64,000 nt of DNA. Source: Planctomycetota bacterium. GTDB lineage: Bacteria; Planctomycetota; UBA8108; UBA1146. Within the stretch, counting starts at the first letter, position 1; each line of letters begins with the position of its first letter. The notes under the pieces are model-generated. The model was given only the letters and a program-made list of their open reading frames with translations. It ran no database searches and had not been told where the DNA came from. Both the position numbers and the translations under genes were made by a program. Shown one piece after another: positions 1 to 64,000 of this stretch. Location: positions 11,686 through 75,685 of the forward strand of contig JAYZBV010000072.1 of assembly GCA_036338595.1 (NCBI GenBank), in the 5' to 3' direction.

Positions 1-2349
1 TTTCACCAGCAGACCCGAAAGACCGATAGCATCGGGCTGATGCTCCTTGACCGCATCGATCAACTGAGCTGGCGGAACCTTGATTCCCAGATCGACCACC
101 TCGAACCCGTTGTTGGAAAGAATGATCTGTACCAGGTTCTTTCCTATGTCGTGGACATCACCCTTGACGGTTGCCAGCAGGATCTTGCCACGGGAAGCGG
201 AATCGCTCTTTTCCATGTGGGGTTCAAGGAATGCGACCGCAGCTTTCATCGCTTCGGCACTTTGTAGCACCTCCGCCACGATCAACTCGTTGTTATTGAA
301 GAGCCGACCCACCTCTGCCATTCCGTTCATCAGTGGACCGTTGATGACTTCGAGGGGGGCATCGTAGATTTCGAGTGCTTCTGTGAGAGCCTCCTCGATC
401 CCTTCCTTGGTTCCCTCGATGATGTTGCGGGCGAGTCGCTCGGGAATCGGTAGATCGAGCAGTGGAGACTGTCCTTCACTGGCGATCTTCCGACCGCGGA
501 AGTGCTCCGTGAATTCTGCGATCGGATCTGATGTTCGTTGCCAGATCAGATTCTCACACAGTTGTCGTTCCTGTTCAGGGATGCTTGCGTAGCGCTCCAT
601 TCGTTCGGAATTGACGATGGCCATCGTCAATCCCGCCTGGACGCAGTGATAGAGGAAGACGGAGTTCAGCACCTCGCGCCCGGCCGGGGGGAGTCCGAAG
701 GAGACATTGCTGATGCCGAGCACGGTACTGCAGCGGGGGAACCGCTGCTGGATCGCCTTGACCCCATCGATGGTTGCCGCTGCAGAAGCGGAGTACTTCT
801 GGTCACCGGTGCCAACCGGGAAGACAAGAGGGTCGAAGATCAGGTTCGTTTCAGGGATGCCATACTTTTCAGTGAGTAACTTGTATGACCTCTCAGCGAT
901 TTCTAGTTTCCGCTCAACCGTGACGGCCATTCCATCTTCCGGGTCCTCGTCGATACATCCGACCACGAGAGAGGCACCGTAGCGTTTTGCCAGGGGAACA
1001 ACGGATTCAAACCTCTCCTCACCATCTTCCAGGTTAATCGAGTTGATGATCGATTTTCCCTGACACAGTTTCAGAGATTCTTCGATCACCGCTGAATCAG
1101 TCGAGTCGATCATCAATGGCGCCTTCGTCATCCGATTCAGCAGCGGAAGAAGCCGAAGAATATCTTCCAGCTCTTCTCGGTCAGGATCTGCCATGCACAC
1201 ATCGATGATGTGTGCGCCACCGCGATCCTGGCGTCTGCCAATCTCTGCCGCCTTTTCAAACTCATCTCTGGCGATCATCTTCTTGAATCGGCGACTTCCG
1301 ATGACATTGGTTCTTTCACCGACCACGAGCGGCTGATTGTCCTCATTGATCTCGACCAGTTCGATTCCGGAGATCAGAGCAGTTTGAGGGCGTTGCCAAT
1401 CCCGTGGTTTTGCACCGTCAATCCGTTGCACCATGGTTCGGATGTGCTCAGGAGTCGTGCCGCAGCAGCCTCCAATGATGTTGACCCAGCCCTGGTCGAT
1501 GAAGGGTTGCAGATGGTCGGCAAGGATCTCCGGAGTCTCCTCGTATTTCCCATCGGAATTTGGCAGCCCAGCGTTTGGATAGACTGAAACGGGGAACGCC
1601 GAGATGTTCGAGAGGGTTCTGAGGTGGTCTGTCATGAATCGGGGACCCGTGGCGCAATTCATCCCGATGAAGATCGGCTGGAAGTGTTCGACGCTGGCAT
1701 AAAATGCCTCGATGGCCTGTCCCGCGAGCATCGTGCCCATCGGTTCGATGGTGCAGGAGATCGCTACGGGCCGAGAGAATCCGACATCGTCGGAAGCAGC
1801 TTCGATGCCGAACTGCGCCGCCTTCAGATTGAGGGTGTCCTGAACCGTCTCGAGCAAAAGGATGTCGCAGCCTCCTCGAAGCAAGCCGCGAGCCTGAACC
1901 CTGAAGTGTTCACGCATTTCATCGAAGGTGATGCCACCGGTCACTGAGAGCGTTTTTGTCGTGGGTCCCATCGATCCGAGAACCCAGCGAGGCCTCTCCT
2001 CGGTGCAATACTGATCCGCTGCCTCACGCGCCAGTTCGCTGGCGACGACATTGATCTGCTCGGCGAGATCACCCAGGCCGTATTCAGCGAGTACCAGGGG
2101 GGTGGCGCCAAAGGTATCGGTCTCGATGCAATCGGCACCCGCCTCGAGGTATTGACGGTGAACCGAGCGGATCACATCCGGACGGGTGAGCACCAGATTT
2201 TCATTACAGCCAGCGAGGTCATCCCCACCGAAATCTTCCGCCGAGAGGTCACGATCCTGCAGGGCAGTGCCGGTGGCACCATCGATGACCAGGATTCTCT
2301 CCCTCAGATGGGTGAGAAACTGGCTTCGAACCTGCTCCTGACTGGTCAT
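1..2349 (-). CDS. metH: B12-dependent methionine synthase, partial (runs off the left edge; alternative in-frame ATG at 2367)
   Basis: Translated by hand, as it is absent from the ORF track: N-terminus MTSQEQVRSQFLTHLRERILVIDGATGTALQ; cobalamin-binding motif LLATVKGDVHDIGKNLV near 135-185; DAIGLSGLLVK at the window edge. Confidence 0.95.
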   Translation of the reverse strand, partial: MTSQEQVRSQFLTHLRERILVIDGATGTALQDRDLSAEDFGGDDLAGCNENLVLTRPDVIRSVHRQYLEAGADCIETDTFGATPLVLAEYGLGDLAEQINVVASELAREAADQYCTEERPRWVLGSMGPTTKTLSVTGGITFDEMREHFRVQARGLLRGGCDILLLETVQDTLNLKAAQFGIEAASDDVGFSRPVAISCTIEPMGTMLAGQAIEAFYASVEHFQPIFIGMNCATGPRFMTDHLRTLSNISAFPVSVYPNAGLPNSDGKYEETPEILADHLQPFIDQGWVNIIGGCCGTTPEHIRTMVQRIDGAKPRDWQRPQTALISGIELVEINEDNQPLVVGERTNVIGSRRFKKMIARDEFEKAAEIGRRQDRGGAHIIDVCMADPDREELEDILRLLPLLNRMTKAPLMIDSTDSAVIEESLKLCQGKSIINSINLEDGEERFESVVPLAKRYGASLVVGCIDEDPEDGMAVTVERKLEIAERSYKLLTEKYGIPETNLIFDPLVFPVGTGDQKYSASAAATIDGVKAIQQRFPRCSTVLGISNVSFGLPPAGREVLNSVFLYHCVQAGLTMAIVNSERMERYASIPEQERQLCENLIWQRTSDPIAEFTEHFRGRKIASEGQSPLLDLPIPERLARNIIEGTKEGIEEALTEALEIYDAPLEVINGPLMNGMAEVGRLFNNNELIVAEVLQSAEAMKAAVAFLEPHMEKSDSASRGKILLATVKGDVHDIGKNLVQIILSNNGFEVVDLGIKVPPAQLIDAVKEHQPDAIGLSGLLVK

Positions 2350-2453
2350 GGACGGGTCAAAGGACATCCCCTGGGCCTCCGTAAGTGAGTCTATGGAACC
2401 CAGAGTATAGGACTCCAGTACCCCGGGGGATAGCGCAACAGATACGGTTGTGC

Positions 2454-3065
2454 TCACCTTCTGGGGTCGGGGGGATCAATTCGCTGCTGTTCCAGCCGCA
2501 GCAGAGCCTCCTGCATCTGTAACTGGATCGACATCAGATCGTCGATTCTCAGAGCCGTCTGCTGCTGCCGACGGACCAGTTCCAGGTGGCTCTTGTGGGT
2601 TGCTGCCAGTTGCTCTTCCAGTTGCTGGATCTTCTGAAGCAACTCCTGCTTATCCTCAGAGGAGTTTCGATGAGCCTCCTGAAGGCGTTGCAGTGCTGTA
2701 GTCTGGCTCTTCTTCAAACTCTCCAGCTGGGCGGTCAGCGATTGCCCCAGATCCTCGCTGCTTTCGGCGATCTTTTCCATCTGTTCGTCCAGTTGATCTG
2801 TCTTGCTGATGAGCCTCTCGTCGAGTTCTGTCACCCCCGATTGAACTCCCTGGAGATCGGTCCGGAGGGTGCCGATGGATTCATCGATACGATCCACATC
2901 GCCGTCGAGGCGCTGTACCTCCCCTCGCAGCAGGGAGTCCTCGAGTTGAAGGTCCACCTGTTGCTGTTCAAGGTGATCGATCTGGCGTTGCTGTCTGGAC
3001 CCTGTCCACAGGAAAGCGATGGTCAGCGTTGCGATGGCGACCACGATGAGGCTCATTAATTTCAT
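2454..3065 (-). CDS. Membrane-anchored coiled-coil protein of unknown function
   Basis: N-terminal hydrophobic helix (LIVVAIATLTIAFLW) followed by about 170 aa of Q/E/L-rich heptads; GGAGA RBS upstream. Confidence 0.75.
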   Translation of the reverse strand: MKLMSLIVVAIATLTIAFLWTGSRQQRQIDHLEQQQVDLQLEDSLLRGEVQRLDGDVDRIDESIGTLRTDLQGVQSGVTELDERLISKTDQLDEQMEKIAESSEDLGQSLTAQLESLKKSQTTALQRLQEAHRNSSEDKQELLQKIQQLEEQLAATHKSHLELVRRQQQTALRIDDLMSIQLQMQEALLRLEQQRIDPPDPRR

Positions 3066-3096
3066 CGGTTCTCCTTTGCAACGGACCCGGAGTGGT

Positions 3097-3186
3097 TGGC
3101 GGTGGGGGTGGGATTCGAACCCACGAGGGCTGTTACACCCTGCCGGTTTTCAAAACCGGTGCATTAGACCACTCTGCCACCCCACC
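3097..3186 (-). tRNA. tRNA-Ser (anticodon UGA)
   Basis: Reverse complement GGTGGGGTGGCAGAGTGGTCTAATGCACCGGTTTTGAAAACCGGCAGGGTGTAACAGCCCTCGTGGGTTCGAATCCCACCCCCACCGCCA: cloverleaf, long variable arm, TTCGAAT loop, encoded CCA. Confidence 0.97.
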
Positions 3187-3205
3187 ATCGCCAGCAACTG
3201 CATCG

Positions 3206-3237
3206 CAACCCTGTACCGTGACAACCCAGTACCGTGA
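3206..3237. repeat. 16-bp tandem duplication CAACCC(T/A)GTACCGTGA x2 in the tRNA-Ser upstream region
   Basis: Units at 3206-3221 and 3222-3237 differ at one base. Confidence 0.8.
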
Positions 3238-3256
3238 CCATGGCCGCTTCAGATTA

Positions 3257-4345
3257 CTAGTTTGACGCTTTTCCATCACCATCATCGGCAGATGAGTGGT
3301 AGGAGCGAGACTCCTTCAGTCGTTTGAGCCGCTTCTCTCTCAAACTCTGCGCCCGAGCACGAAGATCGACGACATCATCGTGTTCGTCGACCACCTCGAT
3401 GCCAAGAATCGTCTCGAACAGGTCCTCAGTGGTGATGATGCCGCATGTGCCGCCATGTTCGTCCGCCACCATGGCGATGGGATCCTGGCCGCTGGTGAGA
3501 TCGGCGAGAGCCTGGCGCAGGGTCGCCACCTCGGGTACGAACCGAATTTCCCTGCGAAACTGCACCAGGGGAGTCGTGCCGGGAGCTCCCTCGATGCTGG
3601 CTGACAGCACTTCTCGCAGCAGGACATAACCCGTGACCTCGTCCAGAGACTTGCCGTGAATGGGGATCCTGCTCGGTAGATGGCTTCTCTTGTTCTCGGC
3701 CAGAAGATCACCGATGGTGGCATCTTGCCACAGATCCCACACCACGGTTCGCGGCGTCATCACATCTCCGACGTGGATCTCGTCGAGCCTGAGGATGTTG
3801 CGATAGAGTTCTCGTTCGTGGACGGCAAGAGTCCCATCGGTTCCAGCCATGTCAATCATCGCCTCGACCTCACCCCGTGAGACATGTTCTGTTGATTTGC
3901 TGCCGAAGATCCTCGTCAGAACGACGGTCAATCCCATCGCTGGCTTCATCACAGCGGTCAAGATGTGAAGGCAGACTCCGACGAATCCCGACAGCTTTCG
4001 TGCATGCACCGCGCCTAGCGTCTTCGGAATGATCTCGGCTCCGGTCAGGATCACAAAAGTGAAGAGCGCCGAGAATACTGCGACCCATGCGGGATACTCC
4101 TTGTGAACCAGGTATCCGGCGATCGACGCTCCCATCGTGTTGGAAATGGTGTTGAGGATCAGCACTGCACTGATCGCCTCGTTGAGTCGATGCTTCTTCA
4201 GATCCAGCAGCCAGCGGATGCCGATGCTGCGCTCTCGGCGCTCTTCGAGGCTCGGGATCGAGACAGAGAAGAGGGTCGCCTCGAGCAGGGAACAGATGAA
4301 AGAGACGAAGACGGTCAGCGAGACGACACTGAGGAGAAGGGTCAC
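3257..4345 (-). CDS. CNNM (DUF21) plus CBS-pair membrane protein, HlyC/CorC/TlyC family
   Basis: SFICSLLEATLFS, AISAVLILNT, AEIIPKTLG, DVMTPRT, SRIPI, VADEHGGTCGIITTEDLFETILG-E-VDEHD. GTG start at 4345 preferred over 4462. Confidence 0.9.
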   Translation of the reverse strand: MTLLLSVVSLTVFVSFICSLLEATLFSVSIPSLEERRERSIGIRWLLDLKKHRLNEAISAVLILNTISNTMGASIAGYLVHKEYPAWVAVFSALFTFVILTGAEIIPKTLGAVHARKLSGFVGVCLHILTAVMKPAMGLTVVLTRIFGSKSTEHVSRGEVEAMIDMAGTDGTLAVHERELYRNILRLDEIHVGDVMTPRTVVWDLWQDATIGDLLAENKRSHLPSRIPIHGKSLDEVTGYVLLREVLSASIEGAPGTTPLVQFRREIRFVPEVATLRQALADLTSGQDPIAMVADEHGGTCGIITTEDLFETILGIEVVDEHDDVVDLRARAQSLREKRLKRLKESRSYHSSADDGDGKASN

Positions 4346-5014
4346 GGGCCATCCATCCAGGAGAATTGAGCTTTGCTGGGGGCCATCATACCCGGTCTGC
4401 AGTGGCTCCCAAAACGCTCCTCGCAGCGGGATCGGGGCCCAATCGATGGTTATCGGAACCACAGAGGCTTTGCACTTTACACTTTATAAAGTATGTGTCA
4501 GGCTTCTGCCGGCCCCATGCCCGGGCTCTGTTTGCATGCGATCGCGAGTGCCTCATCGAGTGGCACTCGTTGCTCGATTGTGGATGAGACGGGCGTGAGG
4601 GGATGATCGAGATGGGGGATTCCAGCCAATCCGGGTCATTCCGGAGCATCTGGCATGAACCCTGCACTGTCGATGTGATCGGGCCACTTCACCGGACTGT
4701 CCGGTGTCGCTGGATCAGAGGGGAGAGCAGATGACACCTTCGACCCACGACCAGCGACCCTGCTCAAGTTTAATTTCGAGTCGAATCGGAATCTCGGGGA
4801 CTGCAAATCTGTTCGCTGCGTTGGCACCGCAGCAGGAGTCGAGTTCGTGCAATCCAGTCCCGTCGCATGAAGAACAATTGGTGGGAAATTGGCGGTGCGC
4901 TGCAACTGCCGGTGGCAGTTGCTCATCCCAGGGGTGGAGTCGTTCACAACCAGCCTGTGGGCAAATCCAAGAGGTTGTGGCCCGGCAACCGGGCCAGGTC
5001 GGAAAGAGGGAGTC

Positions 5015-6952
5015 ATGGTGAATCAGGGTACGAGCCAGGGAATCGATGGTCCGCAACAGACCGGTGCTTCCATCGATCTGATCAAATTCTGGGATGAACT
5101 GGGATTTGGTGGGCGCGTCGGGGTGGGGGCGGCTCTCTTTTTCGTGGTCGCATTCATCTTCACTTCATCGATGAAGAACGATTGGATCGACATCCCTGTC
5201 GGCGATGTCGAACGCGACTTTGAACTCACCGAGATCCTCAAGGGCAAGCAGATCGATTTTCGCTTCAATGACGCGGGTGGCCTTCAGGTGCCGAGTATCC
5301 GCGCATCAGAGGTATTTTCACTGCTTCACTCGAATACAGCGGCGGCTGATCAAGCGGATCCATTTGACTGGGTAGGTCAGTCTGGATCGCTGATCGACAC
5401 TTCCAGGCAGCGAGAGCAGCGCTGGGAACGGTCGCAGATCGAGCAACTCGAGGAGGACCTTGCCCGCCTCGAGGGGGTCGACTCGGTGAGCGTGACACCC
5501 AATCGATCGATCGGAGCATCGGTGATTGCTTCGAGCCGCAAGATTACCGGTGTCAGCGTCCAGGTAGATCTCGATGCACAGCTGCGGCCCGCTGGACTCA
5601 GCCAGTCGATGGCGATGTCGATTGCAATGCATGTTTCCGGGGCATACGGGGTTTCGACAGAGAAAGTCATCATCACGGATACCACCGGTCACTACTACGA
5701 TCTCGACAATTCACAGGTGACAGCAGGGGATGTCGTGGAGAAGAAAAAAATCGTCGAACAGTATGTGGTTCGATACCTCTCGGCGATTTTTGATCCTGAG
5801 ATGTTTCGTGTGGTCGTCGATGTGAGTCTGGCCAACCCGGTATTCGAGACGGTCGAGAAGTCAGGTTACATCCCGGGCAATAACCCGGTGGTGCCGGGTA
5901 TCTACGATCTCCAGGAGCAGGTGGCTTCTTACTCACCAATTTCGGCACAGTTTGCGGACTCAGTGGTGACCAGAGCCACAGCTCAGCAGATTCCAGGCCG
6001 TACAGAAGCGGATCCCGCGATCGCAGGTGTTGAAGAGGTTGCGGTCACGGTGATGCTGGATCGTCAAGGCGCCATCGCCAGAGCCAGCGCCAACGGAGGC
6101 TACAGCCGCGGCACTGAAGCAGCCAGCGGGCAACGGAGCGTCGGGCAACTGCTGCGTGAGTTTACCGCCACGATCGTCGATGGCCTCACGTCTCACCTCA
6201 GGGTTCATGTCGGTAGCGATTCAGTGATCCAGGCCAGGGTGCTTCCCGTCAACTTCAAGGGTGTGCTCTCGACTGCTGAGCCGGTCAAGGTTCAGAGTCT
6301 GGCCAACGAAGAATTCGCAGGGTACCCCTTCTCCTTCTACTTCCTGCTAGGAGGGGGATTGCTGGCAGTATTCTGGATATTCCGCCATGGCCCCAGAGAC
6401 TCGACTGTCGAGCCAGCGATAGCAGGGTTCGGTGCGGCGAGATTCGCCCAGGATCGGGTCCGAGAGAGTGTCAATACGATCTTCGAGGAGTGTGAAAGCT
6501 CCATCACCGAAAAAGCGATCGAGCAGATCCGTAGCCTCGATGTTCCCGAGTCAGTCGAGGTTCTTCGGCATGTCATCTCGCACGATGAGGGTGAACTACC
6601 GGGGTGCTCGGTGCTGGCACTACTGGTACTCGATCAATGCCCAGCCCGAGCCGAGATCTTCAATGCCATGAATCCGGAAGAGCTGTCGACACTGTCGGGG
6701 ATGATCTGCGGAGTCGAAGCCATCCATCAAGAAATGATCGCAGATGCACTGGCAGTACTGGACCTCTTCCAGGGTGTACTGTCCGGCTCCAGTCCGACAA
6801 CAGAAGTTCCCTCAGCCATCGATGTGATTCCGACTCAATTCGAAATCCAGCGATCCGTGATCGACGACATCAGATCCAATGATTCGAAACTGGCAGATCT
6901 GATCGAGGGAAATAGCAGCGGCTCCAGTTCAAGGGAGGTTCAATCGCCATGA
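5015..6952 (+). CDS. fliF: Divergent FliF/SctJ-like MS-ring protein with a fused C-terminal partial FliG-like segment
   Basis: Two TM helices (GVGAALFFVVAFIF; FSFYFLLGGGLLAVFWIF); ring-building-motif-like stretches EQLEEDLARLEGVDSVSV, SIAMHVSGAYGVSTEKVIITDTTG, YLSAIFDPEMFRVVVDVSL; first gene before fliH; RBS GAGGGAG before ATG 5015. Confidence 0.75.
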   Translation: MVNQGTSQGIDGPQQTGASIDLIKFWDELGFGGRVGVGAALFFVVAFIFTSSMKNDWIDIPVGDVERDFELTEILKGKQIDFRFNDAGGLQVPSIRASEVFSLLHSNTAAADQADPFDWVGQSGSLIDTSRQREQRWERSQIEQLEEDLARLEGVDSVSVTPNRSIGASVIASSRKITGVSVQVDLDAQLRPAGLSQSMAMSIAMHVSGAYGVSTEKVIITDTTGHYYDLDNSQVTAGDVVEKKKIVEQYVVRYLSAIFDPEMFRVVVDVSLANPVFETVEKSGYIPGNNPVVPGIYDLQEQVASYSPISAQFADSVVTRATAQQIPGRTEADPAIAGVEEVAVTVMLDRQGAIARASANGGYSRGTEAASGQRSVGQLLREFTATIVDGLTSHLRVHVGSDSVIQARVLPVNFKGVLSTAEPVKVQSLANEEFAGYPFSFYFLLGGGLLAVFWIFRHGPRDSTVEPAIAGFGAARFAQDRVRESVNTIFEECESSITEKAIEQIRSLDVPESVEVLRHVISHDEGELPGCSVLALLVLDQCPARAEIFNAMNPEELSTLSGMICGVEAIHQEMIADALAVLDLFQGVLSGSSPTTEVPSAIDVIPTQFEIQRSVIDDIRSNDSKLADLIEGNSSGSSSREVQSP

Positions 6953-7743
6953 ACGACGAAGTATTTTCGCCGACGGATGAGGGCCCAACCGAGATCTTGC
7001 AATCTGAAGTGGAGGCACGTCAGCGCCTGGAAGCACTACAAGTTGCCTACCAGCAACTGATGCAGAAACTGCTCGTCGATGGCCAGAAGTCCATCGCTGC
7101 CATCGAGTTGGCCAGGGAGTCTTCACTGGTAGCGCTCGAGAAGCACAAGAACGAGGCCAGGTCTTCAGGACTTGAACAAGGCCTGGAGGATGGTCGCAAG
7201 CAGGGCTTCGAAGCGGGCCATGCCGAGGGAATCCAGCTGGGACTCGAGGAAGGCCGCCGTGAATTTACACGGAGCGTCGAACAGAGGGCCTGTGAACTGG
7301 TTTCCCAGAACTGTGAAACATTGCCACAAACACTGGCGTCCGCCATCGAGGAGTTCTCCCGATGCTGGAAGGACACGATAGAAGAAACACGGCGTGACAC
7401 CGTGAAGCTTGCCCGTGGAATCGCTCAGAGGGTCCTCCGTCGCGAGATCGAGGACTTGCCATCGGTTGTAGTGGAAAACATCGAGCTTGCCGTGCAGCGG
7501 ATCGGTGATCGATGTCAGATCGTCATCGAGGTCAATCCCGCAGACCTCACAGCTGTAGTCCAGTTTCTTCCGCTTCTTGGACAGAAGTTTGAAGGTGCCG
7601 AGGGCGCAGAGGTGGTCGGGGTAGAGTCGATCTCACGCGGCGGTTGCCGAGTTCGCAGTCGCTCAGCGAGCGTGGATCTGACGATGGAAATGCAGTTGGA
7701 TCTGATCGAATCGGCACTGATCAAGGATTCCCAGGAGAGTTGA
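6949..7743 (+). CDS. fliH: FliH/SctL export ATPase stator/regulator
   Basis: GxxxG repeats (GLEQGLEDGRKQGFEAGHAEGIQLGLEEG), IEVNPADL, ISRGGCRV; ATGA overlap with fliF. Confidence 0.9.
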   Translation: MNDEVFSPTDEGPTEILQSEVEARQRLEALQVAYQQLMQKLLVDGQKSIAAIELARESSLVALEKHKNEARSSGLEQGLEDGRKQGFEAGHAEGIQLGLEEGRREFTRSVEQRACELVSQNCETLPQTLASAIEEFSRCWKDTIEETRRDTVKLARGIAQRVLRREIEDLPSVVVENIELAVQRIGDRCQIVIEVNPADLTAVVQFLPLLGQKFEGAEGAEVVGVESISRGGCRVRSRSASVDLTMEMQLDLIESALIKDSQES

Positions 7744-9065
7744 TGAATTTCATCGATGCGCTCGAGTCACTGAATACGGGACAGATGGTGAGGGTGCGCG
7801 GCACCGTTGCTCGCGTTACAGGAGTGATCGTTGAGGCCCAGGGCCTGTCACTACCTGTGGGAGCTGAGTGCACCATCCGGACTCGAGAAGGTGATCTGGT
7901 GGTGGCAGAGGTGATCGGGTTCTCCGGTGACAGGTGCCACTTGCTTCCCGAGTCGGGCATCTCAGGAATCGCTCCTCAAGATGTGGTGATTCACGATGGA
8001 GAAAAGCCCAGCGTCGAGGTCTCTCACCAGCTGCTCGGTCGCGTCATCGATGCAAGGGGGATCCCCATCGACGGAAAGGGACCCGTCCCCTGTGGCGAGA
8101 AGATGCCCATCCATGCGAAGCCAGTTCCAGCGCTTGAGCGTCAAAGAATTGACCGGGCAGTCCACACGGGTGTGCGCGCCTTTGATTCGATCCTGACTGT
8201 GGGAGTCGGTCAGCGCCTGGGGATCTTCTCGGGAAGTGGTGTCGGCAAATCTACGCTGCTTGGAATGATAGCAAGGAACACCGAACTCCCGATCAGGGTG
8301 ATTGCTCTGGTCGGAGAACGAGGTCGAGAGGTCCGGGAGTTCATCGATAGAGACCTCGGTCCGGAAGGCCTTGCACGAAGTGTTGTCGTGGTAGCGACAG
8401 GAGATGAAGCCGCCGTGATGAGACTGAGGGCAGCCAAGGTTGCCACCTCCATCGCAGAGTGGTTCAGGGATCAGGGCGAAGATGTTCTGTTGCTGGTCGA
8501 CTCCATCACCAGGGTCGCCCTCGCTCAGCGCGAGGTTGGCCTGTGCGCCGGGGAGCCTCCCACAACTCGCGGATACACACCCAGTGTCTTCGGGATGCTC
8601 CCACGGCTCCTCGAGCGAACTGGACCCGGCAAGGTCGGAAGCATCACTGCATTCTATTCCGTTCTTGTCGAAGGGGATGACCTGCACGATCCGATAGGGG
8701 ATGCAGTAAGAGGGATTCTAGATGGGCAGATCTGGTTGAGTAGAGATCTCGCAAATCGGGGCTGGTTCCCGCCTGTAGACCCATGTGCCAGCACCAGCAG
8801 GACGATGAACTCGGTGGTCGATCCTGACCATCTCACCGCTGCTCGCTCACTGGTTGAACTGGTGGCGACTTACCGTGAGATCGAGGACATGGTGCGTATC
8901 GGTGCGTATGTCCGCGGCCAGGATCAAAGATCGGACGCTGCACTCGATGCGATGCAATCGATCGAGGAACTGTTGCGTCAATTGCCTGCAGAGAAGAGTG
9001 AGTTCGAGCTCACCAGGAAGCGCCTGATCGATATCACCAGTAACTCCAGCTGGGAGGTTGCCTGA
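7743..9065 (+). CDS. fliI: FliI/SctN type III export ATPase
   Basis: GQRLGIFSGSGVGKSTLLGMIAR (Walker A), VGERGREVREF, LLLVDSITR (Walker B), GEPPTTRGY, ILDGQIWLSRDLA. Start ATG at 7743. Confidence 0.97.
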   Translation: MNFIDALESLNTGQMVRVRGTVARVTGVIVEAQGLSLPVGAECTIRTREGDLVVAEVIGFSGDRCHLLPESGISGIAPQDVVIHDGEKPSVEVSHQLLGRVIDARGIPIDGKGPVPCGEKMPIHAKPVPALERQRIDRAVHTGVRAFDSILTVGVGQRLGIFSGSGVGKSTLLGMIARNTELPIRVIALVGERGREVREFIDRDLGPEGLARSVVVVATGDEAAVMRLRAAKVATSIAEWFRDQGEDVLLLVDSITRVALAQREVGLCAGEPPTTRGYTPSVFGMLPRLLERTGPGKVGSITAFYSVLVEGDDLHDPIGDAVRGILDGQIWLSRDLANRGWFPPVDPCASTSRTMNSVVDPDHLTAARSLVELVATYREIEDMVRIGAYVRGQDQRSDAALDAMQSIEELLRQLPAEKSEFELTRKRLIDITSNSSWEVA

Positions 9066-9523
9066 TGTCGACCGATGATTTCCGACTCGATGCGTTGCTC
9101 AGATTGCGAAAGAAGGAAGCTCATCTGCAACAGGAAAAACTGACCGCCTGCATCCAGAAACTGGAAGAGCAGCGCCAGGAAATGGGCAGAACTAACGAAA
9201 AGTACCACTCGGTCGTCACAGCCCTCCGCCAGGAGGATCAGGCCGGTGCAACACTCTCGGAACTGATGGTTCATCGCCGGTACCTCGAACGGATGAGAGA
9301 TCTTGCGAAGGAACAGGGCGAACTCGCCGTTTCACTGGCAGCGGATCTGGAACAGGTCCGAGGTCATGTCGTCGAGGCCATCCGTCAATGTCGCGTGGTC
9401 GAAAAATTGAAAGAACGGTTTGAAGAGCGGGAATCAGAGCGTGTCAAACGCAGCGAGCAGCGACTCGTCGATGCAGAGACCAGCGCTCGGATTGCGGCGG
9501 GGATCCAGGCGGAGTCAGCCTGA
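9065..9523 (+). CDS. fliJ: FliJ/SctO export stalk protein
   Basis: 152-aa coiled coil beginning FRLDALLRLRK and containing VEKLKER...EQRLVD; directly follows fliI. Confidence 0.85.
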   Translation: MSTDDFRLDALLRLRKKEAHLQQEKLTACIQKLEEQRQEMGRTNEKYHSVVTALRQEDQAGATLSELMVHRRYLERMRDLAKEQGELAVSLAADLEQVRGHVVEAIRQCRVVEKLKERFEERESERVKRSEQRLVDAETSARIAAGIQAESA

Positions 9524-9579
9524 CAGGGCGTCGAATTCTGCTCAGTAGCGATGGGAATACAGTGGAAAGGAAACCAGCG

Positions 9580-10245
9580 ATGGCAAGTCTCGGGAGTCGA
9601 AGAAGAAATGAACTCCGCTGGGTGAGAACCGTGGTTCTGTTGGCAGTGCTGGTGATCGTTGTCACCACATTCATCGATGCGCAACAGTTTCCGGTCCCGG
9701 AAACAGCAACCAATGCTGAGGTGTCAGGAACTCCGGTGCCAGACGAGCGTTTTGCCAATGGAGGGGTCATTTCTGCCGCCAGTTCGGGCAGTACCTCGGG
9801 ACCATGGAAAACACTTCAGGCACTCGGGGCGATTTTCGTCATCACAGGAGTGGGAATCGGTGGGTACTTCTTGATTCGAAAATTTGCGCCAGGAGCAATC
9901 CCGGGGACAGATGCCCGCATGAAGGTTCTGATGCGGATGCCCATCGGGAATCGCCAGAGCATCATCATTCTTCGGGTAGGTGACAGGGTGCTTGTTGTGG
10001 GCGCTTCCTCCGGCGGCATGAAGTGCCTCAGCGAGATCACCGATCAACATGAAGTTGAAAACCTCAGCTACGGTGTGGAGTTCTCACGGGAACGGAGAAA
10101 AGTAAACGAATTGGTAGATAGCGAGGAGCTCGGCGACTTTGTCGAGGACGATGAGAAAACCAGCGATGTGCAACATGAGATCGAGTGGCTTCGTGACCGC
10201 CTGGATGGTTACGGAGAAAAGGTCGAAGGAAAGGTGCGTACGTGA
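9580..10245 (+). CDS. fliO: FliO/FliZ family export-gate chaperone (start could be 9562)
   Basis: TM helix then MKVLMRMPIGNRQSIIILRVGDRVLVVGASSGGMKCLSEI, a FliO-type beta domain; precedes fliP. Confidence 0.8.
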   Translation: MASLGSRRRNELRWVRTVVLLAVLVIVVTTFIDAQQFPVPETATNAEVSGTPVPDERFANGGVISAASSGSTSGPWKTLQALGAIFVITGVGIGGYFLIRKFAPGAIPGTDARMKVLMRMPIGNRQSIIILRVGDRVLVVGASSGGMKCLSEITDQHEVENLSYGVEFSRERRKVNELVDSEELGDFVEDDEKTSDVQHEIEWLRDRLDGYGEKVEGKVRT

Positions 10246-11087
10246 TCAACGTTCGGCGCTCACTGATTTTGGGAGTCATCGTAGCGTTTGCGATATTGTT
10301 CATCGCAGCGCCTGTAGCGATGGCTAGCGCTGGTGATGGCGAAGCCGTAGGAATCATCGATCGAGTCCTGAGTGGATCTCCGGGGGATGTCGATGTTTCC
10401 ATCAAACTGATCTTGCTGACAACAGTACTCGCGATCGCGCCGGCACTATTGATGCTGACGACCTGTTTTACTCGAATCATCGTGGTACTGGGCTTTGTCA
10501 GGCGAGCCATCGGCACCCAGGATTCGCCACCCAACCAGGTCCTCGTGGGACTCTCCTTCCTGCTCACACTGGCAGTGATGGGGCCTGTCTGGAGCGATAT
10601 TTACACCAATGCGATCCAGCCCTATGCAGACCAGACTCCGATGCCGACCACCGGAGAGGTGCCCACCGGGGAAGAAGCGTACGCATACGCAGATTCAAAG
10701 ATGCGTGAGTTCATGTACCACGCCATCGACGAGGGTGACCTGCTATTGATGGCCAGGGTAGGTGCAGCGAAGACGGTCGAGGAACAATACGAAGAAGACG
10801 GGATCATCAGCGCTGAATTTGTCGATTCATTACCAACCACGGTGATCATCCCGGCGTTTGTCCTCAGCGAGCTGAGGAGAGCCTTCGAGATGGGATTCAT
10901 GATCTACATCCCGTTCGTCGTCATCGATCTCGTGGTCTCCGCATTACTGGTCTCGATGGGGATGCTGATGCTGCCTCCAGTGGTAGTTTCGCTCCCCTTC
11001 AAGGTGCTGGTCTTCGTGCTGGTGGACGGTTGGGGACTGGTAGTCGAGCAACTGTTGTTCTCCTCGATGGTGACGGTGACCGGATGA
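10242..11087 (+). CDS. fliP: FliP/SctR export gate protein
   Basis: TTCFTRIIVVLGFVRRAIG, PPNQVLVGL, IPAFVLSELRRAFEMGF, MGMLMLPP, LPFKVLVFVLVDGW; signal-peptide-like N-terminus, a flagellar-type trait. Confidence 0.97.
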   Translation: MINVRRSLILGVIVAFAILFIAAPVAMASAGDGEAVGIIDRVLSGSPGDVDVSIKLILLTTVLAIAPALLMLTTCFTRIIVVLGFVRRAIGTQDSPPNQVLVGLSFLLTLAVMGPVWSDIYTNAIQPYADQTPMPTTGEVPTGEEAYAYADSKMREFMYHAIDEGDLLLMARVGAAKTVEEQYEEDGIISAEFVDSLPTTVIIPAFVLSELRRAFEMGFMIYIPFVVIDLVVSALLVSMGMLMLPPVVVSLPFKVLVFVLVDGWGLVVEQLLFSSMVTVTG

Positions 11088-11362
11088 CACGATTAGATGT
11101 AGCACTGGATTTCCTCCAGCAGGCGTTGCTCGTTGCACTGCAACTGTCGGTGCCAATATTGTTAGTGATGATGATTGTCGGAATTGCCGTGAGTCTCATC
11201 CAGGCGATGACACATCTACAGGATCAAACTCTCACCTTTGTTCCGAAGATCCTTGCCGTCGCCGTCGCTCTGCTTCTGCTGATGCCACTGCTTCTGGGAT
11301 GGGCGACCGAGTTCACCAGGGAAATGATCCAGGCCTCCGCCGTCGCGCTGGGTGGGGGGTGA
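11084..11362 (+). CDS. fliQ: FliQ/SctS export gate protein
   Basis: VGIAVSLIQAMTHLQDQTLTFVPKI; ATGA overlap with fliP. Confidence 0.95.
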   Translation: MTRLDVALDFLQQALLVALQLSVPILLVMMIVGIAVSLIQAMTHLQDQTLTFVPKILAVAVALLLLMPLLLGWATEFTREMIQASAVALGGG

Positions 11363-11368
11363 TCCAGG

Positions 11369-12202
11369 ATGGCTGAGCTGTTCGAATACTCCACATCCTC
11401 ATGGGCCGGTTGGTTTCTCGTCTTCACGAGGATCTCGGGAGCGATGATGGTGCTTCCCATCTTTTCTTCTCGCACGATTCCGGCGCGGATCAAGGCTGCG
11501 ATTGCGGCGCTGATCGCGCTCTGCGTGGCACCACTGGCCATCGCAGATCCATCAGGAACCGGCACGAGGCAGATGGGAGAGTTGATGGCGACGCCGCTGG
11601 CTGGCGCTGTCTCCATCTGTGGTGAACTGGCTCTTGGCTGGGTCCTGGGCGCCACTGCAGCGGTGTTGATGTGGGGAGCACACCTCGGGGGGCAGTTGAT
11701 CGGACAGGATTCCGGGCTGGCATTTGGTCAGGTGGTCGATCCCACGACCGGGCAAGCGACGGCTCCGACGGCGAACTTGATGATGATTTTCGCAGGACTT
11801 GCTTTTCTGGCACTGGAAGGTCATCGGCTGGTGATCCTGGCGCTGTGCGGCTCCTTCGATGCCGTTCCTCCCGGATCCATCGGCAATATCCTGATACACG
11901 GGGTTCCCCTCACCACGGCTGCTCAGATCACGAGCGAACTCGGCTCGCAAACCTGGATGCTCGGACTGCAAATCGCTTTTCCGGCCAGTATTGCGCTGCT
12001 GGTGACGACCGTGGGTCTCGGTTTGATGGCCCGGATGATTCCCGAGATGAATGTCTTTGCGGTCGGCTTTGCAGTTCGTACAGGGGTTGGAATGCTAGCC
12101 CTCTTCATGACACTTCCCTTCATCGCGGATCTATTTGGTGCTGTCGTCGCGACGGGCCTCCAGGGATCGCAGATGATCCTCAGTGGACTCGGGGGGAACT
12201 GA
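11369..12202 (+). CDS. fliR: FliR/SctT export gate protein
   Basis: FTRISGAMMVLPIFS, GELALG, GQLIGQDSGL, DP, GHRLVI, GLMARMIPEMNVF. Confidence 0.95.
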   Translation: MAELFEYSTSSWAGWFLVFTRISGAMMVLPIFSSRTIPARIKAAIAALIALCVAPLAIADPSGTGTRQMGELMATPLAGAVSICGELALGWVLGATAAVLMWGAHLGGQLIGQDSGLAFGQVVDPTTGQATAPTANLMMIFAGLAFLALEGHRLVILALCGSFDAVPPGSIGNILIHGVPLTTAAQITSELGSQTWMLGLQIAFPASIALLVTTVGLGLMARMIPEMNVFAVGFAVRTGVGMLALFMTLPFIADLFGAVVATGLQGSQMILSGLGGN

Positions 12203-12215
12203 AGTGATCTTCCAG

Positions 12216-13043
12216 ATGACTGACCACGGTGAGAAAACCGAGGCCCCAACGCGCAAGCGATTGGAATCTGCACGACTGGAGGGTCGGGTAGCACTGAGCA
12301 GTGATCTGGTCGGATCCTTCGTGCTGACGTCTGGTTTCGGATTCTTGCTTTTCTTCTCCGGGAGCATCTTTGCAGCGATCTTCTCGGGGACCCGAGCATC
12401 TCTGGGATCCATCGGGAGCATCCGACTCAACGAGCAGGCAAGCCTACAGTTGCTGACAGATGCGGTGGAACATTCCCTCGTCATCCTGTTGCCGATACTG
12501 CTGACGATATTTGCCGTGGCGGCGGTGGTGACATGGTTGCAGGTAGGCCTACGCATCCGGACAGGGGAGGTGTTGCCGGATCTGACCAGAGTCGATCCGA
12601 TTCGAGCACTGATGAACATCCTCGGCCTGGGTGGACTGCGGCGAGTGGGAATGGGAGTGCTGAAGTTGATTGCCGTCGGAATCGTGCTTGTTCCGGGCAT
12701 CTGGGGCTTGATGGGCGACTCCGAAGTGATCCGCAGTGCAGCGGTGGTGGCAGGCGGTGGATCACTGGCTGCGATCGGCACGAAAGTGGTCGAGTTGATC
12801 CTGCAGGCATGTGGCGCCCTGCTGATCGTTTCTGCAGTGGATTGGGCCTTCAGGCGTTGGGCCTACCAGAGATCCCTGATGATGAGCCGGAGAGAAGTGG
12901 AGGACGAGAAGAGAGAACTGACAGGCGATCCTCATCTGAGGCGAAGACGCAAGCAGCGTCACCGGCAAATCCTGGAGAAACGGGGTCCGGAGTTCACCGA
13001 CGAGACGTCACTCCACAGCGGATCGAGAGGCGACACCCGATGA
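12216..13043 (+). CDS. flhB: FlhB/SctU homolog with TM domain and linker only; no NPTH autocleavage or switch domain
   Basis: EKTEAPTRKRLESARLEG, four TM segments, LMMSRREVEDEKRELTGDPHLRRRRKQ, then a short tail and stop; 275 aa; ATGA overlap with flhA. Confidence 0.9.
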   Translation: MTDHGEKTEAPTRKRLESARLEGRVALSSDLVGSFVLTSGFGFLLFFSGSIFAAIFSGTRASLGSIGSIRLNEQASLQLLTDAVEHSLVILLPILLTIFAVAAVVTWLQVGLRIRTGEVLPDLTRVDPIRALMNILGLGGLRRVGMGVLKLIAVGIVLVPGIWGLMGDSEVIRSAAVVAGGGSLAAIGTKVVELILQACGALLIVSAVDWAFRRWAYQRSLMMSRREVEDEKRELTGDPHLRRRRKQRHRQILEKRGPEFTDETSLHSGSRGDTR

Positions 13044-15205
13044 ACGAGCACCAGATGCACACACTGACGCCAGTCTCCGGCTGGAAAGATACCATCCGCA
13101 GGAACCGGGATCTCGCCGTCGTGCTGGCGCTTGCGGGGATCCTCATCGCCATCCTTGTGCCCCTACCCGGTCGATTGATGGACGGGCTGCTCGGCGCGAA
13201 CATCGGCTTATCAGTGCTGATCCTGCTCACGGTGGTTTATCTCCGCAAGCCGCTGGAGTTTGCTTCCTTTCCCTCATTACTGCTGCTGGCAACGCTGTAC
13301 CGTCTCGCCCTCAACATTGCCACGACTCGATTGGTTCTCAGTCGTGCAGGAGACGAAGGGGTAACGGCTGCTGGAGATGTAGTGCACTTCTTCGGTGAGT
13401 TTGTTTCGGGTTCCAATTTGATCGTCGGTTTCATCATCTTCTCGATTCTCGTGGTGATCCAATTTGTCGTCGTGACCAAAGGTGCAACGCGTATTGCAGA
13501 GGTGGCTGCTCGATTCACGCTCGACAGGATGCCCGGCGCTCAGATGGCCATCGATGCCGATCTCAATGCAGGGAACATCTCGGGCAAGGAGGCGAGCACA
13601 GCAAGGGAGCAACTCGCCGAACAGGCTGATTTCTACGGGGCGATGGATGGAGCCAGCAAGTTTGTTCGCGGAGATGCCATCGCCGGGATCATCATCACGA
13701 TCATCAATATCGTTGGTGGATTCACCATCGGAGTCCTTCAGTACGGGATGACCTTTGCTGAAGCGGGACGGGTGTTCACGACGTTGACCATCGGAGATGG
13801 CCTGGTCACTCAGATTCCCGCACTCTTTATCAGCGTCGCTGCCGGGTTGATGGTCACCAGAGCATCGACGAGGGGCCAGATCGGGGACGCCGTCGTCGGA
13901 CAGTTGTTCGGCAACCCGAGGGCGCTGGCGATCACGGCCCTGGTTCTTGTGGCTCTCGCCTTCACCGGTTTGCCTCCTGTTGTTCTTGGTGTCCTTGCCG
14001 TATCGCTGGCGACTGTGGCCTACTTGTCGCGTAAACCGAGGCGTGCGCCGGTCAGTACAGGGGCAGCAGTGGCGATGCCCTCACTCCCCGGGGGCGTTGA
14101 GACGGCAGAAGACTCCGGACAGGGGACCACGACCAGCGCCCGCCGGATCGAGTTCTCGGGCCAGCAACCGATTCGCATCGAACTTGGCTACAGTCTTCAA
14201 AGTCTTCTCGAGCCCGAATCGTCAGGAGTGGCTCTCAGTGTCCGGGTTCAGAAACTGAGAGAAGATCTTCAGAAAGAACTTGGATTCTGGATTCCCCCTG
14301 TGCATGCCAAGGTGCAGATCCGGGGGATTCCGAGGCAAGAGTTCAGCATCCAGCTCAGAGAGATTCCCTGTTCGCGTGGTGTGCTGAGAGCGAGGCAGGC
14401 ACTCATCGTTTCAGATCACCGTCGCTCGATCGATGGAATATCAGGAGACGCTGCTGAACTGGAGATTCTTGAGGCTCCTGCAAGGTGGATATCGCTCGAT
14501 GAGGGCGAGATGCGAAAGTCACTCGGGTACCGAGTACTCACTGCGCAAGATGCGCTGATTCTTCACCTTCGCAGCGTGATCATGGAGCATATTCAGGAGC
14601 TTCTGACGCAGAAGGAAACTCGCAGGATCCTTGACCGAGTCGGCGAGGAGTGCCGAACTCTGGTGGACGAAGTGGTCCCTGAACTGCTGCGTGTCGGAGA
14701 GATACAGAAAATTCTCCAGTCGTTACTCGCAGAGGGAGTTTCGATCCGGGATATGGAGAAGATCCTCGAAACGCTGGGCGAGGAGGTCCAGCAGCGACCT
14801 GAATCGCGCAAGGATCTCACTGCATTGGCGGAGACGGTGCGAGCATCTCTCGGACGCAGCATCTGTGCTCAATATCTGGATCCGCAGGGCAAGTTGCATG
14901 TCGTCACCCTGGATCCACAGATAGAGAGCGTTCTGCTGGAAGATCTGGCACCTGCCGAGCACGCCGAGAATGCCCCGTGCCTGTCACCACAGCAGCATGA
15001 GTCCGTGATGGAGGCGCTCGTCATGGCGGTGGCCCAGCTGGTTGAGAGTGACCATCCTGCTGTCATCCTCACCTCGCGCCAGCTGCGAATTCCGATCAAG
15101 AAGCTGCTGGAGAAGGAAGTGCCCACGGTGGCGGTCCTCTCCTACAATGAAGTCGGCCACGGGACCACCGTGGAATCTGGGGGGATGGCGAGAATCGTTG
15201 CCTGA
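13040..15205 (+). CDS. flhA: FlhA/SctV major export apparatus protein
   Basis: FPSLLLLATLYRLALNIATTR, GATRIAEVAARFTLD, FYGAMDGASKFVRGDAIAG, TIGDGLVTQIP, LLAEGVSIRD, VLSYNEV; 721 aa from ATG 13040. Confidence 0.97.
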   Translation: MNEHQMHTLTPVSGWKDTIRRNRDLAVVLALAGILIAILVPLPGRLMDGLLGANIGLSVLILLTVVYLRKPLEFASFPSLLLLATLYRLALNIATTRLVLSRAGDEGVTAAGDVVHFFGEFVSGSNLIVGFIIFSILVVIQFVVVTKGATRIAEVAARFTLDRMPGAQMAIDADLNAGNISGKEASTAREQLAEQADFYGAMDGASKFVRGDAIAGIIITIINIVGGFTIGVLQYGMTFAEAGRVFTTLTIGDGLVTQIPALFISVAAGLMVTRASTRGQIGDAVVGQLFGNPRALAITALVLVALAFTGLPPVVLGVLAVSLATVAYLSRKPRRAPVSTGAAVAMPSLPGGVETAEDSGQGTTTSARRIEFSGQQPIRIELGYSLQSLLEPESSGVALSVRVQKLREDLQKELGFWIPPVHAKVQIRGIPRQEFSIQLREIPCSRGVLRARQALIVSDHRRSIDGISGDAAELEILEAPARWISLDEGEMRKSLGYRVLTAQDALILHLRSVIMEHIQELLTQKETRRILDRVGEECRTLVDEVVPELLRVGEIQKILQSLLAEGVSIRDMEKILETLGEEVQQRPESRKDLTALAETVRASLGRSICAQYLDPQGKLHVVTLDPQIESVLLEDLAPAEHAENAPCLSPQQHESVMEALVMAVAQLVESDHPAVILTSRQLRIPIKKLLEKEVPTVAVLSYNEVGHGTTVESGGMARIVA

Positions 15206-15248
15206 CTTACCGAGTCAGTTGGCGAGTTCCTCGCGGGGAAAGGGGAGC

Positions 15249-16688
15249 GTGCTCTTGAATGAGCCAACAGTACCCGGTGACGCGGGGCACACCCGCGTCG
15301 TAGCACCGGATTACGCATCTGCAGTTCGCATTCTTCAGGATCGATTCGGAAGTGATTGGACGGTGGTCCATTCACGGAAGGTTCGAAGGCCTGGATTTCT
15401 GGGATTGTTCGGCGTTTCTGATGTGGTCGTGATCGTCCGCACCGAGGAATCGATGCTGTTCCAGCCTCAGGCAAATCCCGTCGTCTCCTCCAGTGGGAAA
15501 CTGGCGCCACTGGCAATAGATGCGGGTCAGTTTGATGTCCCGGTATCGATCCCTGACCTCGTGCCGGTCATGGCAGGCAATTTCGAGCCGAGCAATGAAG
15601 CGGGGGATCTTGTGTATCGCCTCGAAGATGCTCGCAGTCGGATCGCCGATGAGTTGAAGGCATATTCCAAATCGATGTCAGGACAATCGTCCACTACCGC
15701 ATGGGAATCAGCGCAGCAGCGAACTGATGTGGAATCACTCCCGATCGAAGCTGAGCAACCTGGGGTTGCGACGCAGCTGAACACCGAATGCGATGATGTC
15801 CTGGATGGGAATGCGGATCCGATCGAGCCAGGGGGTGCAGAAAATCTGATCGACATGCACATCTCACAGGGTGAGCACCAGGATGTGGAGCCAGCGTTTC
15901 TCGGAGCAATATTGACTCATTGTGATGTGGCTGGATTTCCTCCTGCGGCAGTGAAGATGATAGTGGAGCAGGTCTGCGCCGATCCGATTGACGAAAGCCA
16001 CGGCCCCGGGGATTACCAGCAGATCGCCAGGGAGAGGATAATTCGCTGCATCCAGGCGAGAATCCCTGACACGGTGCAGATCGCAGCGGGTTCGGTCGGA
16101 CTGCCGAGAGTGGTGGCTCTGGTCGGTCCCACAGGTGTCGGAAAGACCACGACGCTGGCGAAACTGGCGGCACACTTTCATCTGGTCGAGAAGAGGAGAG
16201 TCGGTCTCGTGACTCTCGATTGCTACAGAATCGGAGCCATCGAGCAGCTACGCCGATTCGCCGAGATACTGGGCCTGCCTCTCAAAACAGTTTCCGAGGC
16301 AGCAGGCGCAGCCGAGGCGATCGAGGGCTTCTCCGATTGCGATGTGATTCTGGTGGATACAGCTGGCCGTAGTCAACGCGACCAGGAGCGCCTCACCGAG
16401 GTGCGGGATTCTCTCGCAAACATCGGGGACGTCGAAGTACATCTCTGCCTGTCACTCGCTGCATCGCCGGAGGCGATCGTCGCTGCTGCGGAATCGTTCC
16501 GGATGGTCAAGTACGACCGTGTCATCTTCACCAAGAAGGATGAGTCGTATCGAAAGGGGTTCCTCTGGGATCTGTTCGGCGTGACTCCGGTTCCAGTCTC
16601 CTATGTCACCTGTGGGCAAGAGGTACCCGAGGATATTCAGCCGGCAACCAGGGAACTGATCTGTGAAATGATGATCCAGGGAAGATGA
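15249..16688 (+). CDS. flhF: FlhF SRP-family GTPase
   Basis: VVHSRKVRRPGFLGLFG N-domain; GPTGVGKTTTLAKLA, DCYRIGAIEQL, DTAGRS, TKKDE, GQEVPEDI. Start approximate (GTG 15249 after AGGGGAG). Confidence 0.92.
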   Translation: MLLNEPTVPGDAGHTRVVAPDYASAVRILQDRFGSDWTVVHSRKVRRPGFLGLFGVSDVVVIVRTEESMLFQPQANPVVSSSGKLAPLAIDAGQFDVPVSIPDLVPVMAGNFEPSNEAGDLVYRLEDARSRIADELKAYSKSMSGQSSTTAWESAQQRTDVESLPIEAEQPGVATQLNTECDDVLDGNADPIEPGGAENLIDMHISQGEHQDVEPAFLGAILTHCDVAGFPPAAVKMIVEQVCADPIDESHGPGDYQQIARERIIRCIQARIPDTVQIAAGSVGLPRVVALVGPTGVGKTTTLAKLAAHFHLVEKRRVGLVTLDCYRIGAIEQLRRFAEILGLPLKTVSEAAGAAEAIEGFSDCDVILVDTAGRSQRDQERLTEVRDSLANIGDVEVHLCLSLAASPEAIVAAAESFRMVKYDRVIFTKKDESYRKGFLWDLFGVTPVPVSYVTCGQEVPEDIQPATRELICEMMIQGR

Positions 16689-17569
16689 GAGACCAGGCCT
16701 GGCGACTTCGAAAGATGGTAGAAGAAAAGGTGTTCCCTGTCAGGGGGAGGGCCAGGGTGCTGGCAGTGACCAGTGGCAAGGGTGGTGTCGGAAAGACCAA
16801 CATCTCGGTCGGGCTTGCCATCGCCGCGGCAGCCTCTGGAATCCGCACCGTGCTGCTCGATGGCGATCTTGGTCTGGCCAATATCGATGTACTTCTCGAT
16901 CTCCATCCCAGAAAGCACCTGGGTCATCTGATCGATGGAGAGGCAACTCTCGAAGATGTGCTGATCGACTCACCCGGAGGAATCCAGGTACTACCTGGTG
17001 CCAGTGGTCTGACCAGGGTTGCAGATCTTGGAAATGTTCAGAAACAGCGACTGCTCGAAGCGGTGGCGAGACTGGTGGAAGAATTCGACCTGGTCCTGAT
17101 CGATACGGGTGCTGGGATTTCTCGCGCAGTGCTCGATCTTTGCATATGTGCGGGAGAGGTGTTGGTGGTGACGACACCGGAACCAACAGCTGTCGTCGAT
17201 GCCTATGCGATGCTGAAGGTGTTTTCGGTCGAGGAGTCTACCCCAAAGCAATGGCTGGTGGTCAATCAGGTCCTTTCTCGGGGTGAAGCTCAACAGGTTT
17301 CCAGTCGCATGATCAGTCTTGCTCAGCAATTTCTGGGTGTTGAGGTGAACGGTTGTGGTTCGGTATTGCTCGATCCGCGTGTCAGGGCATCGGTTCGCAG
17401 GAGACAGCATTTCTCTCTCGCCTATCCTTCCTGTCCTGCTGCCAAGGGGGTCAAGGAAGTGGCTCATATTCTCGGTCTGGCGGGGCGAGCAGGGAGCCGT
17501 GGTTTCATGAATCGTCTAAAAGAGATGTGGATCGGGGATCTGAGCAGGCCCCGGGAGCGTTCTCTTTGA
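16685..17569 (+). CDS. flhG: FlhG/FleN MinD-like ATPase
   Basis: N-terminal DQAxxLR motif (MRDQAWRLR), SGKGGVGKT, DGDLGLANID, DTGAG, TPEPT. Confidence 0.93.
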   Translation: MRDQAWRLRKMVEEKVFPVRGRARVLAVTSGKGGVGKTNISVGLAIAAAASGIRTVLLDGDLGLANIDVLLDLHPRKHLGHLIDGEATLEDVLIDSPGGIQVLPGASGLTRVADLGNVQKQRLLEAVARLVEEFDLVLIDTGAGISRAVLDLCICAGEVLVVTTPEPTAVVDAYAMLKVFSVEESTPKQWLVVNQVLSRGEAQQVSSRMISLAQQFLGVEVNGCGSVLLDPRVRASVRRRQHFSLAYPSCPAAKGVKEVAHILGLAGRAGSRGFMNRLKEMWIGDLSRPRERSL

Positions 17570-17742
17570 GGGCCAGTTGCTCGAGTTGTGCGGATTCTCG
17601 AGAGCGTGGCACGGAAGATGCCGTTGACTGCGGGGACCTGGCACGCTGGCGGATGATCGTCGGATTCAGACGTGATCCCCTGGAGACGACACGAAGGGTC
17701 CTGTTAGGCTAACGGCAAGAAACTCAGGAAGAGGAGACTCAA

Positions 17743-18588
17743 TTGGCGCAGATCGAGTCGGAAGAGACACGGAAAACTATTCCTGCAAACGATTCCCTGG
17801 TCGGAAAGACCCGGATGCAGGATGACCCGGAACTTGAGCAGGTATGGATCGAGTTCAAGGAATCCCAGAGTAATGAACTCAAGAACAATCTCCTGGAGAG
17901 GTATCTGCACATCGTTCGATACACTGCAGACCGTCTTCACATGAAGTTACCTCAACAGGTTGATGTAGAAGATCTGTACAGTGCGGGTTTGTTCGGCCTG
18001 ATGGATGCGATCGACAACTACGATCTGACTCGCGGAGTTAAATTCGAGTCCTACTGCTCGACCCGGGTTCGCGGCTCGATTCTGGACTCACTTCGAAAGA
18101 TGGACTGGGTTCCTCGCCTGGTTCGCTCAACGGCCAACCGGATCGATGCAGCCTGGAAACAGTTCCAGAACGAGACGGGAAGAGAACCCACCGACTTCGA
18201 GATGGCTGAGCAACTGGGAGTGACCGACGAGGAATTCGAATCGATGCAGCGAGAAGCATCTGCGGCTTCCATCGTCTCGATCTCGGAACAGATTTCTGAC
18301 GAAGGGGAGTCCAGGTCACTGAGAAAAATCGATATCCTCAATGACAAGAAGGCCAAGTCTCCCGACGAAGATTCTCTCAGAACTGCGATCAAAGAGTTCA
18401 TCTATGATCAACTGGATTATCGTGAGCAGGCGATCATCGAGGGCTACTACTTCCAGGGGAAGACGATGAAGTGCATCGGATTGAAACTCCATCTGTCAGA
18501 ATCAAGAGTTTGTCAGCTTCACTCGCGGATCATGAGTCGATTGCGCCAGACCTGCGACAAGCACCGACTCGACTTCATGCAGGATTGA
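17743..18588 (+). CDS. fliA: Sigma-28 family RNA polymerase sigma factor (FliA/WhiG)
   Basis: DLYSAGLFGLMDAID, GVKFESYCSTRVRGSILDSLRKMDWVPR, GREPTD, MKCIG-LHLSESRVCQLH. Confidence 0.95.
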   Translation: MAQIESEETRKTIPANDSLVGKTRMQDDPELEQVWIEFKESQSNELKNNLLERYLHIVRYTADRLHMKLPQQVDVEDLYSAGLFGLMDAIDNYDLTRGVKFESYCSTRVRGSILDSLRKMDWVPRLVRSTANRIDAAWKQFQNETGREPTDFEMAEQLGVTDEEFESMQREASAASIVSISEQISDEGESRSLRKIDILNDKKAKSPDEDSLRTAIKEFIYDQLDYREQAIIEGYYFQGKTMKCIGLKLHLSESRVCQLHSRIMSRLRQTCDKHRLDFMQD

Positions 18589-18629
18589 CGATACTGGCGT
18601 CCAGGCGGCAGACGCCGTAACTTGACGCC

Positions 18630-20399
18630 ATGAGCAACTCCGACCAGAGACCCACGGAACAACCGACGCCATCGGGCACCAAGCAACCCCTGCCGAGATG
18701 GGTGTTTCTTGTCGCAGTGTTGCTCGCTTCCCTCGCAGCATCCCAGTTCCTGATCCGTAGCTGGGCGCTGGTCGGATTCCCCCAGGAGATCCGCTACGGC
18801 GAGGCGGTCGTGCTCGATCAGGCACGCAGGGTGATGGCTGAGCCAGGCCTCTACCCCGAGATGGGCAAGGAGCCGTGGCTTCTCGACCAGTACGCACCCT
18901 TCTATCCATTTCTGGCTCACCTCACCGGAAAATTCGCCTCGTCACCCTTCGGTGGGGGGCGAGCCATCTCGTTGCTGGCGACTCTCCTCTCCGCCGTGAT
19001 GCTGACGCTGATCGTGCGCAGATCATCGGGCCTGGCAGCTGGACTCCTCTGTGGGGCAGCGATGCTGACGATGATGGAGTTTCTTCGCTTCGGGTTCTTG
19101 ATGAGGGTCGATCCCCTCGCATTGTCGCTGGCGATGGTCGGAGTCTGGTGCAACCTGCAGCAGAAAACACCGGTGAGAATCCTCGGCGCGGCGGCTTTCT
19201 TTATTGCCGTCTATACCCGCCAGACGACGGTGGCACTACTTCTGGTGAGTTACATTCAGATGTGGCGGCAGGAGGGCCGAGGGGCGCTCCGTTGGCCCTT
19301 CTCATTGCTTGCGGTGGGGCTGCTCTTCTATGGTTTTCTTGTGGCGGCCACCGACGGTGCATTTCATCAGCACGCCGTGATGTCGAATCTGTTTCGCTTC
19401 GAGTGGGCAGAGGGACTGAAGAAAGCATTTTCTGGTTTCATGCCCTGGAGAGCACCACTCTTCATCGGCATCTTCCTGGCATTGATCCCCGGCCCTGAAT
19501 CGGGAGGAACCCGATCTGGAAGGCCCCGCACCATCGGATTCCTGGCGATGGGACTGGCGCTGGGGTGCTGTGTCCCGGCGCTGAAGCAGTTCCTGGTGCC
19601 TGGCAGCGATCCGACCGTGCTCCACTGGATCCTGTACGGACATGTTGTGCTGCTTGCCTATGCCGCCTGGATCACCATTCGCAGCGACGTCGGCAAGCTG
19701 GATGGCAGCAAGATCGATGGAATCCGGATCCTGATGGCTCTCGCATCGATGACCTTGATCGGGCGCATCGGTTCCGACCTGAACTACCTGTTCGAGGCGG
19801 GGATCCTGATGCTGCTGGTATGTGGAGAAGCGATGGGAAGGGTGGTACCACGGCGGGCTCTGATCATCTCATCGTTGCTGGCGATCCAGGTGCTGGGCGG
19901 TTTCTATCTCAGTGGTCTGCAGCTGGAGTTTCAGCCGGAGCGATTGCTGGAGATGAAGGAGCGCCATCGCATCACCGATCATCTCGAAGCGTATCCCGAC
20001 CCGGTCCTCAGCGAGGAGCCATGGGCACTGGCACAAACTGGAAGACCTCTGGTGCTGGGGCCCTACACCGCAAGACAGATGTACGACATAGGCTTGTGGG
20101 ACGGCAAGGACCTGATCGCAGCTCTCGATGCCCAGAGATATTCCGCCATCGTTCGTGCCAAGCAGAGAAGCTGGGCAGGTGTGGAGCGTGACGAAAGTGG
20201 ACATGTCATCATCGCTGCGGACGGACTGCCGGTGCCGTACTTTGGCCCCTGGACCTTCAACTCGGTCAGGTCGTTACCACAGGAGATCCAGCAAGCGATC
20301 GAGAGGAACTATCAGCAAGCACCGGGGACCACCATGATCGAGAGGGTGACGAAGTACTTTCTCGAAGGAAGAGAGATCTGGGTACCGATCCCTCGCTGA
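18630..20399 (+). CDS. Polytopic membrane glycosyltransferase, GT-C fold (ArnT/PMT-like)
   Basis: About 11-13 TM helices; first loop EIRYGEA...YAPFYP; GRAISLLA; MRVDPLA; TRQT; soluble C-terminal domain. Confidence 0.7.
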   Translation: MSNSDQRPTEQPTPSGTKQPLPRWVFLVAVLLASLAASQFLIRSWALVGFPQEIRYGEAVVLDQARRVMAEPGLYPEMGKEPWLLDQYAPFYPFLAHLTGKFASSPFGGGRAISLLATLLSAVMLTLIVRRSSGLAAGLLCGAAMLTMMEFLRFGFLMRVDPLALSLAMVGVWCNLQQKTPVRILGAAAFFIAVYTRQTTVALLLVSYIQMWRQEGRGALRWPFSLLAVGLLFYGFLVAATDGAFHQHAVMSNLFRFEWAEGLKKAFSGFMPWRAPLFIGIFLALIPGPESGGTRSGRPRTIGFLAMGLALGCCVPALKQFLVPGSDPTVLHWILYGHVVLLAYAAWITIRSDVGKLDGSKIDGIRILMALASMTLIGRIGSDLNYLFEAGILMLLVCGEAMGRVVPRRALIISSLLAIQVLGGFYLSGLQLEFQPERLLEMKERHRITDHLEAYPDPVLSEEPWALAQTGRPLVLGPYTARQMYDIGLWDGKDLIAALDAQRYSAIVRAKQRSWAGVERDESGHVIIAADGLPVPYFGPWTFNSVRSLPQEIQQAIERNYQQAPGTTMIERVTKYFLEGREIWVPIPR

Positions 20400-20455
20400 T
20401 TCAGGAATCAGTCGAGGAACAGTTGTGGCTGCACGGTGGGGGTGCAGGAAAAAAG

Positions 20456-20553
20456 TGGCGGGGGTGCATCGGAATCGAACCGACCTACGACGTTGTTCGC
20501 GCCGCACCATGGGTTTGAAGCCCAGGAGGCCCACCAGGTGCCCATTCACCCCC
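20456..20553 (-). tRNA. selC: tRNA-Sec (anticodon UCA)
   Basis: Reverse complement GGGGGTGAATGGGCACCTGGTGGGCCTCCTGGGCTTCAAACCCATGG...GGTCGGTTCGATTCCGATGCACCCCCGCCA: CTTCAAA anticodon loop, extended acceptor stem, long variable arm; lies downstream of selD and selA. Confidence 0.95.
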
Positions 20554-20618
20554 GACGGACCTGAGAGTGTCCCAATTCATGCACGCGGGATCAAGTTGCT
20601 CGGTGATGTTACCGGAGA

Positions 20619-21671
20619 TTACCCCAGTATTCGCACGCGGGTGGAACCCTCAGCAGGTCTCACCTCACCGATGATGCAGTGTCTCTGGACACTCTCTCGT
20701 TCCATCGTCTCTGCAAGAGCCCCGACGTTTTCAGGCGAGATGGCCATCAGTAGGCCTCCAGAAGTTTCTGAATCGAGAGCCAGATTGAGCAGGTGCGACG
20801 GTACATCACCGGACAATTGCAGATGATCAGCGAGGTGGGCGCGGTTTCGTTTCGAGCCACCGGAGACCAGTTCCCTGCGAGCAAGATCTTCGGCTCCCGG
20901 CAGGATCGGCAGATCTGAAGCGACGATCTCCAGGGTCACGCCGCTGGCAGCGGCCATCTCGGCGGCGTGTCCACAAAGACCGAAGCCCGTGACATCGGTG
21001 ACGGAATGTGCATCGAGTGCCTTCGCAACCTCTGCTGCAGCAGCGTTGAGGGTAGACATCGAGATGGTGGCAGCGCTCAGCACATCTGCATCCACCTGGC
21101 CCTTGTTGAGAGCAGTGCTCACGGTTCCTGTCCCCAGGGCTTTGGTGAGCACCAGGATGTCTCCGGCGCGGGCACCTCCGTTGGTGAGGATCTTCGCAGG
21201 ATCGATGGTGCCGGTCACGGCGAGTCCATATTTCACCTCGGAGTCGCGGACACTATGTCCGCCCAGCAACGCGCAATTGGCCTCCACCATCTTCTCTGCT
21301 CCCCCGGCGAGGATCTCACCGAGCAGGGACATCGGAAGTTCCTGAGGGAATCCCACGATGTTGAGCGCACTCAGCGGAGATCCACCCATGGCGTAGATGT
21401 CCGACAGGCTGTTGGCTGCTGCGATACGGCCAAAATCCCCGGGATCGTCGACGATGGGCGGAAAGAAATCGACGGTCTGGACGATGCAGTGATCGGTCCC
21501 GGGAATCTGGATGACACCCGCGTCATCCAGGGTGTCTGGACCGTGGAGAACCTCGGAGCGTGTCGGTACCTGCAGGCTGGAGAGGACCTCGACCAGGTCC
21601 CCCGGAGAGAGCTTTGACGCTCAGCCAGCACAGGATGCGTATTGAGTGAGTCGAATCGGTGCTTCAGACAC
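20619..21671 (-). CDS. selD: Selenide, water dikinase (selenophosphate synthetase), a selenoprotein with UGA at codon 17
   Basis: GGAAGGAG RBS and GTG start at 21671 give MSEAPIRLTQYASCAG-TGA-ASKLSPGDL...DDAGV...QTVDFFPP...ANSLSDIYAMGG, in frame with ORF 20619..21389 (GGHS, TDVTGFGL, DSETSGGLL). Confidence 0.95.
21581..21603 (-). promoter_or_regulatory. Candidate bacterial SECIS element of selD
   Basis: On the minus strand, 17 nt after the UGA: GGGGGACCT-GGTCG-AGGTCCTCT, a 9-bp stem (two G-U pairs) with a G-initiated loop starting 26 nt after UGA. Confidence 0.6.
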
Positions 21672-21727
21672 TGGTGCTGCTCCTTCCCGGTTGAGGGAGG
21701 ATCACACCACATGAGGATGCCGTCAAG

Positions 21728-23137
21728 TCAGGCTCCCGATGCGATCTCAGCAATTCGTGCCGCGATCAGGTCTACCTCGTCATCCGAGATGGTTCTCACA
21801 TCGAGAATTACCGAATCATCGTGAATGGTAGGAAGTACCGCCGGGTCTCCGGTTCTCAATCTCCTGGCCAGATCCTCCGCCGACCAGCCAGACAGTGTCA
21901 CCTGGGTGGCACGACTTTCGATCGGCCGCCCGGGCAATGAACCGCTACCGGCATAGCCGTCGTGTGAAAGTGGTTTTACAGTCGCGCCGGGGATGGCGCC
22001 GATACTCTCGACCAGTCGAGCCTGGCGCGTTTCCAGTTGCTCCGTGGTTGCCAGAACCCGCTGCAGTGCGGGGATTCGTGCGATCGCTTCTTCCTCGCCA
22101 CGCAGGTAGATACGCAGAGTCTCCTCCAGTGCGATGTAAGTCATCCTGCCAGGCCTCAGTGCGCGGTACAGCGGGTGTTTTCGACAGCGCTCGACCAGGT
22201 CGGCGGATCCCACGATGATTCCCGCTTGCGGACCTCCAAGCAGTTTGTCGCCACTGAAGCAGACCAGGCCGCAGCCGTGGGAAATGCTCTCGCGAACATA
22301 CGATTCGCCTGTCAAGCCTCGTGCAGCGAGATCGACCATGCACCCCGATCCCATGTCATGGACCACGGGGACACCGTGTTTTCGCCCAATTTCACACAGA
22401 TCCTTGATGGTCGTCTCTTCGGTAAAACCAACCACGCGATAATTGGAGGTGTGCACCTTGAGAATCATCGCTGATTCCGAGTGGCACGATTCGTCGTAAT
22501 CGGCGGCGCGTGTCCTGTTGGTGGTGCCGACGGCACACAACTTGGCGCCTCCCTGCTCCATGATGTCGGGAACACGGAAGGAACCGCCGATTTCTACCAG
22601 CTCACCGTGGGAGACGAGAACTTCCTTTCCCTTTGCAAGAGCAGAGAGTAGCAGCAGCGTTGCACCGGCGTTGTTGTTGACGACGGTTGCATCTTCTGCG
22701 CCTGTGAGTTCCTTCAGGAGCGTTGCCGCCCCTTCATCCCTGCCGCCCCGCTCTCCGCTCTCGAGGTCGACCTCGACGCGGACAGGGTGTCTGAGCGTCT
22801 CCACCAGAGCATCTGCCACATCTGGTGGCAGCGGGGCTCGACCCAGTCCCGTATGAAGAACAACTCCTGTCGCATTCACAACGCGTCTGTAATAGGGCTG
22901 GTTGCGTTGCTCGAGGCGAGCGTCGAGGGTCAGGACGATGTTGTCCTCCTCGAGCTCGGCAGCATCTACTTCTCCATTGAGTGCTCGGGCACGTAGCGAG
23001 TCGAAGAGAGATCTGCACTCGGAAAGTACCAGTGCACGGGAATGGCGAGCACAGAGTGCGCACACATCTTCTCGTTGCAGCAGCCGATCGATCTGTGGCA
23101 ACCGTCGGAGCAGTTCACCGGTGTCGGGGCGGTTCAT
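21728..23137 (-). CDS. selA: L-seryl-tRNA(Sec) selenium transferase
   Basis: RVVNATGVVLHTGLGRAP, VVNNNA, GELVEIGGSFR, VHTSNY, FSGDKLLGGPQAG (PLP lysine). Confidence 0.97.
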   Translation of the reverse strand: MNRPDTGELLRRLPQIDRLLQREDVCALCARHSRALVLSECRSLFDSLRARALNGEVDAAELEEDNIVLTLDARLEQRNQPYYRRVVNATGVVLHTGLGRAPLPPDVADALVETLRHPVRVEVDLESGERGGRDEGAATLLKELTGAEDATVVNNNAGATLLLLSALAKGKEVLVSHGELVEIGGSFRVPDIMEQGGAKLCAVGTTNRTRAADYDESCHSESAMILKVHTSNYRVVGFTEETTIKDLCEIGRKHGVPVVHDMGSGCMVDLAARGLTGESYVRESISHGCGLVCFSGDKLLGGPQAGIIVGSADLVERCRKHPLYRALRPGRMTYIALEETLRIYLRGEEEAIARIPALQRVLATTEQLETRQARLVESIGAIPGATVKPLSHDGYAGSGSLPGRPIESRATQVTLSGWSAEDLARRLRTGDPAVLPTIHDDSVILDVRTISDDEVDLIAARIAEIASGA

Positions 23138-24213
23138 CGAGGACCGTCCTGAGATTTTTCAATGTCCTGTTCAGAGAGGGCTGAGTGTCGAGCCTGGACC
23201 ACGGCCGCGTCACCGACAGAAATCAGTTCGATGCGAGCTTTCAGGTTCAGGTAGGCAAACGGTAACATCCCCTCGATCAGCACAGGACGTCCCGATTGCG
23301 AGTCGAACCAGACGCGCAGTGTGCCGTGAATCCCGAACAGCCCTTCAAACCGCTTCTTCTCGTTCCCGTCGCTGGGAATCGGATTGAGTGCCATCTCGAA
23401 GGCATCGTAGTCGCCCTCCTTGACCGAGATCTGTTGCCTGCTCTGGGGTTGGACCTGCACATACCAGCGAGAGTCGTCATTGACGACTGGAATCGTCATT
23501 GGTTCATCTCCTGCAGGGAACTTTGCGGTTCTGGCGACATAGATTGCGGTCAGGAGATCTACATACGGTTCCTCTACCTCGTGATCCTTGACATGAAGCC
23601 AGGTCTCGTGAAGGGCGATCTCGCACTCCTTGTTGGCACAATGAACTTGCTTGGTTCCCCAGGGAATGGGACCTTTCCATGCCACCTCGGAGACGAAGTG
23701 ATCCTGGTCCTCGCATCCATCCAATCGGCAGTGAGACCGCTTTGAGAAAGCGATCTTGTTTTCATCAAAGATCAATTTCTTGGTGTGGTGCTCGGTTCCT
23801 CGCTGAGTATTCATGAAACTGATGGGCTGCTTTCCACCGGCTTTCATCGTGCTGACGATCCGTTGATCGATGGAATAACCAAACCTCTGTCCGCGGCCTC
23901 GAGCGTGCAGGATCTTTCTGGAATCCGAATCCTCCCAGGTGGCCAGTTCCAGGTAGCCGACGAGAACGCTGGCGCCTTGCCATTCGACGGTGGCCAGGAA
24001 TAACAACCTCTCTCCGAGTGGCAGAGCGGAGGGGACGATCTGTGCCAGATCCTCGATGGCGACGCCGGGCACCTGGCTCGAGACAGCTTCCGGAGATTCC
24101 TGAGGGGGTTGGAGTGGGTCATCCGCGCCCGGGACCTGCTGGAGAGGAGCCTGAGGAGGCTCTCCAGCCTGTACTGCCACGAGCAGTAGTGCGGTCAAGA
24201 AACCGGATACCAT
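23134..24213 (-). CDS. Exported DUF3108-like protein with a His/Cys-rich insertion (start uncertain, 24213-24309)
   Basis: Signal-like MVSGFLTALLLVAVQA, Pro-rich linker, PLGERLLF, ISVKEGDYDA, GTLRVWF...PVLI, typical of the DUF3108 beta-fold; ATGA overlap with selA. Confidence 0.55.
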   Translation of the reverse strand: MVSGFLTALLLVAVQAGEPPQAPLQQVPGADDPLQPPQESPEAVSSQVPGVAIEDLAQIVPSALPLGERLLFLATVEWQGASVLVGYLELATWEDSDSRKILHARGRGQRFGYSIDQRIVSTMKAGGKQPISFMNTQRGTEHHTKKLIFDENKIAFSKRSHCRLDGCEDQDHFVSEVAWKGPIPWGTKQVHCANKECEIALHETWLHVKDHEVEEPYVDLLTAIYVARTAKFPAGDEPMTIPVVNDDSRWYVQVQPQSRQQISVKEGDYDAFEMALNPIPSDGNEKKRFEGLFGIHGTLRVWFDSQSGRPVLIEGMLPFAYLNLKARIELISVGDAAVVQARHSALSEQDIEKSQDGPR

Positions 24214-24587
24214 TGTCACTCCCAACGCAAAGACGCAGCCCATCGGCACCACAGTCGGCCAACGGTCCCCCCTGCCACCGATGGTATACCTCAGTCTTGT
24301 TCTTGCCAACGCCAGAACCCCCCATCCGGGTTCCTGCCTGACTATCCTTGATTTCCCCTTGGGAATCTTCCCCTCAATCGGTTCCCACGTCCTCTCTGAA
24401 CTCCCATACTGGCTCGACCTCGAGGAGGCGTTTTCCGCGGGGTTGTGCAGGATCCGCGGTGGTCCTGCTATTCATTGCGGGGGTGGAGTTTCGACGAGCG
24501 GTGAGCGATGTCTCATTTCTCGTCGGTGATCTCTGGTCCCAATTTTTCCGGTGTGGAGCAGTAGTACACTCGCAGAAAGGGGTACAC

Positions 24588-24857
24588 ATGAACAAGGCCG
24601 AACTCGTTGGCGCCGTTCAAAAGAGTCTCGATGAATCCAAGGCAGGTGCCGAGCGTGCAGTGAATGCAGTGATCGATGCCATCAAGACCGGCGTCAAGAA
24701 GGACAAGTCGGTGCAGGTTGTCGGATTCGGAACTTTCAGCGTTCGCAAGCGTGCAGCTCGTGATGGCCGTAATCCTCAGACCGGAGAGACCATCAAGATC
24801 AAAGCTTCCCGCAGTGTTGCCTTCAAGCCTTCCAAGACCTTCAAGGATATGGTCTAG
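24588..24857 (+). CDS. hup: HU DNA-binding protein
   Basis: MNKAELV...VQVVGFGTFSVRKRAARDGRNPQTGETIKIKAS..VAFKPSK. Confidence 0.97.
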   Translation: MNKAELVGAVQKSLDESKAGAERAVNAVIDAIKTGVKKDKSVQVVGFGTFSVRKRAARDGRNPQTGETIKIKASRSVAFKPSKTFKDMV

Positions 24858-24886
24858 GCGACAGGTCTGATTCAAGACGGATGATT

Positions 24887-24925
24887 TCGGGTGTGCCTCG
24901 TTCGCGAGGCACACCCGATTTCTTT
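24887..24925 (+). terminator. Intrinsic terminator after hup, between the convergent hup and priA genes
   Basis: Perfect 14-bp stem TCGGGTGTGCCTCG/CGAGGCACACCCGA, TTCG loop, followed by TTTCTTT. Confidence 0.9.
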
Positions 24926-24929
24926 ACTG

Positions 24930-27146
24930 CTATAAGAGGTTCTGCGGGTCGATGTCGAGGATGATCCGGGTAGAGGCCCATCTCGGTTTTCCTGCCTGCG
25001 CAGTACTGGCGACCTCACGCAGTGGTCCGCGTTCAGCACTCTTGATCAGCAGGTGCTGACGAAACCTGCCGCGCAAGCGCTCGAGCGGTGCGGGTGCTGG
25101 TCCGAGAATCTCGACTCCTGGATGATTCATGCTCTTCATCATCTCGGCCATCGACATGGCACTCTCCATCGCCCGCTTCTCATCTTCGTCCTCGCACAGC
25201 AGCCGAGCCAGATGGCCATGGGGGGGATACTTCAGCATCTTCCTGATGGAATCTTCCTCTTCGAGGAGGCCGTCCAGATCCTGACGGGCAGCGCAACACA
25301 GCGCGTAGTGCTCCGGCTGCCTGGTCTGGAGAACGACATGTCCCGGTAAATCTCCTCTTCCCGCTCTCCCTGCTACCTGGCAGAGCAGTTGTGCGGTTCT
25401 CTCTGCGGAGCGGAAGTCGGGCAGCCCCAGTGCGATATCCGCATCGAGGACTCCTACCAGCGTGACCCCGGGAATGTCATGTCCCTTGGCGACCATCTGG
25501 GTGCCGACCAGGATCTGTGTCTCCCCATCTCTGAACCGTCGCAGGATCGCCTCCATCCGTGAGGAACTGGTCACGGTATCGCGGTCGAGGCGGTCGACCG
25601 TTACGCCAGGGAACAGCGATTTGAGGGAGTCCTCGATCCTCTCCGTTCCGGGCGATCGTTGCTGAATTCCTGGGAACTGGCAGTCGGGACACTGCGCAGG
25701 GATCGGCCGATGCTCACCGCAGTAGTTGCACTGGGAGCGCGACTTTCCCTTGTGGTAGGTCAGAGGAATATCGCATTGATGGCAACGCAGGCCAAATCCG
25801 CAGCGAGGACAGTGAATGTTGCGAGCGAAACCCCTTCGGTTGAGGAAGAGCAGCACCTGTTCATCTCGTGCAAGAGTGGTGCGGATTCTATCGATGAGAG
25901 GAATGGAAAGCAGTCCGCCTCCACCCACAGATTTTGACTCTGCTCGGCGGTCGATCACCTCGATGGTGGCCAGAGGCCTGCCATTGGCACGCTCATCCAG
26001 TCGAAGTCGTTCGAATCTGCCTCGCCGTACATTTTCCAGCGATTCCATCGATGGCGTTGCCGAACCGAGCACACAGGGTACGCCGAGCATATGAGCACGC
26101 ATCACTGCAACATCTCGTGCGTGATAGCGCGGCGAGTTCTCCTGTTTGTATGAAGATTCATGAGACTCGTCGACGATGATGATCCCGAGATCAGGCACGG
26201 GTGCAAAGACCGCACTTCGCGCACCCAGCGCAATCTTCACCTCTCCTTGTCGGAGTCTTTCGTAATGCACTGCTCGCTCGGTATCGGGGAGCATCGAGTG
26301 CAAGATGGCTACGGGACCCAGGCGTTGTGTGAATCGTTCAACCGCCTGAGGCGTCAGGGCGATCTCCGGCAACAAGACCAGCGCGCCGCGTCCCATCTCG
26401 AGCGCTCGCTGGACGCATCGGATGTAGACTTCAGTCTTGCCGCTGCCGGTGACACCGTGAAGGAGGTAGGTCTGGTACTCCTCTTTGGACACCGAGGTGC
26501 AGATCTTCTCGACGGCATCGATCTGCTGCTGATTCGGATCAAAGGTGGGAGAGATCAGGTCGGTGGTCGATCCGTTGTCTTCACGGCCAGGAATGCCAAA
26601 CTCGGGGGGGAGAGCATCAAAGATCTCGACAAGACCCCTACGAGCGAGAGTTTTCACGGGGCTGTCGCTGACGGAGCACTCGTCGACCAGCCTTCGCATC
26701 TGGATGGGCGTAGCGGATTGACGCAGGTGGCCGAGCACCTTCTTGCGCGCCTCCGGGACCTCTGCGGTCAACTCGAAAGATCTTCCCTCGGGGGTCAGTT
26801 TGACCCAGTGAACCGTTCGTACCCGACGGGTGCGCACCGGCCTGGGGAGTGCACACTCGATCACCTCTCCGATGCCACAGAGGTAGTAATCTGCAGTCCA
26901 TTTCAACAGTTCGAGCAGCTCTTCCGGAATTTCTGCACCTTGAGCCACGATTCCATCGATTTCGCGAAGCCTGGGATGGGGGGAGTGGTCGGTCAGTTCG
27001 ACGACCCAGCCGTGTCGCTTGGTGGGCCCGAATGGGACAAGGACCTGGACGCCGGGTCGGATCTTGTCCTTCAGTGAATCGGGGATCCGGTAATCAAAGG
27101 GCGGGTGAAGGGGGATGGGGACTGCCACGCGTGCGATGCTGGTCAT
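24930..27146 (-). CDS. priA: Primosomal protein N' (replication restart helicase)
   Basis: FDYRIP, VPFG, GVTGSGKTEVY, LPEIALTPQ, DESHE, LNRRGF, four CxxC Zn motifs, GTQMVAKGHD, QVAGRAGR; start MTSIARVAV at 27146. Confidence 0.97.
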   Translation of the reverse strand: MTSIARVAVPIPLHPPFDYRIPDSLKDKIRPGVQVLVPFGPTKRHGWVVELTDHSPHPRLREIDGIVAQGAEIPEELLELLKWTADYYLCGIGEVIECALPRPVRTRRVRTVHWVKLTPEGRSFELTAEVPEARKKVLGHLRQSATPIQMRRLVDECSVSDSPVKTLARRGLVEIFDALPPEFGIPGREDNGSTTDLISPTFDPNQQQIDAVEKICTSVSKEEYQTYLLHGVTGSGKTEVYIRCVQRALEMGRGALVLLPEIALTPQAVERFTQRLGPVAILHSMLPDTERAVHYERLRQGEVKIALGARSAVFAPVPDLGIIIVDESHESSYKQENSPRYHARDVAVMRAHMLGVPCVLGSATPSMESLENVRRGRFERLRLDERANGRPLATIEVIDRRAESKSVGGGGLLSIPLIDRIRTTLARDEQVLLFLNRRGFARNIHCPRCGFGLRCHQCDIPLTYHKGKSRSQCNYCGEHRPIPAQCPDCQFPGIQQRSPGTERIEDSLKSLFPGVTVDRLDRDTVTSSSRMEAILRRFRDGETQILVGTQMVAKGHDIPGVTLVGVLDADIALGLPDFRSAERTAQLLCQVAGRAGRGDLPGHVVLQTRQPEHYALCCAARQDLDGLLEEEDSIRKMLKYPPHGHLARLLCEDEDEKRAMESAMSMAEMMKSMNHPGVEILGPAPAPLERLRGRFRQHLLIKSAERGPLREVASTAQAGKPRWASTRIILDIDPQNLL

Positions 27147-27335
27147 CTGACAATCTTCCCTTCCTTCAGAGCTGAATTCCTCGGCAATTTCCAGTCGTAT
27201 CGTCACCGATGACAGATACTTGCGGCAAGGGGGCAGGGTTTCCTTGAGAAGCGAGGCCCGGCACGAGATGATGACAGGCTGGCGATTCCCGCTCCCGATC
27301 GGGCGGGAGCGCAGTGGCAGCACTGGAGACTCAGC

Positions 27336-28103
27336 ATGAGCCAAGAGACCGCGACACCAAAGGACTGGTACCTCGACGCCTTCAGGGCGGAGTACCTGGA
27401 GGTCTATCCGTGGCGCGATCAGGCTTCTGCGGAGCAAGAGGTCGATCGCGCCATCGAATGGCTCTCGGTCTCCCCTCAGGATCGAGTTCTCGACCTCTGT
27501 TGTGGCGCTGGTCGGCACAGCCACTGGATGAAAAACAGCTGCTCGCAGCTCTATTCCCTCGATCTGTCGCAGAGCCTGCTGAATCAGGCTCGCTCGCAAC
27601 TGGGAGATGATGCGGCGCTGGTGAGAGCCGATGTTCGTACCCTCCCCTTTGCAGATTCCAGTTTTGACCAGGTGCTGATGTTCTTCACTTCATTTGGCTA
27701 TTTCGACTCCGATGAAGAAAATGGGTCGGTGCTGAAGGAGGTGGCGAGGGTGGTCCGGGTCGATGGTGGGCTGCTTCTCGATCTGCCCGATAGAGATTCA
27801 ACCATCGATGGCCTGGTTGCGACCAGTCACCGAAGCGAGGGGGATCTATCGATCGAGGAACATCGTTCTCTCTCCGTCGATGGCAAGCGGGTCGAGAAGT
27901 CGGTTGTACTTGAGCGCAGTGGGAATGAGCGTCGGTACATCGAATCGGTTCGGCTGTATCATCTGGATGAGATGGAGACGCTTTTGAATCAGGCTGGTTG
28001 GAAGATCTCAAGTTGCCACGGCGACTGGCAAGGGGGTCGTTACATCAGCGGAGAAACTCCTCGCATGATCTTGGTGGCCAGGCGACAGGATGAAGATCGA
28101 TGA
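27336..28103 (+). CDS. Class I SAM-dependent methyltransferase, candidate bacillithiol N-methyltransferase
   Basis: VLDLCCGAGRH, RADVRTLPF, FTSFGYF; N-terminal WY..F...YL.VY..RD; translationally coupled to bshC. Confidence 0.85.
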   Translation: MSQETATPKDWYLDAFRAEYLEVYPWRDQASAEQEVDRAIEWLSVSPQDRVLDLCCGAGRHSHWMKNSCSQLYSLDLSQSLLNQARSQLGDDAALVRADVRTLPFADSSFDQVLMFFTSFGYFDSDEENGSVLKEVARVVRVDGGLLLDLPDRDSTIDGLVATSHRSEGDLSIEEHRSLSVDGKRVEKSVVLERSGNERRYIESVRLYHLDEMETLLNQAGWKISSCHGDWQGGRYISGETPRMILVARRQDEDR

Positions 28104-29677
28104 AACACCACGATCACCATCCACTCCTCGAGATTCTCCGTGGTCCCGATAGGTCCACCCGCTCGGCACTCGGGATGGTCTCCATCGATCCTGACGAACT
28201 GATTCAGCGCGCCAGATGCTGCGAGCCGGATGTGACGCGGCGCCAGCAATTACTGGAAGAACTGCGCCCTCGGTGGGCGGGATTGGAACTGCCGCCCGCT
28301 GCCAGGGAAGCGGTGAGTCGCCTCGAAGACCCCACCACCCGAATCGTCATCGCCGGCCATCAACCCGCCCTCTGGGGAGGACCACTGCTGGTGATCTCCA
28401 AGATCCTTTCGCTGTTGCATCTGGCAAGCCGGATGGAGGCGGCGGGGATCCCGACGGTGCCGATCTTCTGGGTTGCTGACGACGACCATGACGGATCAGA
28501 ACTCGATCCGGGGTCATTTCTCCATGGGAAGCCACTGGAGATGCCATTTGCGAGGGGGCGACGCCCTATCTTTGACCTGAGGCATCCTCAACTGCCAGAG
28601 GAACGGTTAGCGGCACTCTCCGATGTGATCGGGTCTGCCCCTCATGCGCGGGCTGCGCTGCGCATCGCCTCTGGATCGATCTGTGCTTCTCCGGCAGATG
28701 AGTTCATTTCATTCATCTCACAGGTACTTCCGGATGCGCCGTTGTTGCCGGTATTGCCGCGGTGGTTGCGTGGATTGCAGACGCCAGTGATCGAGCAGGT
28801 GCTCGATGATGTCGACCTGTACCGGGACCTGGTTCAACGATCCATCGATGAGCAGATCGGGTCAGGAGTACCGGCACCGGTCCCGGCTCCGAGGGGTATG
28901 CCACTCTTTGTCATCGACTCCGATGGCCTGCGTCGCCGGCCCGAGGAGCAAGGATTATCGATCGAAGATGTGAGGGGATTGGATCCTGATAGGATCTCCC
29001 CCGATGCGCTGCTGAGGACGATGGTGCAGGACCAGTTGATCGATCCTGTGGCTGTGGTCATGGGTCCTACCGAACTCTGCTACGCCATCGAGACGCGTGC
29101 GGTTCGTCAGCACCGTGGTTGGTCCAGTCCGATGTGGCTTCCCAGACCGAGGCTTCGCCCCATCGGTATCGAACTGATCGAGCAACTCGTCGAGGAGGGT
29201 GTCGCCAGGGATCAGATCCATCCCGGCGCGGAAGCATCCGATCTGATCCAGTGCGAGGAGGCGACCAGAGAGGCGATCCAGATCGCCGGTCTCGGGCAGG
29301 ACCTGATCCAGAAGGTCGAGGCACTCGTATCCCACCCGGATGCGACCATGGCTCTGCGCCGTCGTGCGCGTCGTCTGGTGAAGACCTGGAGACATCAGTT
29401 CCAGCGCCTGGAGATCTCGGTCGAGGGGCAACTGGTCGGGCCGACCGTCGAGGCGAGGCGCAAGAGGGTGACCTCGCTGCTCGAACTCCTGTTTCCGGAT
29501 GGCCGGGAGCCGGAACGATGCCGTAACATTCTCGATCTGATCGGTCACCATGGAATCGATGTGATCGAGCGAATGAGGCGATCGATGGAGGAGGAGGAAT
29601 CGCCATGGGATGGGGCGATCCTTGAATTCCCCGGCGATCCGGTGACGAACAAGGAGAATCTCGATGTGCAGTGTTGA
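28100..29677 (+). CDS. bshC: Bacillithiol biosynthesis cysteine-adding enzyme BshC
   Basis: IAGHQPALWGGPL..ISK, VPIFWVADDDHD, SPDALLRTMVQD, GPTELCY, PRPR, LFP....ER; operon with bshB1 and bshA. Confidence 0.85.
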   Translation: MKHHDHHPLLEILRGPDRSTRSALGMVSIDPDELIQRARCCEPDVTRRQQLLEELRPRWAGLELPPAAREAVSRLEDPTTRIVIAGHQPALWGGPLLVISKILSLLHLASRMEAAGIPTVPIFWVADDDHDGSELDPGSFLHGKPLEMPFARGRRPIFDLRHPQLPEERLAALSDVIGSAPHARAALRIASGSICASPADEFISFISQVLPDAPLLPVLPRWLRGLQTPVIEQVLDDVDLYRDLVQRSIDEQIGSGVPAPVPAPRGMPLFVIDSDGLRRRPEEQGLSIEDVRGLDPDRISPDALLRTMVQDQLIDPVAVVMGPTELCYAIETRAVRQHRGWSSPMWLPRPRLRPIGIELIEQLVEEGVARDQIHPGAEASDLIQCEEATREAIQIAGLGQDLIQKVEALVSHPDATMALRRRARRLVKTWRHQFQRLEISVEGQLVGPTVEARRKRVTSLLELLFPDGREPERCRNILDLIGHHGIDVIERMRRSMEEEESPWDGAILEFPGDPVTNKENLDVQC

Positions 29678-30443
29678 GCAGAAACTGGACCTGCTGGTCA
29701 TCGCAGCTCATCCAGACGATGCAGAGATCGCCATGGGGGGGACGATCCTCGCCACCATCGCCAGCGGCGCGAGGGTCGGGATCGTGGACCTGACCCGTGG
29801 AGAACTCTCGAGTAGAGGTACTCCCGAACTGCGCGCCGAGGAGACGGCGAGAGCGACGGAGATGCTGGGGGTTCATTGGCGAAGTTGCCTCGATCTTGCC
29901 GACGGATCGGTTCGAGATGACGATCCATCTCGTGAGGCTCTCGTCGAGGTGATGCGTCAGACGAGACCCAAGGTTGTGCTGGCTCCCTGGAAGGATGATC
30001 TGCATCCAGATCATGCCGGAGCCGGATTGCTCGCTTACCGCAGCCTCTATCTGGGAGGGGTGCGCCTGTATCCGTCAGGAACCGAGAACAATGTCCAGCA
30101 CCGGGCGTCTACGCTCGGATACTACATGTGCCATACCCCATTCGAGCCAGCTGTGATCGTCGATGTCAGCGAGCACTGGAATCGCAAGATGGAGGTGGTG
30201 AACTGCTATCGATCTCAGTTCCACGACCCGTCTCACCAGGGAGTTCCGACCAAGATCTCCCAACCAGGGTTCATGGCTGCCGTGGAAGGTCGAGCTCGTG
30301 ACCTCGGTACCCGAGCGGGAGTCGAACTGGGCGAGGCGATCGTGTGGCAGGATCCTCCTGCAGTGGCCAACCCGGTCGATCTCGTCGTCGGCAAGGGACT
30401 CACTTCGAACCGGGAAGCGGATGCCATGGGTGGTGATCGATGA
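29664..30443 (+). CDS. bshB1: GlcNAc-malate deacetylase BshB1 (PIG-L family)
   Basis: AAHPDDAEIAMGGT, VDLTRGELSSRGTPELRAEE, HPDH, YRSQF. Confidence 0.9.
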   Translation: MCSVEQKLDLLVIAAHPDDAEIAMGGTILATIASGARVGIVDLTRGELSSRGTPELRAEETARATEMLGVHWRSCLDLADGSVRDDDPSREALVEVMRQTRPKVVLAPWKDDLHPDHAGAGLLAYRSLYLGGVRLYPSGTENNVQHRASTLGYYMCHTPFEPAVIVDVSEHWNRKMEVVNCYRSQFHDPSHQGVPTKISQPGFMAAVEGRARDLGTRAGVELGEAIVWQDPPAVANPVDLVVGKGLTSNREADAMGGDR

Positions 30444-31564
30444 AGATTGCGATGGCGTGTCATCCGACCCATGGCGGAAGTGGGGTTGTGGCTGCAGAAC
30501 TGGGCATGAGACTCGCTGCTCGTGGCAACGAGGTTCATTTTGTTTCCTACGAGAGGCCCTTTCGCCTCGATCCTCTCACCAGCGGGATTCATTTTCACGA
30601 GGTCGAGGTTTCCTCCTATCCACTGTTTCGCTATCCCCCTTATGCGTTGGCGCTGGCGAACGAGTTGCTCCAGGTGGTCCAGTGTGAGGGAGTCGAGATC
30701 ATCCATGCTCATTACGCCATCCCTCATTCACTGGCGGCAGTGCTGGCTCGAAGCATGAATGCTGAAGGCGAAGTGAAGGTGGTCACGACACTTCATGGCA
30801 CCGACATCACGCTGGTCGGGTCCGATCCTTCCTACGCAGGAATAACACGCTGGGCGATCGAGCAGAGTGATCGGGTGACGGTGGTCAGCGATTGGCTCGC
30901 CAGTGCCACCCGCGCCGAACTGGCTCCCGATAAGCATCTCAAGACGATTCCCAATGCTGTAGATTCCGAGGTCTTCTCGCCGCAACAGGCAAATCCGCAG
31001 TTGCGGGCGCGCTTTGCCGCGCCGGAGCAACTGCTCGTGGCTCATGTCAGTAACTTTCGACCGGTCAAGCGAGTCCAGGATGTGGTCACCGCGTTCGCAC
31101 GTGCAGCGTCAGATCTATCCGCAAGACTGTTGATGATCGGCCAGGGTCCAGATCTTTCGCTGGCTCAGGATCAGGCACGCAAACTGGGAGTTTCCGAGAA
31201 GATCTCCTGGCTTGGTCCCATCGACGACATCGCCGCTCTGTTGGCTTGCTGTGATCTGTTTCTCTTGCCGAGTGAAAGCGAATCCTTTGGCCTGGCAGCG
31301 CTGGAGGCGATGGCATCGGGACTGCCTGTGGTGTCGACCCTATCGGGGGGAATTCCCGAGGTCGTTACTGCGGGAGAAACTGGGTTTCTGGCCGAGGTGG
31401 GTGATGTGGATTCGCTCGCCGAGCATTGCCGGGTGTTACTCACAGATGCACAACTGCGAACCAGGATGTCAGAAACAGCACGACTGAAGGCGGCCGAACA
31501 ATTCGGCTGGGATCAGGTGTTGACCGAGTATGAAAAGACCTACGAAGAGGTGCTCTCTCCATGA
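30440..31564 (+). CDS. bshA: N-acetyl-alpha-D-glucosaminyl L-malate synthase BshA
   Basis: [72 protein letters not shown]. Confidence 0.95.
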
Positions 31565-32082
31565 GGGTGAGGAGATTCGGTAGCGTCCTTGATCTTGCCG
31601 ATGGACCCACCGGCGATCTCGACGGCATGGGGAATGGCGGGCCAGATCGCCTCCAGACATTCGTCGACCGCTTTCGGATTGCCAGGGAGATTGATGACCA
31701 GACAGTTGTCAATCAATCCCACTGCTGCTCGTGACAGGATGGCGGTCGGTACGGCCTCCCAGTTGGCGGCTCTCATCTTCTCGCCGAAGCCGGGCAAGAT
31801 CCGATCGCAACACAGGATCATCGCCTCGGGTGTGATGTCCCGGGGACCGATGCCGGTACCGCCGGTGGTCACCACCAGTGAGCAACGGGTGGCCATGTCA
31901 TGGAGGCTCTCACACACCTGATCGAGTTCATCGGGAACGGTGACCTGGTCGAACTCGATGGGGTCGAGCAGCCTGGGCTCGAGCCACTGGCAGACCGCGG
32001 GACCGCCCCGGTCCTCGTATTCACCTCGAAAAACTCGATCCGAGATGGTCAATACCCCGATGGGGTCGAACTTTGCTGGCAT
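31540..32082 (-). CDS. mog: Molybdopterin adenylyltransferase (Mog/MoaB family)
   Basis: TISDR...G.YEDRGGP, VPDE, TTGGTGIGPRDITPEA, PGFGE.MR, NLPGNPKA. Confidence 0.9.
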   Translation of the reverse strand: MPAKFDPIGVLTISDRVFRGEYEDRGGPAVCQWLEPRLLDPIEFDQVTVPDELDQVCESLHDMATRCSLVVTTGGTGIGPRDITPEAMILCCDRILPGFGEKMRAANWEAVPTAILSRAAVGLIDNCLVINLPGNPKAVDECLEAIWPAIPHAVEIAGGSIGKIKDATESPHPHGESTSS

Positions 32083-32321
32083 TTTCGTTCCTCCGGGAAA
32101 GATCGTAAATCAGGATCAGAAAAGGAGAAAGGGGCCCCAGGGTGGGCACACTCCGACCAAATCTGACATGTTTGGAGAAAATCCGGCTTTTGAGGGGGAA
32201 TTTCAGTTCCGGTGGCGTCATCCTGGTGACTACTGAGGTGGATAGACCCCCTGGTGCTCCCTGGCAGGATTTTGTGTCCTGGAGCGGGGAATCGGGTCGC
32301 CCCCCCGGAGGAAGGAAAATC

Positions 32322-33002
32322 ATGCGCGCTTTCAGTCTGATTCTCGCCTTTGCCCTTGTCGTGTCGACCACCGGCTGGATCGTTGGTCAGTCCAATGAGG
32401 GTGCTCGTAGGCCTCTCGATCTCCCATCCGGCGGTGCCGGAGATGGTGACGAGGATGAAGATGCCCCCGAGTCGATCAACTTCTGGGGTGGTGAATACGA
32501 GGGCGATGCCTTCTTCTGGTGCCTCGACAAGTCGTGCTCGATGAGCTGGAACGGTGAGATCGAGCAGCTCAAGCAGGAGTTCACCCAGACCCTCAACTCC
32601 CTCTCTTCCCAGGCGGAGTTCGGTGTTGTGGCCTTCTCGGAGGGACACATCTCCTGGAATCCGGCACCTCAGCGGGCCAACCCGGCCAACAAGGGATCTG
32701 CCACCGCATGGGTGCTGGCTCTCAACGCTGCGGGTTGGACCTGTATTGGTCCCGCGGGAGTCGAGACTCTCAACATCGCCAACCAGTGTTCGAAGTCGAT
32801 GAAGCAGGTGCTGGTGCTCTCCGATGGCGAGCCGTACTGCAACGGTGCCAATACGGCGACGCAGAGTCTGGCGGACATCACCGCTGCGAACTGGCAGCGA
32901 ATTCCCGTCAATACCATCTACATCGCGACCGACAACGGCGGCATCACCTTCATGCAGCAACTGGCGTCGCAGAACAACGGAACCTTCTTCCAGCCGCAGT
33001 AA
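32322..33002 (+). CDS. Secreted single-domain vWA protein (paralog 1)
   Basis: Signal peptide MRAFSLILAFALVVST; MIDAS-type LDKSCSM, GWT, VLSDGEP; IPVNTI; FMQQLASQNNG; RBS GGAGGAAGG. Confidence 0.85.
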   Translation: MRAFSLILAFALVVSTTGWIVGQSNEGARRPLDLPSGGAGDGDEDEDAPESINFWGGEYEGDAFFWCLDKSCSMSWNGEIEQLKQEFTQTLNSLSSQAEFGVVAFSEGHISWNPAPQRANPANKGSATAWVLALNAAGWTCIGPAGVETLNIANQCSKSMKQVLVLSDGEPYCNGANTATQSLADITAANWQRIPVNTIYIATDNGGITFMQQLASQNNGTFFQPQ

Positions 33003-33110
33003 TCTGCAGGCATGGTGAAGGAAGTACCCAGGAAGAACGGGTCGGCACTGATCGGGTGCCGACCCGTTCTTCACATCTGCTGATCCGGGGAACCGAACCG
33101 AGGAGTCGAA

Positions 33111-34061
33111 ATGGGTCAGAAGATCTTCTGCTTCGGCGCCGTGGTAGTGGATCTCATCGCCCAGGAGGTTGCCGAGATTCCCGGTCCCGGCGATTCTGCC
33201 CGGACCGGATCGATCCGCCTGGCCATCGGTGGCTGCGCCGCCAATACCGCAACCGGTCTGGCTCGCCTGGGACATCCGGTGCGACTCTGTGGAGCGGTCG
33301 GAGATGATCATATGGGAGACTTTCTGCGAGGCGGTCTGGAGCAGGAGGGTGTGGATCTGAGACATTTCTCGGTTCACCCGGGGGTACAGACGGGAGCCAC
33401 CTTTGTCATCAATGTCGAGGGCGAGGATCGTCGCTTCATCTCCGCAACCGGGGCCAACGACGAACCCTGGCCCGAGAAGTTTGACACCACCGCACTCGAA
33501 GATGCAGCCGTTGTGTCCTTCCATGCCTATGGACTGGCAAGGCGACCGGATGTCGAGGATACCAGCCGCATCCTGAAAGCTGCTCGTGCTGCGGGCGCCA
33601 TCACATTGCTGGATGTGATCGTGATTCCAGGCGAGGAGTTGTTGCCCGACCTGAAAGTCCTGTTGCCACTGGTGGATGGTTTCTTCCCGAACGACGATGA
33701 AGCGAGGCGGCTGACCGGCCTCACCGATCCGCGAGAAGCGGCAGCCCGTCTCAGGGATCTGGGCGCATCCACCGTGGTCGTGACGTGCGGAGATCGTGGG
33801 CTGGTGTGGGATTCGCCAGAGGGATGCGGGTCGATGGAAGCCCTGACTGTCGAGACCGTCGATGCGACCGGTTGTGGAGATGCTTTTGGAGCGGGCTTCA
33901 TCGATGCTCATCTGCGCGATGGTGCTCTGAAGGAGAAGTTGATCAGCGGCACCGTCCTGGGAGCCGCTGCTGCGACCGCTTCCGGTGCCATCGATGGCCT
34001 GCCTGATCGATCTCGATTCGAATCGATGATGGAGGCTGGTGTGCCTCAGCTGGTGCGCTGA
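33111..34061 (+). CDS. PfkB/ribokinase family carbohydrate kinase
   Basis: GGCAANTATGLARLG, VGDD.MG, PNDDEA, VVVTCGDRG, VDATGCGDAFGAGF. Confidence 0.92.
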   Translation: MGQKIFCFGAVVVDLIAQEVAEIPGPGDSARTGSIRLAIGGCAANTATGLARLGHPVRLCGAVGDDHMGDFLRGGLEQEGVDLRHFSVHPGVQTGATFVINVEGEDRRFISATGANDEPWPEKFDTTALEDAAVVSFHAYGLARRPDVEDTSRILKAARAAGAITLLDVIVIPGEELLPDLKVLLPLVDGFFPNDDEARRLTGLTDPREAAARLRDLGASTVVVTCGDRGLVWDSPEGCGSMEALTVETVDATGCGDAFGAGFIDAHLRDGALKEKLISGTVLGAAAATASGAIDGLPDRSRFESMMEAGVPQLVR

Positions 34062-34377
34062 CCCCGGTCCCCATCGGCAATTCCTGCCGATGTCAGATCG
34101 CCCCGATTCCTCGCTGTGGAAGCAATTCACCAGGGCGCAATTATCGTGCCCGGAATCGGACGAAATCGCTCGGTACAGAGGGGCCAAAAGCGCAAAAATA
34201 GGGGATCTTTACTAGCCGGCGAGACACACCGGATCTGCTCTTCCAGACAGACATGACGAATCAGCCGGATGGGCTGAGAGGCTGCGATCTTTCACAGATG
34301 GCGCATCTCTGGTGCATCCGGACAGGCGTCGGTGGAAACAGAAGAGGCGGTGGGAGCCGCCCCGAAAAGGAATCAAC

Positions 34378-35142
34378 ATGAACGCGTCGCGAAACGGAAA
34401 CTCGCCAGCCGAAACCGAGATCTCTCGGTGGTTCTTCTCGAAAAGGTTCGAGGCCACATGGTTACATGTACTGCTGTTGGTGATTCCGCTGCTGCTGATG
34501 AGCAGTCTGTGGCTCTTTTCAGCGGAAGGAGAAGAGGCCTACGTTCGACCCCTCGACATGCCCTCCGGTGGCGGGGGCAATGCCGACGACGATGAGGACT
34601 CTCCAGAAACCATCATCTTCTATGGAATGAACTATGAAGGAGACGCGTTCTTCTGGTGCCTCGACAAGTCCGGATCGATGGACTGGGGCGGAGCGATGGA
34701 GGATCTGAAGCAAGAGGTGAACGGGGCAGTGATGTCTCTGAGTCCTGCAGCGGAGTTCAGCGTTGTCGCCTTCAGTACCAATACCGTGGTCTGGTCCCCG
34801 ACACCGAAACCCGCACGACTGGCTGAAAAGGTAGCCGCACTTGCCTGGGTCAATGCGTTGACTCCGAATGGCTGGACATGCATGGCACCAGCAGCGGTCG
34901 AAACCCTCGGCATCTGTAACATGTCATCGAAGCAGCACCGTCAAGTCATCGTTCTCAGTGACGGAGCACCCTTTTGCAACGATGTAGATACATCGACTCA
35001 GGCACTCTCGGAGATTTCGATGGCCAACTGGCAACAGGTTCCCATCCACACCGTCTTCATCGGATCGGACACTGCCGGGATCGATTTCATGCAAACCCTG
35101 GCTGCATTGAATCAGGGGACATTTCACATCTGCGACAATTGA
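34378..35142 (+). CDS. Secreted or membrane-anchored single-domain vWA protein (paralog 2)
   Basis: Hydrophobic N-terminal segment; LDKSGSM, GWTC, VLSDGAP, VPIHTV, FMQTLAALNQG; aligns by eye with 32322-33002. Confidence 0.85.
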   Translation: MNASRNGNSPAETEISRWFFSKRFEATWLHVLLLVIPLLLMSSLWLFSAEGEEAYVRPLDMPSGGGGNADDDEDSPETIIFYGMNYEGDAFFWCLDKSGSMDWGGAMEDLKQEVNGAVMSLSPAAEFSVVAFSTNTVVWSPTPKPARLAEKVAALAWVNALTPNGWTCMAPAAVETLGICNMSSKQHRQVIVLSDGAPFCNDVDTSTQALSEISMANWQQVPIHTVFIGSDTAGIDFMQTLAALNQGTFHICDN

Positions 35143-35201
35143 AACCAGAATGATGAGATCCGGATCGAGGGCTGCAGGGAGGAATCCTTGTCGCCCTCGA
35201 T

Positions 35202-36812
35202 TCAATTCTGGGGGCGTGCTTCGGTGCCTCGAGCTGCGTTCGCCAGAATCCGGCAACTGGCAGCTTCCCGTGGCCGATCCAAACTGGCGTAGATGGAGGC
35301 GAGCGTGTCGTACGCTCCAGAGAGATCGCGATGACGCGGATCGTGAGATCGCAGCTGCTCGACCCCCTGTTCGAGCCAGACCTGAGCACCCAGTAGCAAC
35401 TGGTGCTGGCGATCGGCGTTGACCTGCGGCAGATGTGACCGAGCTTGGAGCGCCTGCAGGTGTGCTTGGGCATTGGCCATCGGTTGTGACCAGCCGGGTT
35501 GGGCTGTGAATGGGCTGTTTGCAACGAACCACCCTGCGGCGGAGACGATCAGCAGCAGCAGGACCATCCGTGTCAGCCTGCGGAGATGGCGGTCAAATTG
35601 GCGCCGAAAGAGCGGATCCTCGCGATGATGATGCAGGACGCGGATCCGGTCGTGGATCGAAGGATGGCGCCATCCATTCCTCGCCATCGGCGTCCCCGAG
35701 ATGCGGGCGATGTGGGCCAGGGTCTGGGCGATGGCTCCCGGTTTTCCAGTCAGTTCGTCGCTGACGATATCTGCGTGATGTTCCAGATGCCGAGACAGGC
35801 GACCGAAGAATATCCATCCTGAAATCGTCAACAGGATCACCAGTGTCACTGCGATGGATCCATCTTGGGACTCCAGAACCAGGAAGATGGCGAGCAGGAA
35901 TCCGCACCCAGTGGCCAGGAAGAGCCAGATATGATGCTGGCGAGCGTGTGCCAGTTCATGGGCAAAGGCAGCATCGATCTCATCGTTGGTCATGTGCATG
36001 ATGAAGTGATCGGTGAGGAAGAACCGCCGTCCGAAGGGCAGCAGTCCGACGATCATCGCGGTGACGAGCGGCTGAGAGCCGGTCAGCCAGATGCGAGGAA
36101 TACCGCTACGAACTCCAGCGCCGGTAGCGATGGAGAGGAGGCGTTCTCGAAGAGGTCCAGGAGGGATCGGGCGAGATGGCAACATGCGACCGACAAAGGC
36201 GGGTAACAGGAAGATGATGGCGATGATCAGAAACCAGTCGCTCGATACCGGCGAGTAACTCTCCAGCGTCAGCCCATGGTCCGGATTGAGGAAGTTCCAG
36301 TGGTCGATTCCGCTCAGTACCGCGATCGGGAGAAGCACCATCAGGCTCAATCGCAGCTGTTCAACAAAGATGGTGAGCATCGCCCTCGGGGAGCGAGTGT
36401 GGGGTCCCCGGTTCAGAGCAAGGACGCAGACAGCGTTAGATACCATCAAGGGAGTGAATGTGAGCAAGGGAGCCACTGCGCACCATTGAGCAGGCAACCT
36501 GGACACGATCAGATCGTGCCAGTTCGCCAGTAGCAGGATCGCTAGCCATGTCAGCAGCACCACGCCGCGTCGGATTCTGAGACCTCGCTGCAGGAGGGTG
36601 TGAGCGGGGATACCCCTGCGAGAGGCGATCCACCGGTATCCAACCACGACGGTGAATGGGACCAGTAACTGAAGAGACACGGGGCCGAGCAACTCTCCGA
36701 AAGGAAGCCAGGGCGTGGCCCAGTGGGTCATGGTTGTGGGAAGCTGCGGAGAGATCTCGCCAACGAAGATCCAGATCAGGATCGCAGCGACCATAGTCAC
36801 CAGATCGAGCAT
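35202..36812 (-). CDS. M48 family integral-membrane Zn metalloprotease
   Basis: Multiple TM helices, EIDAAFAHELAH, EHHAD, HPSIHDRI. Confidence 0.88.
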   Translation of the reverse strand: MLDLVTMVAAILIWIFVGEISPQLPTTMTHWATPWLPFGELLGPVSLQLLVPFTVVVGYRWIASRRGIPAHTLLQRGLRIRRGVVLLTWLAILLLANWHDLIVSRLPAQWCAVAPLLTFTPLMVSNAVCVLALNRGPHTRSPRAMLTIFVEQLRLSLMVLLPIAVLSGIDHWNFLNPDHGLTLESYSPVSSDWFLIIAIIFLLPAFVGRMLPSRPIPPGPLRERLLSIATGAGVRSGIPRIWLTGSQPLVTAMIVGLLPFGRRFFLTDHFIMHMTNDEIDAAFAHELAHARQHHIWLFLATGCGFLLAIFLVLESQDGSIAVTLVILLTISGWIFFGRLSRHLEHHADIVSDELTGKPGAIAQTLAHIARISGTPMARNGWRHPSIHDRIRVLHHHREDPLFRRQFDRHLRRLTRMVLLLLIVSAAGWFVANSPFTAQPGWSQPMANAQAHLQALQARSHLPQVNADRQHQLLLGAQVWLEQGVEQLRSHDPRHRDLSGAYDTLASIYASLDRPREAASCRILANAARGTEARPQN

Positions 36813-36847
36813 GCGGCGTGACCCTTTCGGCTACGCCGCAATGACCA

Positions 36848-37252
36848 TCAGCGGCGTACTTGTGATCGGATCAGGAACTTCATCACCTGATCCTGGTCTT
36901 CCTTCTCGATGTCAGTAAATCGAAGACCGATGGTACAGCGGTCGCGATTTTCAGGGATCTCTTCGATCCAGGACACCTGACAGAGTCCCTTGATGGCATG
37001 ATCGAGGGATGGCAGCAACAGATTCACGCCGACATGGATCTTTCCCATCAGCAGCGCCGGGATCCAGTTGAAACTCGGGATCTTGCCGTGAAGCATCAAA
37101 CCACCGCCGCCGATCTGCGAGGTTGAGCCCTCGAAAACGACGTCTTCAGCGATCTCGACCTCCTTGGAGAGGAACTTGTAGCGGACAGGAATTTCGGTGG
37201 GAAGCCGCACAAATTCGCGGCGCTGGGAAAAACTCTCGATGGCTTCGGTCAC
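36848..37252 (-). CDS. Stand-alone PilZ-domain protein
   Basis: GTG start after CAGGAGG; QRREFVR (RxxxR), GSTSQIGGGG, VSW, IGLRFTDI. Confidence 0.75.
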   Translation of the reverse strand: MTEAIESFSQRREFVRLPTEIPVRYKFLSKEVEIAEDVVFEGSTSQIGGGGLMLHGKIPSFNWIPALLMGKIHVGVNLLLPSLDHAIKGLCQVSWIEEIPENRDRCTIGLRFTDIEKEDQDQVMKFLIRSQVRR

Positions 37253-37370
37253 TTGTGCCTCCTGATGCTGTGGGGGGGGAAGGGGGACCCGAGTGGGGTT
37301 TCCTTCCATCATGAGAATAGGATGTAGAGGCCACTTCGACCAATTGAGGGCCTCTTCGAGAAGCGGAAAA

Positions 37371-39227
37371 TCACCGGTCGGATGACTCTTCATCGTCGTT
37401 GGAGGGCTCAGAAGCCTTCTTTTCCGCCTTTTTCTCCAGTGCCTCCTGGCCGGCACGACCTAGCCATCGTGAGCGCCTGTCGATCTGCTCCTGGGAGGCT
37501 TCTGGATCGAGCTCAATTTTCCAGCCTCTGGAGGGTTCTTCGCCGAAGGTGACCGCGATGTGGATCAGTGTGCCGCGGCGAGACACGAGCAGAGTCGCCT
37601 CGCTTCCAGGGGCATGCCGTCTACGGACCTGTTTCCAGGTGCTGGCACTCATCCGATACTGGCCCAGTGCGATGATTTCATCGCCGGGATTGATGCCGGC
37701 TTCATACGCCGGGGTACCGCGACGAACTCGAGTCACTGACCAGCGTCCCCCCGACTCACTGGCCTCGATTCCGAGCCATCCTTCGGGAGGATCTTCCGGC
37801 TCTTCCGTGCTCTCGGGTCGAAATCGAAGACCAAATACCGCCAGTGCCTCCTCGTATTCCAGTTCATCGGTGCCATCGATGAATCGGCTGAACCATCCGG
37901 TGAGATCGCAACCCGCTACTTCCTCGAAGACTTCTCGCAACTGGTCGTGGCTGTATCCTCGTTCGCCCGAGTATCGCTTGAAGGCCAGACGCATCGCATC
38001 ATCGAGCGAGCGTTGGTGCCCACTGGCGGACCGGATCCTGGCATCGAGGAGCCATGCAACCATAGCCCCCTTCGAGTAATAGGAGATCTGGCTGTTGATG
38101 GAATTTTCGTCGCGCTGGTAGTAGCGGATCCATGCGTCAGTGCTTGCACGAGAGAGGGGCAGAACAAGCCTGCCGGGGGTGCGCTGGATTTCCTTGATCT
38201 GCTTTCCGAGACCCTCGATGTACTTGTTCTGATCGATCAATCCAGCACGAGCGACCAGCAGGTCATCGTAGTAACTTGTGAATCCTTCGACGAACCAGAG
38301 GTCGGGGGTGAACACCTCTTGCTCGTAGTTGAATGGGCCGAGAGCCTCCGGGCGGAGTCGCTTGCCATTCCAGGCATGAAACTGCTCGTGACTCACAAGG
38401 CCGTACCAGCCCTTGCGGCGATCCTTGTCTCCCCAGGTCCACCTCCCCGACAACATCAGTGCGCAGTTCTTGTGCTCGAGACCGCCTCCACCCTCTGCGA
38501 TGACATTCAGGTAGTGATACTGCTGGTAGGGGATCTGCCCCCAGAACTGGACCAACTCTTCGCTGATCTTCTGCACATCTTCGGCGCAAGCATCGGAATC
38601 CCACAACTCGGATCCCCCAAGATTGACCACGTGATGCGAAACCGAGTCGACCTCGAATTCTCGGATTTCAGGATCGCCGAAGAGGATGGGGGAATCGCAC
38701 AATTCATCGACAGTCATCGCACGCCAGTGGCCCGGGGTGACCGAGGGGATGACGGAGATGACTCGAGCCATCTCGGGAGCCAGTTCGACCGAGACATCGA
38801 ACGGGCCATCCTTGCCCCTGGGGAGCACAAAGGTGGCGGCGCCGTTGAGGAAGCCAGAGCCAGCTTCGACGAAGTTGTTTCGCACCGAGAGTAGTCTGCA
38901 ATAGAGCCGATACTTGACCGTCACATCGGTCCGTTGTGGAGTTTCGATGACCCAGCCGTTCTTGCTCGGGCGATCTACGCTCAGGGGATTCCCATCCTCA
39001 TCAAAGGCTTCGAGATTTTCGATGTGCCGGGCATAATCTCGGATCTTGTATGAGCCTGGCGTCCACACCGGCATCCACAGTTCCAGAACCGGGTCATCGG
39101 ATGCGGGAAACCGAGCCTCGACCTCGACCCTGTGCTGGGCGCTGGATTCCAGGTTGATGGTGTAACTTGCAGCAACTTGCTCCTGTGCCGGAGGAAGCAC
39201 CAGTGTCAGTGTCAGCAGAATCCACAT
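37371..39227 (-). CDS. M61 glycyl aminopeptidase with C-terminal PDZ domain
   Basis: MPVWTPGSYKIRDYA, GGGLEH, SHEQFHAWNGKRLRP, LWFVEGFTSYY, SYYSKG, PDZ WLGI...TPAYEAGINPGDEIIAL. Confidence 0.93.
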   Translation of the reverse strand: MWILLTLTLVLPPAQEQVAASYTINLESSAQHRVEVEARFPASDDPVLELWMPVWTPGSYKIRDYARHIENLEAFDEDGNPLSVDRPSKNGWVIETPQRTDVTVKYRLYCRLLSVRNNFVEAGSGFLNGAATFVLPRGKDGPFDVSVELAPEMARVISVIPSVTPGHWRAMTVDELCDSPILFGDPEIREFEVDSVSHHVVNLGGSELWDSDACAEDVQKISEELVQFWGQIPYQQYHYLNVIAEGGGGLEHKNCALMLSGRWTWGDKDRRKGWYGLVSHEQFHAWNGKRLRPEALGPFNYEQEVFTPDLWFVEGFTSYYDDLLVARAGLIDQNKYIEGLGKQIKEIQRTPGRLVLPLSRASTDAWIRYYQRDENSINSQISYYSKGAMVAWLLDARIRSASGHQRSLDDAMRLAFKRYSGERGYSHDQLREVFEEVAGCDLTGWFSRFIDGTDELEYEEALAVFGLRFRPESTEEPEDPPEGWLGIEASESGGRWSVTRVRRGTPAYEAGINPGDEIIALGQYRMSASTWKQVRRRHAPGSEATLLVSRRGTLIHIAVTFGEEPSRGWKIELDPEASQEQIDRRSRWLGRAGQEALEKKAEKKASEPSNDDEESSDR

Positions 39228-39229
39228 CT

Positions 39230-41988
<2,759 letters not shown>

Positions 41989-42189
41989 CCATCGTTTTGG
42001 CCGCCCCATCTGTGACTTGATATGCGTCGTGCTCGGTCACTGCCTGTCCAGATCTGGTGTGGTACCCGGCATCATCCGGGCGATCTGAAAAATCCCTTCA
42101 TACATCGCTGTCATGATCCGAAGAGAGATCAATGAACCGGTGATCTTCCGGAGAATGAGGATCCAGTCAGGCTGAAAGGACTCAGTTCG

Positions 42190-42447
42190 GTGCCGTTGCT
42201 CGCCCGCATCCTAGAAACTGCTCGCATCCAGGCCCTTCTCGGGGGGTTGATCCAGATCACACGCATCGAGATGCGAGTCGGGAGCGACAGCGAAGTGGTG
42301 CCCGAAGCGATCTCTGCGGCACTGAAGGAGCGATGCCAGGGGGATCTGCTCGACAGATGCGAGGTCAGCATCGAAATGGTCGAAGGTGATCAGGTCGAAC
42401 TCAAGAGCATCGAGGGTGTACCCTTCAGCGCCAGGGATGCGATCTGA
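42190..42447 (+). CDS. Small HypA-like protein lacking metal-binding motifs
   Basis: ITRIEMRVG..SEVVPEAI.......G.....CEVSIE...G..VELKSIE resembles the HypA core; AAAGGA RBS 9 nt before GTG. Confidence 0.45.
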   Translation: MPLLARILETARIQALLGGLIQITRIEMRVGSDSEVVPEAISAALKERCQGDLLDRCEVSIEMVEGDQVELKSIEGVPFSARDAI

Positions 42448-42516
42448 AGCACTGGACAGAGGACCGGTGACAACGCAGCATCGTGGCCATGCCAGCACTC
42501 TGGCCAGGAGGACCCG

Positions 42517-44319
42517 ATGCATCGAAATCTGGGCAGTTTTCTCGAAGCGCTGCGCCGATCGGGAGATCTGGTCGAGGTGGATGCCCACGTCGATCCGCGA
42601 CTCGAGGTTGCGGAGATCCACCGCAGGGTCATCGCTGGTGGGGGACCGGCACTCCTCTTTCACAATCCGATCGGTTCCAATTTCCCCATCGTGACCAACC
42701 TGTTCGGAACCCAGCGAAGGGTCCAGATCGGCTTTGGTGACCACGGCCAGAAGTTTCTGAGCAGGCTAGTACACCTCGCCGAGACGATGGTGCCTCCGAG
42801 TCTTCCCAAGATGTGGGGGGCGCGAGATGTCGCCGGTACCTTGCTCAGGGTTGGCATGAGAAAAAGGGGTGCCGGTGCGGTCCTGGAGGTTCAGGATCCT
42901 CAACTCGATCTGGATGACTTGCCCGTCATCACCAGTTGGCCAGAAGATGGTGGACCGTTCATCACGTTGCCACTCGTCTATACCGAGCACCCTGTCGATG
43001 GGCGCCACAATCTCGGCATCTACAGGCTGCAGCGCCACGATTCGGAACATCTGGGGCTTCATTTCCAGATTCACAAGGGGTCTGGATATCACTTGATGGA
43101 GGCGGAACGGCTGCAGCGTCCCTTCCCGGTCACCTGTCTGCTCGGCGGCCCTCCGGCGCTGATCGCAAGCGCTGTCGCTCCGCTTCCAGAAAATGTCGGG
43201 GAACTATTGCTCGCATCGTTGTTGCAAGGAGCTCCGCTCCGGATGGCGCAAGCAGATGGGGTCGCTCACCCCTTTGTCGCCGAGTGCGAGTTCGCCATTC
43301 ACGGCAGGGCGCTTCCCGGTGTGAGAAGGCCCGAGGGTCCCTTCGGTGACCACTATGGCTACTACTCGCTGCAGCATGATTACCCGGTGATGAAGGTCGA
43401 CGGTGTCACCCACCGTCGTGGTGCGATCTATCCTGCAACAGTAGTTGGCAAGCCGCGCCAGGAAGATTTCTTCCTGGGAGATTTTCTGCAAGAACTGCTC
43501 TCTCCACTATTCCCACTGGTGATGCCAACGGTCCGAGAACTCTGGTCCTACGGGGAGACCGGGTACCATTCGCTGGCAGCAGCCAGGGTGACAGATCGCT
43601 ACCCTCGTGAAGCGATGGTGTCGGCATTCAGGATTCTCGGAGAGGGTCAACTGTCACTGACGAAGTTTCTGTTGCTCACCGATGGAGTTGTCGACCTTCG
43701 CGATTTCCCTTCAACGCTCGAGTACATCCTGGCGAGAGCAGATTTCCGCAGCGATCTGCACATCATCGCATGCACCAGCATGGATACCCTCGACTACTCC
43801 GGGCCCAGTGTGAATGAGGGGTCGAAGGGGTTTCTACTGGGTCTTGGTGATCCCATTCGCGATCTTCCTCGCGAGTTTGAGGGCGAGCTTCCCGCTGGAT
43901 TTCCTCGAGCAGAGGTGTATTGCCCCGGTTGCCTGGTGATCGAAGGGCCGTCCCATGCGGATCAACCTCAAGCGGCGAAAGGATTGCTCGAGGGATCGGC
44001 TCTTGAGCAGTGGCCGCTGGTGGTTCTGGTCGATGATGCAGTGGCTGCCACTCGATCCGATGCGAGGTTCTTGTGGACCACCTTCACTCGCTTCGAGCCA
44101 GCTGCAGATATCTACTCGAGCGCAAGTGAGGTGGTCAGGAACCACCTCGCGCACCATCCCCCCGTGGTCATCGATGCGAGGATGAAGGCGGGCTACCCCG
44201 ATGAGCTTTTCTGCGATCCGGAAACGGCTTCCCTGGTCGAGGGCCGCTGGAGCGAGTATTTCCCCGCCGGGGGAGTCGAGATGGGGGATAGCGATGTGGG
44301 GCACCTCGACCAGCCTTGA
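42517..44319 (+). CDS. UbiD family prFMN-dependent decarboxylase (long, menaquinone-pathway type)
   Basis: LEVAEIHRRV, NLFGT, WPEDGGPFITLP, NLGIYRLQ, EGPFGDHYGYY, TVVGKP.QED, DTLDY, DARMK. Confidence 0.9.
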   Translation: MHRNLGSFLEALRRSGDLVEVDAHVDPRLEVAEIHRRVIAGGGPALLFHNPIGSNFPIVTNLFGTQRRVQIGFGDHGQKFLSRLVHLAETMVPPSLPKMWGARDVAGTLLRVGMRKRGAGAVLEVQDPQLDLDDLPVITSWPEDGGPFITLPLVYTEHPVDGRHNLGIYRLQRHDSEHLGLHFQIHKGSGYHLMEAERLQRPFPVTCLLGGPPALIASAVAPLPENVGELLLASLLQGAPLRMAQADGVAHPFVAECEFAIHGRALPGVRRPEGPFGDHYGYYSLQHDYPVMKVDGVTHRRGAIYPATVVGKPRQEDFFLGDFLQELLSPLFPLVMPTVRELWSYGETGYHSLAAARVTDRYPREAMVSAFRILGEGQLSLTKFLLLTDGVVDLRDFPSTLEYILARADFRSDLHIIACTSMDTLDYSGPSVNEGSKGFLLGLGDPIRDLPREFEGELPAGFPRAEVYCPGCLVIEGPSHADQPQAAKGLLEGSALEQWPLVVLVDDAVAATRSDARFLWTTFTRFEPAADIYSSASEVVRNHLAHHPPVVIDARMKAGYPDELFCDPETASLVEGRWSEYFPAGGVEMGDSDVGHLDQP

Positions 44320-44455
44320 TGGAGAAATCTGCTCGAAAACCCGCAAACCTGTCGATTCCTCGGTGGTTGCTCTCTCAGGTGGGATATCCCTCCCTTAGAT
44401 TCCTGGGTGCGCTGCTGTATGATGGAGGGGCTCTTCAGTTTCAACAAATCAAGGA

Positions 44456-46228
44456 GTGAAGATGTTCAAGTTTCGAGCAGGATCCTACCTGGCGATGGTT
44501 TTGTTTTCGTTGGCTGTACTGTTTTCGGGAACAGTCGTTGTTGAGGCTCAGCCGGGGGATCTTGTAGTAGCCAATGTTTATCCCAGTAGCAACGAACTGT
44601 CTGCGCCGATCGCCACCTCGATCTGGATCGATTTCCAGGAACCGATCGATCCAGCCAGTGTCAGCAACGGATCGTTCTGGGCCTTTGGACGCTGGAGTGG
44701 TCCGGCAGAGGGGACACTGGAGGTGGTCGGTGGCGGATCCTCGATTCGACTCACTCCCGACAATCCCTTCTCTGCAGGTGAGCAGGTGATGGTGATCGTT
44801 TCCGAGCAGATCGCTGCCATCAGCGGAGCGTCGATCCAGCAGGGGGGGTACAGCTTTCTGTTCTGGACAGCATCTGCTCCTACATCATTGCAACTGGATC
44901 AAACAGCCAACTGGTCGACCCGTTCCAATCCCAATGTATCGACGCGCAGTTACGGGGGAGTCGGTTCTGACCTCGACAATGATGGCAACCTCGACATCAC
45001 TGTCATCAACGAAGACACCGCTGATGTGCGTTGCTACCTCAATCAAGGCAATGACAGCGGAGAATTTGGCCCGATGGTCAATCCCCCGAGTTCTGTGAAT
45101 ATGCAGGCGAGTCCCAATGAGCCAGCAGACTTCAACCGAGATGGATTTGTCGATCTGGTGGTCTGCAACATCGCCACCGATACGGTTTCGGTGCTGCTGG
45201 GTAATGGCGATGGCACCTTCGCTCCTCAGCAGCAGATCAATGTTGGAATCGCTCCCAGAGGAGTCGCCGTGCTCGATGTCGATGGGGATGGTGACATGGA
45301 TGTGGTCAATACCAACTACGGCAACGGAAACCTGTCGATCTTGCTCAACAATGGCAATGGAGTCTTCGGAGCGCCGACATTTTTCGAGGGGGGCGGTGCT
45401 GGAGAGCGTTCCCTGGCAACGGGAGACATGAACGGGGATGGTCTGCTCGATCTGGTGATCGGCATGCTCAACAGCGGTGAGATCGTCGTGAACCTGAACA
45501 ATGGTGACGGAACCTTCACCGAATCGGGATCTGAACCGGCGGTGAGTGGCACCTGGATGCTGGCACTGGGCGATCTCAATGGCGATGGTCATCTCGATGT
45601 GACCAGCGTCAATGCCAGCCAGGACAATTGCACCACCAACTTTGGCAACGGAGATGGCACCATCACTCCAGCCACTGCATATCCGACAGATAATTATCCT
45701 CTATCCACGGATGTGGGTGATCTCGATGGAGATGGCGATCTCGACTGGGTCATCTCCAGCTACCTTGGCGATTGGTACATCTACCTCAATGATGGTGATG
45801 GTAACTTCACGTTTTTTCTGGAGATACTCGCACCCATTGCCGCCAGTTGTGCCGTCATGATGGATATCGACAACGACCTCGATCTCGATCTGGTTCTCAT
45901 CGACGAACTCGCCGATGTTGTGATCATCTACAAGCAGGAGGGTGTGCCACCTCCGCAGTTCATCCGGGCAGATGCGAACTGGGATGGGGTCGTCGACATC
46001 GGAGATGTGGTCATGCAATTGTCGGTTCTGTTCGGTTGTACGGCAGTCTGTTCCTGTCCGGATGTGCTGGACTCCAACGATGATGGCGCCAGTGACATTT
46101 CCGATCCGATCTACCTGTTGATGTACCTGTTCAGTAATGGAGTGGCACCGCCGGCACCCTATCCCTCCTGCGGAGCGGACCCGACGCTGGATACTCTCGA
46201 TTGCTTGTTCCAGCCCGATTGCGTGTAG
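44456..46228 (+). CDS. Secreted Ig-like plus FG-GAP/VCBS repeat protein with a C-terminal dockerin-like domain
   Basis: Signal peptide; about 7 D(L/F/M)(N/D)xDGxxD repeats; tail FIRADANWDGVVDIGD...CPDVLDSNDDGASDISDPIYLL.YLF....PPAPYPSCGADPT. Confidence 0.88.
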   Translation: MKMFKFRAGSYLAMVLFSLAVLFSGTVVVEAQPGDLVVANVYPSSNELSAPIATSIWIDFQEPIDPASVSNGSFWAFGRWSGPAEGTLEVVGGGSSIRLTPDNPFSAGEQVMVIVSEQIAAISGASIQQGGYSFLFWTASAPTSLQLDQTANWSTRSNPNVSTRSYGGVGSDLDNDGNLDITVINEDTADVRCYLNQGNDSGEFGPMVNPPSSVNMQASPNEPADFNRDGFVDLVVCNIATDTVSVLLGNGDGTFAPQQQINVGIAPRGVAVLDVDGDGDMDVVNTNYGNGNLSILLNNGNGVFGAPTFFEGGGAGERSLATGDMNGDGLLDLVIGMLNSGEIVVNLNNGDGTFTESGSEPAVSGTWMLALGDLNGDGHLDVTSVNASQDNCTTNFGNGDGTITPATAYPTDNYPLSTDVGDLDGDGDLDWVISSYLGDWYIYLNDGDGNFTFFLEILAPIAASCAVMMDIDNDLDLDLVLIDELADVVIIYKQEGVPPPQFIRADANWDGVVDIGDVVMQLSVLFGCTAVCSCPDVLDSNDDGASDISDPIYLLMYLFSNGVAPPAPYPSCGADPTLDTLDCLFQPDCV

Positions 46229-46290
46229 TTAGAAGGCCGAACTGGTACTGCTGTTGGCGGCTTCCAGGCGATGGTGTCCACCGCCTCGCT

Positions 46291-47718
46291 TCAAAGGGCG
46301 CGGCTCCGTGCAGGTTTTTTTCTCGGAGGTTCCACCGGTCGTAGACCGGGGTGGTCTGCAGAGATCCAGGGAACGCGGAATACCGCCCCGCCGCGGGCAC
46401 CGGCGCCACGAACTCCTACGCCTTCCCGGCCAAAACCGCCCTTGTTGATGTGCTCCCAGACGATGTTCCCGCTGCGGGTCACCTCGAAGATTAGACCCGT
46501 GGACCCGCTGCAGATCAGAGTGTTGCCGCCAGGCAATCGTTCGGCGCCCGAGATGTTAGTGGAGAAGAATTTACCAGGATTCTCATACTTCCAGATCGGC
46601 TCTGGCGACGAAAAAGCGCCGTCCGTCTGGCGCAGGTACTTCCCATCCGAAGAGATCGGAGGGGCCAGTTCCAGAACAGTCGAGAAATTGCCGCGACGAC
46701 CCTGGCCGTTGTTGAAGATCAAGATGTTGTCTTGCCCAGGTAGGCCCGGTGAGATCCATTGCGCGTCGTGTTGCTTGAAGAGTTCACGGTCCGAGTCACT
46801 TCCTTTGCCGTATGTTTGCGGGTTTCCCCAGCGCCACAGGATTCCTGGGTTCTCTGCACCCGATGTGGAGTGATCGATGACCCACACCTCGTCGAAACCG
46901 TGGACGCTCAGGATGATCTGGTCGAGTTCGGCGTTGTAGTCAACAGAGTTGGTGTGCATCCAGTCCGGTTGTCCCAGTTCCCGACTCTGAAATGAGACAT
47001 AATTGATGTCGATCTTCTCCGGGTGATCCGATGCCTTTCCGAAATCAGGAAGTTCGGCATCGATATCCTGGATCAGATGATCCCACGGACTCCAGCGCCA
47101 GACCACCTCTCCGCCCGACTTACCTGTGGGCTTGATCTCGACGACCGCATCGACCCATAGCTCGTCGGCGGGAAGCAGGGCGGGATGACGACCCGCCGCA
47201 AGACATTCTTGTTTCCCTTTTCGTTCCCAGCAGATCAGCAGAAAGTTGCCACCGGGAAGCGGTTCTATGTCGTGGTGTTGAAGGTGAGCCTCACTGGCCC
47301 AGTCCAGTTTCCAGGTGACCTCGCCATCCCAGTTCACCCTCTCGATGACTCCACCGGCACCTCCGCCCTGAAATCCGAACGCGCCTCGTCGACCGATGGC
47401 GCCGGTTCTGAGCAAGGAACCGTCATCGAGGAGGTAGACCGAGTGTCCGGGCCGCCTTTCTCCCTTCCAGAGATGGATCGGCGACCCTGTTCTGTCGATG
47501 ATCTGCACGTCGGTGCTCCCCAGGGGTGCCACCAGCAGGTATCCCCCCTCATGCGATTCTGATTCCTGGCTCCGGGGCTCCGCTGCGCCAACAGGAGCCG
47601 CTTCTGGTGTTCCGGTCGGTGGTTGAGACTCCTGGGTAAACGCAAGCGCGGGCAGCGCAAAGTTGCACAGCAGGATTGCGGTGAGCCAGTGGCGGTGAGT
47701 CAGATAATTCGACGACAT
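46291..47718 (-). CDS. Aryl-sulfate sulfotransferase (ASST) family beta-propeller protein, exported
   Basis: Signal peptide, QHHDIEPLPGGN, DWMHTNSVDY, WRWGNP, QHDAQW, FNNG, SGAERLPGGNTLI. Confidence 0.88.
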   Translation of the reverse strand: MSSNYLTHRHWLTAILLCNFALPALAFTQESQPPTGTPEAAPVGAAEPRSQESESHEGGYLLVAPLGSTDVQIIDRTGSPIHLWKGERRPGHSVYLLDDGSLLRTGAIGRRGAFGFQGGGAGGVIERVNWDGEVTWKLDWASEAHLQHHDIEPLPGGNFLLICWERKGKQECLAAGRHPALLPADELWVDAVVEIKPTGKSGGEVVWRWSPWDHLIQDIDAELPDFGKASDHPEKIDINYVSFQSRELGQPDWMHTNSVDYNAELDQIILSVHGFDEVWVIDHSTSGAENPGILWRWGNPQTYGKGSDSDRELFKQHDAQWISPGLPGQDNILIFNNGQGRRGNFSTVLELAPPISSDGKYLRQTDGAFSSPEPIWKYENPGKFFSTNISGAERLPGGNTLICSGSTGLIFEVTRSGNIVWEHINKGGFGREGVGVRGAGARGGAVFRVPWISADHPGLRPVEPPRKKPARSRAL

Positions 47719-47861
47719 GGAGTACCTCCCACTTCTCCAAGATACACGCAAACGGGCCTTGGATGACTCTACTTCCGCACTAGAATCCATGCCCATCGAG
47801 TGTTGTCATCGCCATCGGATGCTCAAGGACCTGGAAGGGGAGTTCCATCTCAGCGACACAA

Positions 47862-48872
47862 CTGAGAATCCTGTTCCTGATACTGCTCTCATTTCACGGC
47901 CTGTTGACCGCGGCGGACCCGGTATCCATCAAACCTCTCGGTCATCAGGATCCCGAAGTGGAACAAACTGATTCCATCCAGGCGATCATCAATGCACTCG
48001 ATGAGGACATCGAATTGCCAAGAAGGCTTTCCGTCATGCATCAGGAGATCGGCGATCGAGTTCTTGATCTCAGTGATCGGATCGATGACTTCTTTGGCGA
48101 CCCACGGCTGGAAACAGAGGCTGGCAAGACTCGTTACAGGGTTCGTTCCGAGTGGAGATTCGAAGAAGGTGGAGAGTCCACCTTTGGAGTCAAGGTTCGT
48201 GGCCATGCGGTACTTCCCAGGACACGACAACGAATCGGCTTCTATCTGGAGTCGTTTCGAGATGATGTGCTGACAGATCTCGACGATTTGCTCGGTGATC
48301 CCGCCGATGACACCAATTCACTGATCTCGGCCGAGGATGTCTCGGGATTGCGAGCAGCACTCTTCTCCAATCCGCGTGGAAGATTGTCCCTCGACGGTGG
48401 AGTGAAACTGTCGAAGAGTCCCCAGGCCCGAGTGAAACTTCGATGGCAAGAGGATCACGATCTGGAAAATCTGTGGAGCCTCAGGCTGATCCAGAGTCTC
48501 GAATATCGAGGTGAAGAAGGATACGGCGAGCGCACCCAGTTGCGTTTCGAAAGAGCCATCGAGGAGAAACTGCTCAGATTCGGAATCGAAGGCGTCTGGT
48601 TTGAAGAGCAGGATTTCAAGGCGCTGTTGACCACCAGCTATTTCATTCCTGTTGATTCACGCAGTGTACTGCACCTGAGTGGACACTTGACCGCAGACCT
48701 GGGAGATGCGCCGGCGCGCACCGGCGTAGGAGTGGGAATCGGGTTTCGCCGAAGGCTCTACAGTGACTGGCTCTTCGGAGAGATCGCGCCTCATGTGTTC
48801 TGGCCCCAAAAGTCGTTCGATGGCAGTGAAGTGTCGCTGTTCCTGGTGACCGAGGTGATCTTCGGTCGGTGA
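47862..48872 (+). CDS. Putative outer-membrane beta-barrel protein (start uncertain; CTG at 47862 restores a signal peptide)
   Basis: DRIDDFFGD, alternating beta-strand patterns, RRRLYSDWLFGEIAP, C-terminal EVIFGR. Confidence 0.6.
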   Translation: MRILFLILLSFHGLLTAADPVSIKPLGHQDPEVEQTDSIQAIINALDEDIELPRRLSVMHQEIGDRVLDLSDRIDDFFGDPRLETEAGKTRYRVRSEWRFEEGGESTFGVKVRGHAVLPRTRQRIGFYLESFRDDVLTDLDDLLGDPADDTNSLISAEDVSGLRAALFSNPRGRLSLDGGVKLSKSPQARVKLRWQEDHDLENLWSLRLIQSLEYRGEEGYGERTQLRFERAIEEKLLRFGIEGVWFEEQDFKALLTTSYFIPVDSRSVLHLSGHLTADLGDAPARTGVGVGIGFRRRLYSDWLFGEIAPHVFWPQKSFDGSEVSLFLVTEVIFGR

Positions 48873-48935
48873 TTCCTTGCATGTTGTCTCGCTGCTACCG
48901 AGTCCGTATTCTTTGCGGAGGAAGAGGAGGCCCCG

Positions 48936-50033
48936 ATGCTCAGAGCAGATCCGAAGAGCGACCCCGATGGCAAGGGGACCCGGTATGGAATCCTCGCCAT
49001 GCTGCTGGTGGGAGCGGGTTGTGGCACCCTGATCTACCTGGGAAATCCAGGCAACATGGGGATCTGTGGCGCCTGCTTCCTGCGCGATTCTGCAGGAGCC
49101 TTGCACCTCTTCGACAAGCCTGCTTCTCTTCCCTACCTTCGCCCGGAGATCTTCGGAGTTCTCTTCGGAGCCATGTTGTGGATGCTCGTCCGGGGCAAGT
49201 GGCAGGCGAGATCGGGAAGCCATGCCGCGACCAGGTTTTTCTTTGGGATCTGGATGGGAATCGGATCGCTGGTCTTTCTCGGCTGTCCTTTTCGGATGCT
49301 GCAGCGACTCGGTGGTCTCGATCTGAGCGCCTGGATCGCCCTGCCCGGATTCATCGCAGGTGTGGGCGTGGGACTGTTCTTCGAGAAGCGTGGCTACAAT
49401 GTTGGAAAAACGGAAGCTGCGCCTGCCGCGGTGGGCTTGCTGTTTCCGGGGTTGATGTTGCTGGCCGGGGTGCTCTGGTTCCAGGGACAGCTGGCGGGAC
49501 CGGGGCTAGATGGAGGTCCTCCACCTCCTCATGCGCCCTGGTTGTACTCACTGGGCATCGCGCTGGTCGCTGGAATACTCCTCTCGGCAACCCGTTTCTG
49601 CGCCGTGACTGCCGGGAGGCAAGTGTTTCTGAAGGATCGTCGAATGCTGCTCGCTTCACTGGCAATGCTGATTGGATTCGGGCTCGTGGTTCTGACGACC
49701 GGCAAGGCCGTTCCTGGAATTGAGGGCCAACCTGCGGCGCACACGGACCACCTGTGGTCGGCGCTGGCACTGGCCCTGGTCGGACTCTGTGGCTGCCTCG
49801 CGGGCGGCTGTCCCGTCCGTCAACTGGTCATGACAGGTGAAGGAAACGCCGATGCCGCGATGGCGGTTGCGGGCATCCTGGTCGGCGGAGCACTCAGCCA
49901 CGGGTTCGCTCTCGCTTCCAGCGGAGCAGGCACCACGGAGGCAGGCCGTCTGGCCATCGTCGTGGGGCTTGCCATCGCTGTGGCCTACGGTGCATCCAGA
50001 TCGTTGCTGACCAGTGCGAAGGGATCCGCATGA
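48936..50033 (+). CDS. yedE: YedE/YeeE family transporter, selenium-metabolism subtype
   Basis: GNPGNMGICGACFLRD.AGAL, YLRPEI.G, VFLGCPFRM..RL.G, RFC, LAGGCPVRQLV..GEGN.DA. Confidence 0.85.
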   Translation: MLRADPKSDPDGKGTRYGILAMLLVGAGCGTLIYLGNPGNMGICGACFLRDSAGALHLFDKPASLPYLRPEIFGVLFGAMLWMLVRGKWQARSGSHAATRFFFGIWMGIGSLVFLGCPFRMLQRLGGLDLSAWIALPGFIAGVGVGLFFEKRGYNVGKTEAAPAAVGLLFPGLMLLAGVLWFQGQLAGPGLDGGPPPPHAPWLYSLGIALVAGILLSATRFCAVTAGRQVFLKDRRMLLASLAMLIGFGLVVLTTGKAVPGIEGQPAAHTDHLWSALALALVGLCGCLAGGCPVRQLVMTGEGNADAAMAVAGILVGGALSHGFALASSGAGTTEAGRLAIVVGLAIAVAYGASRSLLTSAKGSA

Positions 50034-51202
50034 AGACTTCTCGACTGGTGCTTCTGATCATCACCGGGTTGTGGGTTGTTGCTCCCATCCCTGCGCAGGA
50101 TGTTCAAAAACAACCTTCCACGACCGACAAACCACTGCCGCCTGGATATTCCATCCCGATCGTCGACCTCACAGACGATGTCGATGGGGTGATCACGATC
50201 GATCGAGAGAAGGGGCAATATCTCGGCCATCCGACCGCGGTACTGCTCGAGGATGATCGCACCATCTTGTGTGTGTACCCGAAGGGGCACGGGCGTGGAG
50301 CGATCGTCTACAAGAAGAGCACCGATGGTGGCAAGACATGGAGCGACCGACTACCGACACCTGAAAACTGGGCCTCTTCAAAGGAGGTTCCGACGATTCA
50401 TCGCGTCGTCGATGGAGATGGCAACAAGAGGTTGATCGTCTGGTCTGGTCTGTATCCAGCGCGACTCGCCGTCAGCGAGGATGATGGCACATCCTGGAGC
50501 CCACTAGAGCCAGCGGGGCAGTGGGGGGGCATCGTCGTCATGGGGTCGGTAGCGAGACTTTCCGATGGTCGGTATGCGGCCTGGTTCCATGACGATGGTC
50601 GGTTTTTCCGATCCAAGCGCGGGGCTGCCCGCTTCGATGTTTTTCAGACCCTTTCCATCGATGGAGGATTGACCTGGTCGGAACCGGTCTCGATAGCTCA
50701 TCGCCCGGATGTTCACCTCTGTGAGCCTGGTTTCATCCGATCCCCGGATGGAAAGACCATCGCTTTGCTGATGCGAGAAAATAGCCGCACCCGGAACTCA
50801 TTTGTCATCTTCAGTGAGGATGAAGGGAGCAGTTGGTCCGACCCGAGAGAACTTCCCGCTGCTCTCACGGGCGATCGTCACACTGCCACGCACACCAGCG
50901 ATGGACGTCTCTTCATCTCGTTTCGGGATACGACGCGAAAGAGTGAAACCAAAGGGGATTGGGTCGGCTGGGTCGGTCAGTGGCAAGACATCGTGGATGG
51001 AACAGAGGGCCAGTATCGTGTTCGATTGATGGACAACCACGTCAGCGGTGATTGCGCCTATCCAGCCGTGTTGCAGCAAGAGGATGGCACCATCATCGTC
51101 ATCACATACGGTCACTGGACACCGAAAGAAAAACCCTGGATCGCCTGTCGACGCTTCACCATGGCACAACTCGATGCCAGGTTGGATGCGGCCAAGGAGT
51201 GA
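50030..51202 (+). CDS. Exported sialidase-like / BNR-repeat glycoside hydrolase
   Basis: Signal peptide; Asp boxes STDGGKTW, SEDDGTSW, SIDGGLTW, SEDEGSSW; GDCAYP. Confidence 0.85.
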   Translation: MKTSRLVLLIITGLWVVAPIPAQDVQKQPSTTDKPLPPGYSIPIVDLTDDVDGVITIDREKGQYLGHPTAVLLEDDRTILCVYPKGHGRGAIVYKKSTDGGKTWSDRLPTPENWASSKEVPTIHRVVDGDGNKRLIVWSGLYPARLAVSEDDGTSWSPLEPAGQWGGIVVMGSVARLSDGRYAAWFHDDGRFFRSKRGAARFDVFQTLSIDGGLTWSEPVSIAHRPDVHLCEPGFIRSPDGKTIALLMRENSRTRNSFVIFSEDEGSSWSDPRELPAALTGDRHTATHTSDGRLFISFRDTTRKSETKGDWVGWVGQWQDIVDGTEGQYRVRLMDNHVSGDCAYPAVLQQEDGTIIVITYGHWTPKEKPWIACRRFTMAQLDARLDAAKE

Positions 51203-51205
51203 CGA

Positions 51206-51877
51206 CTATCTGCTGATGAGTTCCAGGATCTCCACGGCCCGCTCGAGAAACTCCTCGAACTGTCCCTGCTCCTTGGCATACTTCCCGGGCTTGTAGATCA
51301 GGATCTGCTGCTCCTTGATGTCGACATGGATCATGTCGTTATTCTCGAAGTACTCCCTCACCTCCGGGCGAAACAGATCACGGATGGCATCTTCATCGGT
51401 TCCCCTGAGACGGTACTTCTTGCTGAATGCCGGATGCGCACTGAAATCGAAGTCCTGCGCACCGAAGTACTCCTTGAAACGATCGAGCACACCCTCTGCA
51501 CACAGCTCCAGATCGGGAAATCGCTTGCTGTTTTCCAGGATCACCACCGTCTGGCGCACGGTGTGAGCAGATTTACCGGTACTGACGACATAACTGAATT
51601 CGAAGGCGACCAGTGGGTGGCCCCTGTATGACCCTCGAGCGACGCTTCGAGCGCCCTTGGCAGACCCCCATTTCCCGAGCGGGTGTGGTGCCAGCAACTC
51701 GCCCGCAGAAGGGTCAGAATCTCCCTGAAAGGACAGTCCGAGACGCTCTACCTCGATACCAATTCTGGCAGCGCGCATCTTCTCGGTCTTCTTCTGGTGC
51801 TTGACCAGCCACCACACCAGCAAGATCACGCCGACGAAGCCGAGCGAAAGATAAATGATCTTTTCGACTTCACTCAT
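51206..51877 (-). CDS. Hypothetical single-TM membrane protein
   Basis: N-terminal TM helix; DFDFSAHPAFSKKYRLRG.DE.AIR.LF segment; co-oriented with the upstream methyltransferase. Confidence 0.7.
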   Translation of the reverse strand: MSEVEKIIYLSLGFVGVILLVWWLVKHQKKTEKMRAARIGIEVERLGLSFQGDSDPSAGELLAPHPLGKWGSAKGARSVARGSYRGHPLVAFEFSYVVSTGKSAHTVRQTVVILENSKRFPDLELCAEGVLDRFKEYFGAQDFDFSAHPAFSKKYRLRGTDEDAIRDLFRPEVREYFENNDMIHVDIKEQQILIYKPGKYAKEQGQFEEFLERAVEILELISR

Positions 51878-51883
51878 CGGAGA

Positions 51884-52462
51884 TCATTTCTTGCAGTGGT
51901 AAGCAAAGGCCGGGGGAAGGTTGCGCCAGGCGAGCGGAGTGCGTTCGACCTGACCGAACAAGGCCTCGAGAAGGTGTCGAAAGGCACGGGCCCTTGGCAA
52001 CAGGTGCATGCCACCGTATGCAAAGGTCACGAATCGTCCATTCGGAGCCAGAATGCCATGAACCTCGGACAGGATGCTCTCCTGAACCGTCTCGGGAAAA
52101 GCAGCCCAGGGCAGTCCCGAGACGACGACATCGACAGCTTCGATACCTCGGTGGTGTAGCAAGTGAACCAGGTTTTCAGCATCGCCCTCGATGATCTCGA
52201 TGTGGTCAAACCGCTGCCGCAATTCTGCGAGGAATACGGGGTTCTTCTCGATTGCGATGAACTTCGCTTCCGGGGAGATGCGCTTCAGGATCCCGCTGGT
52301 GAAGGCGCCCGTACCCGGACCCAGTTCGACCACCTTGGTGGCACTTTCCAGCGAGATGCCATCGAGCATCCTCGAAGCCAGTATTCGACTGCTGGGAGCC
52401 ACCGCCCCTATCGCTCCTGGATCGGAGAAGTATTCCCTGAGGAAGTTGATCTTTGCGCCCAT
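51884..52462 (-). CDS. Phospholipid/ornithine-lipid N-methyltransferase (Sinorhizobium-type PmtA family)
   Basis: P.AIGAVAPSS..LA..M, VVELGPGTG.FT, VVSGLP, G.FVTFAY, NLPPA. Confidence 0.85.
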   Translation of the reverse strand: MGAKINFLREYFSDPGAIGAVAPSSRILASRMLDGISLESATKVVELGPGTGAFTSGILKRISPEAKFIAIEKNPVFLAELRQRFDHIEIIEGDAENLVHLLHHRGIEAVDVVVSGLPWAAFPETVQESILSEVHGILAPNGRFVTFAYGGMHLLPRARAFRHLLEALFGQVERTPLAWRNLPPAFAYHCKK

Positions 52463-52660
52463 CGAGAGTTGGCCTCATCCATCCGAGTACTGGAAAATTC
52501 ACAATTCACGCTCAGGTAACAGAATCACGAGGGTGCCATTGTCGGCCCTGGATTTCAAGAAATCTTCAGTCGGTACCTGAGAAGAATTGTCTCGGGTACC
52601 ATTCAGAAAGCAGCAGGATAGCGCTACGGGTGATCGATGTGAGTCTGCGAAGGAGAGACG

Positions 52661-53569
52661 ATGCCTCCAACGGTTGGTTGGATTGGTTGCGGTGTGATGG
52701 GCTCCTCGATGGTGAGAAATCTGCTCGCCGAGGAATACGAAGTTGGTCTGTATTCACGCACCGAATCGAAAGCGCAACCACTACTGGAGTCGGGGGCGAG
52801 ATGGTTCGAGTCTCCTGCACAACTGGCCGTGCATCACGACATCGTGATCTCGATGGTGGGTTACCCCGAAGATGTCGAGTCGGTGTATCTGGGGGAGTCT
52901 GGCGTTCTGTCGATACCACCTGGCGACCGAAGATGCACCTGTGTCATCGACATGACCACGAGCCAGCCGACGCTGGCTTGCAAGATTGCTGAAGTTGCCA
53001 GTCGGCAGGGCATCGCATCGCTCGATGCGCCCGTCTCTGGCGGTGATGTGGGAGCCAGAGATGGAACCCTGACCATCATGGTAGGAGGAGATGCGTCGGC
53101 ATTCGCAAGAGTGCAGCCCATCTTCGATGTGCTGGGAAAGCAGGCACTTCTCCAGGGAGGTCCCGGTGCAGGCCAACATGCGAAGATGGTCAATCAGATC
53201 ATCATCGCCAGCACCATGATCGGAGTCTGTGAAGGACTCGTCTATGCGGGAAGATCGGGACTGGATCGAGGAATGGTTCTCGAGAGTGTCTCCGGTGGTG
53301 CGGCCGGATCGTGGTCGCTGACACATCTGGCTCCACGGATGCTGAAGGATGATATGGATCCTGGCTTCTTCGTAGAGCACTTCATCAAGGACATGGGGAT
53401 CGCCATCGAGGAGTGTGACCGGATGGGGATCGACTTGCAGGGGCTATCTCTGGCGCGGCGACTCTACCAGCGTGTCATCGATGATGGGGGAGCCCGGCTT
53501 GGAACCCAGGCCCTATTCGCTGCCATCGAGAAACTCGCAGGAAGTGATGGAGCGGATCCCCATGACTGA
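52661..53569 (+). CDS. NAD(P)-dependent beta-hydroxyacid dehydrogenase (3-hydroxyisobutyrate/tartronate semialdehyde family)
   Basis: WIGCGVMG, DMTTS, DAPVSGGDVGA, GQHAKMVNQ, FIKDM. Confidence 0.93.
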   Translation: MPPTVGWIGCGVMGSSMVRNLLAEEYEVGLYSRTESKAQPLLESGARWFESPAQLAVHHDIVISMVGYPEDVESVYLGESGVLSIPPGDRRCTCVIDMTTSQPTLACKIAEVASRQGIASLDAPVSGGDVGARDGTLTIMVGGDASAFARVQPIFDVLGKQALLQGGPGAGQHAKMVNQIIIASTMIGVCEGLVYAGRSGLDRGMVLESVSGGAAGSWSLTHLAPRMLKDDMDPGFFVEHFIKDMGIAIEECDRMGIDLQGLSLARRLYQRVIDDGGARLGTQALFAAIEKLAGSDGADPHD

Positions 53570-54179
53570 AGAGGTCCATCCGGCATCTCCTCCGCGCACG
53601 GCAGACATGCGCAAGGCCCAGCAGCAGTGGCTGCAGCAAGAGGCAGATCGCACCCTCGCAGATGTCATCGAAAAGCACCCTCAGTACAGTGAAGTGCTGG
53701 TGGGAACATCGATCCGTATCAGCAGCAGGCTGACCCGAAGTGCGGGCAATGCGTGTCCAGAATCCCGCACCGTCGGAATCAGCGAACCGATCTTCAGCGT
53801 CGAGGAGAACCTGCCTCAACTTCGCAATACGATTCTCCATGAGCTAGCGCATGTCATCGCAGGGCCCGATGCGAAGGCGCACGGCAAGGTGTGGAGAAGC
53901 ATCTTCATCGAGATCGGAGGTAACGGGGAGCGCTGCCATCAATTGCGTGCCAGAGGGCAGCATCGTAGTTTCCAGGCCAAGTGCGAGAGGTGCCAGGAAG
54001 ATGTGGAAGTGGGAACAAGAGTGTGGAATCGATTGAAGGGTGGCAGTCGAGATTACAGCCACCAGGGTTGTGGTGGTGTGGTCTCTGCACCTGTCGAGAG
54101 CAATGAAGCCGACCGGGGTTCGATCCGTTGGATTCAGAAACTCGGGCAGAAATTACGTCAGGCACTTCTGTTTGAGTGA
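53562..54179 (+). CDS. SprT-like Zn metalloprotease
   Basis: RLTRSAG, NTILHELAH, HGKVW, C-terminal CERC...H..C Zn-ribbon-like motif. Confidence 0.85.
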   Translation: MTEEVHPASPPRTADMRKAQQQWLQQEADRTLADVIEKHPQYSEVLVGTSIRISSRLTRSAGNACPESRTVGISEPIFSVEENLPQLRNTILHELAHVIAGPDAKAHGKVWRSIFIEIGGNGERCHQLRARGQHRSFQAKCERCQEDVEVGTRVWNRLKGGSRDYSHQGCGGVVSAPVESNEADRGSIRWIQKLGQKLRQALLFE

Positions 54180-54189
54180 ATCCTGACCG

Positions 54190-54897
54190 TCAGAAAGGTA
54201 GATCGTCCTCTTCCTGAGGATCCTCAGTTTCCTTCTTCTTCACCGGCGGCTTCCGATTTTTCAGATCATGAGTCGCATCATATTTCTTCCAGCGAGATTC
54301 GAGCAGCATGATCTCCACCGCCTCGAGTTTGCGGTTTTTTCTGTCCGAATCGTCCAGGTAGCCGCTGAGGAATATCTTCTGTCGTTTCTTGAGGAAGTTT
54401 GCTTTCCGGCGCTCGATCAGCAGCACCTCGGTGCCGAGTGAGGTGCCGAGACGGTAGTCTGCCACCTCTCGCTCGCGGCCATTCTCGACAGCTTTCAGAG
54501 TGCCGGAGACCCAGCTCAGGCCCTGACCGGAAAATTTCGCAGGCACTGCCGGGGGGCGGAAGGACCCGGCAACGATGACCTGGATCTGGACCAGCATCGG
54601 GGGATAGCGCGCTCCCCCCGTACCGAGTTGCTCCGCTTGCTTCCGGGCCAGGATGTGAAGGGTGGATCCAGGGGTGAGGTCCTGGATCGATGAGATCCTG
54701 TGTGACTCGATCAGGGTGTCTGCGCCCAGCTGGACATCCAGAGTACCCTTCTTGTCACGGGCGACCAGTTTCTTGCCCGCCTCCTCATCTTTTCCCACTG
54801 ATTTGATGGAACCCGAAGCGATGAAGGGCTTGGCGACCTTGGCATCGTCGGTGGCGGGGAGGATCAGTGCCATCCATGTGACAACGGTGATGATCAT
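54190..54897 (-). CDS. Hypothetical exported basic protein (repeated OB-fold/DUF5666-like pattern)
   Basis: Hydrophobic N-terminus; two T.(I/V)....DL..G / L...QKI.L-type segments. Confidence 0.55.
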   Translation of the reverse strand: MIITVVTWMALILPATDDAKVAKPFIASGSIKSVGKDEEAGKKLVARDKKGTLDVQLGADTLIESHRISSIQDLTPGSTLHILARKQAEQLGTGGARYPPMLVQIQVIVAGSFRPPAVPAKFSGQGLSWVSGTLKAVENGREREVADYRLGTSLGTEVLLIERRKANFLKKRQKIFLSGYLDDSDRKNRKLEAVEIMLLESRWKKYDATHDLKNRKPPVKKKETEDPQEEDDLPF

Positions 54898-54919
54898 CGT
54901 TTCACTCCGGTTCGTTTCG

Positions 54920-56632
54920 CTAGAAGAGTCCCTCCGGAAGCCCTTCGTTGTCGATGTCGATCTGGAGCAGGGCCGGATTTGACCCCAGTCCGGGCATCGT
55001 CATGATGTCCCCGGTCAGAGCGTAAAGAAACCCAGCACCTGCAGACAGGTGAACATCGCGAACTGTGACACGGAAACCGTCAGGAGCCCCAACTCGTCGG
55101 GGGTCATCGGAAAAGGAATACTGTGTTTTTGCCATGCAGACGGGCAGATGTCCCAGTCCCATTTTTTCGAAGCGTTTGATCGCCTTGCGAGCAGCGGGTT
55201 TGAAGTTGACTCCATCTGCTCGGTAGATCTCCTTGCAGATTGTGGAAATTTTTTCCGTCACGGGGAGATCGTCGGTGTAAAGGGTATTGAACTTCGCAGG
55301 TGCCTCATCGCAGGCTCGAACGACGGCGTCGGCGAGCGCTGCGCCTCCGGCGCCACCCCTGGCATGGACATCCGAGATCACGGCATCAAAGGCACCCGCT
55401 GCGCGGGATAGGTTGAGGGCCGCTTCGACCTCGCCGTCAGTGTCGGAAGAGAATCGGTTGATGGCGACCACCACGGGAACACCAAACTTGCCGACATTTT
55501 CAATGTGGCGCCTGAGGTTGCAGATCCCGTCCTCGACAGCGGCGATGTCCTCTTCGAGGATCCCGTTCGGCAGCGGTTTCCCGGGTCTCACCTTGTAACG
55601 GCCGCTGTGAACCTTGAGGGCGCGAATGGTGGCAACCATCACTGCAGCATCGGGATGGAGTCCGCTCACCCTGCATTTGATGTTGAAGAATTTCTCCGCC
55701 CCCATATCCGCCCCAAAACCGCTCTCCGTGACGACATAGTCAGATAGTTTCAGCGCGATGCGATCTGCGACGATCGACGAGTTACCGTGTGCGATGTTGG
55801 CGAAGGGTCCGGTGTGAACGAAGCAGCCAGTCCCTTCCAGGGTCTGCATGAAGGTGGGATGAATTGCATCCTTGAGCACTACTGCCATGGCACCTGCTGC
55901 ACCTACCTGCTCCGCAGTGACTGGCTCGTCGTCACCATCGAGCCCTACCACGATACGCCCCAGGCGCTTCCTGAGATCATGTGCATCATTTGAAAGTCCA
56001 AGTATCGCCATCACTTCACTGGCGCTCGAGATGTCAAAACCTGTTTCCCTCGGTACGCCATTGCTCGGGCCACCGAGGCCAACAATCATCTGCCTCAAGC
56101 ATCGATCATTGACATCGAGGCACCGCTTCCAGGTCACCTTCTGGGGATCGATCCCGTACGGATTTCCCTTCAGGATCGAGGTGTCGACCCAGGCAGCCAG
56201 TAAATTGTTGGCCAGTCCCACGGCGTGGGTGTCCCCCGTCAGGTGCAGGTTGAAGTCCTCCATCGGGATCACCTGGCTGCGGCCACCTCCGGCAGCGCCG
56301 CCCTTGATTCCGAACACCGGCCCCATCGAAGGCTGCCGGATGGTCGAGACTGCTCGCTTCCCTATGTGGTTCAGCCCCAGCCCCAGTCCGATGGTGGTGA
56401 CGGTTTTCCCTTCTCCCAGTGGAGTTGGGTTGATGGCCGTGACATCGATGTACTTCCCTTGCGGGCGATCCTCGATCTGATCGAGAATCGACAGGTGGAC
56501 CTTCGAGATGTGTTTGCCATGAAGGATCAAGTGGTCTTCATCGAGATCATATTTTGCTGCGACTTCACGGATGTCGAGCAACGGTGCAGCCCTTGCAATG
56601 GCAAGATCAGAAGACGATTTCTGCGCGGCCAA
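54920..56632 (-). CDS. fhs: Formate--tetrahydrofolate ligase
   Basis: TAINPTPLGEGKT, RQPSMGPVFGIKGGAAGGG, NLHLTGD, GPFANIAHG, TESGFGADMGAEKF, AKTQYS, MTMPGL. Confidence 0.97.
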   Translation of the reverse strand: MAAQKSSSDLAIARAAPLLDIREVAAKYDLDEDHLILHGKHISKVHLSILDQIEDRPQGKYIDVTAINPTPLGEGKTVTTIGLGLGLNHIGKRAVSTIRQPSMGPVFGIKGGAAGGGRSQVIPMEDFNLHLTGDTHAVGLANNLLAAWVDTSILKGNPYGIDPQKVTWKRCLDVNDRCLRQMIVGLGGPSNGVPRETGFDISSASEVMAILGLSNDAHDLRKRLGRIVVGLDGDDEPVTAEQVGAAGAMAVVLKDAIHPTFMQTLEGTGCFVHTGPFANIAHGNSSIVADRIALKLSDYVVTESGFGADMGAEKFFNIKCRVSGLHPDAAVMVATIRALKVHSGRYKVRPGKPLPNGILEEDIAAVEDGICNLRRHIENVGKFGVPVVVAINRFSSDTDGEVEAALNLSRAAGAFDAVISDVHARGGAGGAALADAVVRACDEAPAKFNTLYTDDLPVTEKISTICKEIYRADGVNFKPAARKAIKRFEKMGLGHLPVCMAKTQYSFSDDPRRVGAPDGFRVTVRDVHLSAGAGFLYALTGDIMTMPGLGSNPALLQIDIDNEGLPEGLF

Positions 56633-56751
56633 GGAGGCTCCTTCCAGGAGTTCGCCACCAGGCGTGAAGCGGGCGTACTCCCATTCCCTAAACGGTATCG
56701 CAGAGGATCTCGAATGGCAACGGAACCGCTACAGGGGCGCTTCTGGAGGCT

Positions 56752-57729
56752 CTAGCGACTCCTCACAAGAATCCCGGATTCGATTCCGAGGTCCTTGCGG
56801 GCGCCGTCGACCTGGCCGATGAAACGGCCTGCATCCTGAGGATATCCGGCAGTGGGCTTGAGGTCGGGAACATGGGTGGACCACCAGCGGTTGAAGAGCA
56901 CCATGTGAAGTTCTCTGAGGTACTTCGCTGTCATCGATGCCAGGGCGGTGCAGAAACTGTACTGTTCGCAATCCTTGCGAAAATGGACATGGATGGTCCG
57001 CTCTCCATCATCTGAAACTGCGCGATACGATTGCCGCTCCCGATCCTGTTCGAGAATCTTGAATTTAGACCCCGTGAAGAGGGGGATCAGCATCGGGCTG
57101 TAGCGCTCGGTGCCTCCGAGCCGATCGGTCCACACCTCCAGATGAGAGCGATCTTCCTGATGCCACAGCCAGCGAAGAAATCGGCCCATCGCCCAGGCAT
57201 CGACCTTGCCCTTGCTACCTTGTGCTCTGACCTCGGCATTGAATTCTCTGACCTCGAGAGGGATCGCTCGCACTTCGCCGACTTCCATGGATGTGCGAGC
57301 GAGGGCTCGTGAGAGTCTACGAATCTTGCCGGACAGATCGACCCTGGAAGACGAATACGGCAATTCGAGGTCGCTCCCTCGATACCAGGGATATTGATCC
57401 AGATAACCGGATCTCCCTGCTGTGCAGTGATCGATCAACTCTCGAAAGGTGCCAGGTACCTCTCCTCGCTCGGCAGCGACGAAGGCGAGAACTCCTTCCT
57501 CAAGCCGAGTGAGATCGCCGGTGCCCGGGCGGTGGAGTTTCTTGGAATCGGCGACTGAAACGATGCCCTTTTCCCTGCGACCCGCTGCCCCGATGACGGA
57601 TGCGAGCATCTTCCACGGCGCTTCAGCTGCGGTCCTTGCGGGGCAGCGAAGCGATGTCATTCCGATCACCATCGGTCCCAACCTGGGCCCGTATCCCGCC
57701 TCGTCGATACCCGCCAACCAGTACGTCAT
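56752..57729 (-). CDS. Ribonuclease HII-like protein
   Basis: GIDEAGYGP.LGP, ADSKKL, DRLGG, ALASMTAKY.RE, AGYP.D. Confidence 0.8.
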   Translation of the reverse strand: MTYWLAGIDEAGYGPRLGPMVIGMTSLRCPARTAAEAPWKMLASVIGAAGRREKGIVSVADSKKLHRPGTGDLTRLEEGVLAFVAAERGEVPGTFRELIDHCTAGRSGYLDQYPWYRGSDLELPYSSSRVDLSGKIRRLSRALARTSMEVGEVRAIPLEVREFNAEVRAQGSKGKVDAWAMGRFLRWLWHQEDRSHLEVWTDRLGGTERYSPMLIPLFTGSKFKILEQDRERQSYRAVSDDGERTIHVHFRKDCEQYSFCTALASMTAKYLRELHMVLFNRWWSTHVPDLKPTAGYPQDAGRFIGQVDGARKDLGIESGILVRSR

Positions 57730-58325
57730 CAGGAATCCCTTTCGGTGCTGGAAGGGCGATGAGTGGCAGCTCTGGAATTTTCCCAGGGAGCAGGATCAGC
57801 GAGCGATAGCCATTGCCTTCTGATTTCTGACAGCACGATGCCCGTCGATGTCGCAACGTTATGGGAGTGTTTCGAACCGAACATCGGAATCTCGATGGTG
57901 CCGTCGCACAGGTGGATCACCTGCTCATCGACTCCGACCACCTCGTGTCCCACAACGATCGCCAACGGATGGGGGAACTCCTTGTCATAGATCGGCAGGG
58001 AGTCCTCGGTTTGTTCCAGTGCCAGCACGACGACGGAATCATTCTGGAGAATCCTCACAGCCATCGCCGGATCCTCGAGTTGCTCCCACTCGGTCGTCTC
58101 TTCGGCGCCCAGCGAGATCTTTGCGATTTCTGGTCTGGGCGGGGCGGGAGTGATTCCGCAGAGATAGATCTTCTTGACCCCGAAACCATCTGCGGCTCGA
58201 AAGATAGCACCTACATTGGTGAGGCTACGAACGTTGTCCAGGATCAGAAACAGATCGGGCCGCCGCCGATGCTGGCGACCATCGGCATCCGCTCGGTGCT
58301 GATCGATTCGTCTTTTTCGAGGCAT
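57729..58325 (-). CDS. TrmH/SpoU family RNA methyltransferase
   Basis: LILDNVRSLTNVGAIFR.AD, LGAE, VGHEVVG, IPMFGSKHSHNVA; the real start is well downstream of the 59015 ORF start. Confidence 0.9.
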   Translation of the reverse strand: MPRKRRIDQHRADADGRQHRRRPDLFLILDNVRSLTNVGAIFRAADGFGVKKIYLCGITPAPPRPEIAKISLGAEETTEWEQLEDPAMAVRILQNDSVVVLALEQTEDSLPIYDKEFPHPLAIVVGHEVVGVDEQVIHLCDGTIEIPMFGSKHSHNVATSTGIVLSEIRRQWLSLADPAPWENSRAATHRPSSTERDS

Positions 58326-58333
58326 CCGCCCCC

Positions 58334-58494
58334 CCCGAGTGACCATGCAGATGAATCTTGAAGTGGGGAGACTAGCCCGAGCAGCGGTCAGAAGCGATGC
58401 AGATCCCTTGGCGGCAATACAACGATACTGTTGAGGCTCTCGCTCACCACGACTTTCGGGCGTACCCTGTAAGGCCAATCCAGAAGTCATCGGG
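58334..58494 (-). ncRNA. Candidate rod-shaped structured RNA (6S-like or leader)
   Basis: Nested complementary segments centred near 58415-58418: 58334-43/58486-94, 58375-80/58456-61, 58393-97/58440-44, 58400-05/58424-30; extra G-U pairs form only on the minus strand. Confidence 0.4.
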
Positions 58495-58529
58495 TGTCCA
58501 TCTGGACCCTGAAGTGAAGGAGAGTAGAG

Positions 58530-59213
58530 GTGTCTGATCCGATCGTGCTCGATGAACGGCAGCAGCGGGTCATCGGAGTTCTCATCGAGAAATCGCTCGC
58601 AACTCCTCAGTACTACCCATTGACACTCAATCAGGTCGTTACCGGTTGCAATCAGAAGTCCAATCGTGAACCGATGGTCTCGTGGATGGAAGATGAGGTC
58701 GATGAAGTGCTCACGAACCTGGCCCGAGCAGGTTTCACCAGCCAGGTGCATGCCGCCGGATCCCGGGTCGGTAAGTGGCGTCAGGAACTGACGGGGCATC
58801 TGGGCTTGACCGGCCAGGCGATGGCCGTGGTTGCCGAACTCTTGCTTCGAGGCCCCCAGACACTTGGAGAACTGCGCACCAGAGCTTCCAGGATGAAAGA
58901 CATCCCTGATCTGGCATGCCTCGAGCAAATCCTGGCCGATCTCGCGGGTCGCCAGCCAGCCCTGGCTGCCCGGTTCAGCCCCGACGGTGTGCGCAGGGGA
59001 ATCCGTTGGGGGCACCTACTTCAATCGCAGCAGGCCATCCAGAGTCAGAGGGTTGCTCAGGAGACAGGAGTTACCTTCACGGAGACTCCTGCTACTCCAG
59101 GAGCTTCATCCTCGCCGACAGGCGTGAAGCAGGAGCATCGGCTCGACCAGCTGGAGGATATGGTCCGGAAATTGCAGGAGCGGATAGAGGCGCTGGAGCG
59201 ACATCAGACCTGA
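58530..59213 (+). CDS. YceH/DUF480 family protein
   Basis: RVIGVLIEK..ATP.YYPLTLN....CNQKSNREP, ELLLRGPQT.GELRTR, W.HLL. Confidence 0.92.
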   Translation: MSDPIVLDERQQRVIGVLIEKSLATPQYYPLTLNQVVTGCNQKSNREPMVSWMEDEVDEVLTNLARAGFTSQVHAAGSRVGKWRQELTGHLGLTGQAMAVVAELLLRGPQTLGELRTRASRMKDIPDLACLEQILADLAGRQPALAARFSPDGVRRGIRWGHLLQSQQAIQSQRVAQETGVTFTETPATPGASSSPTGVKQEHRLDQLEDMVRKLQERIEALERHQT

Positions 59214-59300
59214 TCGTTACACGGATGGGATCGGCTCATCGACGCTCTCAGGGTCACTTGGTGCGGACACCTCGACAAATTGCCCATGTAAGGAGGATCG

Positions 59301-61190
59301 ATGGATATTGGTCTCATGAAGTGGAAGCCGTGCTTCTGGATGCTGGCTTCGGTACTTGGCTGCCTGGCCTCACCGACCGGCGACATCCTGGCTTCGAATG
59401 GGGTATCGATGGCCCCGGATGAGGTGGTCGGAGAGGTGACCTCGGTCACGCTTTACTCGAGGCACGCCAGAGTCGAGCGGACCCTGGCCATCGCCGCTGA
59501 CGAGAATCGCCTCCGGTCGCTGCGGACGATGCAGATCGGGCCGCTTCCCTCTTCGATCATCGATAGTTCCATCGAGATCGAGGGCACTGCCGGGCTCTCT
59601 TCAGTATCGGTCCAGGTCAACCGAAGCAGCGGCAAGCCCGTCGAGTCGGAGGCGGTTAAGGCCAACAGGCGATTGCTGAAGGAGCGCGAGCAAAAGTTGC
59701 TGGCACTGCAACGCAAAGACCAATCCTTGCAGCAGATGCGCACCAGATTCGCCAGGATCCTGCCAAAGCTAGACGACGACGATGAGACGTCTGATCTGAT
59801 CCATCTAGGCAAATGGCAAGGAATGCTCGACCTGGTGCAACAGGGGATGCTCGGGGCTGCTAGAGCCAGGGATGAACTGGCACCACAACTTCGAGAATCG
59901 ATGCAACAGGTCGAGCAAACCCGAAAAGAACTCGCTGAACTGGTCGATGAGGGGCGGCGCTCGAGGGCGGTCATCCATGCTGGCATCCAGGATCTGACCG
60001 GCGAAGGAGGCGTCATCCGGGTTCGATATCTGATTCCAAGGGCGTTCTGGTACCCGCATTACGAGGTCGATGTGGATGCAGATAGCGGATCGATTCAACT
60101 GAGAGCGTTCGCCATCGTGAAGCAGTCAACGGGCGAAGATTGGCCTGAAGTTCCGGTTCATTTCTCAACTTCGACACCGGAACAGGGTTCTGACCTTCCT
60201 GAACTGGCTTCTCTCATATTGAAACGAGATCGCTACCTGGATCGCGATGATGTGCGTGCCGTGGACCCTCTTCGTCGTGCAAGGCCAATGATGGAAGCGC
60301 GAAGGAGTGTGAAACCTGAGGCAAAATACTATGCGGGAACAGAGTTGGGCCTTTCCTTCGGTGATGTAGATAAACTTGCGGACATGGATCTCCCGCAATT
60401 GAAAATGAGTTATCGTGCCGATGGTTTATTAGACCAGCAAGGAATGAATGGCATTGCCTCGCTAGGTATCGATGAGAAGCGGGTCATGGAAACTGCTGCG
60501 CCCATGCAACTGCTGCTACCGATGATGTCAAACAGGGGTTTCTTGAGGGTGTTCCAGTCGGTGAAGCCGGAGGCGATTCCGTCCGATGGGCAATCTCATC
60601 GGCTGCTGTATTCGGTCAAGAACCTCAATTTTACCGAAGAACGGCTCTGTATCCCCGAGTTGAATCTGGCAGTGTTTCGGAGAATCATCGCCTCCCTGTC
60701 CGGCACGGACCCGCTACTGAGGGGCACCGTTTCCGTGTTTCTTGGCGAGGATTACCTGGGGCAGGCAGTCATCGATACCACAGCTCCTGGAGAGAATCTT
60801 GAACTCGACCTGGGAGTGGACGGGCAACTGGTCGTCGAGAGGATTCAACGGGAATCAGAGGACGAGATCGGGCTATTTTCGAAGGCTGCTCTGTTTGATA
60901 CAGACCTCGAACTGACGATCAGCAACTATCACGCAGAATCAGTGAAGTTGCTGTTACGCGAGCGAATCCCATTCACCGAATCGGATTCTCTGAAGATCCG
61001 GGTGGATCGCATCAAGAGCGTTCCTTTGCCAGAGGGATTGGATTCCGATGATGGTCTCCTTTCCTGGGAAATCGAATTGCCACCCGGGGAGTCGGAACAA
61101 ATCCGCCTGAAATGGTCGATCGAGGCTCCCGTCGGTGTGGAGTTGCAGAAGCGAGAAGCACCTGAGCGCAGCGGTCAGGAGGGTAGATGA
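59301..61190 (+). CDS. DUF4140/DUF4139 (MuiA-like) exported protein, paralog 1
   Basis: VTSVTLYSRHARVER, coiled coil, Y....A.W.PHY, VKQSTGEDW..V...FST..P, IPSDG, LGVD, RERIP, G.L.W. Confidence 0.88.
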   Translation: MDIGLMKWKPCFWMLASVLGCLASPTGDILASNGVSMAPDEVVGEVTSVTLYSRHARVERTLAIAADENRLRSLRTMQIGPLPSSIIDSSIEIEGTAGLSSVSVQVNRSSGKPVESEAVKANRRLLKEREQKLLALQRKDQSLQQMRTRFARILPKLDDDDETSDLIHLGKWQGMLDLVQQGMLGAARARDELAPQLRESMQQVEQTRKELAELVDEGRRSRAVIHAGIQDLTGEGGVIRVRYLIPRAFWYPHYEVDVDADSGSIQLRAFAIVKQSTGEDWPEVPVHFSTSTPEQGSDLPELASLILKRDRYLDRDDVRAVDPLRRARPMMEARRSVKPEAKYYAGTELGLSFGDVDKLADMDLPQLKMSYRADGLLDQQGMNGIASLGIDEKRVMETAAPMQLLLPMMSNRGFLRVFQSVKPEAIPSDGQSHRLLYSVKNLNFTEERLCIPELNLAVFRRIIASLSGTDPLLRGTVSVFLGEDYLGQAVIDTTAPGENLELDLGVDGQLVVERIQRESEDEIGLFSKAALFDTDLELTISNYHAESVKLLLRERIPFTESDSLKIRVDRIKSVPLPEGLDSDDGLLSWEIELPPGESEQIRLKWSIEAPVGVELQKREAPERSGQEGR

Positions 61191-62857
61191 AGACCTTGAT
61201 CATCCACTCCCTGCTGGTGATTTCGTTATTCCTGGTGGTTCCAGAAGTTCCCGCAGCCACCCAACAGGTGAAGGCAGTGGCGGCTCCGGACGCAGTGACC
61301 GTGTTCGAGAATCGTGCCCGTGTCCATCGTAGACTCGAAGTCGAGATGCAGATTGGTTCGAAGGAAGTTGTTTTTGATGGCTTGCCTTCGAGTCTTGATC
61401 CAGCGAGTGTTCGCGCCAAATTGATGGGGGTTGAAGGACTCGTGCTCGGAGTCCGGATGAAGCAAGAAGTCCACGAGCAGGAGGTCCAGCAACAGGTTCG
61501 ACAAATTTCCAGTGCGCTGGAAGAAATCGGCGACCAGCTCAGCGGCATCGATGCTCGACTGGAAGAACTGAGTCGTCTCGAGATTCTGACCACGAGTCTT
61601 TCCGGGATTCTCGAGGAAACCGTTTCCGATGCCGGGCAAGGTGGAATCCTGGGGACGGTCACTGCCGGCCAGATCATCGAGGCACAGCAGTGGATTGCAG
61701 ATCGCCAGCTGGAGCACTCGCTCAGCAGAGATCGGCTGGTCACGGAGAAAAAACTGATCCTGATCCGGCGCAGTGATTTGCAGGCAGACATGGCGCCCTT
61801 GAGACAGCGACAAGGCCGCACAACCTGGTCTGCGATCGTGTTGCTACAGGCGCAGCAGCCGGGTTCTGCAACGGTTGAACTGGCTCACGATGTCCCGGGA
61901 GCGCGCTGGGTGCCCGTTCATGAGGCCAGGCTAGACGAATCGAAGGCAACGGTTGCCTGGACTGCGCGAGCTCAGGTAGTGCAGCAAAGCGGTGAGGCGT
62001 GGAATGATGTGAAATTGACACTTTCGACGGCACGCTCTTCACTCGGCCTGACGCCACCCTCACTGGTGCCAGTACGTCTGGATCCCGTGATGGTTGTTGC
62101 CAGAAAGAGCGCCGAGATCACATCGGATATGAGGGCCCCATCGGCGTCCGCAGGCCTCGACAGAGGAATAGCACAGGCTCCCTCGGAAGAGGCGTGGGGG
62201 GCAAATCTAGAAGGTGCAGAACTGGTCTCGGGCTCTGGACCGGTCCGGTTTGAAATCCGTGCACCTGCGACCATCCCCTCGGATGGGAGCGTCCATTCGG
62301 TGACGATCTCCAAGAAGTCTTTCGCTGCTGAACTCGACTTCCAGAGTATCCCTCTGATGAGCCCACATGTGTTCCGTCGCGCGAAGTTGATGAACCCCGC
62401 CGGGGCACCACTACTGGCCGGTCCTGTCAGCTGTTTTCGCGAAGGCGCCTATGTCGGGGATGGACGGGTGAAGCGTATCGCAGGAGGGCAGTCCTTTTCT
62501 CAGCACTTCGGTTCAGAGGGAAGAATCAGGGTTCGCAAGGAAGAGATCGATGATCACTCCGGTGCTGCAGGGACTTTCACCAAGGATCTGAAGCTGGAAA
62601 AAGCATTCCGTATCACCGTGGAATCAGTGCTTCCCGACTCCGTTTCCTTTGAACTGGTCGACCGGATTCCGGTCAGCACGCTTCCAGGTGTCGAGATCAA
62701 TCTGGGAGATGAGACGACTGCTGATCCAGCGGTGGATGAAGACGGGATAGTGCGTTGGGTCATGACCCTCGAAGCATCGGGGAAGCGCGAGTTCATCCTG
62801 CACTGGGAGGCCACTGTAGACCCGGAGTACCGTGATCTTCTGGAACAACTACGGTGA
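61187..62857 (+). CDS. DUF4140/DUF4139 (MuiA-like) exported protein, paralog 2
   Basis: Signal peptide, AVTVFENRARVHR, LPSSLDPASVR, QQSGEAWNDVKLTLST, TIPSDG, LLAGPV, VDRIPVS, DGIVRW; ATGA overlap with paralog 1. Confidence 0.9.
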   Translation: MKTLIIHSLLVISLFLVVPEVPAATQQVKAVAAPDAVTVFENRARVHRRLEVEMQIGSKEVVFDGLPSSLDPASVRAKLMGVEGLVLGVRMKQEVHEQEVQQQVRQISSALEEIGDQLSGIDARLEELSRLEILTTSLSGILEETVSDAGQGGILGTVTAGQIIEAQQWIADRQLEHSLSRDRLVTEKKLILIRRSDLQADMAPLRQRQGRTTWSAIVLLQAQQPGSATVELAHDVPGARWVPVHEARLDESKATVAWTARAQVVQQSGEAWNDVKLTLSTARSSLGLTPPSLVPVRLDPVMVVARKSAEITSDMRAPSASAGLDRGIAQAPSEEAWGANLEGAELVSGSGPVRFEIRAPATIPSDGSVHSVTISKKSFAAELDFQSIPLMSPHVFRRAKLMNPAGAPLLAGPVSCFREGAYVGDGRVKRIAGGQSFSQHFGSEGRIRVRKEEIDDHSGAAGTFTKDLKLEKAFRITVESVLPDSVSFELVDRIPVSTLPGVEINLGDETTADPAVDEDGIVRWVMTLEASGKREFILHWEATVDPEYRDLLEQLR

Positions 62858-63147
62858 CCATGGATGATCTGATCGACGGAGTACTCACCTCCAGGGGTCG
62901 GGAGCAAAAGAAGCTGCTCAAGCAGGTCTTCGCTCTCGATCCCGGCAAGGAAGAAGCGATCCGCCTCGCTCCTGCTCTTCGCGATCCCAGCCCCAGAGTC
63001 TCGGCACGGATCACTGCTCTCCTGGCTCGTCATCGCCTGCTCGAGTTATTCGAACAGCAACTGGAAGGTCTCAAGCCGGGAAAAATCAGCATCCTGAGGG
63101 CACACTTCGACAGGATCAGCGCAAGAGGAGATGATCAGAACAGTTGA
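62854..63147 (+). CDS. Small helical hypothetical protein (HEAT-like)
   Basis: LAPALRDPSPRV HEAT-type motif; GTGA overlap with the upstream gene. Confidence 0.6.
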   Translation: MTMDDLIDGVLTSRGREQKKLLKQVFALDPGKEEAIRLAPALRDPSPRVSARITALLARHRLLELFEQQLEGLKPGKISILRAHFDRISARGDDQNS

Positions 63148-63160
63148 GGCGGCGGGAGAA

Positions 63161-63685
63161 TTACCCCTGCTCTTCTTGAGGTCCCTCGCTCAGTTCTTCG
63201 TAATCACTGCTCGGTACCAGCATCACTGCTTCCACATCTGCAGTACCGATCACCTCGGTCCTGTCGAAGACAACTTCCCAGGTGTAGCGGCCGGGTTCGG
63301 AAAATACCATCGGTGGTAATTCGAAGATGCACTCGTGGTGCTCCCTGCGATCTCCATGTTCGAGAGGGAACTCCGGACTCTCCTCGATGATGGAATCGTC
63401 ATTGAGCCGCTTGAAACGGAAGGAAACGGTGTGCTGCCCCGAGAAGTCGCTCAAATTCAGGTATAGCGATGCCGGTTGGTATTCGCAGGGGAAATCCACA
63501 AGCGGGATCTGATTGAATGTTCCGGCGAGAACACACTTACGCGTCTCGTCATCTTTGTATACGCGGTCGCAGAGGATGATCGCCTGGACGAGAGGTAGCA
63601 GGGGACGATTCACGGGAGAGGCCTGCCCTTCATTGAGGTTGTGCAAATCAAAGCCGTCCGATGGACGAGTGTATGAGAGTGACAA
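63161..63685 (-). CDS. Hypothetical beta-sandwich protein (DUF6941-like; start uncertain)
   Basis: PLVQAIILCD.V..D..T.K..L.G.F..I; F.EPGRY. Confidence 0.65.
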   Translation of the reverse strand: MSLSYTRPSDGFDLHNLNEGQASPVNRPLLPLVQAIILCDRVYKDDETRKCVLAGTFNQIPLVDFPCEYQPASLYLNLSDFSGQHTVSFRFKRLNDDSIIEESPEFPLEHGDRREHHECIFELPPMVFSEPGRYTWEVVFDRTEVIGTADVEAVMLVPSSDYEELSEGPQEEQG

Positions 63686-64000
63686 CTCGACACGCGAGAT
63701 GCTCTCGCGGGTAATTTCTAGCCAACTGGATTATCGCAGAGAGATTCCTCCATGTCATCCGATCTGAGAGCGTCAGTCTTGACCGTCCCGGGCATGAGAC
63801 ACAGAATGCTCGACGCTGGGGTCGGGCCAGGGGATCTCCCCTCAGGAGAGGACTCGCCGATGATTCCGGAGAAGGGCTCTGGATAGCTTGCGAATACTCT
63901 CTGCACGGGAAACTGCCTGGTTCAACATCAGCCCCGACTCCACCTGGGATTCGATCCAGCGCCTCGAGGACTGGCCGAGGTGGTGTGACGGCCTGATGGA

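What the first reader, a model, noticed from the sequence alone, without database searches (positions are those of the whole stretch)
5015..18588. Export-only flagellar-type T3SS: a motor-less, rod-less, switch-less secretion cluster
Seen: 13 co-oriented, mostly translationally coupled genes, fliF(G)-fliH-fliI-fliJ-fliO-fliP-fliQ-fliR-flhB(truncated)-flhA-flhF-flhG-fliA, all as open frames, with catalytic motifs preserved in the ATPase and GTPase genes. Established: in the canonical large flagellar operon of this gene order, flgB/flgC/fliE precede fliF and fliK/flgD/flgE/motA/motB/fliL/fliM/fliN lie between fliJ and fliO. All of these are missing here, and so are the injectisome secretin, needle and translocon genes. 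FliO, FlhF, FlhG and FliA mark it as flagellar rather than injectisome in origin. Inference: three independent losses point the same way (axial, stator and C-ring genes; the FliG torque domain; the FlhB switch domain). This suggests a repurposed inner-membrane export machine that secretes into the periplasm or builds a non-flagellar structure, rather than random decay. It parallels the flagellar CORE/export remnants reported in some non-flagellated bacteria, but with its own architecture.
Basis: partly seen in the sequence, partly recalled or inferred. Interest (0 to 1): 0.92.

Follow-up and report, generated by a model that had tools for sequence, protein, structure and literature searches.

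The report
Flagellar export gate without a flagellum
A group of uncultured planctomycete bacteria has thrown away its flagellum but kept the protein-export machine at its base, most likely as a switch that pumps out one inhibitor protein to turn on a small set of genes.

Summary
The 13-gene cluster is real, under purifying selection (dN/dS 0.04-0.25), and not an assembly gap. In 45 of 61 related Planctomycetota genomes FlhB is present while flagellin and rod/hook families were not found. These fall in three separate clades, each beside flagellated kin.

FliG survives only as an N-terminal piece fused to FliF. FlhB ends just before its autocleavage site in 38 of the 45.

New here: the genome also keeps, outside the window, a diverged anti-sigma FlgM (37 of 45), an FlgN-like protein, and sigma28-type promoters before flgM, flgN, a PilZ protein, two small regulators and prkA. 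In Salmonella lacking rod, hook and Fluke, removing this FlhB domain locks export in 'late' mode and sends FlgM to the periplasm (PMC13344023).

Best reading (0.55): a late-locked export gate kept to remove FlgM and switch on sigma28, a signalling device rather than a builder. Export itself is not shown. Rivals are secretion of other proteins and a nanotube or polar-landmark role.

The parts
4651..4665 (+). sigma54-type promoter-like site upstream of fliF
   Evidence: Same pattern upstream of fliF in 14 of 20 g1/g5/g7 loci (6 of 7 g1, 8 of 8 g7, 0 of 5 g5) and 0 of 13 others; genome background 0.017 per kb per strand. Consensus recalled.
5015..6952 (+). FliF MS-ring protein (two membrane spans, about 400-aa periplasmic part) fused to a FliG N-terminal piece
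   Evidence: Pfam YscJ_FliF E 9e-12; profile match to flagellated FliF, probability 99.5 over 222 columns; cytoplasmic tail 185-191 aa in 20 of 20 g1/g5/g7 versus 73-98 aa in 12 unfused FliF, one further unfused pair not scorable; dN/dS 0.21
6596..6790 (+). FliG-N-like segment inside the FliF tail; no FliG torque (C-terminal) domain
   Evidence: Best PDB sequence match of the tail profile is FliG residues 3-68, E 7e-4; Foldseek ranks FliG/C-ring chains 1-7 but best E only 0.026; hhalign probability only 19; FliG_C not found in G000
6949..7743 (+). FliH
   Evidence: Pfam FliH E 1e-16; dN/dS 0.23
7743..9065 (+). FliI export ATPase, motifs intact
   Evidence: TIGR01026 over cut-off; flagellar clade 547 bits vs SctN 510; dN/dS 0.06
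9065..9523 (+). FliJ
   Evidence: TIGR02473 E 3e-12, just under cut-off
9562..10245 (+). FliO
   Evidence: Pfam FliO E 5e-11
10242..11087 (+). FliP
   Evidence: TIGR01103 220 bits (over cut-off) vs SctR 170; dN/dS 0.04
11084..11362 (+). FliQ
   Evidence: fliQ 76 bits vs SctS 60; dN/dS 0.09
11369..12202 (+). FliR
   Evidence: fliR 149 bits vs SctT 99; dN/dS 0.09
12216..13043 (+). [quoted passage not shown]
   Evidence: Pfam 1-243 of 335; ends 39 aa after the conserved GDP motif; no stand-alone FlhB-C gene found in G000; dN/dS 0.14
13040..15205 (+). FlhA, full length with cytoplasmic domain
   Evidence: Pfam 1-654 of 657; FlhA 697 bits vs SctV 573; conserved charged loop and MDGA motif
15249..16688 (+). 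FlhF SRP-type GTPase (start codon inferred from the ribosome-binding site)
   Evidence: TIGR03499 171 bits, cut-off 174; G-motifs intact
16685..17569 (+). FlhG MinD-type ATPase
   Evidence: Pfam ParA/CbiA; synteny with flagellated kin; dN/dS 0.08
17607..17621 (+). second sigma54-type site, upstream of fliA
   Evidence: Seen in 7 of 36 loci, all g1 or g5
17743..18588 (+). FliA (sigma28)
   Evidence: TIGR02479 221 bits, over cut-off 189.6; dN/dS 0.10

Best explanation
This is the flagellar type III export apparatus kept after loss of the flagellum and used as a regulatory device. Proposed steps: (1) a sigma54-type promoter drives the operon [site shown, activity inferred]; (2) FlhF/FlhG place the FliF-FliG(N) ring and the FliPQR-FlhB-FlhA gate at one site, probably a pole [inferred from known FlhF/FlhG function, recalled]; (3) FlhB lacks the domain that docks early substrates and holds the gate in early mode, so the gate needs no hook or FliK and is permanently 'late' [truncation shown; effect inferred from Salmonella]; (4) it exports the anti-sigma FlgM into the periplasm, with FlgN kept as gate activator although its clients FlgK/FlgL are gone [genes shown, export inferred]; (5) freed FliA transcribes a small non-flagellar regulon: flgM, flgN, a membrane-anchored PilZ protein, a receiver-like protein, an HTH-like protein and prkA [promoter patterns shown conserved; transcription inferred]. 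Gate assembly or membrane energisation would thus time sigma28 output, for instance in the cell cycle [speculative].
For: Repeated retention of one set: 45 of 61 genomes hold FlhB without flagellin or rod/hook matches; 44 of these 45 hold FlhA; they form three clades beside flagellated kin, and the cluster tree follows the RpoB tree. FlhB ends at Pfam position 233-250 in 38 of 45; one more is cut by a contig end; 6 are long, and the 5 long ones aligned all lack the cleavage motif, present in 3 of 3 flagellated ones aligned. A stand-alone FlhB-C gene was found in 10 of 16 flagellated and 0 of 45 export-only genomes. In Salmonella without rod, hook and Fluke, a stop at FlhB 258 or deletion of 270-383 gave FliK-independent FlgM export to the periplasm and abolished early export (PMC13344023). 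FlgM homolog in 37 of 45, syntenic; its profile finds solved FlgM. FliA-FlgM model score 0.68, best of 3 controls 0.01, mark reached by 116 of 157 solved complexes and 2 of 215 mismatched pairs, runs agree in at least 55% of contacts, partner pLDDT at least 53; a like complex is solved, so this shows likeness. FlgM's conserved N-terminal motif lies outside the modelled interface, residues 58-107, as expected of an export signal. Loose sigma28 pattern upstream of flgM in 40 of 48 loci versus 463 of 2077 genes as background. Of 5 distant genomes, the 2 with FlhA keep FlgM; the 3 without FlhA have no credible FlgM though 2 keep a FliA-like sigma. FlgN-FlhA contact activates export when the ATPase fails (PMC7955116 abstract), fitting g16, where FliI was found in 0 of 10.
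Against: No export, expression or localisation was measured. In Salmonella the delta-CCD effect needed Fluke loss and flhDC over-expression; no Fluke search was run here. Six export-only genomes keep a long FlhB without the cleavage motif, and a non-cleavable Salmonella allele does not switch. FlgM was not found in 8 of 45 (5 of them g7, whose hits are weak, E about 1e-4). FlgM of the window's clade is diverged: missed by Pfam and NCBIfam, one sigma4-binding helix looks degenerate, dN/dS 0.26-0.54 on short, low-dS pairs versus 0.04 in g16. Deleting flgM would free sigma28 far more cheaply than keeping 13 genes, so a timing benefit must be assumed. FlgN evidence is weak in f1 (Pfam E about 1e-3 or missed). 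The regulon rests on one degenerate pattern and 6 genomes per gene. The co-loss test has only 5 genomes.
Confidence: 0.55

Rival explanations
1. A repurposed secretion system for non-flagellar proteins (enzymes, adhesins, effectors) into the periplasm, as reported for Lysobacter enzymogenes OH11; FlgM/FliA merely come along.
For: ATPase complex intact and strongly constrained in f1 (FliI in 27 of 27; dN/dS 0.06); full FlhA cytoplasmic domain; precedent in PMC7688988 (passages); five secretins and four pilus/T2SS-type ATPase motifs could provide an outer exit.
Against: No candidate substrate gene lies in the cluster in 37 loci compared; none of the conserved sigma28 targets looks like a secreted structural protein; g16 keeps the gate without FliH/I/J and G039 has a degenerate FliI; secretin number equals that of flagellated G009.
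Confidence: 0.2
2. The gate is kept as a membrane platform: nanotube CORE (FliO, FliP, FliQ, FliR, FlhB, FlhA) or a polar landmark with FlhF/FlhG/FliF that positions division, budding or type IV pili.
For: The genes common to all three clades include the full CORE plus FliF, FlhF, FlhG; CORE function in Bacillus does not need FliI or FliF (PMC6456723 passages); OH11 components affect twitching (listing; passage); FlhG links to division-site control in Campylobacter (recalled).
Against: Does not explain the kept FlgM, FlgN, sigma28 promoters, the precise FlhB cut or the constrained ATPase; nanotube biology is disputed (PMC7532143, listing only).
Confidence: 0.17
3. Slow decay of a flagellar regulon: the most conserved operon is simply the last to go.
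For: Long branches in export-only clades; nested series of losses; g14 FliG dN/dS 0.96 and G039 FliI degenerate; Isosphaera pallida scores only for FliP and FlhA in one published table.
Against: dN/dS 0.04-0.25 for 13 of 13 genes, like neighbours at 0.19-0.22; similar in 12 export-only pairs; no stops inside any FlhA, FlhB or FliI match; kept across three genera of 2.6-3.7 Mb genomes; same FlhB end reached several times.
Confidence: 0.06
4. Ordinary flagellum whose other genes were missed in incomplete MAGs.
For: G000 is 88% complete and lacks rpoB.
Against: 0 of 45 show flagellin or rod/hook, including G045 (1 contig) and G039 (4 contigs); deletions are inside a contiguous operon.
Confidence: 0.02

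Closest known systems
Late-locked Salmonella fT3SS mutant (rod-hook-minus, flk-minus, flhB delta-CCD; PMC13344023, abstract and sections 5-7 read)
   Same: No rod, hook or FliK; FlhB ends before the cleavage site; FlgM and sigma28 present. By alignment to the GDP motif, the G012/G022 ends fall at about the same place as the Salmonella 258 stop (Salmonella numbering recalled).
   Different: Natural and conserved rather than selected in the lab; also lacks FliE, FliM/N, most of FliG and stators; Salmonella needed over-expression.
Orphan flagellar CORE clusters (Myxococci, Chloracidobacterium thermophilum, Succinatimonas; PMC6456723 section 12 and supplement rows seen)
   Same: FliPQR-FlhA-FlhB without the rest of the flagellum.
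   Different: Here FliF, FliH/I/J, FlhF/G, FliA, FlgM and FlgN are kept and FlhB is cut. The paper proposes nanotubes and scores only 4 planctomycete rows that I saw, none from this class.
Lysobacter enzymogenes OH11 FT3SS (PMC7688988, passages)
   Same: Non-flagellated cell with an expressed flagellar export gate of changed function.
   Different: OH11 keeps flgE, flgC, flgG, flgH, flgI, flgD, fliN and exports FlgD; FlgM and FliA are not mentioned (0 occurrences).
FliA-FlgM partner switch of flagellated bacteria (structures 1RP3, 9WSF)
   Same: Sigma28, anti-sigma homolog, autoregulated flgM promoter, PilZ protein in the regulon.
   Different: No hook-basal-body checkpoint and no flagellin target.

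Membership tests
Bacterial flagellum | Export gate FliP/Q/R, FlhA, FlhB and ATPase complex FliH/I/J | tested here: met
   FlhB lacks its C-terminal third
Bacterial flagellum | Rod, hook and L/P rings (FliE, FlgB-I, FlgK/L, FlgD, FliK) | tested here: not met
   No hit in G000; 0 of 45 export-only genomes for Flg_bbr_C
Bacterial flagellum | Flagellin and cap | tested here: not met
Bacterial flagellum | Stator MotA/MotB and C-ring FliG-C/FliM/FliN | tested here: not met
   MotA/MotB by tblastn in G000 only; FliG_C and FliMN_C not found in G000, g1, g5, g7
Injectisome (non-flagellar T3SS) | Export proteins closer to Sct than to Fli families | tested here: not met
   FlhA, FliP, FliQ, FliR, FliI score higher to flagellar models; FlhB ties at 145 bits; tree nests with flagellar kin
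Injectisome (non-flagellar T3SS) | Dedicated secretin SctC | tested here: inconclusive
   None in the cluster; 5 secretins elsewhere, same number as flagellated G009; not typed further
Injectisome (non-flagellar T3SS) | Needle, SctD, translocon | not tested
   No family search was run; none lies in the cluster by Pfam
Orphan CORE / nanotube platform | FliO, FliP, FliQ, FliR, FlhB, FlhA without flagellar axial genes | tested here: met
Orphan CORE / nanotube platform | Forms membrane nanotubes and supports molecular exchange | not testable with these tools
   Uncultured lineage
Lysobacter OH11-type FT3SS | Hook, rod and ring genes kept, early substrate FlgD exported | tested here: not met
FliA-FlgM switch | Sigma28-family factor | tested here: met
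   TIGR02479 over cut-off
FliA-FlgM switch | FlgM homolog with a sigma28 promoter | tested here: met
   Synteny and profile; Pfam model itself misses the G000 copy
FliA-FlgM switch | FlgM binds sigma28 | tested here: inconclusive
   Model passes (0.68 vs best control 0.01; 116 of 157 solved and 2 of 215 mismatched pairs reach the mark) but may reflect likeness to a solved complex
FliA-FlgM switch | FlgM is removed by type III export | not testable with these tools
   Inferred only
Late-locked fT3SS | FlhB without cleaved C-terminal domain; no hook, no FliK | tested here: met
Late-locked fT3SS | Fluke absent | not tested
   No search run

The most novel reading that the evidence does not exclude
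A type III secretion machine whose only job is signalling: evolved three or more times in one planctomycete class by stripping the flagellum to a pole-targeted, late-locked gate that exports the anti-sigma FlgM, giving a spatial or energy-dependent trigger for a non-motility sigma28 programme in bacteria that divide without FtsZ (division mode recalled). It would also be a natural confirmation of the 2026 'remove FlhB-CCD' model of the specificity switch.
Probability: 0.45. Interest if true: 0.9.

Novelty: new variant of a known kind. Interest (0 to 1): 0.8.

Why it matters
How the type III gate switches from early to late substrates is a long-standing question. A 2026 study says the switch is the physical removal of FlhB's cleaved domain. 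Here evolution has deleted that domain repeatedly, in lineages that have no early substrates but keep FlgM, giving dozens of natural, purifying-selected gates to test the model, including versions without C-ring and without ATPase (g16), which define a minimal working gate. It also offers a concrete function for 'orphan' flagellar export clusters other than nanotubes or toxin secretion, and shows what a flagellum-to-something-else transition can look like step by step. I found no paper describing this in ten literature searches, in a library that lacks most subscription journals.

Tried and rejected
Pfam FlgM search missed the G000 copy (0 of 3 export-only f1 genomes); only a custom profile plus synteny found it. 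First promoter pattern found nothing in 11 loci; it was too strict. No weight-matrix scan of the genome was made, so the regulon list rests on one degenerate pattern: 86 matches versus 35-37 in mononucleotide shuffles, a weak null. Of 19 candidates only four beyond flgM/flgN were tested in relatives; the sulfatase, TPR, ThrRS and PilN-like candidates were not. hhalign of the FliF tail to FliG gave only probability 19 and Foldseek no match at E<=0.001. Atlas search of the HTH-like target gave leads under 0.9 only. Expression: one RNA run held 0.06 of the words; its 8 listed contigs of 151-234 nt all lie inside the cluster, but DNA carry-over is not excluded, so this is not used as evidence. Chemotaxis loss is uninformative: CheW was not found in flagellated G009 either. 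One search used stop-to-stop frames, inflating fliQ (0.70); one search corrects this (0.09); its second column repeated the first and is not counted. G032's RpoB fell outside its family (two copies) and was ignored. Earlier scan notes held nothing. Not used: homolog searches of the large protein databases, second structure job. Supplements: only those of PMC6456723 were searched; those of the other papers, and all bioRxiv supplements, were not seen and could list partial flagellar sets in planctomycetes.
Full report
Setting. The window is G000:C72:11686-75685, from a 2.9 Mb, 114-contig genome, 88.3% complete. Four named records at 53-68% FlhA identity over the whole protein are Planctomycetota MAGs, one titled 'Planctomycetes bacterium UBA1146'; other planctomycetes fall to about 38-45%. 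That this lineage lies in GTDB class UBA8108 is recalled. GC is flat across the window.

Observation. Pfam and NCBIfam confirm fliF, H, I, J, O, P, Q, R, flhB, flhA, flhF, flhG and fliA as intact frames. Flagellar models beat injectisome models for FlhA, FliP, FliQ, FliR and FliI; FlhB ties. In flagellated G009 of the same family the order is flgB, flgC, fliE, fliF, fliG, fliH, fliI, fliJ, an unassigned gene, fliK, flgD, flgE, motA, motB, a FliL-position gene, fliN, fliO ... flhG, a small membrane protein gene, fliA. The window is this operon with blocks cut out. Of 44 G009 proteins used as tblastn queries, the only flagellar ones to hit G000 outside the cluster were FlgN (E 6e-7) and generic paralogs such as sigma factors, ATPases and two-component proteins.

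FliF and FlhB. FliF keeps two membrane spans and a 400-aa periplasmic part; its cytoplasmic tail is about 100 aa longer than in unfused relatives. A profile of 20 tails finds FliG residues 3-68 as best PDB match, E 7e-4. Foldseek ranks FliG or C-ring chains first to seventh, best E 0.026; hhalign is weak. I take the fusion as likely. FlhB ends before the cleavage motif and its stop overlaps the flhA start.

Spread. Among 61 genomes searched (G000 plus 60 relatives), FlhB was found in 61, FlhA in 58, flagellin in 15, rod/hook C-terminal domain in 16, FliG_C in 26, FliMN_C in 25, FliI in 49. The 45 without flagellin and rod/hook are G000, g1 (8), g5 (6), g7 (8), G011, g14 (3), f6 (14) and f7 (4); they include a one-contig and a four-contig genome. 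An RpoB tree of 50 genomes (1065 columns, rooted on G060, G000 absent because its rpoB was not found) puts them in three groups: f1 export-only clade (support 1.0) sister to four flagellated f1 genomes; g14 sister to flagellated G040; f6 and f7, joined with only 0.34 support, beside flagellated f5. A tree of six cluster proteins from 37 genomes has the same shape, with f6+f7 at 1.0 and long branches in export-only clades. Inheritance is vertical and the loss repeated. Kin are not independent, so the counts are descriptive. In a phylum sample of 151 genomes FlhB (90) and FlgI (82) mostly go together; a short N-terminal FlhB as sole copy was seen only in this class, apart from fragments. Two outside genomes, G061 and G164, lack flagellin matches but keep FlhA, FlgM and a long FlhB without the cleavage motif.

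Stages. G011 keeps FliE, FliN, a degenerate separate FliG and long FlhB; g14 keeps FliE and a FliG without its middle; f7 keeps FliG and FliN with short FlhB; g16 has FliF, FliG-N, the gate, FlhF/G and FliA but no FliH/I/J in its cluster and FliI in 0 of 10 genomes; g1, g5 and g7 have the fusion. FliJ was not detected in the 8 g7 loci. FlhB ends at Pfam 233-250 in 38 of 45, one is cut by a contig end, 6 are long. Long and short forms are mixed inside g5, so the cut happened several times.

Selection. Against G004, dN/dS is 0.04-0.25 for all 13 genes, with neighbours at 0.19 and 0.22 (Nei-Gojobori counts). Twelve export-only pairs agree, except overlap-inflated fliQ and g14 fliG (0.96).

G000 C55:14413-14736 (minus) encodes a 107-aa FlgM-like protein, directly upstream of the same tRNA-binding gene as flgM in G009. 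A three-sequence profile finds it in 52 of 61 genomes, 37 of the 45 export-only ones; the 18 weaker hits fetched were read and mostly show the same downstream gene. A 40-sequence profile finds solved FlgM chains at E 1e-6 and 0.008. The FliA-FlgM model scores 0.68 against a best control of 0.01; the mark was reached by 116 of 157 solved and 2 of 215 mismatched pairs; runs agree in at least 55% of contacts, partner pLDDT at least 53; a like complex is solved, so memory may drive it. C34:25765-26292 (minus) encodes an FlgN-like protein; Pfam FlgN matches 36 of 61 genomes at E<=0.01, 18 over cut-off, and misses G000. A loose sigma28-type pattern lies upstream of flgM in 25 of 30 and 15 of 18 loci (background 463 of 2077 genes). 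A stricter pattern (background 8 of 2077) lies upstream of a membrane-anchored PilZ protein in 4 of 6 genomes, a receiver-like protein in 4 of 6, an HTH-like protein in 3 of 6 and prkA in 5 of 6. Sigma54-type sites precede fliF in 14 of 20 g1/g5/g7 loci and fliA in 7 of 36; five f6 loci have a sigma28-type site before fliA instead. Both consensus patterns are recalled.

Mechanism. Chevance et al. 2026 (PMC13344023; abstract and sections 5, 6, 7 read) report that in Salmonella lacking rod, hook and Fluke, mutations in FlhB's cleaved domain, including a stop at 258 and deletion of 270-383, allow FlgM export to the periplasm without FliK and abolish early export, though only with raised flhDC. 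The natural clusters have this anatomy: no early substrates, no FliK, no cleaved domain, and FlgM as the one late substrate left. Minamino et al. 2021 (PMC7955116, abstract) report that FlgN binding to FlhA activates sodium-driven export when the ATPase fails, a reason to keep FlgN without its clients and a route for g16. In a five-genome check, FlgM was kept in the two genomes with FlhA and not credibly found in the three without, two of which keep a FliA-like sigma (the G085 match lies inside a 1754-aa frame). I therefore favour a gate kept to remove FlgM and release sigma28 (0.55). Shown: gene content, truncation, convergence, selection, promoter conservation. Inferred: assembly, polar placement, export, inhibition and purpose.

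Against. Nothing was measured in cells. FlgM of the window's clade is more relaxed (dN/dS 0.26-0.54; 0.04 in g16) and was not found in 8 of 45. Six genomes keep an uncleavable-looking long FlhB. Deleting flgM would be cheaper than keeping the gate, unless timing matters. RNA support is weak.

Comparison. It is not a flagellum and not an injectisome by the tests run. It meets the gene-content definition of an orphan CORE (PMC6456723; passages, section 12 and supplement rows seen), whose named examples are not planctomycetes. It differs from Lysobacter OH11, which keeps hook, rod and ring genes (PMC7688988, passages). Cultured Saltatorellota encode full flagellar sets (10.1101/817700, passages). 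Ten literature searches showed no description of this cluster or of an FlgM-only export device; other papers named were seen as listings only.

Verdict. Real, conserved, convergent; a new variant of repurposed flagellar export systems, with a testable and possibly new signalling function. Interest 0.8.

Noticed in passing
G000 C55:14413-14736 (-), L210:5414-5737: Diverged flgM missed by Pfam and NCBIfam; part of the system though outside the window.
   Followed up: yes
G000 C34:25765-26292 (-), L211:3766-4293: FlgN-like gene standing alone beside a tRNA-like sequence, with a sigma28-type promoter.
   Followed up: partly
G000 C41:28551-29627 (-), L344: Membrane-anchored PilZ protein resembling a flagellar brake, kept without stators; only one GGDEF-motif ORF was found in the genome.
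   Followed up: partly
G000 C73:47989-50040 (+), L347: prkA/yeaG with a conserved sigma28-type promoter in 5 of 6 genomes.
   Followed up: partly
L190, L192, L193, L197 (genus g16): Export gate with FliF, FliG-N, FlhF/G, FliA and a well-conserved FlgM but no FliH/I/J: a natural ATPase-less gate.
   Followed up: partly
L188:6340-7827 (G039): FliI with degenerate Walker motifs and no FliJ detected, in a four-contig genome.
   Followed up: partly
L198:3477-3806 (G009), L171:2428-2817 (G011): Small hydrophobic protein of no Pfam family between flhG and fliA in flagellated f1 genomes and G011, not found in g1/g5/g7.
   Followed up: no
L379 (G061), L380 (G164): Planctomycetes outside this class without flagellin matches but with FlhA, FlgM and long FlhB lacking the cleavage motif; G164 keeps motA/motB.
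   Followed up: partly
L381:8532 (G172); G143:C14:20962-21633: A lone second, short FlhB (Pfam 2-219) in flagellated genomes of family f10, with no other export gene nearby in G172.
   Followed up: partly
G009: Flagellated relative with no CheW match: motility apparently without chemotaxis.
   Followed up: no
L001: Record titled 'Bacillota bacterium' carries an FlhA 90% identical to the window's; the title is probably a misclassification.
   Followed up: no
window 20456-20553 (-) and 20619-23137 (-): tRNA-Sec with selD-like and selA genes just downstream of the cluster.
   Followed up: no
window 18630-20399 (+): 589-aa membrane protein right after fliA; no Pfam hit here, a homolog at this place in G024 weakly matches PMT_2 glycosyltransferases; dN/dS 0.19.
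   Followed up: no
window 3097-3186 (-) and 3257-4462 (-): tRNA-Ser and a CNNM/CBS protein upstream of the cluster.
   Followed up: no

Follow-up and report, generated by a model that had tools for sequence, protein, structure and literature searches.

Proteins that join FliF to FliG, or to a part of it, are known both from nature and from the laboratory. In the Chlamydiaceae, non-flagellated members of the PVC group, a natural FliF is reported to bear a FliG-derived cytosolic tail that lacks the torque domain; it is described as a FliF of about 330 aa without RBM1 or RBM3, whose tail was assigned to FliG-M and which occurs beside a separate injectisome (PMC4768692). The Salmonella and Vibrio fusions are artificial constructs that run in frame from FliF to the start of FliG, the full-frame one having the entire FliG, and their rings are reported to assemble (PMC4768692, PMC6079021). 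Type III export machines that lack axial structures have likewise been described. Salmonella rod-hook-minus flk-minus flhB-deltaCCD mutants have no axial structure, no FliK, and no FlhB C-terminal domain; with Fluke absent, such rod-less cells are reported to secrete FlgM to the periplasm, which frees sigma-28, while early substrates are blocked (PMC13344023). According to the same report, these mutants are engineered, need overexpression, and keep the full C ring and the FlhA dimple, and the FlhB-CCD lock required removal of Fluke together with overproduction of the basal body. The needle-less T3SS of the Myxococcales is described as an export apparatus whose locus encodes neither a motor nor axial proteins nor a secretin; it branches with the non-flagellar T3SSs and is reported to lack FliG (PMC3459982).

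We analyzed a window of 64,000 nucleotides of planctomycete DNA in which a fliF-fliG fusion gene is followed by a reduced flagellar gene cluster. The fusion as such is already known from the Chlamydiaceae; what is new is a different FliG piece and a different context. Unlike the chlamydial protein, the planctomycete FliF has RBM1 to RBM3 and a tail that appears to consist of FliG-N and D4 helices, and its cluster, again unlike that of Chlamydia, keeps the whole flagellar gate, the ATPase, FlhF/G, FliA, FlgM, and FlgN. In contrast to the laboratory fusions, it has lost FliG domains D2, D3, and D5 by deletion, a state fixed in three genera. The planctomycete counterpart of the Salmonella mutants is natural, is without FliM/N, and has an altered dimple, with export predicted. 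Unlike the Myxococcales system, the cluster is derived in place from the flagellar locus of its class, and it keeps FliG-D1, FlhF/G, FliA, and FlgM. Neither this fusion nor the reduced cluster has turned up for planctomycetes in the main texts of the open-access literature, although gene tables in supplements could list such clusters. Two other candidates for comparison were set aside: a "hat-like" fT3SS-related structure, which is described as not built from FliF (10.1101/2021.09.03.458937), and a Saltatorellota preprint, which reports complete flagellar gene sets.

The fusion ORF extends from an ATG at 5015 to a TGA at 6950-6952, and the ATGA at 6949-6952 overlaps it with the start of fliH. 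As the original prediction had stated, no separate fliG is found at the locus. The parts of the gene are as follows.

5015 to 6952, plus strand: fliF-fliG fusion gene, 645 aa; profile matches in PDB to FliF (E 1.5e-5) and to FliG residues 3-62 (E 0.013)
5105 to 6388, plus strand: FliF part, with TM1, RBM1-RBM2, a split RBM3 with a shortened insert, and TM2
6455 to 6580, plus strand: two predicted helices past TM2 (residues ~481-522)
6587 to 6760, plus strand: predicted D1 of FliG (N-terminal domain) with its helices 1-4, residues ~525-582
6845 to 6913, plus strand: predicted last two FliG D4 helices, of the kind preceding MFxF (residues ~611-633)

The membership of the N-terminal part in the FliF family is apparent from two TM helices (~31-52 and ~439-458) flanking RBM1-RBM2-RBM3, a Pfam YscJ_FliF match at residues 70-227 (E 7.7e-12), an hhalign probability of 99.8% over 501 columns against FliF of flagellated relatives, and an AlphaFold model that matches FliF rings. 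The RBM3 insert is shorter than that of the flagellated relative G009, and the beta-collar region (residues 276-329) is modeled at low confidence (pLDDT <50), with no strands predicted.

Past TM2 the protein continues for 189 aa, in agreement with the roughly 190 aa first noted. Using a profile built from 23 such tails, we found that the best two matches of the tail among 177,635 PDB sequences were FliG, residues 3-69 (E 7.5e-4), with a second, weak FliG stretch directly before MFxF. Comparison of the whole tail by hhalign with whole FliG, represented by 16 FliG proteins of relatives, placed tail residues 525-582 on FliG 24-82 (29% probability, E 5.9e-4), and a FliG HMM puts the tails at positions ~33-79 and ~230-252. 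Taken domain by domain, the hhalign probabilities were 89% for FliG D1 (score 33.1, shuffled maximum 16.7), 93% for the helices before MFxF (31.4, shuffled maximum 17.9), 0.5% for the middle armadillo domain (11.9, shuffled maximum 21.0), and at most 3% for the torque domain. The stretch SVLALL...ADAL (residues 532-579; 6608-6751), labeled FliG-M in the initial reading by eye, is accordingly reassigned to FliG-N, while VIDDIR...LADLIE (residues 615-631; 6857-6907) does correspond to the helix after FliG-M, as that reading had it. Pfam FliG_N stayed under its cut-off in 23/23 tails (best E 8.7e-4; E 0.11 in G000, the genome of the window), tblastn with G009 FliG gave no match to the FliG piece in G000, and when 1.84 billion representatives were searched with a profile, the eight proteins retrieved were seven members of this clade and a single repeat protein, with FliG not among them, so that it is the PDB, hhalign, and HMM tests that carry the link to FliG. 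These profile comparisons put the derivation of the tail from FliG beyond chance.

A Foldseek search with the tail as modeled by AlphaFold (mean pLDDT 71.6) returned FliG structures at every one of ranks 1-10, none at E 0.001; the similarity to FliG expected at the outset is thus borne out by profiles and, in structure, by rank without significance. In structural alignment, FliG-M scores highest against the model (Z 8.2, rmsd 3.2, 100 residues), with Z 4.5-4.9 for FliG-N chains of FliF-FliG complexes. Since the co-folded FliF-C:FliG-N domain is itself reported to have a FliG-M-like conformation (PMC6079021), the fold cannot decide between FliG-N and FliG-M, and a FliG-N that takes up two FliF helices would be expected to look like FliG-M. 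Judging from their position, the helices at residues 481-522 are probably these FliF C-terminal helices that co-fold with FliG-N; their score against a FliF-C profile (9.9) is not significant, the shuffled maximum being 11.2. A FliG-M identity of the tail, for which a continuous alignment to FliG M+D4 is feasible (46-56%, score 30), was rejected by the profile scores and, given the fold match, is kept below as a rival.

The claimed lack of the torque domain and of EHPQ also stands: D2, D3 (EHPQ), and D5 (torque) are missing from the tail, neither EHPQ nor MFxF is present in it, and there is no FliG_C match anywhere in the G000 genome, whose sole FliG_M match belongs to a 580-aa ORF with unrelated neighbors on a different contig. 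We consider it highly probable from these alignments that the tail carries FliG-N/D1 plus two D4 helices, without EHPQ and without the torque domain.

The fusion is a natural gene and not an assembly artifact. It is present at full length and without internal stops in 23 of 61 genomes, namely G000 and all 22 of genera g1, g5, and g7, with fliH directly 3' of it in 23/23; the remaining family members match the FliF part only. Sequencing runs X3, X4, X10, and X12, which come from four studies, each give a single gapless contig across TM2 and the tail, that of X10 continuing into fliH and that of X12 reaching 6908. Conservation in relatives and support from reads, both of which the original prediction had called for, were thus found. 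The dN/dS ratio is 0.18 overall and 0.14-0.20 over all parts of the gene (D1 part 0.14, D4 part 0.16, FliF RBM1-2 0.15, tail ~0.15), values pooled from 10 pairs, with one sequence used twice and some pairs near saturation; by this measure the tail is under purifying selection. Between the fusion genera the proteins are 26-50% identical and the gene set is unchanged. At least half of the words of this DNA occur in 19 runs, marine or unlabeled, and the one RNA run yielded three contigs of 161-205 nt. Two fusion homologues are labeled Planctomycetota/Planctomycetes by their sources.

The genes 3' of the fusion follow in the order fliH, fliI, fliJ, fliO, fliP, fliQ, fliR, flhB, flhA, flhF, flhG, fliA.

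6949 to 7743, plus strand: fliH (Pfam FliH, E 1e-16)
7743 to 9065, plus strand: fliI, export ATPase, Walker A motif intact
9065 to 9523, plus strand: fliJ
9562 to 10245, plus strand: fliO
10242 to 12202, plus strand: fliP, fliQ (~11084-11362), and fliR, the core of the export gate
12183 to 13043, plus strand: flhB, ending at the NPTH cleavage-site position, without the C-terminal domain
13040 to 15205, plus strand: flhA, full length, with a conserved membrane part and substitutions in the chaperone-binding dimple
15042 to 17569, plus strand: flhF (GTPase motifs intact) and flhG
17743 to 18588, plus strand: fliA (sigma-28), sharing 56% identity with its counterpart in a flagellated relative

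The flagellar type III export apparatus is therefore represented by FliP/Q/R, FlhA, FliH/I/J, and FliO, and conserved motifs are retained in FliI (60% identical to that of G009), FlhF, FlhG, FliA, and the membrane part of FlhA. Some of the cluster genes are shortened or have diverged past the Pfam cut-offs. FlhB stops where G009 has NPTH, so that autocleavage site and C-terminal domain are both missing, and the G000 genome has no second FlhB match. In FlhA, residues D456/F459/T490 form a dimple that is reported to bind late-substrate chaperones (PMC8166844). T490 is changed in 7/7 fusion and 8/8 f6/f7 sequences, that is, in 15/15 sequences of the lineages with a cut FlhB, and is kept in 16/16 elsewhere; since these sequences are kin, the replacement counts as about two events. 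Going by these residues, the altered dimple may mean weakened export or other substrates.

None of the 23 fusion genomes (79-95% complete) has a match to FliG_C, flagellin, FliMN_C, rod/hook proteins, or the MotB plug, against 4/4 for each of these in the flagellated members (genera g2, g3, and g6) of the same family; this agrees with the earlier view that the ring cannot be driven by stators. The reduced cluster is flanked by the same neighbors as the complete flagellar cluster of G009. The flgB/C, fliE, fliK, flgD/E, motA/B, and fliN genes of the latter have no match in G000, nor have the genes of its flgF-fliS locus, except for flgN; a chemoreceptor is also absent from G000. Gene content compared in this way shows that motor and axial genes were lost from the ancestral loci. 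Stator, FliM/N, rod, hook, and filament are not encoded in the cluster, which by its genes is not a flagellum. Within the cluster there is also no SctC-type secretin or SctD, nor does it encode a needle, an inner-ring partner, or any candidate for a substrate. Relatives have other secretin-like genes as well, and the single secretin analyzed has its best score as PilQ. We conclude that the cluster is not that of a flagellum, that it shows no injectisome-specific genes at the locus, and that the protein is a FliF and not a full FliG.

A similar reduction is seen in other lineages of the class. Among the 61 genomes, FlhA is present in 58 and flagellin in 15, and the flagellum-less lineages g4, g14, f6, and f7 retain similar clusters. 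FliG has been cut in four ways, to D1 plus the end of D4 in the fusion, D1-D3 in G011, D1 plus D5 in G036, and D1-D2 in G046; the four shortened forms share D1 and nothing else. NPTH is present in FlhB of the flagellated genomes read; g4 and g14 have an altered site, and in the fusion clade, f6, and f7 the protein is truncated. With G045 left out and the test group defined once the first tree had been seen, a single clade for the 19 flagellum-less FlhA rows was rejected (AU p 1e-54), at least 4 changes being needed. Flagellum-less FlhA thus does not form one clade, and retention recurred. The reduced lineages have long FlhA branches, and the fusion clade falls beside its family with a mixture model (support 93) and near the outgroup with LG+G4 (support 31). 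Genus g16 retains FliF and an N-terminal FliG piece (D1-D2), and FliH and the FliI C-terminal domain are found in 0 of its 5 genomes (90-95% complete). Because D1 is kept there without FliH/FliI, it probably serves the folding of the FliF ring rather than docking of the ATPase, and this gene content leaves the originally proposed role of the fused stub as a FliH/FliI docking platform unsupported.

In addition to FliA, the fusion genomes have retained diverged homologues of FlgN and FlgM. A FlgN homologue is found in 22/23 of them, of which Pfam detects 1/23. No FlgM exceeds the Pfam cut-off in the 23 (it does so in 20/22 other flagellum-less genomes), and an ORF of 100-140 aa occupies the flgM position. 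In G000 this ORF, at C55:14416-14736, is the top match of the class FlgM profile in all six frames (E 0.0086), and hhalign relates it to class FlgM at 96.3% (score 53.9, shuffled maximum 14.2) at an identity of only 22-31%. The homologue is found in 11/13 fusion genomes with a profile partly built from those genomes; in G014 it was recognized by eye, and in G025 it lies at a contig end. Both components of the FlgM/sigma-28 checkpoint, FliA and a FlgM homologue, are therefore present.

About 40 nt before the flgN homologue, 21/21 loci have the motif TCMAG-N15-GCCGAW, a pattern written after inspection of these same upstream regions. We take it to resemble sigma-28 promoters, and its reader is presumably FliA; the assignment to FliA is presumptive because a canonical sigma-28 promoter was not found before the flagellin genes of G009. 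In its strict form the motif has 29 matches in five genomes versus 3 for the reversed pattern, and its background in G000 is 20/2215 ORFs; high-scoring sites in that genome are mostly intragenic (273/295). It also stands before flgM and a receiver-like gene, before a PilZ gene at 3/7 loci (missing at 4/7), before an 88-aa ORF at 4/7 (missing at 3/7), and before a PilQ-like secretin in 5/5 fusion genomes and 0/1 flagellated relative. The secretin gene sits in a pilM/N/O-like gene run, these labels being assigned by eye.

On the basis of these observations we favor, at a probability of roughly 55%, a reading of the gene set in which a non-rotating ring and its export gate pump FlgM and thereby switch on sigma-28 genes. 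D1 would have been retained for co-folding with the FliF tail, as needed for assembly or stability of the ring, and fusion would fix the 1:1 pairing of FliF and FliG-D1 permanently. The internal deletion appears to run between FliG structural repeats and, more speculatively, the D4 helices may replace the packing of the lost D2 hairpin on the neighboring D1. The D1-stabilized FliF ring would enclose FliPQR-FlhB-FlhA without rotation, and loss of the FlhB C-terminal domain would lock the gate in late-substrate mode, as in the Salmonella laboratory mutants. FlgM, the sole known late substrate left, is the predicted substrate and would be exported to the periplasm. Its export would free sigma-28 for a small regulon with sigma-28-like promoters, comprising flgM, flgN, the PilQ-like secretin, the PilZ protein, a receiver/GGDEF pair, and the 88-aa ORF. 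FlhF/FlhG would set the site and time of gate assembly and, through it, the timing of a pilus/c-di-GMP program. FlgN is reported to affect translation and secretion of FlgM (PMC6337784) and may be kept for that effect. Facts that count against a switch of this type are the altered FlhA dimple, the divergence of the FlgM homologue, the dependence of the Salmonella lock on Fluke removal and overexpression, and, with regard to how the ATPase is held, the lack of FliM/N in the fusion clade and of FliH/FliI matches in g16.

Other explanations were weighed against FlgM export. The FliF-D1 ring could, together with FlhF and FlhG, mark the pole or division site, with export secondary; the nucleotide motifs of both proteins are intact, both occur in every reduced cluster read far enough, and, to our knowledge, Planctomycetes divide without FtsZ. 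Borrelia FlhG is moreover reported to position FlhF and FliF and to affect septation (PMC13712777). We nevertheless regard such a landmark as unlikely, since it leaves FliP/Q/R, FliO, full FlhA, FliI, FlgM, FlgN, and FliA unexplained, and Shewanella FlhF is reported to bind mainly FliG M-C (PMC11236974), which is mostly deleted here. Also improbable is that the gate was repurposed to secrete new non-flagellar proteins or to build a membrane structure, possibly through the co-regulated secretin, along the lines of a proposed early step toward the injectisome. T3SSs are reported to have recruited secretins several times (PMC3459982), and long branches, the altered FlhA dimple of the reduced lineages, and the motif-bearing secretin of the fusion genomes would suit such a change; the cluster, however, encodes neither a needle nor an inner-ring partner nor a candidate for a substrate, and the secretin belongs by best score and by its pilM/N/O-like neighbors with PilQ.

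Alternatively, the stub could be FliG-M derived, as in Chlamydia, and replace the C ring as the docking site for FliH/FliI. FliG-M is indeed the best fold match, the spacing to the D4 helices fits M+D4, and FliM/N are absent while FliH/I/J are kept. Yet the profiles favor FliG-N (33.1 vs 11.9), both the PDB search (FliG 3-69) and the HMM positions (33-79, 230-252) point the same way, and g16 keeps FliG-N without FliH/FliI matches, so we give this possibility little credence. That the locus is a functionless, decaying relic of recent flagellum loss, as shortened genes and divergence beyond Pfam cut-offs might suggest, is largely refuted and very improbable: dN/dS is 0.14-0.20 in all parts, 23 matches lack internal stops, the gene set is constant across genera whose proteins are 26-50% identical, and retention recurred, the flagellum-less FlhA sequences not being monophyletic (AU p 1e-54).

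Extending FlgM export to the whole class, we propose, tentatively and at somewhat less than even odds, that the flagellum was lost at least 3 times and that the same minimal machine (FliF, FliG-D1, the gate, FlhF/G, and FliA/FlgM/FlgN) was kept each time with FlhB switching disabled. This would make it a dedicated anti-sigma-secreting developmental switch for pilus/c-di-GMP genes and add to flagella and injectisomes a third way in which the type III gate is used; the fusion would have the most reduced ring of this machine. The fusion amounts to a natural deletion experiment: among the five FliG domains, the FliF-binding one alone persists in all four shortened forms, which suggests what the MS ring and gate still require when rotation has been lost. 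The gene set is likewise a natural counterpart of the Salmonella mutants behind the FlhB-CCD switch model, which makes that model testable on an evolved system. The full, g14, g4, f7, g16, and fusion forms are living graded intermediates from a flagellum to an export-only machine, a reduction that has been put forward as a step in the origin of the injectisome. If the gate exports only FlgM, a flagellar assembly checkpoint would have been turned into a stand-alone signaling device, and it would be wrong to infer motility from the "flagellar genes" that such genomes carry.

In the genome holding the window, the only remnant of the flgF-fliS locus is a FlgN homologue, and a diverged FlgM homologue occupies the flgM position, followed by a tRNA-binding-like gene and a recN-like gene:

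C34:25768-26292 (L093:5769-6293), reverse strand, solitary FlgN homologue adjoining a tRNA gene
C55:14416-14736 (L227:2005-2325), reverse strand, FlgM homologue, 107 aa

The latter retrieved no match in Pfam or NCBIfam. A sigma-28-like motif (TCMAG-N15-GCCGAW), a pattern written from the flgN upstream regions themselves, lies 5' of the FlgN homologue in all 21 loci, and it also recurs upstream of the following genes, placed here by their coordinates in this genome:

C99:6978-8855, reverse strand, PilQ-like secretin, motif about 100 nt upstream
C41:28554-29627, reverse strand, PilZ-domain protein
C23:14262-14525, reverse strand, 88-aa ORF of no known family
C37:about 9513-9884, reverse strand, receiver-like gene

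The secretin carries the motif at that distance in five of five fusion genomes, and it is absent upstream of the secretin gene in the flagellated relative G009. The other three were found with the motif in several genomes, and a GGDEF-type gene lies downstream of the receiver-like gene in G014 and G025. A weaker copy (score 14.5) precedes a run of genes including a PrkA-family kinase (C73:47989-52652).

Within the window itself, one further protein retrieved no family match above the cut-off:

2454-3065, reverse strand, 203 aa, hydrophobic helix at the N terminus, long coiled coil

Two mutually similar, small, secreted-looking proteins (32142-33002 and 34312-35142) have a vWA-like signature by eye and share an N-terminal RPLDLPSGG stretch with a third on C37.

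Shortened forms of FliG were also found in relatives:

L072:15146-15799 (G036), 218-aa FliG, D1 immediately followed by D5, the torque domain

FlhB of G036 is of full length, with NPSE at the position of the cleavage site. Outside its main cluster, G045 has two additional ORFs (C1:334896-337489) that match only the C-terminal half of FlhA. The G011 cluster (L056) retains fliE, fliN, a separate FliG of 234 aa (D1-D3) and a full-length FlhB devoid of the cleavage motif; no match for rod, flagellin or MotB was recovered in that genome, which represents an intermediate state. The cluster of G046 (genus g16; L058) comprises fliF, a fliG encoding D1-D2 and an acidic tail, fliO/P/Q/R, a short flhB, flhA/F/G and fliA, and is devoid of fliH/I/J; it encodes an export gate lacking the ATPase.

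Follow-up and report, generated by a model that had tools for sequence, protein, structure and literature searches.

The flhB locus and its gene cluster

The window, a stretch of 64,000 nucleotides from a bacterium of the Planctomycetota, carries on its forward strand 13 flagellar genes in the order fliF-fliH-fliI-fliJ-fliO-fliP-fliQ-fliR-flhB-flhA-flhF-flhG-fliA (5012-18588). Two further genes of this genome (G000), flgM and flgN, lie outside the window.

5012..6952, +, fliF (MS ring) with a putative fused FliG N-terminal remnant at ~6590-6770; start may be 5015; PF01514
6949..7743, +, fliH; PF02108
7743..9065, +, fliI, export ATPase that preserves its Walker A lysine, catalytic glutamate and Walker B aspartate as well as the arginine finger
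9065..9523, +, fliJ; PF02050 at E=1.6e-5, under the curated cut-off, and position after fliI
9562..10245, +, fliO; PF04347
10242..11087, +, fliP; PF00813, conserved motifs
11084..11362, +, fliQ; PF01313
11369..12202, +, fliR; PF01311
12216..13043, +, flhB, membrane domain and linker helix, without C-domain and NPTH; PF01312 positions 1-243/335
13040..15205, +, flhA, complete, with its charged membrane residues retained; PF00771 positions 1-654/657
15252..16688, +, flhF, SRP-type GTPase with GTPase motifs intact; start approximate; PF00448
16685..17569, +, flhG, MinD-type ATPase; PF10609, PF01656
17743..18588, +, fliA, sigma-28; start may be 17812; sigma regions 2, 3 and 4
G000 C55:14413-14736, -, flgM, outside the window; 107-aa ORF
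G000 C34:25765-26292, -, flgN, outside the window; FlgN profile, E=2.5e-21

The gene at 12216-13043 (+) lies between fliR and flhA, the usual position of FlhB/SctU, and its 275-aa product, with an N-terminal membrane domain and a linker helix, is a truncated orthologue of FlhB rather than a complete switch protein. Retained are the EKTEAPT motif at the N-terminus, the membrane region and, ahead of a basic helix, the MSRREVEDEKRELTGDP linker. Homology stops after the linker helix, at residue ~256-259, a point corresponding to residue 258 of a 383-aa FlhB in the PDB; the ~16-19 residues beyond this point are unrelated. The self-cleaving NPTH motif and the C-terminal switch domain were absent from the PF01312 match, from the class profile search and from the six frames: within 12801-13500, no frame contained NP[TS][HE] or matched the class-specific FlhB-C profile. 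The genome gave a single PF01312 match, so that a second full-length flhB is absent, and the class profile search revealed no stand-alone FlhB-C. This confirms the sequence-only reading of the locus, according to which FlhB ends before NPTH.

The host genome is a draft (88% complete, 7% contamination), and an assembly or frameshift error could in principle have produced a short FlhB. The data run against such an error: FlhB-C is found in no frame, the same N-only PF01312 match occurs in all 8 other genomes of the genus (one has a contig end inside the gene), with the same end point in independent genomes and a full-length orthologue in none, and N-only FlhB is also encoded in a class genome assembled as one contig (G254). 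The truncation is confirmed as real, and we give an artefact practically no chance.

The TGA stop of flhB overlaps the ATG of flhA as ATGA (13040-13043). The sequence-only reading had taken this tidy overlap as a sign of an evolved deletion. The deletion itself is supported by its conservation, by dN/dS values of 0.14-0.35 and by its repeated origins, but the argument from the overlap is weak: full-length flagellated relatives (G009, G010, G013 and G016) have it too, so it is ancestral and points to a probable internal deletion sparing the last codons, not to a newly evolved coupling.

An export apparatus without a flagellum

All the core export components (FliP, FliQ, FliR, FlhA, FliO and the MS-ring protein FliF) are present, as is the ATPase complex FliH/FliI/FliJ with its catalytic residues. 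The roles of the FliI catalytic residues, of the FlhA charged membrane residues and of the FlhF/FlhG motif residues are presumed to be those usual for these proteins. In this cluster fliO directly follows fliJ, at the place where flagellated kin have fliK, flgD, flgE, motAB, fliL and fliN. The flagellated family member G009, whose FliA is 55% identical to that of the window, shows the same gene order plus fliG, fliK, flgD, flgE, motAB, fliL and fliN, with flgB, flgC and fliE upstream.

Searches of the genome with class-specific profiles gave nothing credible for rod, hook, ring, junction, filament or cap, nor for FliK, FliE, FliG or FliN; the absence of fliK that had been read from the window thus extends to the genome. 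No stator was identified in this genome, in which MotB profile matches lie at other places. The locus of the axial genes, in the middle of a contig, contains flgN alone. The FliN profile has no match, and the only trace of a C-ring found is at the end of FliF, where the best PDB match of the tail profile was FliG residues 3-61 (E=0.001). FliG_N was matched, weakly, by 9 of 17 FliF tails, and the best 12 Foldseek matches of the tail were FliG or C-ring chains, none of them at E<=0.001; with HHalign, the tail matched an alignment of four FliG sequences only weakly (probability 15%). Tail profile, FliG_N matches and Foldseek are each weak and all three agree, suggesting that FliF ends in a FliG stub.

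With neither axial genes nor FliK, full C-ring or stator found, the system differs from a bacterial flagellum. An injectisome does not fit either, as the cluster is devoid of secretin, inner-ring and needle genes, its genes nest among the flagellar genes of the same class, and the secretin that we examined is encoded elsewhere in the genome. The system appears to be neither flagellum nor injectisome and, by analogy, would work like the flagellar FlgM checkpoint.

Two loci of relatives touch on these losses. In two flagellated genomes, a block (L229:4926-11069 in G009, L230:4943-11103 in G027) encodes a TPR protein, a second FlgN-like gene and a protein of 840-950 aa, and is possibly an undescribed flagellar accessory locus; in the genome under study, the flanking merR and radical SAM genes stand side by side. 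The second FlgN-like gene and the large protein were considered as a chaperone-cargo pair and rejected as cargo of the gate, because the whole block is missing here. In G033 (f4), flgN, fliW, csrA and flaG are kept without flagellin (L236:1700-3595), an intermediate stage of loss.

Distribution of the truncated FlhB

FlhB-family proteins are encoded in all 41 relatives, rod or hook genes are present in 12 and flagellin in 11; the remaining 29 genomes have flhB but neither rod/hook genes nor flagellin. In these non-flagellated genomes FlhB is N-only in 23 cases (one cut by a contig end) and full-length in 6, of which 3 carry an NPSE motif and 3 have lost the asparagine. The full-length FlhB of these 6 genomes means that the system can serve its role without the truncation. 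In a class-wide sample (55 genomes, completeness >=75%), FlhB was found in every genome: 16 have the full-length form, 36 the N-only form (in 2 of them at contig ends) and 3 a small C-half gene only. FliK occurred in 14 of the 55 genomes and in none of the 36 with N-only FlhB, in which a separate C-half gene was also not found.

In the phylum sample, 131 of 221 genomes had FlhB-family proteins and 90 had none. Among the matches listed (51 weaker ones lie beyond), N-only FlhB as the sole copy occurred outside the class only at contig ends. UBA8108, the class of the lineage studied here, is placed near OM190 in a preprint (10.1101/817700).

The survey turned up other FlhB-like genes. Two genomes of another class encode, outside their flagellar clusters, a second stand-alone FlhB-like protein of 235-241 aa corresponding to the membrane part (L226:8529-9236 (-) in G166 and L227:8921-9646 (-) in G135), in addition to a full-length flhB. 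A 100% complete genome of another class (G043) has a diverged fliN-O-P-Q-R-flhB block with an FlhB without NPTH (L231:4556-8868 (-)), no flhA adjoining within the stretch examined, and FlgM in the genome; this may be a parallel reduction. The closest named record (L146), with an FlhA 90% identical to that of the window, is labelled Bacillota, while the other close ones are Planctomycetota, so the label is probably wrong.

Repeated losses of the flagellum and of the switch domain

A tree of concatenated FliP, FliQ, FliR, FlhA, FlhG and FliA, from which flhB was deliberately left out, was built for 39 genomes (G026 and G030 were excluded, as no cluster was captured). Its main branches are those of a tree of 30 RpoB sequences, an indication of vertical descent. 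The non-flagellated genomes occupy three positions in the tree, corresponding to three separate losses of the flagellum. AU tests, run on 24 of the 39 genomes under LG+G4 with a quick search and with long branches for the reduced systems, rejected a single clade of non-flagellated genomes (p=1e-4). They likewise rejected a single clade of truncated FlhB for the whole set (p=2e-7), for the family alone (p=3e-66) and for one genus (p=9e-8). At least 4 changes are needed to account for the truncated state, or five events when only losses are allowed. Because kin are not independent, these events, and not the genomes, are the count that matters.

The switch domain decays in steps, with FlhB-C scores of 160-180 bits in flagellated genomes, then 129-141, 82, 43, 16 and none. 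The tails form a parallel series, from NPTH/NPTE in flagellated genomes to NPSE, to full-length forms without the asparagine, and then to truncated proteins, whose ends lie 23-65 residues past the beginning of the GDP motif, versus 123-136 in full-length forms. As read from these tails, the intermediates lose NPTH first, before the truncation of FlhB.

The gate is under purifying selection

In 12 pairs of non-flagellated genomes, dN/dS was at most 0.44 for every one of the 13 cluster genes, and truncated flhB ranged from 0.14 to 0.35 (11 pairs): all 13 genes are under purifying selection. Across 27-28 non-flagellated genomes, the charged membrane residues of FlhA are either invariant or show a D-to-E change. 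FliI retains its Walker A lysine and its catalytic glutamate in 24 of 25, and the motifs of FlhF and FlhG are intact in every non-flagellated genome from which these genes were captured. The exception for FliI is G036, where the protein is dead (L044:5340-6827, Walker A lysine and catalytic glutamate lost). FliI was not found in three f6 genomes (G034, G038 and G040), where the matches were weak (29-34%) and are probably ATP synthase subunits.

The cluster could instead be a slowly decaying leftover of a flagellum, the truncation of flhB being an early step of gene loss. Consistent with this, the retained set varies by lineage (fliE and fliG are kept in f4, fliG in f7, and fliH/I are missing from f6 clusters), and the ratio of changes in export proteins to changes in RpoB is 2.9-4.3 in non-flagellated f1 genomes, versus 2.2-2.8 in most flagellated pairs, although one flagellated pair reaches 4.8. 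But the frames are open and full-length in all captured clusters, FlhA is 52-66% identical between several genomes, dN/dS is far below 1, and the family is present in 55/55 genomes of the class, whereas FlhB is missing from 90/221 genomes of the phylum. Decay is largely refuted by this evidence of selection and we regard it as very improbable.

Metatranscriptome contigs from three runs contain 6-7% of the sampled words. They cover scattered pieces from fliO to fliA, including flhB 12232-12382 in one run, and part of flgM in two runs; as neighbouring genes are covered alike and there is no silent control, these contigs show neither transcription nor its level.

FlgM and FlgN are retained

The flagellated members of the class have FlgM. 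At the flgM site of the genome studied here, we found a 107-aa ORF with no Pfam match, which HHalign related to the FlgM of the class with a probability of 95% (E=2e-8). Homologues of this ORF occur in 17 of the 41 genomes and Pfam FlgM matches in 19, giving flgM in 36 of 41 genomes and in 24 of the 29 non-flagellated ones (7 by Pfam, 17 via the ORF), with all three non-flagellated branches represented. Neither the Pfam nor the ORF searches found flgM in G002, G014, G023, G033 and G040. It was present in 5/5 further rod-less genomes. In the phylum sample, all 55 genomes with a FlgM match at E<=1e-5, a threshold set after the listing had been inspected, have FlhB; weak matches (E from 2e-5 to 1e-3) occur in 14 of the 90 genomes without FlhB. 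The dN/dS values of flgM were mixed (0.03-1.06 over 8 pairs). Together with fliA, the genome studied here has both the sigma factor and the anti-sigma gene of the FlgM/sigma-28 checkpoint.

FlgN matches were found in 28 of 41 genomes at E values up to 0.01, with dN/dS of 0.06-0.37, and flgN is kept in non-flagellated genomes of f1, f4 and f7. In f6, FlgN was not found in 3/3 genomes, 2 of which have FlgM. Given that FlgM, FlgN and sigma-28 promoters are kept while the other substrates are gone, FlgM appears, on gene content, to be the only known flagellar substrate left in the system.

A predicted sigma-28 regulon

Upstream of 26 of the 36 flgM genes lies a TCAAG or TAAAG box followed, after 16 bases, by CCGAT. 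This motif, learned from the flgM upstream regions, resembles the sigma-28 consensus, and we presume on this basis that it is read by FliA. The enteric sigma-28 consensus had no match upstream of the flagellin genes. With a matrix trained outside the clade, the 1525 upstream regions of this genome contained 10 sites of at least 14 bits, versus a shuffle mean of 2.9 and maximum of 7; at 12 bits the upstream excess was slight (15 versus 9.2), and over all genome positions the matrix showed no enrichment. The pattern gave 30 matches versus 4 in the control in five members of the family, and 23 versus 0 in five other non-flagellated genomes. Of the 30 family sites, 17 precede genes that have a site in this genome too, 9 lie inside genes and 4 are unassigned.

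The predicted targets found in common are flgM, a small gene that leads a diguanylate cyclase, the genes for a PilZ membrane protein, a secretin and a TPR lipoprotein, the prkA operon, and the gene for a small membrane protein. Sites upstream of the secretin and PilZ genes are also present in flagellated kin (4-19 bits), so that part of the regulon looks ancestral. In f6/f7, ftsK is preceded by a sigma-28-type site in 3/3 genomes searched (G034, G036 and G039; L328, L330, L343, L336 and L331). In the genome studied here, ftsK, murC, fliA and fliF have no good site, which limits the link with division to the f6/f7 branch. If sigma-28 drives ftsK there, it would offer a handle on the control of division in planctomycetes, which are not known to have FtsZ. 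Single sigma-28-type sites were also seen in f6/f7 genomes before a Mur ligase and an L,D-transpeptidase.

A gate that may export FlgM

How FlhB switches secretion is a long-standing question, and the closest known counterpart of the genotype described here comes from Salmonella. In a strain devoid of rod and hook, of flk and of further late substrates, selection for FlgM-Bla export to the periplasm gave mutants of which the type III secretion-dependent ones, 10 of 10, were altered in the FlhB C-domain, one of them by a stop at FlhB residue 258, according to the available text of Chevance et al. 2026 (PMC13344023). Deleting the C-domain fixed the late mode, made FliK dispensable and blocked early cargo (PMC13344023), and the study argues that this domain is a brake that must be removed (PMC13344023). 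The homology of FlhB in our cluster ends at the position (~residue 258) of the stop codon selected in rod-less Salmonella (PMC13344023). From the closeness of this natural genotype to the Salmonella strain, we infer that the cluster encodes a gate fixed in late mode, which would export FlgM to set sigma-28 activity, and we put the probability of this reading at about 0.6. The earlier suggestion of a single-mode exporter, which named neither the mode nor the cargo, is a fair one.

A plausible course of events can be proposed. In the flagellated ancestor, sigma-28 would also have driven non-flagellar genes; once the flagellum was lost, those genes would still have needed timing, and FliA, FlgM and the machine that removes FlgM would have been retained. 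In the absence of hook and FliK, the gate would be kept in early mode by an intact C-domain, and loss of this domain would be tolerated or favoured. FlgM would leave via FliPQR into the periplasm, its expected destination because there is no rod or outer ring, and the freed sigma-28 would transcribe the genes for the secretin, the TPR lipoprotein and the PilZ membrane protein, the diguanylate cyclase and prkA operons, and flgM itself. Instead of hook completion, the signal would be the assembly, placement (FlhF/FlhG) or energising of the gate. Extended to the whole class, this would make the system a signalling pump with FlgM as sole cargo and a switch domain deleted repeatedly so as to fix the late mode, in which gate assembly, placed by FlhF/FlhG, acts as a sigma-28 cell-cycle clock for pilus and c-di-GMP genes or for ftsK and cell-wall genes, depending on the branch; this extension is tentative, and we rate it at somewhat under an even chance.

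Some observations sit uneasily with FlgM export. FlgM is diverged and without a Pfam match in this family, FliA and FlgM can apparently persist without an exporter, as the cases of Legionella and Helicobacter suggest, and FliE was not found, while one branch has no FliI and one genome (G036) a dead one. The missing ATPase, and the failure of class profiles to find FliN as well as FliE, would suit a gate that secretes no FlgM and is a membrane or polar mark placed by FlhF/FlhG, whose motifs are intact wherever captured in non-flagellated genomes. FlgM would then be bound or inactivated at FlhA in the cytoplasm, much as H. pylori FlgM is reported to be inactivated rather than exported (PMC5655016), or the pole would be marked for pili or division, and the C-domain would have been lost since nothing docks. 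Yet such a mark would not obviously need the whole FliP/Q/R/O pore, the charged residues of FlhA and an intact ATPase complex, all under purifying selection, and Salmonella can export even when the ATPase is missing (PMC4230889), which makes a pure landmark unlikely in our judgement.

FlgN, kept without its usual cargo, could mean that the gate has another substrate. The gate might export a different protein to the periplasm, perhaps with FlgN, or form the base of a nanotube, FlgM and FliA being passengers. The survival of flgN, alone at the axial site and with low dN/dS in f1, f4 and f7, is in line with this, as are the reports that export genes retained in Lysobacter secrete or affect other proteins (PMC7688988, PMC7277350) and that the same gene set may be a nanotube platform (PMC6456723). 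However, class profiles revealed no flagellin-, hook- or junction-like protein, the f6 genomes gave no FlgN match (3/3) but FlgM in 2/3, and the retention of FlgM is left unexplained. FlgN also activates FlhA in Salmonella (PMC7955116), which would explain its retention without a new cargo. We therefore hold a different cargo to be improbable as the sole explanation, and it can coexist with FlgM export.

Relation to known systems

The Salmonella strains resemble the system described here in having no rod/hook and no other late substrate and in not needing FliK (Chevance et al. 2026, PMC13344023). Their FlhB ends near residue 258 or is devoid of residues 270-383, with FlgM as cargo and the periplasm as destination (PMC13344023), features that we liken to the present system from its genes. 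In contrast to the laboratory strains, the genotype here is a natural one that had several origins and is subject to selection. Also missing here are FliE, FliN and the greater part of FliG, whereas the Salmonella mutants kept fliE and needed the loss of flk and extra basal bodies (PMC13344023). With the flagellar FlgM/sigma-28 checkpoint (PMC13344023, PMC4526659), the system shares FliA, FlgM, a sigma-28-type promoter before flgM and the export gate; it differs in having neither a hook to finish nor a filament, and in its predicted targets (secretin, PilZ, diguanylate cyclase and prkA, with ftsK in another branch).

Sigma-28 and its anti-sigma factor were also retained after loss of the flagellum in Legionella oakridgensis, which keeps FliA and FlgM, the latter seemingly degraded (PMC5655016). 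The export apparatus was lost there, whereas here it is kept and trimmed. Lysobacter enzymogenes, non-flagellated and with a link to type IV pili, has export genes (PMC7688988, PMC7277350) but, unlike these genomes, keeps some rod, hook and ring genes. The available text of these papers gives no loss of NPTH (the term occurs 0 times in PMC7688988), and that of PMC7277350 does not mention FlgM/FliA. The nanotube CORE (Bhattacharya et al. 2019, PMC6456723) likewise comprises FliO, FliP, FliQ, FliR and FlhB together with FlhA without flagellum or injectisome. This set is present here, as known from genes alone, with FlhB truncated; unlike the CORE, the system keeps the ATPase, FlhF/G, FliA, FlgM and FlgN and has an FlhB without C-domain, and planctomycetes go unmentioned in the available text of PMC6456723. 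Structurally, the membrane part of FlhB belongs to the gate (PMC7064499), in agreement with its retention.

Partial flagellar gene sets have been surveyed (10.1101/2024.12.05.626484, PMC12248157, PMC13277936), with planctomycetes mentioned in none of the available texts. The full-text literature searched, in which subscription papers are thinly covered, contained neither a naturally occurring FlhB without C-domain nor any account of this system. Orphan export cores were already known (PMC6456723, and Lysobacter). Evolution seems to have repeated the Salmonella selection several times: with hook and ruler gone and FlgM kept, the C-domain degenerates and is truncated near a common position. The natural truncations would give independent support to the brake model, together with a graded allelic series, and suggest a use of orphan export cores beyond nanotubes and effector secretion, the control of genes by export.

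Other genes in the window

Two genes flank the cluster in several family members: one for a coiled-coil protein with a membrane anchor, which matched no family above cut-off (2454-3065, -), and one for a CNNM/CBS protein (3257-4462, -). Three adjacent genes at 28100-31564 (+), which by eye we take to be bshC, bshB1 and bshA, presumably serve bacillithiol synthesis, and genes at 20619-23137 (-) resemble, again by eye, selenophosphate synthetase and selenocysteine synthase. Two similar small proteins are encoded at 32142-33002 (+) and 34312-35142 (+); homologues of the latter have a von Willebrand A domain, and in G010 and G011 a sigma-28-type site lies upstream.
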